Assembly: GCA_044869275.1 (NCBI GenBank)
Contig: JBIOXB010000255.1
Location: 1-25,329 of the forward strand
Length of the DNA: 25,329 bases
DNA from: a bacterium
Lineage (GTDB): Bacteria; Zhuqueibacterota; Zhuqueibacteria; Zhuqueibacterales; Zhuqueibacteraceae
Direction: 5' to 3'
A program made the translations under genes and the position numbers. The notes under the pieces were generated by a model, which saw only the letters and a program-made list of their open reading frames with translations, made no database searches and was not told the origin of the DNA. Shown here piece by piece: positions 1 to 25,329 of the stretch. The number at the start of each line of letters is the position of its first letter. Positions within the stretch are counted from its first letter, which is position 1.

Positions 1-84
1 TTGCACCAACAGCAACTTATGGCCACGCAAATGCTCATTTTTCACGGTGGCAACGACGTCGCCCACCACACGGCAAATCAGCAT
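1..84 (-). CDS. EutN/CcmL family bacterial microcompartment vertex (BMC-P) protein, 5' part only (runs off window edge)
   Basis: Manual translation of the minus strand from ATG at 84 gives MLICRVVGDVVATVKNEHLRGHKLLLVQ. This matches the EutN/CcmL N-terminal pattern M-x-x-x-(R/K)-V-x-G-x-V-V-(S/A)-T-x-K-x3-L-x-G-x-K-L-L-(L/V)-V. Not in the ORF track. Confidence 0.88.
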   Translation of the reverse strand, partial: MLICRVVGDVVATVKNEHLRGHKLLLVQ

Positions 85-137
85 AAAGACACCGTCGCGA
101 GGGAGAAATATGTTCACAAATCGGAAAATTGTGAAGG

Positions 138-166
138 AAAGTAAACAGAAATGGCGGGAAAAGCAA
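138..166 (-). promoter_or_regulatory. Putative sigma70-type promoter for the EutN/CcmL gene
   Basis: Minus strand TTGCTT (166-161), 17-bp spacer, TACTTT (143-138), about 50 bp upstream of the ATG at 84. Confidence 0.45.
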
Positions 167-303
167 ATTCAAAAACGGGAAGTGGAAACCGGCAGAACGC
201 CAGGCCGAATGATGCGAAGAGCAGGAAGCGAAGCCGCCTGGCTCCGTGCAAGCGTCACAGCGCAGCACTTTGCCGGGAGGGCGAGCGCAAACGAATTGCC
301 GGG

Positions 304-1602
304 CTAATATCCAAAGACATAAGTCTGTCGCAGCGTTACATCTCCGAGGGAAGAATCTACCTTTCCGAAATCCTTCCAGCGCGCGATCTTGGTCAAAATG
401 CAATGCTCCAATTCCGGCAAGTCAATGGTCGAAGCAATGATGCCCACTTCCTTGACATAACCCTGAGGCGAAATCTTGAGGCGTACCTCCACCTTGCCTT
501 TGAGCTGGGCATTATTCTTGAGCTGGGCGCGATAGCAATCTTGAATCGCGGGATTGTGCGCCAGGACAATTTCCTTGAGCACCTTCGGTTCGCGCGAGGC
601 TTGCTCGATCTCCGCGCGTGCGCGCAAGCCATCGAGGCCTGCCGTCACATTCCGTGCCCTGCCGTCGATCAAGCGCGGCACTTCTGCGACTTTTTCGAAA
701 TTGCGATGCGCGGCGACTCTTTTCTCCGGCGCTGCCGCCAAAGCACCCACCAAATCTTCGGCGCTCACGCCCGCTTCCGTTTCACGCTGGCCTCGCACCT
801 GGCGCTGTGCCAGCATGATTTTTTCCGGCTGAATGTCGCCGCCCAGTGAAGAGCCGATGACCGATCCGAAATAATCAGTGCCGGCGCGCGGCACCTTCAA
901 GATGCGCACTTCAGATAATTTTTTCTCCAGATCTACGGCGTTCACCTCTGCAAAATTCAGAATCTGTTCCACCGGCTCTGTGTTAATGAGGCCGGTGCCG
1001 CCGCCCGTGATGATACCCAAAACGCCGACGCGACCCACTTGTTCAGACAAGGCCTCGCGTGCGCGGCCCCGCGAGGTCGTGCTCGAGAGCCGGCGTGCTT
1101 CTCTGGCTTCGCGCGTCCCAGTGCGCGTCTCACGCGTGCCTTCACCAGGTGCCGGCACAGAGAAAGCAGGTGCTGTGCCAAAAGCTTCGCCTGCCAGGTT
1201 TTCGGCATATTCCTTCGCAAACACCAAAAGCTCGTTTTTGGGCCTGTCCGGCGCGGGTGTTTCCACCACAAAATCCTGCAAGAATAGCTCGACATACTTG
1301 CTTTGCAGCTTGGCGACGTATTTTTCGTTCGTGCTTGGCGGGTGGTTCAGGATCAAGTAAATGATGAGCGCAGGCTCCAGGAGCATAATCACCAGCAATA
1401 CGATGGCAAAGCGCCGGTCCAGCGAGCGCAGGTATTTGCGGTTGAACTCCTTGGGGAAGGGCATGTGCGGTTTCGCCGCGGAAGCATTCCCTTCATCATC
1501 CTCCGGCGGAATACGTTTGCGGTTCTGGTGATGGGCTGCAAGCAATTCTTGAATGCGAGCGCTATCGAACGAATGATCCACGTGCACGGCTCCGACTTCC
1601 AA
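304..1602 (-). CDS. Membrane protein with C-terminal AgmX/PglI (TonB C-terminal-like) domain
   Basis: One TM segment (RRFAIVLLVIMLLEPALIIYLIL), a low-complexity linker containing GVLGII, and a C-terminal IQDCY...LKGKVEVRLKISPQGYV...LEHCILTKIARWKDF...YVF pattern typical of AgmX/PglI-C/TonB_C folds. Start codon uncertain (TTG, no clear RBS; an in-frame stop lies just upstream). Confidence 0.75.
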   Translation of the reverse strand: MEVGAVHVDHSFDSARIQELLAAHHQNRKRIPPEDDEGNASAAKPHMPFPKEFNRKYLRSLDRRFAIVLLVIMLLEPALIIYLILNHPPSTNEKYVAKLQSKYVELFLQDFVVETPAPDRPKNELLVFAKEYAENLAGEAFGTAPAFSVPAPGEGTRETRTGTREAREARRLSSTTSRGRAREALSEQVGRVGVLGIITGGGTGLINTEPVEQILNFAEVNAVDLEKKLSEVRILKVPRAGTDYFGSVIGSSLGGDIQPEKIMLAQRQVRGQRETEAGVSAEDLVGALAAAPEKRVAAHRNFEKVAEVPRLIDGRARNVTAGLDGLRARAEIEQASREPKVLKEIVLAHNPAIQDCYRAQLKNNAQLKGKVEVRLKISPQGYVKEVGIIASTIDLPELEHCILTKIARWKDFGKVDSSLGDVTLRQTYVFGY

Positions 1603-1857
1603 CTTGTTTCAAAAAGTTAAAAGCTCGATGGTCGCGGCGAACTCTGAGCATCCCGCTAGAGTTGCCGGATTGGTAATTGCAAAAGACATTTCTGAAATTA
1701 CGCCTGAAGGCCAAGCCCAGGAATTGCAACGCCCGTGCATGGATTGTCCGAACGCGCAAGAGGTTGAATCCCTAAGCATACAAGGGTTGTGCCATGATTT
1801 CGCATGGTCACAGTCACTCGCAGCGAACGGAGCCTTTCTCGCTTTCGCCAACCCCAT

Positions 1858-3684
1858 TCACATCCTGCGGCTGGGTTCGAGCTTGACCGTGAGCGTTTTC
1901 TTTTCATTGTTGCGCAGAAAGACGACGTCGACTTCCTGGCCCGGCGCAAATTCGCCCAGGGCGTAGGTGTAGTCATAAATGTTCTTGATCTCGAGATGGC
2001 CGAATTTGACGATGATGTCCCCGGCTTGCAGGCCTGCTTTTTCCGCCGGGCCGCCGGGCCGCACGCCACTCAGCTTCAGCCCTTCGACCTCTGCGGCATA
2101 ATCCGGCACCGTGCCCACACTGACCCGGAACGCACTGGCGGTGCGCGGTTGGTCGGATTCAGTCTTAGTAAATAGCGGCACCGAGTCGGAATTGGCGATT
2201 TCTGTAACAATGTCTGCAATGAAATTCAGAATCTCCGTCTCCCCCGCAGCGTTGATTTTATCGGCGTCATCGCTCACCTTGTGATAATCCTGATGCAACC
2301 CGGTAAAGAAAAACAGCACGGGAATGTTTTTCTGATAAAAGGACGAGTGATCGCTGGGCCCCAGGCCGTCTTTTTTCAAACTGAGTTTGAAGGATTTTGC
2401 AGAATTGAAACTTTTCGCCAACACCGGGAAACGCGGCGAGGTACCTACGCCTTGCACCACCAGCGCGCTGTCTTGCAGACGGCCGATCATGTCCATATTG
2501 ATCATGGCCATGGTTTTTTCCAGCGGGAAAGTGGGATGGGCGACATAATGCGCCGAGCCCAACAGCCCCAATTCCTCACCCGAGAAAGCCATGAAAATGA
2601 GGGAGCGTTGCAGTGGCTTTTGCCGCGCGGCAAAGTATTGCGACAGCTCCAGCAAGCCGGCCGTGCCCGAAGCATTGTCGTCGGCACCGTTGTGAATCTG
2701 ATTTTCCAGTTCTGGATCCATCGCACCAGCGCTGCTGCGGCCGAGGTGATCGTAATGCGCGCCCATAACGACCGCCTCGGTTTTCAGCAGGGGATCGCTT
2801 CCTGGCAAAATACCAATCACATTCTCGGCATGGCGGCGAACCTTGTTGACTTCCGTTTGCACCTCGACACGCGCCTCGGCAATCGTGAACGATTGCGGCA
2901 GGCGCGTCGTATTGATGCGGTCTTGCAACGCGAGCAGCGTGTGCCCGCTGTGCTGCAGCACCCAATCCGCCACGTGCGTCGTGATGAAGATCACGGGCAA
3001 GCCGGCATCGCTGGCGGCGCGATCATAACGCAATTTGGGCAGCCCGCCGTGGCCAGCGGCGGAATCGGCCACAATGAACAAAGCTCCGGCACCGTGTTCG
3101 CGCGCCTGCATCGCTTTGAAGCGCAACGGCTCGTAATCTGCAAAACCGCTGTGCGGATCGTTCGACGCGGGAGAATAGCGCAAAACCAGCACCGCCTTGC
3201 CTTTCACCTCGAGTCCCGCATAATCATCATAATTCAGCGTTTTGGCCGAGATGCCATACCCGCCAAACGCGATGCCTTCGGCAAGAACGAGACTGTCCGA
3301 TAGCGAAAAAGCCGCCGGCATGAAATCCACGCCGACCTTCCAGGTCGTGTCCGCCACTCCCCTTTTCATGCGCAGTTGATTGTCGTTCCCCAACACGACG
3401 CCGGCGGTGAAATCAAATCTTTGGAAGAAGGAGACGCCGTCGCCCAGCGGCTTCAAGCCAGAGCGTTTGAATTCCGCGGCAATATACTTTGCCGCGGCCT
3501 CGCCACCCGGCATGCCCGATTCCCGGCCTTCGAGCAGATCGGAAGCGAGATAGTCGACGTGATATTGTACGTCTGCCGCAGCGAGGTCAGGTTGGCTTTG
3601 TTTGTTGAGGGGCATGGGTTCTCTGCAACTGGAAGCAAACAAACCAGCCAGAATCACGAATGAAAACATAAGTCTGTGGAACAT
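1858..3684 (-). CDS. M28 family metallopeptidase lipoprotein with PA domain and C-terminal PDZ domain
   Basis: Lipobox LFASSC; YLASDLLEGR, GAHYDHLG, NGADDNASG, SGEELGLLGS, NMDMIGR, SDHSSF and DYH motifs; PA insert (GYGI...DDYAGLEVKGKAVLVLR); PDZ (GVRPGGPAEKAGLQAGDIIV); RBS AAAGGTGG. Confidence 0.95.
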   Translation of the reverse strand: MFHRLMFSFVILAGLFASSCREPMPLNKQSQPDLAAADVQYHVDYLASDLLEGRESGMPGGEAAAKYIAAEFKRSGLKPLGDGVSFFQRFDFTAGVVLGNDNQLRMKRGVADTTWKVGVDFMPAAFSLSDSLVLAEGIAFGGYGISAKTLNYDDYAGLEVKGKAVLVLRYSPASNDPHSGFADYEPLRFKAMQAREHGAGALFIVADSAAGHGGLPKLRYDRAASDAGLPVIFITTHVADWVLQHSGHTLLALQDRINTTRLPQSFTIAEARVEVQTEVNKVRRHAENVIGILPGSDPLLKTEAVVMGAHYDHLGRSSAGAMDPELENQIHNGADDNASGTAGLLELSQYFAARQKPLQRSLIFMAFSGEELGLLGSAHYVAHPTFPLEKTMAMINMDMIGRLQDSALVVQGVGTSPRFPVLAKSFNSAKSFKLSLKKDGLGPSDHSSFYQKNIPVLFFFTGLHQDYHKVSDDADKINAAGETEILNFIADIVTEIANSDSVPLFTKTESDQPRTASAFRVSVGTVPDYAAEVEGLKLSGVRPGGPAEKAGLQAGDIIVKFGHLEIKNIYDYTYALGEFAPGQEVDVVFLRNNEKKTLTVKLEPSRRM

Positions 3685-3795
3685 GTTCCACCTTTCTAGA
3701 GATTGATAAAGTTAATTCTCTGCAACATTCAATTTCATTCAACGCAGCTACGAATGGCTGCTCCTATTGTTATCAAAACAGTCGGGGATTATCAC

Positions 3796-4350
3796 ATGAA
3801 GATAGAAAAGAAACATACATTTCGTTCACAGCCTCGGGAAGGTCTTTCCTTGAGTGCTGCTAAACGGATGATCATGGATCTTGAATTTTTCGATTCAACT
3901 TGGAATCGTCAAGCGAAAGGTATAACCAGAGATTACGGACGAATACAACGTCATGGACAATGGGTTATTGTTGACCCAGCGACTCACCTCATATGGCAAG
4001 AAGAGGGATCGCCGGCGAAAATCGTTTACGAAGAGGCTATAAAATATGTTGAAGAACTAAATAACAACGGGTTCGCAAATTATAATAACTGGCGCCTGCC
4101 AACGCTCGAAGAAGCAATGTCGCTCTTAAAGCCGGATTTCGAAAGCATAATAACAAACGAGACGGCAATGCATATTGATTCAGTTTTTCATCCTGATCAA
4201 GAAGATATATGGACATCAGACAAATGCTCGCCATCAGAAATTTGGATTGTGCATTTTAAATTGGGAACATGCTCGTTAAATGATGTGCAAGTAGTTAATT
4301 GTGTCAAATCCTTCGTTCGTGCTGTTCGGACTGGAAACAGGATTCCTTGA
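3796..4350 (+). CDS. DUF1566 (Lcl C-terminal / CLec-like) domain protein
   Basis: Motifs VDPATHLIWQ, EEAIKYVEELN-x3-FANYNNWRLPTLEEAMSL, IWTSD, WIVHF, and C-terminal FVRAVR. Probable start is ATG 3796 after GGGGA (the ORF track opens at TTG 3703). Visibly AT-richer than neighbours. Confidence 0.88.
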   Translation: MKIEKKHTFRSQPREGLSLSAAKRMIMDLEFFDSTWNRQAKGITRDYGRIQRHGQWVIVDPATHLIWQEEGSPAKIVYEEAIKYVEELNNNGFANYNNWRLPTLEEAMSLLKPDFESIITNETAMHIDSVFHPDQEDIWTSDKCSPSEIWIVHFKLGTCSLNDVQVVNCVKSFVRAVRTGNRIP

Positions 4351-4376
4351 ACTACTTGCAGACTGATGCAGCAAAC

Positions 4377-5258
4377 TCAATTGTCAGAATTCAGAATAGT
4401 GCTTAACCCTTCTTCATACCCCATCAACTTCGTCTTCAAAATCCTCTGTGCCTCACTGGAATCCAACGACACGTCCTGCGGCCGGGGCGCGGGCATTCTG
4501 ACCTCAAACATCGAAATCGGTTCCAACAAGCTTTCATTAAAACTCATCAAGCGGCATGCGCCTCTCGCCATTTCTTCCCGGCTGCAGCGCTGCGTGCCCG
4601 CAATGTGAAGCACGCCTCTGAAATCCGAATCCGCCAGCTCCAGCACGGCCTCGGCCATGTTGTCGACCAATCCCGGTGTGCGATACTGATCTGAAAAGAC
4701 GCGCACTTTCTCGCCGCGCTGCAAACTCTGCATCATGCTCAGGAAGAAATTGCTTCCCCCGGCAGCGGGAAAGCCGTAGAGCAGCGGCAGGCGCGCCACG
4801 CAGGCTTGGGAGCAGATTTCAAGCACGGTTTTTTCCGCGGACAGTTTATACTCGCCGTAGCGCATCACGGGACGTGGCACCTCGGTTTCCCTGTACCAAC
4901 GGCGCGCGCCGTCGAACACGAGATCCGAAGAAATGTAAACCAAACGGCGTTTTCTCCTGGCACACCAACCTGCGATGGTGCGCGTCGCCTCGACATTCAC
5001 TAGCTGCGCCAGACGCGGATCGCGCTCGCAAGCATCCACTTGCAGAACGGCGGCGTGAATGATGTACCCGGGGTCCGCTGCCTCCAAAATCTCGAGAACT
5101 GCGGGCGCCTCGGCCAGATCCATGTGCACCGCATGAACGCCGGCGGGAATCGTTTTATTGGCATGGTAGGCGCCCATCACCTCCCACTCTTGTTGCGCCT
5201 GCCGGCAAAGATGTCCGCCGAGGAAGCCGCTGGCGCCGGTAATCAAAATCCTTTTCAT
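4377..5258 (-). CDS. Extended SDR oxidoreductase, RmlD (dTDP-4-dehydrorhamnose reductase)/MAT2B-like
   Basis: ILITGASGFLG Rossmann motif, VYISSDLVFDG, YGEYK (YxxxK), DQYRTP, APRPQDVSLD. Start taken at ATG 5258 (MKRILITG). Confidence 0.88.
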   Translation of the reverse strand: MKRILITGASGFLGGHLCRQAQQEWEVMGAYHANKTIPAGVHAVHMDLAEAPAVLEILEAADPGYIIHAAVLQVDACERDPRLAQLVNVEATRTIAGWCARRKRRLVYISSDLVFDGARRWYRETEVPRPVMRYGEYKLSAEKTVLEICSQACVARLPLLYGFPAAGGSNFFLSMMQSLQRGEKVRVFSDQYRTPGLVDNMAEAVLELADSDFRGVLHIAGTQRCSREEMARGACRLMSFNESLLEPISMFEVRMPAPRPQDVSLDSSEAQRILKTKLMGYEEGLSTILNSDN

Positions 5259-5363
5259 CCTGAGTATGACAAGCACGGTAAGGAGATGAAACGGGTGGCG
5301 CGGATACGAATTTCATGAACCTGAATTCTTTTTATCCACTCCCTCCGCTTGCAAATTCTTCGC

Positions 5364-8300
5364 TCATACGTTGAAATATTTCGCTTGCGGATGATGCACG
5401 ATAATTGCTGAGGTTGACTGCTCCGGCACGAGCTGAAATTCCTCCGTCAAAGTCACACCCAGGCGCTCGGGCTGCAGCAACCGAAAGAGCATGGCTTGAT
5501 CTTCGAGATTGGGACAGGCGGGGTAGCCGAAGGAATAGCGCGAGCCGCGATACTCCTGCCGGAACAGCGCGGGAATATCGTGAGCGTCATCTGCCGCGAG
5601 CCCCAGCTCCGCGCGCATCATTTTGTGCCAGTACTCGGCCAGCGCTTCCGCAGTTTCGACGCTCAAGCCATGAAAATAGAGATAGTCCGTGTATTTGTCG
5701 CTCTCAAAGAGCTTCTTGGAAATCTCCGAGGCGCGCCGGCCCACGGTGACGAGCGTCATGCCGATGACGTCGCGTTTGCCGGAGCTCAGGGGCGCGAAGA
5801 AATCGGCAATGCATTGGCAATTGCCTTCTTGCTGGCGCGGAAATGTGAAGCGTGCGATCTCAGTTTTGCCCTCCGCGCCGAACACGATCACGTCATTATT
5901 CTCGCTATTGCAGGGAAAATAGCCGTAGACCAGTTGCGGCTGTAAGCTCGCTTCTGCGATACAGCGTTGCTGCAGTTCGGCGAGCACCGGCTCGAATTTT
6001 TCCTTCACCATCTGTTCATATTCGTGCGGCAGTAGTTTTCCGCGCCGCACTTGCCATTGCCCGCGAAACAGCGCAATGGGATTCACATACGCAAACACCG
6101 TCGCCAGCGGAATGTCGGTGACGAGCTTCGTGCCGAAAAACGGCGGCTGCGGAATTTCCACGGGCTGCCATTTCGGCTGTGCTCCTGCAGCAGCTTGCGC
6201 CATCTTTGGCCCCGGGGGCTGCTGTATCTTCGCTCTCGGATTTGCCCTTGTCGCGCTTCGATTTTCATCTACTTTCACCCCGCCTGGAGCACAAATCTCT
6301 TGCATGAAATGCAGCCCGGCAAAGGCATCTTTGCCATACGCCAGCGGGCCTCGGTAAATGGCGCGCAGATTATCTTCCACGTATTTTCGCGTCAGCGCGG
6401 CACCGCCGAGAATCACGGGAATGCGAATCTCGCGCTCGTTGAGCACTTCCAGATTCTCCTTCATGATCATCGTGGATTTCACCAGCAATCCGCTCATGCC
6501 GATCACTTGCGCGCGGTGCTCCTCCACGGCATGGAGCATTTGCTCGATCGGCACCTTGATGCCGAGATTCACCACTTTGTAGCCGTTATTGGTGAGAATG
6601 ATGTCGACCAGATTTTTGCCAATGTCGTGCACGTCGCCCTTAACCGTGGCCAGGACCATGGTACCTTTGCTCGAGCCTTCCACCCTTTCCATGAACGGTT
6701 CGAGATGTTTGACCGCGGCTTTCATGGTTTCAGCGGACTGCAACACGAACGGCAATTGCATCTGTCCCGTGCCGAAGAGCTCGCCCACAACTTTCATTCC
6801 GTCGAGCAAGATGTCGTTGATGATTTCGAGCGGCGGATATTTTTGCATGGCCTCGGTCAAATCTGCATCCAGGCCCTGCTTGTTGCCGTCGATGATGCGC
6901 TGCTTCAGGCGCTCTTCCACTTCCGCCGGCAGCGCGACTTCAACCTTGGCCTGGTTGCTTTTGTCCGCATAGAACGCAATAATCTCCTGCACTGGATCGG
7001 AAATGCATTTGCCGCTGGCCTCGAATTTGCGCTCGTCAAAAATCAAGCGCCGGTGCAGCTCGAGTTCGGCCTCGCCGATTTTGTGCAAGGGCATGATTTT
7101 GGAAGAATGCACGATCGCCATGTCCAGACCGGCTTGCACGGCATAATACAAAAAAACCGAATTCAACACGTGGCGCGCATGCGGCGCAAGTCCGAATGAA
7201 ACATTGCTCACGCCCAGAATCGTGCGCACGCCGGGCAATTCTGCTTTGAGACGGCGAATGGCCGTAATCGTCTCCAGGCCGCTCTTGCGGAATTCTTCGT
7301 CGCCGCTGCCCAGCGTGAAAGTCAGGCAATCGAAAATCAAATCTTGTGAACGCATGCCGTATTGGTGCACGGCAAGATCGTGAATCCGTTTGGCGATCGC
7401 GACTTTTTCCTCCGCGGTTTTGGCCATGCCTTTTTCGTCGATGGTCAAGGCGATGGTCGCCGCGCCGTATTTTTTGCACAACGGCAAAACGTGCTGCATG
7501 CGCTCTTCGCCGTCTTCGAGATTGATGGAATTGACGAGGGCGCGGCCGGCGACGCGTTGCAGGGCTGCGTCGAGCACTTGCCATTCCGTCGAATCGATCA
7601 CCAACGGCACGGAACTCTGCGTGTTGAGCCGCTCGATCAGCGGAATCATATCCTGCACTTCATCGCGGCCGACGTAGGCGACGCAGACATCGAGCATGTG
7701 GGAGCTTTCGCGCACTTGTTCCTTCGCCATCGCCACCATGGCTTCCCAGTCCTGCTGTGCCAGCAACTCGCGAAACTGTTTGGAGCCGTTGGCGTTCAAG
7801 CGCTCGCCGATCAGAATCGGCGGCGGGTCAAGATGCAGCGGCACGCTGTTATACAAGCTCGCCGCGGAAGGAGTGAAATCGACATATCTTTCTTTGGGCG
7901 CGAGGTGGCCGACGGCTTGCACCAGCATCTTGATGTGGCGCGGCAGCGTGCCACAGCAGCCGCCGACGATTTGTACGCCCAGATCTTTGACAAAATGCGA
8001 GAGGTATTGCGTCAATTCTTCCGGCGTCAATTTATAATGCGCCTGGCCGCCCACGTTTTCGGGCAAACCGGCATTGGGCATGCAAAAAACCGGATAGGGG
8101 CTATTGGCCGCGAGATACCGAATATTCTCCGACATCTCCTTGGGGCCGGTGGCGCAATTCATGCCGATGGCCGCGAGCTCAAATGGTTCGAGCGCCGTGA
8201 GCGCGGCGGAAATGTCGCTACCGAGCAGCATCGTGCCCATGGTTTCAACGGTCACGCTCGCAATGACCGGAACGCGCGTGCGCTTCGCAGCAAAATATTC

Positions 8301-8831
8301 GAAGATCGCGCCCAGCGCCGCTTTGGTTTGCAGCAAATCCTGGCAGGTTTCGACGATGAGCAAATCCACGCCGCCTTCGATCAGGCCGGCAGTTTGTACT
8401 GCAAACGTCGCCTGCATGTCTTGATAAGAAATATTGCCCAGGCTCGGCAATTTCGTCGTCGGCCCCATCGAACCCGCAACAAAGCGCGGATGTGCCGGCG
8501 TGGAAAATTCACGCGCCATCTTGTGCGCAATCTCCGCGGCGCGGCGATTATGTTCATAAGCCCGATCTCCCAAATCATATTCAGCCAGGACAACGGGCGT
8601 AGCGCCGAAGGAATTGGTTTCCACCACGTCGCAGCCGGTTTCGAAAAAACTGGCATGCAGTTTCTCCACCGCCTCCGGCCGCGTGAACACCAGATGCTCG
8701 TTGCAGCCATTCAACGCCTCACCGCCAAAATCATCGGCGTTGAGATTCATATATTGAAAACTGGTGCCGGTCGCCCCGTCGAAGACAAGAATTTTCTCCT
8801 GCAGGCGCCGTTCAAAAAGGGTCTTGTTCAT
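5364..8831 (-). CDS. metH: Cobalamin-dependent methionine synthase
   Basis: Homocysteine-binding domain (FDGATGT, NCATGP, GGCCGT), pterin domain (IGERLNANGSK, VNSINLEDGE), B12 cap and binding domain (QLPFVLQSAETMK, GDVHDIGKN, MSGLL) and activation domain (RYSFGYPACP, PEQSTSA). The true start is most likely ATG 8831 (MNKTLFERRL), not the ORF-track start at 9176. Confidence 0.97.
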   Translation of the reverse strand: MNKTLFERRLQEKILVFDGATGTSFQYMNLNADDFGGEALNGCNEHLVFTRPEAVEKLHASFFETGCDVVETNSFGATPVVLAEYDLGDRAYEHNRRAAEIAHKMAREFSTPAHPRFVAGSMGPTTKLPSLGNISYQDMQATFAVQTAGLIEGGVDLLIVETCQDLLQTKAALGAIFEYFAAKRTRVPVIASVTVETMGTMLLGSDISAALTALEPFELAAIGMNCATGPKEMSENIRYLAANSPYPVFCMPNAGLPENVGGQAHYKLTPEELTQYLSHFVKDLGVQIVGGCCGTLPRHIKMLVQAVGHLAPKERYVDFTPSAASLYNSVPLHLDPPPILIGERLNANGSKQFRELLAQQDWEAMVAMAKEQVRESSHMLDVCVAYVGRDEVQDMIPLIERLNTQSSVPLVIDSTEWQVLDAALQRVAGRALVNSINLEDGEERMQHVLPLCKKYGAATIALTIDEKGMAKTAEEKVAIAKRIHDLAVHQYGMRSQDLIFDCLTFTLGSGDEEFRKSGLETITAIRRLKAELPGVRTILGVSNVSFGLAPHARHVLNSVFLYYAVQAGLDMAIVHSSKIMPLHKIGEAELELHRRLIFDERKFEASGKCISDPVQEIIAFYADKSNQAKVEVALPAEVEERLKQRIIDGNKQGLDADLTEAMQKYPPLEIINDILLDGMKVVGELFGTGQMQLPFVLQSAETMKAAVKHLEPFMERVEGSSKGTMVLATVKGDVHDIGKNLVDIILTNNGYKVVNLGIKVPIEQMLHAVEEHRAQVIGMSGLLVKSTMIMKENLEVLNEREIRIPVILGGAALTRKYVEDNLRAIYRGPLAYGKDAFAGLHFMQEICAPGGVKVDENRSATRANPRAKIQQPPGPKMAQAAAGAQPKWQPVEIPQPPFFGTKLVTDIPLATVFAYVNPIALFRGQWQVRRGKLLPHEYEQMVKEKFEPVLAELQQRCIAEASLQPQLVYGYFPCNSENNDVIVFGAEGKTEIARFTFPRQQEGNCQCIADFFAPLSSGKRDVIGMTLVTVGRRASEISKKLFESDKYTDYLYFHGLSVETAEALAEYWHKMMRAELGLAADDAHDIPALFRQEYRGSRYSFGYPACPNLEDQAMLFRLLQPERLGVTLTEEFQLVPEQSTSAIIVHHPQAKYFNV

Positions 8832-8868
8832 GATATACCCGTGCTTAGTTCGTTGACAGAATGCGCAA

Positions 8869-8896
8869 AATATAGGAAGGGATTGCGGAAAAGCAA
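8869..8896 (-). promoter_or_regulatory. Putative metH promoter
   Basis: Minus strand TTGCTT (8896-8891), 16-bp spacer, TATATT (8874-8869), about 38 bp upstream of ATG 8831. Confidence 0.45.
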
Positions 8897-8963
8897 AGGG
8901 GATTATTCCGCATAAAACCACGGTGACGATCACATCCGAATTGCGGGCGGCCTCAAAATTGCC

Positions 8964-8992
8964 TTGACATCTAACAAATGATTGACTACTAT
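8964..8992 (+). promoter_or_regulatory. Near-consensus sigma70 promoter driving the ECF-CHAT cassette
   Basis: TTGACA (8964-8969), 17-bp spacer, TACTAT (8987-8992); divergent from metH. Confidence 0.7.
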
Positions 8993-9249
8993 TTCCTGCG
9001 CAGATTGGCCTGTTTTCAACAGCCAAATCGTCTGGTTGATCACGGCCCCCTCCTTCTCGCTGAACATCAACTTCAACCATTGCATCCCGCATCGAGAACA
9101 ATCGCCTCCAGGAACGAAGCCATGGCAACGTGATTTTCGCCCGGAGCTGGTTTGTCGTCATCTTTTGGGGTAACATATCACTTTGCAGCCGCTGGCCCAG
9201 GAGCGAGCGCAGCGGGCATGAACGGGCTGTCGCTTAATTCGGGACCGGT

Positions 9250-9903
9250 ATGGATTTCGGCGCTCTCAGCCACAATGATCTGATCAAATTCATAGCGGCT
9301 CATCCGGACGATCGACAGGCCTGGGCGGAATTCGTCGCGCGCTTCAATTCTTTTATCTATGCCACCGTCTTTCGCGAGTGCAAAAAACACGGCCGGTTGT
9401 CCGCTGCCGTGACCATTGATGATTTGGTGCAAGAGGTCTATCTCAAGGTGTGCAAAAATCTCGAGCGTTACCGCGGGGAGTATGAGAATTCCATTTTGCT
9501 ATATCTCGGGATGATTGCGCTGAATACCGTCAAGAACTCCTATCGCCAGCAACATGCCGCGGGGCGCCCACAGGAAGAGAAACGCATTTCCCTCCACGAC
9601 GTGCATGCAGGTTTGCAGCGCGAACGGCCCATTCCCATGATTGAGCTTTTGCCCTCCAAGGATTGGGAGGAAGAGGAGCGTTTGGCCGGCTTGCTGGAGG
9701 AAGTTGAGTATTGCCTGCAAGAAATCTTGCGCAGGAGCAGGCACAGAGTGCGAGACGAGTTCATTTTCCACTATTATTTCGTTGGTGATCTGAGCGTCGA
9801 ACGGATCGCGGCTTATCCGGAAGTCCATTTGTCCCAGCAACGGGTTTTCGGCGTGCTGAAAAGTTTTAAGCAAAAGATTAAAGAATGCCTGGGAAGACTT
9901 TGA
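9250..9903 (+). CDS. ECF-type RNA polymerase sigma factor
   Basis: Region 2 (AWAEFVARF...DDLVQEVYLKV...LYLGMIALNTVKNSYR) and region 4 HTH (FIFHYYFVGDLSVERIAA...LSQQRVFGVLKSFKQKIK); 217 aa, no region 3. Confidence 0.9.
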   Translation: MDFGALSHNDLIKFIAAHPDDRQAWAEFVARFNSFIYATVFRECKKHGRLSAAVTIDDLVQEVYLKVCKNLERYRGEYENSILLYLGMIALNTVKNSYRQQHAAGRPQEEKRISLHDVHAGLQRERPIPMIELLPSKDWEEEERLAGLLEEVEYCLQEILRRSRHRVRDEFIFHYYFVGDLSVERIAAYPEVHLSQQRVFGVLKSFKQKIKECLGRL

Positions 9904-10107
9904 CGCGAAATTTGACTTTACGACACTGAGTCAATAGGCTCTCAAAGGTTGCGGCATTGCGTGGGCTAAAAGCCGGAGATGCTGGAAGGACTGCCCGGTA
10001 GATCCCAGTGCCGCAAACTGCCTATTTTGTTATGAGAGAAACTGGAACACTTGTTGTCTTTATAAAAAACGTGATCCAGTAAAACATTCGTAAGGGAAGC
10101 ATGAAGC

Positions 10108-11103
10108 ATGTCGATTGCAAACCAAGCCGACAACTACGGCGCGGGGAAGTCATTTTCGGGAGAGCATCCCGCGGAAACCGAATTGTTGCAATACTTGGAG
10201 GGCAATCTCGAAGCGCAGGAACGGGGCCGTATCGAAAAACATTTGGAGACATGCCCCTCGTGCTTGCAGGCTATTCTTGCCGTGCGGGAACAGGAAGCCC
10301 GTACCGTCGCGGCGCAGGAATTGGAAGAAGCACAAAAGCTGGCCGTTTGGACACCAGAGCAACATGTCGCGAAAATTCTGGAAACTCAAAAGAAAGAGCA
10401 TGAGAAAAATCGCGGCTCTAATGCGCCTTTTTTAGAAGGAAGGCCGCCTCGCCCAGTGACTGGACCCAAGCTTCCGGGTTACTGGCGGCCACTTGCGGCG
10501 GCAGCAGTTATAGTATTGGCATTGGTCGTCGGCTCTCGGGGCATGCGATATTATCAAAGGGATTACCAAATCGCCCAAGCCACTAAGCTGTTGAAAGAAC
10601 AACACCGCATTTTCATCAAAGATGCGCGTTTGTCGGGCGGTTATGCTTCTTCCGGCATTAGTATTTTGATGGGTGAAGCGGAGGAGCAGCATTATTTGAA
10701 ACAATCCCGAACCCGCCTCGAAAAAGCCATTGGCCACGGTGATGAGTCGATCCAAGCCAGGCAATTGCTGGCGCAAATCCTCATTATCGAAAAGGAATAC
10801 ACACGAGCAGATTCCATTCTACGCTCTTTGGCGCCTGTCGCGAGCCGTTCACCCGCGTTGCTGAACGATCTCGGCGTCTATTATTTTCAGCGGCAGGATT
10901 GGGCGAATGCAGAAAAATATTTTTTAGAGGCGGTCAAAGCCGATCCGAAGTTCCCCGAAGCGCGATATAACCTGGCATTGGTCAAACTGAAAACGGGTAC
11001 AGAAGAAGAAGCCACGGCGATTGTGGACGAATATCTGCAAATTGAAACCGACGAGAATTGGAAAAGGGCCGCACAGAGCCTAAAGGATGATCTAAGGAAA
11101 TGA
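10108..11103 (+). CDS. Anti-sigma factor: zf-HC2 (ZAS) domain + single TM helix + extracytoplasmic TPR region
   Basis: H19...H45-x3-C49-x2-C52 (HPAETELLQYLEGNL...IEKHLETCPSC), TM WRPLAAAAVIVLALVVG, TPRs (ALLNDLGVYY...EAVKADPKFPEARYNLAL); immediately downstream of the ECF sigma; RBS AAGGGA. Confidence 0.9.
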   Translation: MSIANQADNYGAGKSFSGEHPAETELLQYLEGNLEAQERGRIEKHLETCPSCLQAILAVREQEARTVAAQELEEAQKLAVWTPEQHVAKILETQKKEHEKNRGSNAPFLEGRPPRPVTGPKLPGYWRPLAAAAVIVLALVVGSRGMRYYQRDYQIAQATKLLKEQHRIFIKDARLSGGYASSGISILMGEAEEQHYLKQSRTRLEKAIGHGDESIQARQLLAQILIIEKEYTRADSILRSLAPVASRSPALLNDLGVYYFQRQDWANAEKYFLEAVKADPKFPEARYNLALVKLKTGTEEEATAIVDEYLQIETDENWKRAAQSLKDDLRK

Positions 11104-11254
11104 GTCGTGCGGTTTTGGGTGATGGCTCCCATGAAGAACTTTAGGAAATGATCCGAGCTCTTCCCTTCTGCATTGCAAAGGGTTGTGGCCATATGGCGGC
11201 AAACACTTAGTATTACGCGTCTCTTAAACTGTAATCACGACGAGGGAGGGAACA

Positions 11255-12940
11255 ATGATCAGCATAATATTGCTACTGATCGAATTGATCGGGACGATGT
11301 TTCGCCGGTTTCGGCTGCCGAGCGCCGATATTATCGAAATCCGCAGGATACCCGCCACCAAGTCATTGCGCGCTCATCTCTTTGGTTTGTCCCTCGGTTT
11401 TCTGCTTGCCAGTTTGAATTTGCTGTTCGATCTCGCGTTTTCGAACCTCGCCGCAAGCGCGCTCTTGCTGATCTGGTTCATGCTAACCACTTATTTCAGC
11501 AGCATCTTCTTCTTCTTTACCGTGCTGGCGTGTGCCGTAATGCAATGGTCAGCGTTTCCGCTGGGAGCCACGGAGTTCCTCATCATGAACGATCTGCATT
11601 GGTATGTGCTGGGTTACCTGTTCGGCGGAGCCCTGGCTTTGCTTTATAACGACCTCTTGTTTCTTTTCCTACATTTTATCGAGGGGAGAAGGTTTCCGCT
11701 GGTGTTCGCCTATCATCCGGGCCGGAACATCAATATCATCAAGTCTCCAATTTCCACCGAGGAAAGCGCTTTTGTCGTGTTACGGGACTCGGCCTCCGAT
11801 GCCGAGGAAATGAACAAGCAGCGTTTGTATCAATATCATTTGGCCGCACCGCCGCCCAGGCCATACACCATCGTCTTTGCGGCCAATCCGAGCGTTCGCC
11901 GACGTGGTGGAAATGAGAACGACACGAATGCCTATGATGATGATCCCATTCTTTCCGATCGCGATTTGTTCCTGCGCATGGTGGATCAAGCGTTGGAAAG
12001 CTTTGAAATGGATCCCGTCATCGGCCGTCCGGAAATCTGGAGTCGCGTGCGTGTGCTCACGGTTTTCAATCCCAATCTGACGAACGGGCCGGAGTATGGG
12101 TTGGTCGAGCCGTTTCTCGCCGATGAGGCGACGGAAAACAACAATATGATCGCGCCCCGAGCCGGAATGCACACCAATTTCAGAAACCTGTGGAGGGATT
12201 CACGACAAGCCGGCGACCCAGATTTTCCGGCAGACGAATTCGACGTCATTTTTGCAATGACGGCTTCGCCCACACAGACGCGATCGATGGCCGATTTCTC
12301 GGATTGGCGCGCGGTCGGAATGAATGAACGGCTTGACAATTTGCCGAAGATTAGACCGGGGGTACCTTTTGAATTCGATTTCAATCCTTGTCGCAAGAAT
12401 CCTCACGGCAACAAGAAGAACACGATTTTTCCCGTGCTCGATCCCAAGAACAAAAAACAAAACGAATTCAGGCAAGTCCACGACTACTATGCCACGGTTC
12501 CCGGACGCGTGGCCTTGAATGTCCTGAGCGCGCGTTACAAAACCTATACGCATGAATTTGCTCATGCCATGTCTTCATACTTTCACGGCACGATCGCGGA
12601 CGAATACACCGACTGCCTGGTGTTTGCAAATGTGGGCAGCGGCTTTATCTGCCCACAATTCGAGCACTTTTGGGCCAATCGCATCGACCGGAACGGCGAC
12701 GTCATGCGCTCGTCCACGCCGGTTCCGGTTCCCAAGGTGTTCGCAGAGTACAATTGCACGCGCTATCCTGCGGACATGAATCACCCCACAGCCGAAGAAA
12801 GTTGGGCCGGCTATTTTCCCGAAAAATTCGACCGGCATACGCATTGTACTATGGATCGCGAAATGGGACCTTATCGCTTTGATGAATTGATCAGCGCATT
12901 CATTTATGATCGCATGATGGCGAAAGCAAGCCGCCCTTGA
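11255..12940 (+). CDS. Polytopic membrane protein fused to putative M64-like zinc metallopeptidase domain
   Basis: Several hydrophobic helices in residues 1-140; THEFAHAMSSYFHGTIADEY (H433,E434,H437,D449) resembles the M64 HEFGH...GLADEY signature; C-terminal CTMD...F resembles M64 C-x-M...F; strong RBS GAGGGAGG. Confidence 0.7.
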   Translation: MISIILLLIELIGTMFRRFRLPSADIIEIRRIPATKSLRAHLFGLSLGFLLASLNLLFDLAFSNLAASALLLIWFMLTTYFSSIFFFFTVLACAVMQWSAFPLGATEFLIMNDLHWYVLGYLFGGALALLYNDLLFLFLHFIEGRRFPLVFAYHPGRNINIIKSPISTEESAFVVLRDSASDAEEMNKQRLYQYHLAAPPPRPYTIVFAANPSVRRRGGNENDTNAYDDDPILSDRDLFLRMVDQALESFEMDPVIGRPEIWSRVRVLTVFNPNLTNGPEYGLVEPFLADEATENNNMIAPRAGMHTNFRNLWRDSRQAGDPDFPADEFDVIFAMTASPTQTRSMADFSDWRAVGMNERLDNLPKIRPGVPFEFDFNPCRKNPHGNKKNTIFPVLDPKNKKQNEFRQVHDYYATVPGRVALNVLSARYKTYTHEFAHAMSSYFHGTIADEYTDCLVFANVGSGFICPQFEHFWANRIDRNGDVMRSSTPVPVPKVFAEYNCTRYPADMNHPTAEESWAGYFPEKFDRHTHCTMDREMGPYRFDELISAFIYDRMMAKASRP

Positions 12941-12995
12941 TGGAACTTTCACGAACAGTCCCTGGCCGCTCTCATGAAACCATGGAGATAAGTTT

Positions 12996-13472
12996 ATGAT
13001 GCCACTCCACCCCAATTTTCGAAAACTGCTATTGGTGAAGATTCGGAAGCTCAAGCGCAGTGATTTGGACAATTATGACAGCCTGCTGGCTTTGCGGCTG
13101 CAGGCAACACATCAAAAGAGCCTGATGGAGCCAAGGTCGGAATCACGTGCAGCCGTTGAAAAGCTGATCACTGAAACTACCAGAGCAGCGAATAGAGTGA
13201 TTTCTCCTTTTCGGCAGCAATTCGATGCATTGCATCTGTTATGGGCTTATCGGCGTCGATTGGCGCTGCGGCAAGGAAATCTATTGCAGATTCCAACCTC
13301 TTGGAAGAACTTGGGTGGGCTGGTCCTCGCTGCGATCGATCATTCGGGGGCACAATTTGCTTACTTTGGCTCGCTGCTGCTCCGTTGGATTAAGAGTCTT
13401 TTTCCCGTGCGTGCGCAAAAACGCGAGCCCGAAACGCATCAACCACAAAAAAACGGGAAGATCCGCCAGTAG
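12996..13472 (+). CDS. Hypothetical protein (158 aa, basic, predicted helical)
   Basis: RBS GGAGA upstream; fills the gap between the peptidase and CHAT genes and ends 5 bp before the CHAT start; no family recognised. Confidence 0.7.
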   Translation: MMPLHPNFRKLLLVKIRKLKRSDLDNYDSLLALRLQATHQKSLMEPRSESRAAVEKLITETTRAANRVISPFRQQFDALHLLWAYRRRLALRQGNLLQIPTSWKNLGGLVLAAIDHSGAQFAYFGSLLLRWIKSLFPVRAQKREPETHQPQKNGKIRQ

Positions 13473-13477
13473 CTGTT

Positions 13478-16400
13478 ATGAAGATTAACAAGAAGACAAT
13501 TCTTGCTGGGCTTGTTTTGTTTGCCCTGCTCACGGCCTTAGCAGTGTGGTGGCGGACAATAGAGAAGCCCACGCTGGTCGATTTGCAGAAGCGCTATCTC
13601 TTCGCCCGCACCGAAGCAGAGCGCGAAGGTGTGGTCGATCAATTGGAGCAATATTATATAAACCTTCCGGTTCCGGATTCAATCAGCCGCAATGTTGACA
13701 AAGCCGTGCAAGCCGCTTTGGACACCACAAAAATCGACCCCGCCAATCTCACTTTGGATCAAACAGAAGCGAATGTTTATGTACTCGAAGGGCAACTCAC
13801 TGCCGCGTTGAAAACCGCAATGATTGCACGAGCGCGGAGAGATGATTTGGCATTCGAAGAAATTATGAATCGCTTGCGTGAGACGGCCAAGATTGTGGAC
13901 GAAGGCCTGCAGTCAGATTATTGGAGTAACTTCATTGCTAGAATGGCGCAATTCAACCGAGAAGAAGCTGTTTCATCGCTAAAGGCTGAAAGGGCAGAGA
14001 AGCTTTGTCACTTTGACAATACGGGCGGCCGGTTTCTCATTGCAGAAAAGTATGGCGCGCTGAGTTTGAAGTATTTACAACAGGCTGAGGATACACGGCT
14101 GCGCTTGACGCTCATCCAACGTTTTCAAATTATTCTCAACCACTACTACGGCTTGAATGATTTATCCATCGCTCTGGCAAATCGCTATTTGGCGAAGGCG
14201 CATCGCATACGATATCATCTACGCGCTCTCGGCTTAGCCTTCAATGAAGGTGGATCGCTCCAAGACAACGGAGAAATCGCGCAGGCATTAGAAATTTTTC
14301 AACGAATCATAAGTTCGGCGGAACAATACCAGGCCGTGCCCAATATATCGTGGTACAAAATCAATGCGCTAATACTAGCCGCCACTGCATATTGGCAATT
14401 GGGAATGTATAAAGAGACCTTGGCATACTGCCAGAAAGCAGAGCAATTGGAATTATCAAGTATTGAAAAAACTGAGTTGCATGCCATTCGCGGCTTAGTG
14501 CAAAGGCGGCTGGGAAATTACCAGGAAGCAGAAACCGAATATCGATTGGCATTACGATTAACGCAATCAGATACTGTGAATCTGATCCGAATTTTAGGCA
14601 ACATTGGACTTATGTATTATGAGCTAACCGAATATGATCAGGCATTGGAATACTGCCAGCGAGCGCTCGATATTTTACAGCGATTTTCCCCCAAACATTA
14701 TGAAAGAAAAAGCAACCTCTTGATCGATATCGCTAAAATAATGGCAAAAAAGGGCCGTTACTTTACAGTGGATTCGTTGCTCCGCGAAGCGGCGAAACTG
14801 ATCGAAAAAGCTGCTGATCTGCCGCGGCGACACGCCGACTTGTTGTTCACCACCGGTAGATTCAGTTCGGATATCAATAAGAATCAACAGGCACTCATCT
14901 ATATCCAGAAAGCCGACTCAATTTGCGAAAAGCATGGGCTCGTGAGATTGGGTTTGGATATTAAACTCGATTATGCAAGAATTCTAGCCCAACTCGGACA
15001 ATTTTCAAATGCTCGCCAACAGCTCGAAGAAGTATTAAGGACAGCGCAACAACTTGATGAAAAGGAAAAAGCAATTGACGCAAGTGCAATGTCTGCTAAA
15101 ATCGAGGCACAGCAAGGGCGCAGTGACAACGCGGCAAGAATCTCTGAGATTGTGATTCAAGATATTGAAGAATTAAGTTCCCGATTCGACAGCCCCGAGC
15201 GTTTGGCGGCTTATCGCCAAAAAATCTACGACTATCTAAAGGAAGCTGTCATTTATGAAATTAGCAACAAGCGCTTCGTCTCGGCTTTTCAAAAGCTGGA
15301 TCATGCCAAAGCTGCCACATTAAAAATGCGCAATCACATTAGCGACAGTGCGAATGGCGAACCGTCAAGTTCTTCGCACGCAGTCGCTCTAAACGACCTA
15401 CAAAATCACCTAGATGAACGCAGCTTGGTAATTGATTTCTTACTCATGCCGGATACGCTCTATGCTTTTGTTTTGAATCGTGGCGGCCTGCAGCTTTTCA
15501 GAAAAGAATTGAGTATAGAGAATTTAAAATCGACCGTATACGCTTACCGAGATTCTATCAATAATACCATTGCAGTGTTTCGAGATGGTTATAATGCCCA
15601 TGCGATCGACGCTCATTTCGAAGGGACAACACAATTGGGTCGAAAGCTGTATCAAGATCTGTTCGGGTGGCCGGAACTAAATGCCTGCTTACAAGGCAGT
15701 AATTCAGTTTATATCATTCCTGATGAATTTCTCTACGACGTGCCTTTTGCAACCTTGGTCTTGGATCAGCCGGATTCGACAGTTTTTCTAATAGAGAAAG
15801 TCGCACTTATGAACTTGCCCAGCGCCTCACTCTTGCAAGGGCATGATGCCAATGATCTTGCCTTCGGAGTCGAGTACAAAGAGCTGATGGTAAGCGCTGA
15901 TACTCGAATTCCAGAAGCGCGGGAGTTCGTAACAGAGATCAAGCATCAATTCCCTTTAGCGGAAGTATTGCAAACCGATCGGGAAGTCATTGAAAAAAAT
16001 CATGTGTTGACTGCCATGAATCAGAGCCATGGAATATACATCTTCTCCGGTCACAGTGTTGCAAACGTCGTTGACCCCGATCTTTCTTTCATCGAAATCT
16101 ACGTAGCGAAGGCGGCGTCCCAAACTGCCCAGACCATTCAAATGCAGTGGGCCGATCTGAAATCGCTCGATTGGTCAAAGGCGGAATTGGTGCTGTTATT
16201 GGGATGTCAAACCGCGGCCGGAAAGCTCTATCGCGGCAGCGGCATCTCCGGTCTGCAACAAGGTTTTCTGTCGATGGGGGCAAAACGCGTGGTGGCTAGT
16301 TTGTGGCGCATCGATGCCGCCCAATCCCTGCCTCAGGCGCAAAGCTTTTTGCAATCTTGGGTTCGGTTGGGATATCCGGCATGGGCCATGAGAGAGATGC

Positions 16401-16498
16401 AACTACAGTCGATTCGAAGATTGCGGCAACACAGCTATTTTAGAAAACCTCACCCTTACTTTTGGGGCAGCTATATTCTCACTGTCAAAACAATTTGA
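13478..16498 (+). CDS. TPR-CHAT (caspase/HetF-like) cysteine protease with N-terminal signal/anchor
   Basis: N-terminal MKINKKTILAGLVLFALLTALAVWWR; multiple TPRs (ILGNIGLMYYELTEYDQALEYCQRAL); CHAT motifs IIPDEFLYDVPFATL, FSGH859S, LVLLLGC910QT, GFLSMGAKRVVASLWRID, HPYFWGSY. Confidence 0.95.
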   Translation: MKINKKTILAGLVLFALLTALAVWWRTIEKPTLVDLQKRYLFARTEAEREGVVDQLEQYYINLPVPDSISRNVDKAVQAALDTTKIDPANLTLDQTEANVYVLEGQLTAALKTAMIARARRDDLAFEEIMNRLRETAKIVDEGLQSDYWSNFIARMAQFNREEAVSSLKAERAEKLCHFDNTGGRFLIAEKYGALSLKYLQQAEDTRLRLTLIQRFQIILNHYYGLNDLSIALANRYLAKAHRIRYHLRALGLAFNEGGSLQDNGEIAQALEIFQRIISSAEQYQAVPNISWYKINALILAATAYWQLGMYKETLAYCQKAEQLELSSIEKTELHAIRGLVQRRLGNYQEAETEYRLALRLTQSDTVNLIRILGNIGLMYYELTEYDQALEYCQRALDILQRFSPKHYERKSNLLIDIAKIMAKKGRYFTVDSLLREAAKLIEKAADLPRRHADLLFTTGRFSSDINKNQQALIYIQKADSICEKHGLVRLGLDIKLDYARILAQLGQFSNARQQLEEVLRTAQQLDEKEKAIDASAMSAKIEAQQGRSDNAARISEIVIQDIEELSSRFDSPERLAAYRQKIYDYLKEAVIYEISNKRFVSAFQKLDHAKAATLKMRNHISDSANGEPSSSSHAVALNDLQNHLDERSLVIDFLLMPDTLYAFVLNRGGLQLFRKELSIENLKSTVYAYRDSINNTIAVFRDGYNAHAIDAHFEGTTQLGRKLYQDLFGWPELNACLQGSNSVYIIPDEFLYDVPFATLVLDQPDSTVFLIEKVALMNLPSASLLQGHDANDLAFGVEYKELMVSADTRIPEAREFVTEIKHQFPLAEVLQTDREVIEKNHVLTAMNQSHGIYIFSGHSVANVVDPDLSFIEIYVAKAASQTAQTIQMQWADLKSLDWSKAELVLLLGCQTAAGKLYRGSGISGLQQGFLSMGAKRVVASLWRIDAAQSLPQAQSFLQSWVRLGYPAWAMREMQLQSIRRLRQHSYFRKPHPYFWGSYILTVKTI

Positions 16499-16521
16499 GA
16501 GGGTATAATTCAGGAGATAAC

Positions 16522-16872
16522 ATGCAAGGTCGCGTATTTATCGCCGCAGAAGAGTCTACGCCGAAGCCCGGCGGTGGTCAGCCAGAAGATGAACCAGGGT
16601 TCGCACGCGTTGCGCTGCGCTCGCAAGGTCTATTAACGCTGGCCTTCGGCTTCGCGCTGGGTCTGGCTTTTATGCTGCTTTTCGTTCTAGTCCGAGAAAT
16701 GGGCACGCCGACACCGGCCGGTATAGTGGCCACTTTCGTGGCGCAAATCAATCCTAATCTGTGGCTGAGCTTTCTCGCCGGTTTCCTGAGCGGTACGCTG
16801 TTGGCAGCGGTATACAACCTGCTCGTCGTGCGGCGCATCAATCTCTTCGGCCTGGAAAGCAGCGCGGATTAA
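16522..16872 (+). CDS. Small membrane protein (116 aa, two TM helices)
   Basis: ATG 16522 with RBS AGGAGA; TM1 LLTLAFGFALGLAFMLLFVLV, TM2 LWLSFLAGFLSGTLLAAVYNLLVV. Confidence 0.8.
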   Translation: MQGRVFIAAEESTPKPGGGQPEDEPGFARVALRSQGLLTLAFGFALGLAFMLLFVLVREMGTPTPAGIVATFVAQINPNLWLSFLAGFLSGTLLAAVYNLLVVRRINLFGLESSAD

Positions 16873-16874
16873 CG

Positions 16875-16901
16875 AAAAATGCCCGCCAAATGAGCGGGCA
16901 T
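16875..16901 (-). terminator. Intrinsic terminator hairpin between convergent genes
   Basis: ATGCCCGC-caaatga-GCGGGCAT (16879-16901), followed on the minus strand by a U-tract (A-run at 16875-16879); downstream of the FecR gene. Confidence 0.7.
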
Positions 16902-16951
16902 GCGAATATGAGAACGGGTTGCTTGCAGGCAATAAATTCTGCAGTCGAAGA

Positions 16952-17710
16952 TTAGCGCTGCACTCCCCGGTCGCGGGTGAGATTCCACTGCACCCAATCG
17001 TCCTGCTGCTGCAACGCGGTATTGATGGGCGTTTGCGCGTAGCGGCCGTCGTTGCGGATCTCCATTTGATACCCTTCCACCAGGCGCACCCACTGTTCGA
17101 GCGTGACTTGATAGGGTCCAGGCACGCGTGTGGGACCGGGCACTTGTTGGGGCGCACCGGGCCGCGGCGCTTGTTGTTGCAGCTTGTCGCGCAAACTCGT
17201 GGTCGGGCCGACATCAACCTGGCCGTCATAAACCGCCACGCGCGTGGTGCTGTCCGCGGCAATGCTATAAATCGTGCCGCGAATCGCACACACGGCGGTG
17301 GGCGATTTGATTTCAAATTTTTCCTTGGTGCCGAACAGGCTCAAAATGTTCGCCCAAATTTTCCCGTATGAAACCGAAGCATTGAACTGCCGGGCGTCTT
17401 TAGCAGCGCGCGAGGTCTCGAAATCAAACATAGATTTCTCGCCGATGCGAATCAGGCTGCCGTCGCTCAATTTGATCTCGCAGCGCGACTCCGTCTGGGT
17501 TTGGATTTTGTCGCCCTCGCGCACAGGCATTTGCAAAGCCGCGGGGCTCCACTCGTTGCCAGCCGTATGCTGCACGCGCACTTCGCCGGCTTTGCCCAGG
17601 AGAAAATTGATCTTTCCCAAAGCCGGGGGATAGGGTGAATAGGTCGAGCTGAGATGAATGCTCCCCAACAACATGATGCCAAACAAAGTTGCTGCTTTGG
17701 AAACTGTCAT
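16952..17710 (-). CDS. FecR domain-containing exported protein
   Basis: Signal peptide; GDKIQT...SRCEIKLSDGSLIRIGEKS, FEIKSPTAVCAIRGT, VAVYDGQVDV are FecR-domain motifs. Confidence 0.88.
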   Translation of the reverse strand: MTVSKAATLFGIMLLGSIHLSSTYSPYPPALGKINFLLGKAGEVRVQHTAGNEWSPAALQMPVREGDKIQTQTESRCEIKLSDGSLIRIGEKSMFDFETSRAAKDARQFNASVSYGKIWANILSLFGTKEKFEIKSPTAVCAIRGTIYSIAADSTTRVAVYDGQVDVGPTTSLRDKLQQQAPRPGAPQQVPGPTRVPGPYQVTLEQWVRLVEGYQMEIRNDGRYAQTPINTALQQQDDWVQWNLTRDRGVQR

Positions 17711-17747
17711 GAAATTGACTCTTTATTTACTCAAACCTATCTTCTCC

Positions 17748-17796
17748 GGACGCAGAGCGTCATCGTCTGCATTCCACCGCGTAGCGGTGGAACGAG
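17748..17796 (+). repeat. REP-like double-hairpin extragenic palindrome
   Basis: GACGC-aga-GCGTC followed by TTCCACCGC-gta-GCGGTGGAA then CGAG; resembles the GACGCAGAGCGTC...GCATTCCCACGCAGAGCGTGGGAACGA class of dispersed repeats. Single copy in this window. Confidence 0.55.
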
Positions 17797-17837
17797 AGTT
17801 TTCACACGGTCCGAATCTTCGTAGGGCTTTAACCGCT

Positions 17838-18857
17838 TCACATCTTGCGCTCGACTTTTTTGTAACCTGCGGGCGTGCTGAACACCTCGGCGCTGAACGT
17901 GCCGGTTTTGATTTCTTTGGTCTCTTCGGACGATTCAAACATCACGCTGCGTCCCGGTGCGCTGCCTGGTTTAGGCGCCATTTTCTTGCCGAATCCGCCG
18001 AGCAGGCCGCCCACTGAGGTCGGCATTTCTTGTGTTTTTGCGCCCTCGGCTGACGCGGGCGCTGCCGCTGTGGTTTGATCGGACCACGTTTCAAACACGC
18101 TTTCGGTTTTCACGGCAACGCCTTCCAGCTTCTTGCCTTCTTCCGCCAGTTTTTCTATGGCCTTCGCCAATTGCGGGTTGAACGCCGCGAGCGCCTGCCA
18201 CTGATTCATAGGGCCCTCTGCACCCATGGCGAGGCCCATCTTTTCGGCAAACTTCTGGCCGAAAGCCATCCCTTCCTCCTTGCCGGGCGCGTCCTTCGCC
18301 ATCCACTGCGTCGAAGTGATGATCATTCCGCCCTTGCCGGCCGCAGAGGTGGCCGTGGCCTGCGTCTCTCCCTTGGCCTGCATGGTGACGATCACTTTTT
18401 CCGCATTGAAGCCGGCGATATTTTGCTTTTCGCCGGTGCGGTCCACTTTGTAATCATATTCCATTTTGACGTCCGCCGCGCCTGGCTGCGCCGCGGGCGT
18501 TTGCATGCCGGCCATCTTCTCTTTCATCTTGGCCATCATCTCCTTGAATTCCGCGAAAGTCATCTCGGTGTATTCTTTTTTCTGGTGATCGACGTTGATG
18601 ATCACCTCGCGGTCGAGATCGGTGATGGTCGAGCTTTCGAGCTTGCCCTCCTCGCTCATGCGGTCGGAGCGCGAGTGGCTGCCGTCGAGATACGTCGTGG
18701 CCGTGTACGTTTTGCCGGCGCCGGACATTTTCATCATGGTGCCCAGAAAGCCGTGAAATTTGGTGCTGGTGGTTTTCACGGTTTTGACACCGGGGTTGGC
18801 AAATAGCGAGACGGCCAACGCCACGATCAGAACGAGCGCAACGCGGAAAGATTTCAT
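17838..18857 (-). CDS. Exported protein, DUF4412-like
   Basis: Signal peptide; TITDLDREVIINVDHQKKEYTEM, TGEKQNIAGFNAEK and terminal F-x-x-PAGYKK are typical of DUF4412-like proteins; RBS AGGAGA. Confidence 0.65.
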   Translation of the reverse strand: MKSFRVALVLIVALAVSLFANPGVKTVKTTSTKFHGFLGTMMKMSGAGKTYTATTYLDGSHSRSDRMSEEGKLESSTITDLDREVIINVDHQKKEYTEMTFAEFKEMMAKMKEKMAGMQTPAAQPGAADVKMEYDYKVDRTGEKQNIAGFNAEKVIVTMQAKGETQATATSAAGKGGMIITSTQWMAKDAPGKEEGMAFGQKFAEKMGLAMGAEGPMNQWQALAAFNPQLAKAIEKLAEEGKKLEGVAVKTESVFETWSDQTTAAAPASAEGAKTQEMPTSVGGLLGGFGKKMAPKPGSAPGRSVMFESSEETKEIKTGTFSAEVFSTPAGYKKVERKM

Positions 18858-19004
18858 ACCTGGTTCTCCTAGTTAGTAAAAAATCCTCAACAAATCTTCC
18901 GGCACCAAGGCATAAAGCTGCACGGCGGCACCGAGAGATTTTTGAGTTTCTTGCTCGGTGAGACTTGATGGGTTTGTGCCTCGATGCTTTCCATTAAATA
19001 TAAA

Positions 19005-19943
19005 TCACTTCTTCTCTCTCACAATATCTCCCTTGTCGAAGCCGGAGCCGGACAACACCTTGCATTCCGAGGCCTTGCCTTTGCCGCCGTAATTGTTGTC
19101 GAGCACTTGGATGCTGCCGAGCTCTTCTTCGGAGGAGCCCAGAGATTCGCCGGTGTCGGGATCGATCAAATCTTCACCTTTGCGCACCACAACGAATACG
19201 TCTCCCACTTTGACGCCGCCTTCCTTGCCGGAGTTGATCAGGACATTGGCGCCTTTCATCATCACCACTTTTGCTTCCCACGCACCGCCGCCGCCACCTT
19301 GTTCCTCGAGCAGCTTCGCAACCTGGTCAATGGCCTCACGCGTGGCCTTGCCCACCAGCGATTCGTCGAATTGCGCTTGATTCTCGAAACTGATGTCGCG
19401 TGTATCGATGTCGACGCTGCCTTTAGAGTTTTCTTTGCGCACGCTCTCCGCGGTCTTAATTTCGCCGGAGCTCACGTCCACGAAGCGGACGTCTACACCA
19501 ACGACCGCACTTTGCTTGCCGAAGCTGGCGCCAATGCCGATTTTCTTCAGCGCGCCACCGGTGGAAACTTTTTTGTAGCCGAATTCCGTGACCGCGCCCA
19601 TGATGGCCAGCTCCACTCCCAGCATTTTGCCGGCTTGCGCCGCGGTCTGCGGCGTGATCACACCGGACATGCCCAAGCCCTGCTCTTTCAGCAATTGGTC
19701 CATTTGCGCGCGTTCCATCACGCGATACTTGCCGCTCTTTACCAGCGTCGTGGTGAGCATGTCCGCCATGCCGTCCCCGACGGGCTGGCCGTTCCACCAG
19801 TGATAGCGATGATCGGTTTTGTCCTCAAACACGAATACCGCCACACGTTTTTTGCCGGTTTTTTCTTGGGCGTGAACGCCGCCGGTTGCCCAACCCAAAA
19901 CGGAGCAACTCAAAAGGGCCCACAGGACGACAGATCTTCTCAT
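19005..19943 (-). CDS. CsgG/HfaB family protein with FlgT C-terminal-like beta domain
   Basis: RVAVFVFED, GMADMLTTTLVKSGKYRVMER...LLKEQ, A...GKMLG...GAVTEF, VDVRFVDVSSGEI; C-terminal VLINSGKEGGVKVGDVF...IDPDTGESLG. RBS AAGGAG spacing favours ATG 19943 over 19952. Confidence 0.88.
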   Translation of the reverse strand: MRRSVVLWALLSCSVLGWATGGVHAQEKTGKKRVAVFVFEDKTDHRYHWWNGQPVGDGMADMLTTTLVKSGKYRVMERAQMDQLLKEQGLGMSGVITPQTAAQAGKMLGVELAIMGAVTEFGYKKVSTGGALKKIGIGASFGKQSAVVGVDVRFVDVSSGEIKTAESVRKENSKGSVDIDTRDISFENQAQFDESLVGKATREAIDQVAKLLEEQGGGGGAWEAKVVMMKGANVLINSGKEGGVKVGDVFVVVRKGEDLIDPDTGESLGSSEEELGSIQVLDNNYGGKGKASECKVLSGSGFDKGDIVREKK

Positions 19944-19977
19944 CTGCAACATCTCCTTGCAAATTGGTTAGAGATTT

Positions 19978-21222
19978 TCAATGATTGCTCGAATCCACGG
20001 TCACAGGCACTGCTTCCATGGCGGCCGCGGGTTGCTTGATTTTGAGGTCAATGCGATTCGCAGAGACGTTGGTGACCTCCGCCTCAAACGGATCGAGATC
20101 TTTATTCGCCAGCTCGCGCGCCAATTGCTGGGCATTGCCTATGATTTTGACATCGAGTGTGGCGTATCCGGCGGCACTGCCGCGTTCATAGACGTTCTTG
20201 ATGCCGCGAATGTAGCTCTTCAACACGCCGCTGAATTTTTGCAGCTCGGCGTAATTCTGGTAGCCTTGCACGCGCACCGTGACGCTGTTCTCGTTGTAAA
20301 AACTCTTCTGCGCTTCTTCTACGACCTTGGTGATCAGCGTTTCGCCCGCTTTCTTGGAGGCTTTTTCAATCGCCATGGTGCCGCCGGTGAGCTCGTCAAT
20401 GTGCGGGTAAGCAGCGTGCTCGCTGGCCGTGGCGACGATGCGTGCATCGCCGGCACGCACCACGCGCGCCGTGATATTGGCCTGGCAGGATTTCATGCCG
20501 CCGAGATTAACGCCGGTGGCGACTTTGGCTGCGGCTTTGCCGGTGACGATCAATTCCGCATGTTGCGCCGCGGCAATCGCCGCCGCTTTGCGCGCATCAC
20601 CTTCGATGGCGCTCAAGATGGCGTCACGATCTTGATTGTTCTTGGCCTGCCCCGGATCGACGACTTCAAAGCCTTTCACGCGAAACTGCTCGATCACCGC
20701 CGTTTCCGCCGCGGTCATGTCGACTTCGAAATAGCGCAACCTGTCCGTATCGCCGATATTCTGCTCGGCGATCATCACCATCACCCGCGGGTTTTCCTTC
20801 TGCAACAGCTCGGCCAGAGCTTGATCGTCGTTTTTCAAATCGCTCAAATTCACCAACGCGCGCATTTGCACTTCGTAGGTGTCATACTGGCCCCGCCCCT
20901 CGCGCAAAATATCGTACTTCGTCACGTAGCCCGAAGACCATGCCAGAATGCGGTCTTCGACCATCTGAAAATTCTCCACCAGTGTTTCCGATTTGATGTG
21001 CGTGCCCAGCGCTTGCTGCACCGCTTTGCGCATGGCATCATCCAGGGCTTTATCACGCGCCGCGGCTTGATCGTTCGCCAAGATCGCGCCCGTGCCGAGC
21101 ACGGTAATTTCCACGCCCTGCGGCTTGGGCGCGGCGCTGGTCTTGGAGGTTTGCGCCCAAAGTGGCGCCTGCACGAGCAGCAGCGCCAGCGCAAAAAGGA
21201 TTTTATGTTTTTGATTCGGCAC
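19978..21222 (-). CDS. Exported protein with flagellar assembly protein T N-terminal (FlgT_N) domain
   Basis: G-x-G...AARDKALDDAMRKAVQQALGTHIKSETLVENF...SSGYV is FlgT_N-like; NPRVMVMIAEQ begins a CsgG/TolB_N-like middle domain. Probable start GTG 21222 (RBS GAGAGGGAG) gives a clean signal peptide. Confidence 0.8.
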   Translation of the reverse strand: MPNQKHKILFALALLLVQAPLWAQTSKTSAAPKPQGVEITVLGTGAILANDQAAARDKALDDAMRKAVQQALGTHIKSETLVENFQMVEDRILAWSSGYVTKYDILREGRGQYDTYEVQMRALVNLSDLKNDDQALAELLQKENPRVMVMIAEQNIGDTDRLRYFEVDMTAAETAVIEQFRVKGFEVVDPGQAKNNQDRDAILSAIEGDARKAAAIAAAQHAELIVTGKAAAKVATGVNLGGMKSCQANITARVVRAGDARIVATASEHAAYPHIDELTGGTMAIEKASKKAGETLITKVVEEAQKSFYNENSVTVRVQGYQNYAELQKFSGVLKSYIRGIKNVYERGSAAGYATLDVKIIGNAQQLARELANKDLDPFEAEVTNVSANRIDLKIKQPAAAMEAVPVTVDSSNH

Positions 21223-21430
21223 GGGATTCTCCCTCTCGCTACTTAAAAGATTCCTCGCTATCGCTGCAAATGGTCCATGCAGGGTGCGCCCATCCAATGT
21301 TGACGAGGCGTCGTCATGCGCCCATCATCGCCAACACAAGAAAACCCCGGAGGAGAGAAAAACCTGATTCCTATCCGGGCGCATGATAGGAGCTTCCTTC
21401 CCTCCGAGGTTTTTTGATTTCAAGTTCTTC

Positions 21431-21463
21431 AAACCTTTCGGGTCTCAAGGACCCGAAAGGTTT
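21431..21463. repeat. Perfect 14-bp-stem palindrome (REP-like or terminator/stabiliser)
   Basis: AAACCTTTCGGGTC-tcaag-GACCCGAAAGGTTT, 8 bp after the stop of the TPR-SLH gene. Confidence 0.65.
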
Positions 21464-21471
21464 AGTCACAT

Positions 21472-22635
21472 CTAAAACGTCATGCGCAGCGCGTTTTGAA
21501 AATCGCGAATAATGAGCAAGGCATCCGCGCCCGAGACTTTGCCTTCGGGATTGAATGCGCCCGTAATTTTGTCCGCGGACATGATGCCGCGATCCACCAT
21601 CAAGGCGCAGGCATTATATGAAAAATGATCACTGCGCATATCGGGAAAACGCGATTGCCCGCCGACGTATTTCGTTGCCAGCGTAGCGTCGCCGGTGGCC
21701 GCGATCAAAATGCCTTCCATGGTTTTGGCGTAATTCACGCGCGTGATCTTTTGATCCGGATAAAACTTGTGATCCGGAAACGACTCCATGGCGCCGAGGC
21801 GTATGATGTCATTGATCCAATTCTTCGCCCAATGTGTGGAAATATCCGTGGCCGCGGCGAGCTTTTCCGCCTGCGGCTGCTCCATTTTCGTGGGATCGGT
21901 GGGCGCTTTGTAATCCGTGTTATAGGTCGGCTGCTTTTTCTTCTGGTAAACTTCTTCCAGCTTCAGTTCTTCCAGCAACAACACGGAAAGGTCGGCGCGG
22001 TCGATTTCGGGAATCAATGCGATCTTCATGCCGACTTTCGTGCCCGGCGCCGCGCGCTGAATTTTCTGCATGGTGGCGTATTCCGCGTCCGCCCGGCCCG
22101 CGTGCTCGCCCTTCATCGCGATCACTTTGCTGTACGCGTCCGCCGCCGGCCCGAATTGATAACCCAGCTTGTAAGCCTCTGCTTGGTAGAAATACGCTTT
22201 GTCGTTATTGGGATTCAATTTGATCGCGCGCTCGAATTCATTGGCCGCATCCTTCACCCAATCGTCGCCTTCCTTGCGCCGCATGCTGAGAACGCGACCC
22301 TTGATCACGCGCGCTTCGTAGGACTTGTCGTTTTTGCCCAGCGCTTGATCGACCGAATTCAGAGCCTTTTCAAAATCGCCTTGATAGGCATAAGCCAGCC
22401 CTGTGCCCGCGAACGCTTCGGGATAATTGGGATCGAGGGCGCGGGCGCGCTCGAATTCCTTCAGCGCTTCAGCCACGTTGTTGCGATCCAGCTCGCGCAT
22501 GCCCTGGCTGAAATGGTTGTCGGGCGTGTCCAGCACGGATTCTTGCTTGATCGCTTTCGGGCCGCAGCTGATCATCGCCGCCGTCAGGGCAAGCGCTGCA
22601 ATGGAGAAAATAGTTTTGCTCGACTTGTTCCTCAT
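21472..22635 (-). CDS. Lipoprotein with TPR repeats and two C-terminal SLH (S-layer homology) domains
   Basis: Lipobox MISC; TPRs (FERARALDPNYPEAFAGTG; FERAIKLNPNNDKAYFY); SLH-like TDISTHWAKNWI...GAMESFPDHKFYPDQKITR and FPDMRSDHFSY...RGIM...FNPEGKVS; RBS GAGGAGG. Confidence 0.88.
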   Translation of the reverse strand: MRNKSSKTIFSIAALALTAAMISCGPKAIKQESVLDTPDNHFSQGMRELDRNNVAEALKEFERARALDPNYPEAFAGTGLAYAYQGDFEKALNSVDQALGKNDKSYEARVIKGRVLSMRRKEGDDWVKDAANEFERAIKLNPNNDKAYFYQAEAYKLGYQFGPAADAYSKVIAMKGEHAGRADAEYATMQKIQRAAPGTKVGMKIALIPEIDRADLSVLLLEELKLEEVYQKKKQPTYNTDYKAPTDPTKMEQPQAEKLAAATDISTHWAKNWINDIIRLGAMESFPDHKFYPDQKITRVNYAKTMEGILIAATGDATLATKYVGGQSRFPDMRSDHFSYNACALMVDRGIMSADKITGAFNPEGKVSGADALLIIRDFQNALRMTF

Positions 22636-22758
22636 GAAGAGGCCTCCTCTATCGCGTATTCATTCTTCGTCGTCCCGCCCGTTGTGGGGCGCTGGTTCAA
22701 GCGAAACGCCATGGCCCAAACCGTCCCGACCTGTGGGGAACGGGGGCCGCACCGAAAT

Positions 22759-23619
22759 CTAATCCACGACGAACATCACCTGGCACTTGTCCAAAAAGCT
22801 CTGGCTGGTCGAAGCCTGTTGCAGCGCCTGGGCATCGGCGTTCGAAATGACGAGATCGGCCTTGTTGTTGCCCGTTGCTTTCAACGCGTTGATCACCATC
22901 GCGTTCGGCGCGACCCGCTTGTTGGCACGGGCTTCATTCAACACTTTGGCATAGCCCACCATGCCTTGCTGCACCGCCCAGTCGCGATCGACCAAGCGCG
23001 AGCCATAAACCTCATTGCCGTCTTCATCCAAAATTTTCGGCGCCATGGCCGGCACCGCGCCGAGACCCTTGGCATTGATCACCACGCCAGTGATCACTCC
23101 TGCAGGAATGCTGGGCGCGGCTTGCCCCACCGGCACGCCGTAGCCGGCATTGGGATTGCCCAAATCGCCTTGCAGTGCGGCGCCCGGCGGCAACACCACG
23201 TCTGAGATGCCGGCGATCGGAATCTCCACCTCGACTTCCACCGACATGTCACTCATGTAACGGGTGTCGACGACGGTGAAGCCTTGCACGAAACCGGAAA
23301 CGCGCGTGCGAATCACATCGCTTTCGACCATGGCGTTGTTGACCAGGGTTTCAGAATCGATCGCCATGCCTTTGACCGTCTGCAACAAATTGCGGAGCGC
23401 AGTGAGCTTTGCCGCTTCCAAGGCGCCGGCGCGTTGCGCACCCGGGGGCGAGTTGGGATTCGGCGCCGCCACGCCGGTCGCGCGGATTTTGCGCTGGCTC
23501 CAATCTACTGTGCCTTGCGTGCCGACGCTTTGTGTCACGGACTGGGCGAGGCTCAAGGGCACGGCGGCCAGGAACACAAACACGGCCAGCGGTTTGAGCA
23601 TTTTATTGCTCCCGAACAT
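22759..23619 (-). CDS. LPP20-like exported protein
   Basis: Signal peptide; VDW...IRATGVAAP...ALEAAKLTALRNLLQTVKGMAIDSETLV (LPP20-like), then TGVVINAKG...PAMAPKILDEDGNEVYG. Start ATG 23619 with RBS GAGAGGAG (the ORF-track start at 23838 is too far upstream). Confidence 0.8.
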   Translation of the reverse strand: MFGSNKMLKPLAVFVFLAAVPLSLAQSVTQSVGTQGTVDWSQRKIRATGVAAPNPNSPPGAQRAGALEAAKLTALRNLLQTVKGMAIDSETLVNNAMVESDVIRTRVSGFVQGFTVVDTRYMSDMSVEVEVEIPIAGISDVVLPPGAALQGDLGNPNAGYGVPVGQAAPSIPAGVITGVVINAKGLGAVPAMAPKILDEDGNEVYGSRLVDRDWAVQQGMVGYAKVLNEARANKRVAPNAMVINALKATGNNKADLVISNADAQALQQASTSQSFLDKCQVMFVVD

Positions 23620-23926
23620 AATTCGTTCTCCTCTCATGAAAGTAGTTCTGTGCTTCATCGCATGCCCGTCAGAGGCACGCAAAACTGCCAAGATCTGTCT
23701 GCAAAGATATTTGATCAACGGTGAAGGTGATGTCGGGGTAACGCAGGTAGGTGAATGGACACGACTGCTAGCGTGTCGAAAAATTGTGACGCTGTTTGGT
23801 GTTGCGATTTCCGTGCTCGACTCTTGGCCGCTGGCCATGTTTCATCCCGAACAGCTTGCCTGCCATTGTGCCGATCGTTTGCGGCCGGGCCGGCGTGAAG
23901 ACACCAATCGTGAAGATGCCAAAAAG

Positions 23927-24002
23927 TGGAGCGAATGACGGGGATCGAACCCGCGACACCCGGCTTGGGAAGCCGGTGCTCTACCAGCTGAGCTACATTC
24001 GC
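23927..24002 (-). tRNA. tRNA-Gly (CCC)
   Basis: GCGAATGTAGCTCAGCTGGTAGAGCACCGGCTTCCCAAGCCGGGTGTCGCGGGTTCGATCCCCGTCATTCGCTCCA: 76 nt, full cloverleaf, anticodon loop TT-CCC-AA, encoded CCA. Confidence 0.97.
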
Positions 24003-24033
24003 CGGTCATGGCTGATCTTTTCAAAACCTCTGA

Positions 24034-24061
24034 AAATTAACCTTCTTAACCAAAAAGTCAA
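24034..24061 (-). promoter_or_regulatory. Putative tRNA promoter
   Basis: Minus strand TTGACT (24061-24056), 16-bp spacer, TAATTT (24039-24034), about 30 bp upstream of the tRNA. Confidence 0.4.
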
Positions 24062-24118
24062 GCGGAAAGTGAGAAGGATGCCACCGATTTCCACCTTCAT
24101 GTCATATTCGCGCCGTGC

Positions 24119-25207
24119 TCACGGCCAATTAAAACTGAACACCGGCTTGGTGTTCTCCGTGTCGATCAACCTGAATTCGAAGGGAATCGTTTCGACCGTT
24201 TGCTCGGCCAGGCCTTCGCGCCGGATGACATAGACCGTGCCACTGCCAACAGCATTGGCATTTTGCCGCACGACATTGACGATAAACTGGCCGGCGGTGA
24301 TGCGGCCCACGCGCCATTCAAAAACCTCCGGGCCATAGCCGGCGCTAGTCAGAAGTATCACGCCGCTGCCGTTCGGCACATCACCGGGCAGGGTCTCAGA
24401 AATCGTCTGGTTCAGGGGGTTGCGGATTTCCAGATTGAAGTTGACCGGCTGGTTCCAGGTACAGGCGATCAAAACTGACGCCGCCGCGCCAGTGTAACTC
24501 AACCGGCTCGTCACCTCCCCTCGAAAAACGGTTCCCTGCCGCGCGCGCGCCTTCACGAGCGTCGTATCACCCCACAAGAGTATGGCGTTGTTGGCTTGAT
24601 TGGCTCTTCCTAACGGCACCGTAACGGCGATGCCGTTGCCCTCGAAATCAAAAGCGGTGATCGTCGTGTCCAGCGCCGAGGCTTGTCCGAGAACAAAACG
24701 CGGAAGGTTCGGCTGCGGAATGAACGAAGCGAAAAACGCCACCGGCTGCAAGAAAACTTCGACGGTCGCCGTTTGGGTGGTGGCATCGAACTGGAAAACA
24801 TCCGATCCGGAATAGATCAAATCGAGACGCTGGAAGGCCTGCACCTCGGCGATAAAATAATCTTCTTCCGCGGAGCGCAGCGGCACACGCAACGCGGCGC
24901 TGAGGCGGCGATTCTCACCGACAAAAATCTCGCGCCGCACCAATTCCTGGCCTATTTCCTCCAGTTGCGGAGTATATGAAAAAACCGTGATCACAAAACG
25001 ATCCAGCGCTTGCGCCTTGGCCAGCCGGTTTTCATTTGCGAGGCGGAACGAAGGTGACAATGTCTCATTGCCAGCTGTTTCCGAGAAACGAACATTGATT
25101 TCCAAATCGGCGAAGGTTTCCGTTTCTTGGGGGTTGAAAAGGCTGCAGCCGCTAGTGAAGGAGAGCAAGAGGGCGCAGGCGTAAACTGATGTTCTTAGAC
25201 AATGCAT
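24119..25207 (-). CDS. Hypothetical lipoprotein with YfaP/DUF2135-like C-terminal domain
   Basis: Lipobox FTSGC; beta-rich body; C-terminal LIACTWNQPVNFNLEIRNP...SAGYGPEVF resembles YfaP L-x-W...DLDLHV.DP...TGYGPE. Confidence 0.6.
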   Translation of the reverse strand: MHCLRTSVYACALLLSFTSGCSLFNPQETETFADLEINVRFSETAGNETLSPSFRLANENRLAKAQALDRFVITVFSYTPQLEEIGQELVRREIFVGENRRLSAALRVPLRSAEEDYFIAEVQAFQRLDLIYSGSDVFQFDATTQTATVEVFLQPVAFFASFIPQPNLPRFVLGQASALDTTITAFDFEGNGIAVTVPLGRANQANNAILLWGDTTLVKARARQGTVFRGEVTSRLSYTGAAASVLIACTWNQPVNFNLEIRNPLNQTISETLPGDVPNGSGVILLTSAGYGPEVFEWRVGRITAGQFIVNVVRQNANAVGSGTVYVIRREGLAEQTVETIPFEFRLIDTENTKPVFSFNWP

Positions 25208-25329
25208 ATTAACTTGTTTGTTGTTTTTGAATTACTCAACTTTCTGACTTGGCGTTTTAACCGCGATTTTATTGAACTTTCTTGCGGTTTTTGCTGATAG
25301 TAATTGAAAAGGCCCTTGTGGTTTGCGTA

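Follow-up and report, generated by a model that had tools for sequence, protein, structure and literature searches.

We found that six co-oriented genes in this window (the whole stretch of DNA analysed, 25,329 nucleotides) form a real, conserved unit, best read as a split switch of the DdvS/DdvA type with an undescribed protease-inhibitor arm added. The genes encode an ECF sigma factor (S), an anti-sigma factor (Z), a peptidase (P), a 158-aa protein (I), a TPR-CHAT protease (C), and a two-transmembrane (2-TM) protein (T). In the literature searched, chiefly the main text of openly available papers, neither the six-gene system nor the peptidase-inhibitor pair was described. Signalling in the source phylum is little described. 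All six open reading frames (ORFs) were found on the plus strand, with the following features:

8964..8992, plus strand: sigma-70-like promoter preceding the sigma gene, TTGACA-17-TACTAT (consensus scan, 10/12 matches)
9250..9903, plus strand: S, divergent ECF sigma factor, 217 aa (Sigma70_r2, TIGR02937)
10032..10062, plus strand: predicted ECF-type promoter, ATGAGAGA-N14-TTGTCTTTA, between the sigma and anti-sigma genes, ahead of five genes
10108..11103, plus strand: Z, anti-sigma factor, 331 aa, with a cytoplasmic zinc-binding domain, one TM helix, and predicted periplasmic TPRs
11255..12940, plus strand: P, membrane-anchored M64-like metzincin, 561 aa, with a predicted cytoplasmic catalytic domain at about aa 190-561
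12996..13472, plus strand: I, 158 aa, helical hairpin that partners the peptidase, predicted cognate inhibitor
13478..16498, plus strand: C, TPR-CHAT protease of 1006 aa with an N-terminal anchor and the dyad H859/C910, predicted to be periplasmic
16522..16872, plus strand: T, 2-TM protein, 116 aa, with a Pro/Gly/Asp-rich leader of about 25 aa and a DUF5676/holin_4-type hairpin
16879..16901, minus strand: hairpin separating the cassette from a convergent FecR-domain gene, with a minus-strand T-tail

Gene content, conservation, and promoters

The ORFs and their profile matches confirmed the six co-oriented genes and the domains given for them by an earlier, sequence-only reading. The sigma factor matched Sigma70_r2 (E = 1.7e-8) and, over aa 24-214, TIGR02937 with 45.1 bits, above the model's cut-off of 42.9; no Pfam region-4 match was found in the window sigma, and a paralogue had a weak Sigma70_r4_2 match (E = 7.5e-4). 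The anti-sigma factor has a zf-HC2 match (E = 4e-7) at aa 28-52 with the zinc motif H45-x3-C49-x2-C52, a hydrophobic segment near aa 122-147, and TPRs at about 249-322. It is a ZAS protein in having HxxxCxxC before a single TM helix and a gene adjoining the sigma gene; among 66 homologues, the zinc motif was found in 58 and the TM helix in 61. The TPR-CHAT protein has an N-terminal anchor, TPRs, a CHAT domain (E = 1e-29), and the intact H859 and C910 noted earlier. This His-Cys dyad was kept in 62/62 homologues, and a lipobox-like signal was flagged in 11/60, a few of them doubtful. The last gene, previously read as 136 aa, most likely encodes 116 aa from an ATG at 16522 with a GGAG ribosome site ahead of it.

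The comparison of neighborhoods proposed in the sequence-only reading bore out its expectation of co-occurrence. P, I, C, and T genes were present in 38/38 fully flanked related loci and the sigma gene in 36/38, and all six genes were recovered by profile in 31/38; these counts are not independent, since the loci are related by descent. Gene order was conserved far above chance, and the six-gene order is common to many uncultured KSB1 and Calditrichota bacteria. All six genes are under purifying selection (pN/pS, 0.08 to 0.55 over 8 locus pairs, some of which lacked one or more of the genes). The peptidase is patchily spread (42/167 genomes, about a quarter, of the source phylum). The source genome also carries a sister cassette of three genes that lacks P, I, and T, so the protease-inhibitor arm is dispensable for some sigma factors of the same kind. 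The earlier proposal of a membrane-tethered proteolytic signalling system independent of CRISPR held up: the cassette is conserved, and no CRISPR array was found in the window (cas1 lies on a separate contig).

The cassette is probably organized as two transcription units, the sigma gene alone and then the five other genes, because a sigma-70-like site precedes the sigma gene and an ECF-type promoter is predicted ahead of the other five. On visual inspection, three other loci (L009, L012, and L070) have sites resembling the former ahead of their sigma gene; a site of this type is a consensus match and says nothing on function. The ECF-type promoter had a leave-one-out score of at least 11 bits in 42/56 loci versus 6/168 shuffles, and the site at 10032 to 10062 is the genome's top-scoring match to the promoter matrix. 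In 30 genomes the pattern gave 59 matches versus 9 for the reversed pattern, and the -10 element was often different, by eye, in a second sigma clade. The genome-wide count of sites was not above that of column-shuffled matrices (100 versus 78, 71, and 198), and no regulon was callable in the source genome, where just the window site stands out. Downstream of the convergent end, the hairpin expected by the sequence-only reading is present at 16879 to 16901; the T-tail belongs to the minus strand, and the scan accordingly assigns this terminator to the convergent operon and not clearly to the cassette.

Among the relatives, where 56 hand-picked proteins behind promoter matches were scanned, the matches preceded paralogous anti-sigma and sigma genes, four sigma-54 activators, subtilases, kinases, polysaccharide export genes, and an operon, found in five loci, that looks trypsin-like on visual inspection. 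Such sites also preceded one caspase gene, one CARF-HTH gene, and one SpvB-domain gene, along with genes whose matches look like chance. By sequence, the cassette sigma and a paralogue are not separable as readers of these matches. We infer that the promoter at 10032 to 10062 is recognized by the cassette sigma; a paralogous sigma could also be its reader.

The peptidase, its helical partner, and the 2-TM protein

P carries HEFAH at 433-437 (H433-E434-x2-H437), D449-E450, and a Met-turn-like C531-x-M533-D534, with hydrophobic helices at its N terminus and no Pfam match, M64 included. Across 53 peptidases, HExxH and M533 were invariant, as were E450 and C531, with no further invariant Cys; the second zinc site of M64 comprises a Glu and three Cys. 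The M64 motif HEXXHXXXGXXD is absent as such, and P has the same residues in a motif five longer, HEFAH-x7-G-x3-D-E. Sequence searches of solved structures, both single and profile, returned no match. P is predicted to adopt an M64-like metzincin fold: its structure model (pLDDT 88) matched BF3526 in Foldseek (E = 3e-4) and 4df9 at Z 13.3 (rmsd 3.8, 227 aligned), followed by IgAse (Z 9.7) and ADAMs (Z about 8), and its match to the Atlas Peptidase_M64 cluster was 0.96.

The I gene lies directly after P in 114/114 loci from several phyla, also outside the cassette, and 17 of the pairs stand alone, without sigma, anti-sigma, or T family genes in the DNA examined. L126 and L051 have stand-alone pairs that are soluble. 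The predicted P-I complex had an ipSAE of 0.84, with the best of three controls at 0.00; the ipSAE mark was reached by 116/157 solved pairs versus 2/215 mismatched pairs, which are rough counts made with our own alignments. At least 75% of contacts agreed among runs, with a partner pLDDT of at least 71. The modelled interface covers the active-site cleft (P 342-348, H433, E434, and D449), and a helix of I stops at the active site, just ahead of the most variable loop of I. Conservation at the interface was no higher than in the rest of either protein (P, 0.52 versus 0.54; I, 0.38 versus 0.41). Because of the unbroken adjacency and the predicted position across the active site, I is likely an inhibitor of P, and this reads better than the earlier suggestion that I is a CHAT substrate. 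It is important to note that a complex model of this kind cannot separate an inhibitor from a bound substrate. P and I are two protein families without Pfam models.

Homologues of I differ in how they relate to the membrane. In two loci (L011 and L045), I is fused N-terminally to TM-TPR-CHAT, and 56/115 homologues are TM anchored. The window I has no TM segment and no periplasmic tail, so CHAT would have no evident route to it. One homologue has Ig-like domains, which are typical of exported proteins. A dedicated search returned no longer fused forms of I (weak evidence). Fold searches gave generic helical matches alone (best Z, 7.5), Atlas matches were unnamed, and a weak Rv0078B-antitoxin match was found in 4/78 members. 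A P-D-S-T motif in the tails of I homologues was considered as a caspase site and dropped in favor of an O-glycosylation sequon, glycosylation in these bacteria being itself presumed.

The T hairpin belongs to the same domain type (DUF5676/holin_4) as the membrane anchor of P. At L028, the peptidase N terminus matches this domain (NF037947) at 74.3 bits (cut-off, 70). By sequence comparison, the P anchor appears to be DUF5676 derived and T to be its paralogue. At E ≤ 0.05, 28/59 T homologues match NF037947 and 14/59 match DUF5676; the window T matches neither, and in clade A, which includes the window, T and the P anchor have diverged (z of 1.7 for the window pair and -0.2 to 9.8 over 27 loci; the accompanying peptidase tree is a quick one). 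Elsewhere, an FAD oxidoreductase carries the hairpin at its C terminus and is followed by a stand-alone copy, and the hairpin also occurs alone among housekeeping genes, a pattern consistent with a domain for anchoring or assembly. We set aside a holin function, as T is chromosomal, has no endolysin or phage genes nearby (a point of context only), and shares its hairpin with non-phage settings; T is probably not a holin.

Topology, co-inheritance, and the proposed relay

Topology was called from two sequence signals, positive-inside counts and sequon enrichment. P has a mean of 4.3 K+R before the first TM segment and 3.1 after the last, and T is predicted in-in in 56/59 homologues. The D-S-[AILVMT] sequon was enriched (observed/expected) in the anti-sigma factor after the TM helix (5.5), in CHAT (3.4), and in I tails (9.0), and was not enriched in the peptidase domain (0.67), sigma (0.97), the anti-sigma factor before the TM helix (0.94), or the T leader (0.87). 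The genome references were 1.86 for lipoproteins and 0.98 for proteins without a hydrophobic segment, and I cores had a ratio of 1.5 to 1.7, partly from a conserved D-S-L within a helix. The TPR-CHAT protein and the anti-sigma TPRs are thus predicted to be periplasmic and the P catalytic domain and I core cytoplasmic, so that CHAT could not cut P directly. Of the CHAT substrates proposed earlier, the outer part of the anti-sigma factor would be within direct reach, whereas I and P at this locus would not.

Distances over 31 loci fell into two co-inherited blocks. Sigma correlated with the cytoplasmic part of the anti-sigma factor (0.71), and the periplasmic part of the anti-sigma factor, P, I, CHAT, and T correlated with one another (0.44 to 0.86), compared to 0.09 to 0.30 between blocks. 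These blocks could also come from simple linkage.

We propose a relay with two arms: an outside signal would act through CHAT both to start sigma release and to free the zinc protease from I. We hold this model with evenly balanced confidence. Its gene order, motifs, fusions, promoter motif, and co-inheritance blocks are read from the sequences. In the first arm, by analogy with DdvS/DdvA, the zinc domain would hold sigma, itself expressed from a housekeeping-type promoter, and a DdvA-like sensor would be divided between the periplasmic TPRs of the anti-sigma factor and the separate TPR-CHAT protein. Cleavage would begin with CHAT and be completed by a host M50 site-2 protease (M50 proteases are encoded in the genome), and the freed sigma would drive the five downstream genes through the site at 10032 to 10062, resetting the switch, together with a small regulon. 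The second arm is more speculative and builds on predicted folds, topology, and P-I binding. Here, I would serve the CHAT receptor as its output element in the cytoplasm and, on letting go, would allow the zinc protease to cut a membrane-bound partner. The likeliest partner would be T, docked through its paralogous anchor domain with its cytoplasmic Pro/Gly/Asp-rich leader on offer. Every cleavage in the relay, like its signal, substrates, and biological role, is what we infer from these features. A further-reaching proposal, which is possible though doubtful, is that the core is a new kind of transmembrane relay, from periplasmic caspase-like receptor to membrane-coupled helical inhibitor to a cytoplasmic metzincin that would process the anchor-docked 2-TM protein, and that exchangeable ECF sigma heads are plugged onto this core at the anti-sigma factor.

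The role in defence or cell death raised by the sequence-only reading is still conceivable, while the neighborhood lends it no support. Under such a scheme, the freed zinc protease would remove the T leader, T would then oligomerize into a holin-like pore that kills or arrests the cell, and sigma would prime the module. The name of the NCBIfam model matched by 28/59 T homologues ("bacteriophage holin"), the established defence logic of protease-activated pores (10.1101/2025.11.14.688446, in its accessible part), the defence island under DdvS control, the patchy spread of P (42/167 genomes), and the few promoter-pattern matches before caspase, CARF-HTH, or SpvB-domain genes are all consistent with it. 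However, the fetched loci supplied 91 flanking proteins, of which not one fell into a recognizable family of defence or mobile-element proteins at E ≤ 1e-8 (about one-third had no match at all), PADLOC found just one generic TPR match and two weak matches, and the literature searched held no paper on DUF5676 or the NF037947 holin model. Together with the occurrence of the hairpin in an FAD oxidoreductase and among housekeeping genes, this makes abortive infection unlikely. A linear cascade, in which the zinc protease cuts the anti-sigma stump on the cytoplasmic side to free sigma and T is only a scaffold, would place P in the same predicted compartment as the zinc domain, and some sigmas of the family begin with hydrophobic segments whose removal might be required. 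It is unlikely given that P co-varies with the periplasmic block and not with sigma or the cytoplasmic part of the anti-sigma factor (0.17 to 0.18), is missing from three-gene cassettes, occurs in stand-alone P-I pairs with no such sigma, and is kept at L045, where P-I-C-T has neither a sigma nor an anti-sigma gene of the cassette families upstream.

Two other schemes differ from the relay in what is cleaved. If I or T were the precursor of a Pro/Gly-rich peptide sensed by the periplasmic TPRs in cell-to-cell signalling, this would account for the Pro/Gly-rich motifs in 52/59 T leaders and in I tails, for the small Pro/Gly-rich peptides beside other sigma/CHAT loci (contig C34 of the same genome; L201), and for the I helix that ends at the active site before the most variable loop. 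Yet the T leader is predicted to be cytoplasmic, the cassette has no exporter, and the O-glycosylation sequon explains the P-D-S-T tail motif as simply, and we regard this loop as improbable. Direct cleavage of I or of a peptidase zymogen by CHAT, as in craspase, is very improbable: the CHAT profile is nearer to Csx29 (E = 1e-11, the nearest solved CHAT) than to DdvA (E = 0.1), and many I homologues have a periplasmic tail within CHAT reach, but CHAT is predicted to be across the membrane from P and the window I, and the absence of an array from the window counts against it, as does the position of cas1. The earlier choice of craspase as the model is thus not supported, since CHAT is predicted to be exported and the P domain and I core to be cytoplasmic.

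Relation to known systems

The closest known system is DdvS/DdvA of Myxococcus xanthus, which, in the accessible parts of its descriptions, likewise has an ECF sigma factor, a zinc-binding cytoplasmic anti-sigma domain, and one TM helix (PMC11506125, PMC6061681), followed by periplasmic TPRs and a CHAT domain with a His-Cys dyad, a location that is predicted here. A first cut by CHAT and then RseP has been proposed, and local genes are sigma driven (PMC11506125). DdvA is one chain (ZAS, TM, TPR, CHAT), whereas these are separate ORFs in the window and fetched loci, and the cassette adds the peptidase, inhibitor, and 2-TM trio. The available text reports DdvA only from Myxococcota and one Comamonas, and adjacent CBASS or CRISPR only at some DdvA-like pairs (PMC11506125); neither was found in the window or 91 flanking proteins here. 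The DdvS promoter, given there as GTAA-N16-CGT, is unlike the cassette promoter, and the cassette sigma gene, unlike that of DdvS/DdvA, lies upstream of the ECF promoter.

Craspase (Csx29, Csx30, CASP-sigma; PMC10028731) shares a TPR-CHAT protease linked to a sigma factor and its inhibitor. As described in the accessible text, it is cytoplasmic and RNA triggered via Cas7-11, and Csx30 is no ZAS membrane protein; no type III-E CRISPR genes (Cas7-11, Csx30, Csx31, or an array) lie beside the cassette CHAT. The closest logic to the second arm, judging from the accessible text, is that of the Haliangium type III-B SAVED-CHAT/PCaspase/PCi/PCc-sigma cluster, in which CHAT, a second protease, its inhibitor, and a sigma factor are grouped (10.1101/2023.06.23.546230). 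That system is cytoplasmic and cA3 triggered, with a caspase as second protease cut directly by CHAT, whereas the second protease here is a membrane metzincin predicted on the opposite side of the membrane from CHAT. M64 BF3526 and IgAse/ThomasA (PMC12402451, in part) resemble P in fold (Z 13.3 and 9.7) and in having HExxH with a downstream Asp-Glu, but identity is 12 to 14%, the zinc motif of P is five residues longer, and Pfam M64 gives no match. IgAse is secreted, while P is membrane anchored, predicted cytoplasmic, and paired with a dedicated helical partner. ECF54 of Actinobacteria (PMC7826278) also places an ECF sigma near a TPR-CHAT protein and another protease; in the parts of that source available, it has no anti-sigma factor, its partners are a subtilase and carboxypeptidase-regulatory proteins, and its hosts are monoderms.

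Compared to these systems, the cassette adds an M64-like metzincin predicted to be intracellular, together with the small helical protein that is predicted to act as its plug. If the further-reaching relay proposal is true, the P-I pair would be a new family that is used on its own in other phyla, and if the second arm is right, proteolysis on both faces of the membrane would be coupled within one operon. In DdvA, CHAT self-cleavage is unproven (PMC11506125, in its accessible part). The first cut by CHAT in sigma release is likewise unproven there, since a single chain is both enzyme and substrate and no signal has been identified; here CHAT and the anti-sigma factor are separate genes, and the candidate promoter offers a ready reporter.

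Composition and spread of the cassette

The six open reading frames and the motifs named for them in the sequence-only reading were all found in the window, which is one entire 25-kb contig of a 6.67-Mb genome in 255 contigs. The start of T is most likely at 16522, and the T-tail of the hairpin at the cassette end falls on the minus strand. The cassette is flanked by a divergent methionine synthase gene on one side and a convergent FecR/CsgG/lipoprotein operon on the other.

9250..9903 (+), ECF sigma factor (S)
10108..11103 (+), anti-sigma factor (Z)
11255..12940 (+), peptidase with HEFAH motif, H433 and E434 (P)
12996..13472 (+), 158-aa protein (I)
13478..16498 (+), TPR-CHAT protein (C)
16522..16872 (+), 2-TM protein (T)
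16952-23838 (-), convergent envelope operon: FecR, unknown, CsgG, FlgT-like, TPR-SLH, LPP20
23927-24002 (-), tRNA-Gly, upstream of the envelope operon

We retrieved 56 genome and 71 metagenome loci with a 53-row peptidase alignment; the window itself and 24 loci whose peptidase is of a distant type without a TM were left out of the cassette count. The co-occurrence that the sequence-only reading called for held across homologue neighborhoods, with P, I, C, and T together in all 38 fully flanked loci (at least 3.6 kb upstream and at least 5.2 kb downstream; near-duplicates among them). S was present in 36 of the 38, Z by profile in 32, and the complete six in 31. Four of the six loci without a Z match were inspected and bear a divergent pair made up of a TM-TPR protein and a small HxxCxxC-type protein. 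Neither S nor Z lies within the DNA fetched for locus L045, and L074 has an ECF-like gene of a different kind. Tandem duplications also occur: L069 has two consecutive cassettes, L036 repeats the sigma/anti-sigma heads, and L092 has two sigmas.

KSB1 (Ca. Zhuqueibacterota) and Calditrichota predominate among the named homologue records, which makes KSB1 the probable host. Within the phylum, 42 of 167 genomes have the peptidase, and a comparison of two tables puts it in 38 of the 40 genomes that match T strongly; its family has few members (302 representatives at E ≤ 0.001 in 1.84 billion). Genes around the cassette vary between loci and are mainly housekeeping; among 91 flanking proteins chosen from 184, no defense or mobile-element family was recognizable, and about one-third had no match at all.

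Transcription, modularity, and topology

A two-block motif, G(G/A)GA(A/G)(A/T)-N14/15-(G/T)TGTCT(A/T)T, lies past the sigma stop codon, mostly within 25 bases. In leave-one-out scoring it reached at least 11 bits in 42 of 56 loci versus 6 of 168 shuffles, and the window's site has the top score of its own genome. Fixed patterns gave 59 matches in 30 genomes (9 with the reversed pattern) and 51 in 13 genomes (17 reversed). From this placement after S, we infer that S probably drives Z-P-I-C-T and not itself, although a site ahead of S is present in a few loci as well. The -10 element often differs in a second sigma clade, mostly with an extra small zinc-finger-like gene. The genes behind the wider set of motif matches are mixed and may belong to S or to a paralogous sigma. 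A recurring operon behind the same motif (L009, 16165-20769; also L066, L067, L188, and L216) encodes a ∼250-aa protein without a Pfam match and, by eye, trypsin-like proteins, one with an SLT domain. On contig C63 of the window's genome (L222, 72949-79302), an encapsulin-like gene and a gene for a 1699-aa protein containing a papain-like C70 domain stand behind a weak promoter match.

Co-variation was examined in 31 loci, after 6 were dropped by pattern failure and 15 duplicates, broken or rearranged loci were left out. Distances correlated at 0.71 between S and the cytoplasmic part of Z, at 0.44 to 0.86 among the periplasmic part of Z, P, I, C, and T, and at 0.09 to 0.30 between these blocks. 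By these sequence distances the boundary between blocks is within the anti-sigma; linkage by itself may lie behind part of the pattern.

By positive-inside counts, the peptidase domain and the two termini of T are predicted inside, and 11 of 60 CHAT homologues (some calls doubtful) were flagged with a lipobox-like signal. A sequon, the Bacteroidota O-glycosylation motif of PMC8550257 counted as D-S-x alone, was enriched in CHAT, the I tails, and the C-terminal part of Z; S, the T leader, the peptidase domain, and the N-terminal part of Z showed no enrichment, and genome calibration pointed the same way. CHAT and P are therefore predicted, from charge, lipobox-like signals, and sequons, to lie on opposite membrane faces. 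D-S-[AILVMT] is strongly enriched in the predicted periplasmic parts of all cassette loci; KSB1 and Calditrichota may thus have O-glycosylation of the Bacteroidota type, and the motif could serve to mark topology.

The peptidase and its proposed partners

The structure model of P is confident (pLDDT 88), with the M64 peptidases BF3526 and IgAse as top fold matches and ADAM-type metzincins next; Atlas concurs. As in known metzincins, M533 would be the Met-turn. Pfam did not detect M64 in P, and the M64 zinc motif in PMC12402451 is five residues shorter than that of P, which we call M64-like and not an M64 member.

Wherever enough DNA lies downstream, I comes after P (114 of 114 loci; gap up to 2.8 kb allowed). 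In the distant loci, those with titles being from Planctomycetota, Acidobacteriota, Actinomycetota, and Methylomirabilota, a 65- to 130-aa version stands behind the soluble peptidase in 17 of 24, and the remaining 7 end too early; only four of the 17 have 7 to 21 kb of DNA, in which no S, Z, or T of the cassette families was seen. Modeled as a helical hairpin, I gave no assignable fold in fold searches. The predicted P-I complex scored 0.84 (best control, 0.00), on a calibration in which 116 of 157 solved and 2 of 215 mismatched pairs reach the mark, a rough guide only with the alignments used here; at least 75% of contacts agreed between runs, with partner pLDDT of at least 71. Because its helix 22-47 is placed across the cleft (P residues 342-348, H433, E434, and D449), the model suggests that I inhibits P; alternatively, I may be a bound substrate. 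Interface residues are no more conserved than those elsewhere.

I is fused to the N terminus of TM-TPR-CHAT in L011 and L045, bears a separate TM of its own in 56 of 115 homologues (not in the window), and in some loci shares a 60-aa helical insert with P. In P0141, a 443-aa database protein, the catalytic half of P sits inside a loop of an I-family domain, which may be a natural fusion or an assembly artifact.

The T family matches DUF5676 and NF037947. The same domain also forms the peptidase N terminus (z of 7 to 20 versus shuffles in 20 loci of clades B and C, less strongly in clade A), with one peptidase passing the curated cutoff. Upstream in some of the stand-alone peptidase loci L115, L117, L121, and L122 are a 90-aa copy of the peptidase N-terminal domain and an SCP2-domain gene, the same pattern of domain plus stand-alone copy as with T.

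Candidate mechanisms and known systems

We give about an even chance to a two-armed relay, each cut of which we infer: a split DdvA-like sensor would free S via CHAT and a host M50 protease, while I would gate P, with T as its docked partner and likeliest substrate. The T leader (mean, 25 aa) is Pro-, Gly-, and Asp-rich, and IgAse cleaves after a proline according to PMC12402451, a lead only because BF3526 specificity differs. A pore activated by the protease is unlikely; the DUF5676/holin_4-type domain of T, read as a membrane assembly domain, also occurs alone amid housekeeping genes and C-terminally in an FAD oxidoreductase with a stand-alone copy behind (PRK07208 type in L227, L228, and L229).

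That P is instead a cytoplasmic-side protease of the anti-sigma seems improbable to us: although the peptidase domain is predicted inside, another contig of this genome carries an S-Z-C cassette without P, I, and T (grouping with clade C by its CHAT; support 100, quick tree). This three-gene sigma/ZAS-TM-TPR/TPR-CHAT cassette (L225, contig C222, 4599-9464) has N-terminal hydrophobic segments in its sigma ORF, as in some clade C sigmas, and its CHAT gene is followed by a short ORF that is very basic. A peptide-signal loop is slightly more doubtful. At L224 (contig C34 of the window's genome, ∼50400-58600), an ECF-type promoter match is followed by a small lipoprotein-like ORF whose end is Pro-Gly rich, with a sigma/zinc-finger pair on one side of it and two TPR-CHAT genes on the other. 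A similar Pro/Gly peptide stands ahead of a CHAT gene in L201, and both are possible peptide ligands of TPR-CHAT sensors. The craspase-like direct cleavage of the sequence-only reading is very improbable, and we rejected craspase identity.

No published description of the cassette was found in the literature searched. The Haliangium cascade combines CHAT, a second protease, an inhibitor, and a sigma by the same logic but with different parts, and DdvS/DdvA is the known system working most like the cassette. Compared with DdvA, however, the cassette is split into separate genes, uses a different promoter, and lacks a linked CBASS or CRISPR, so it does not belong to the DdvA family. The P-I-T arm is undescribed, and the cassette is otherwise akin to a known DdvS/DdvA-type switch.
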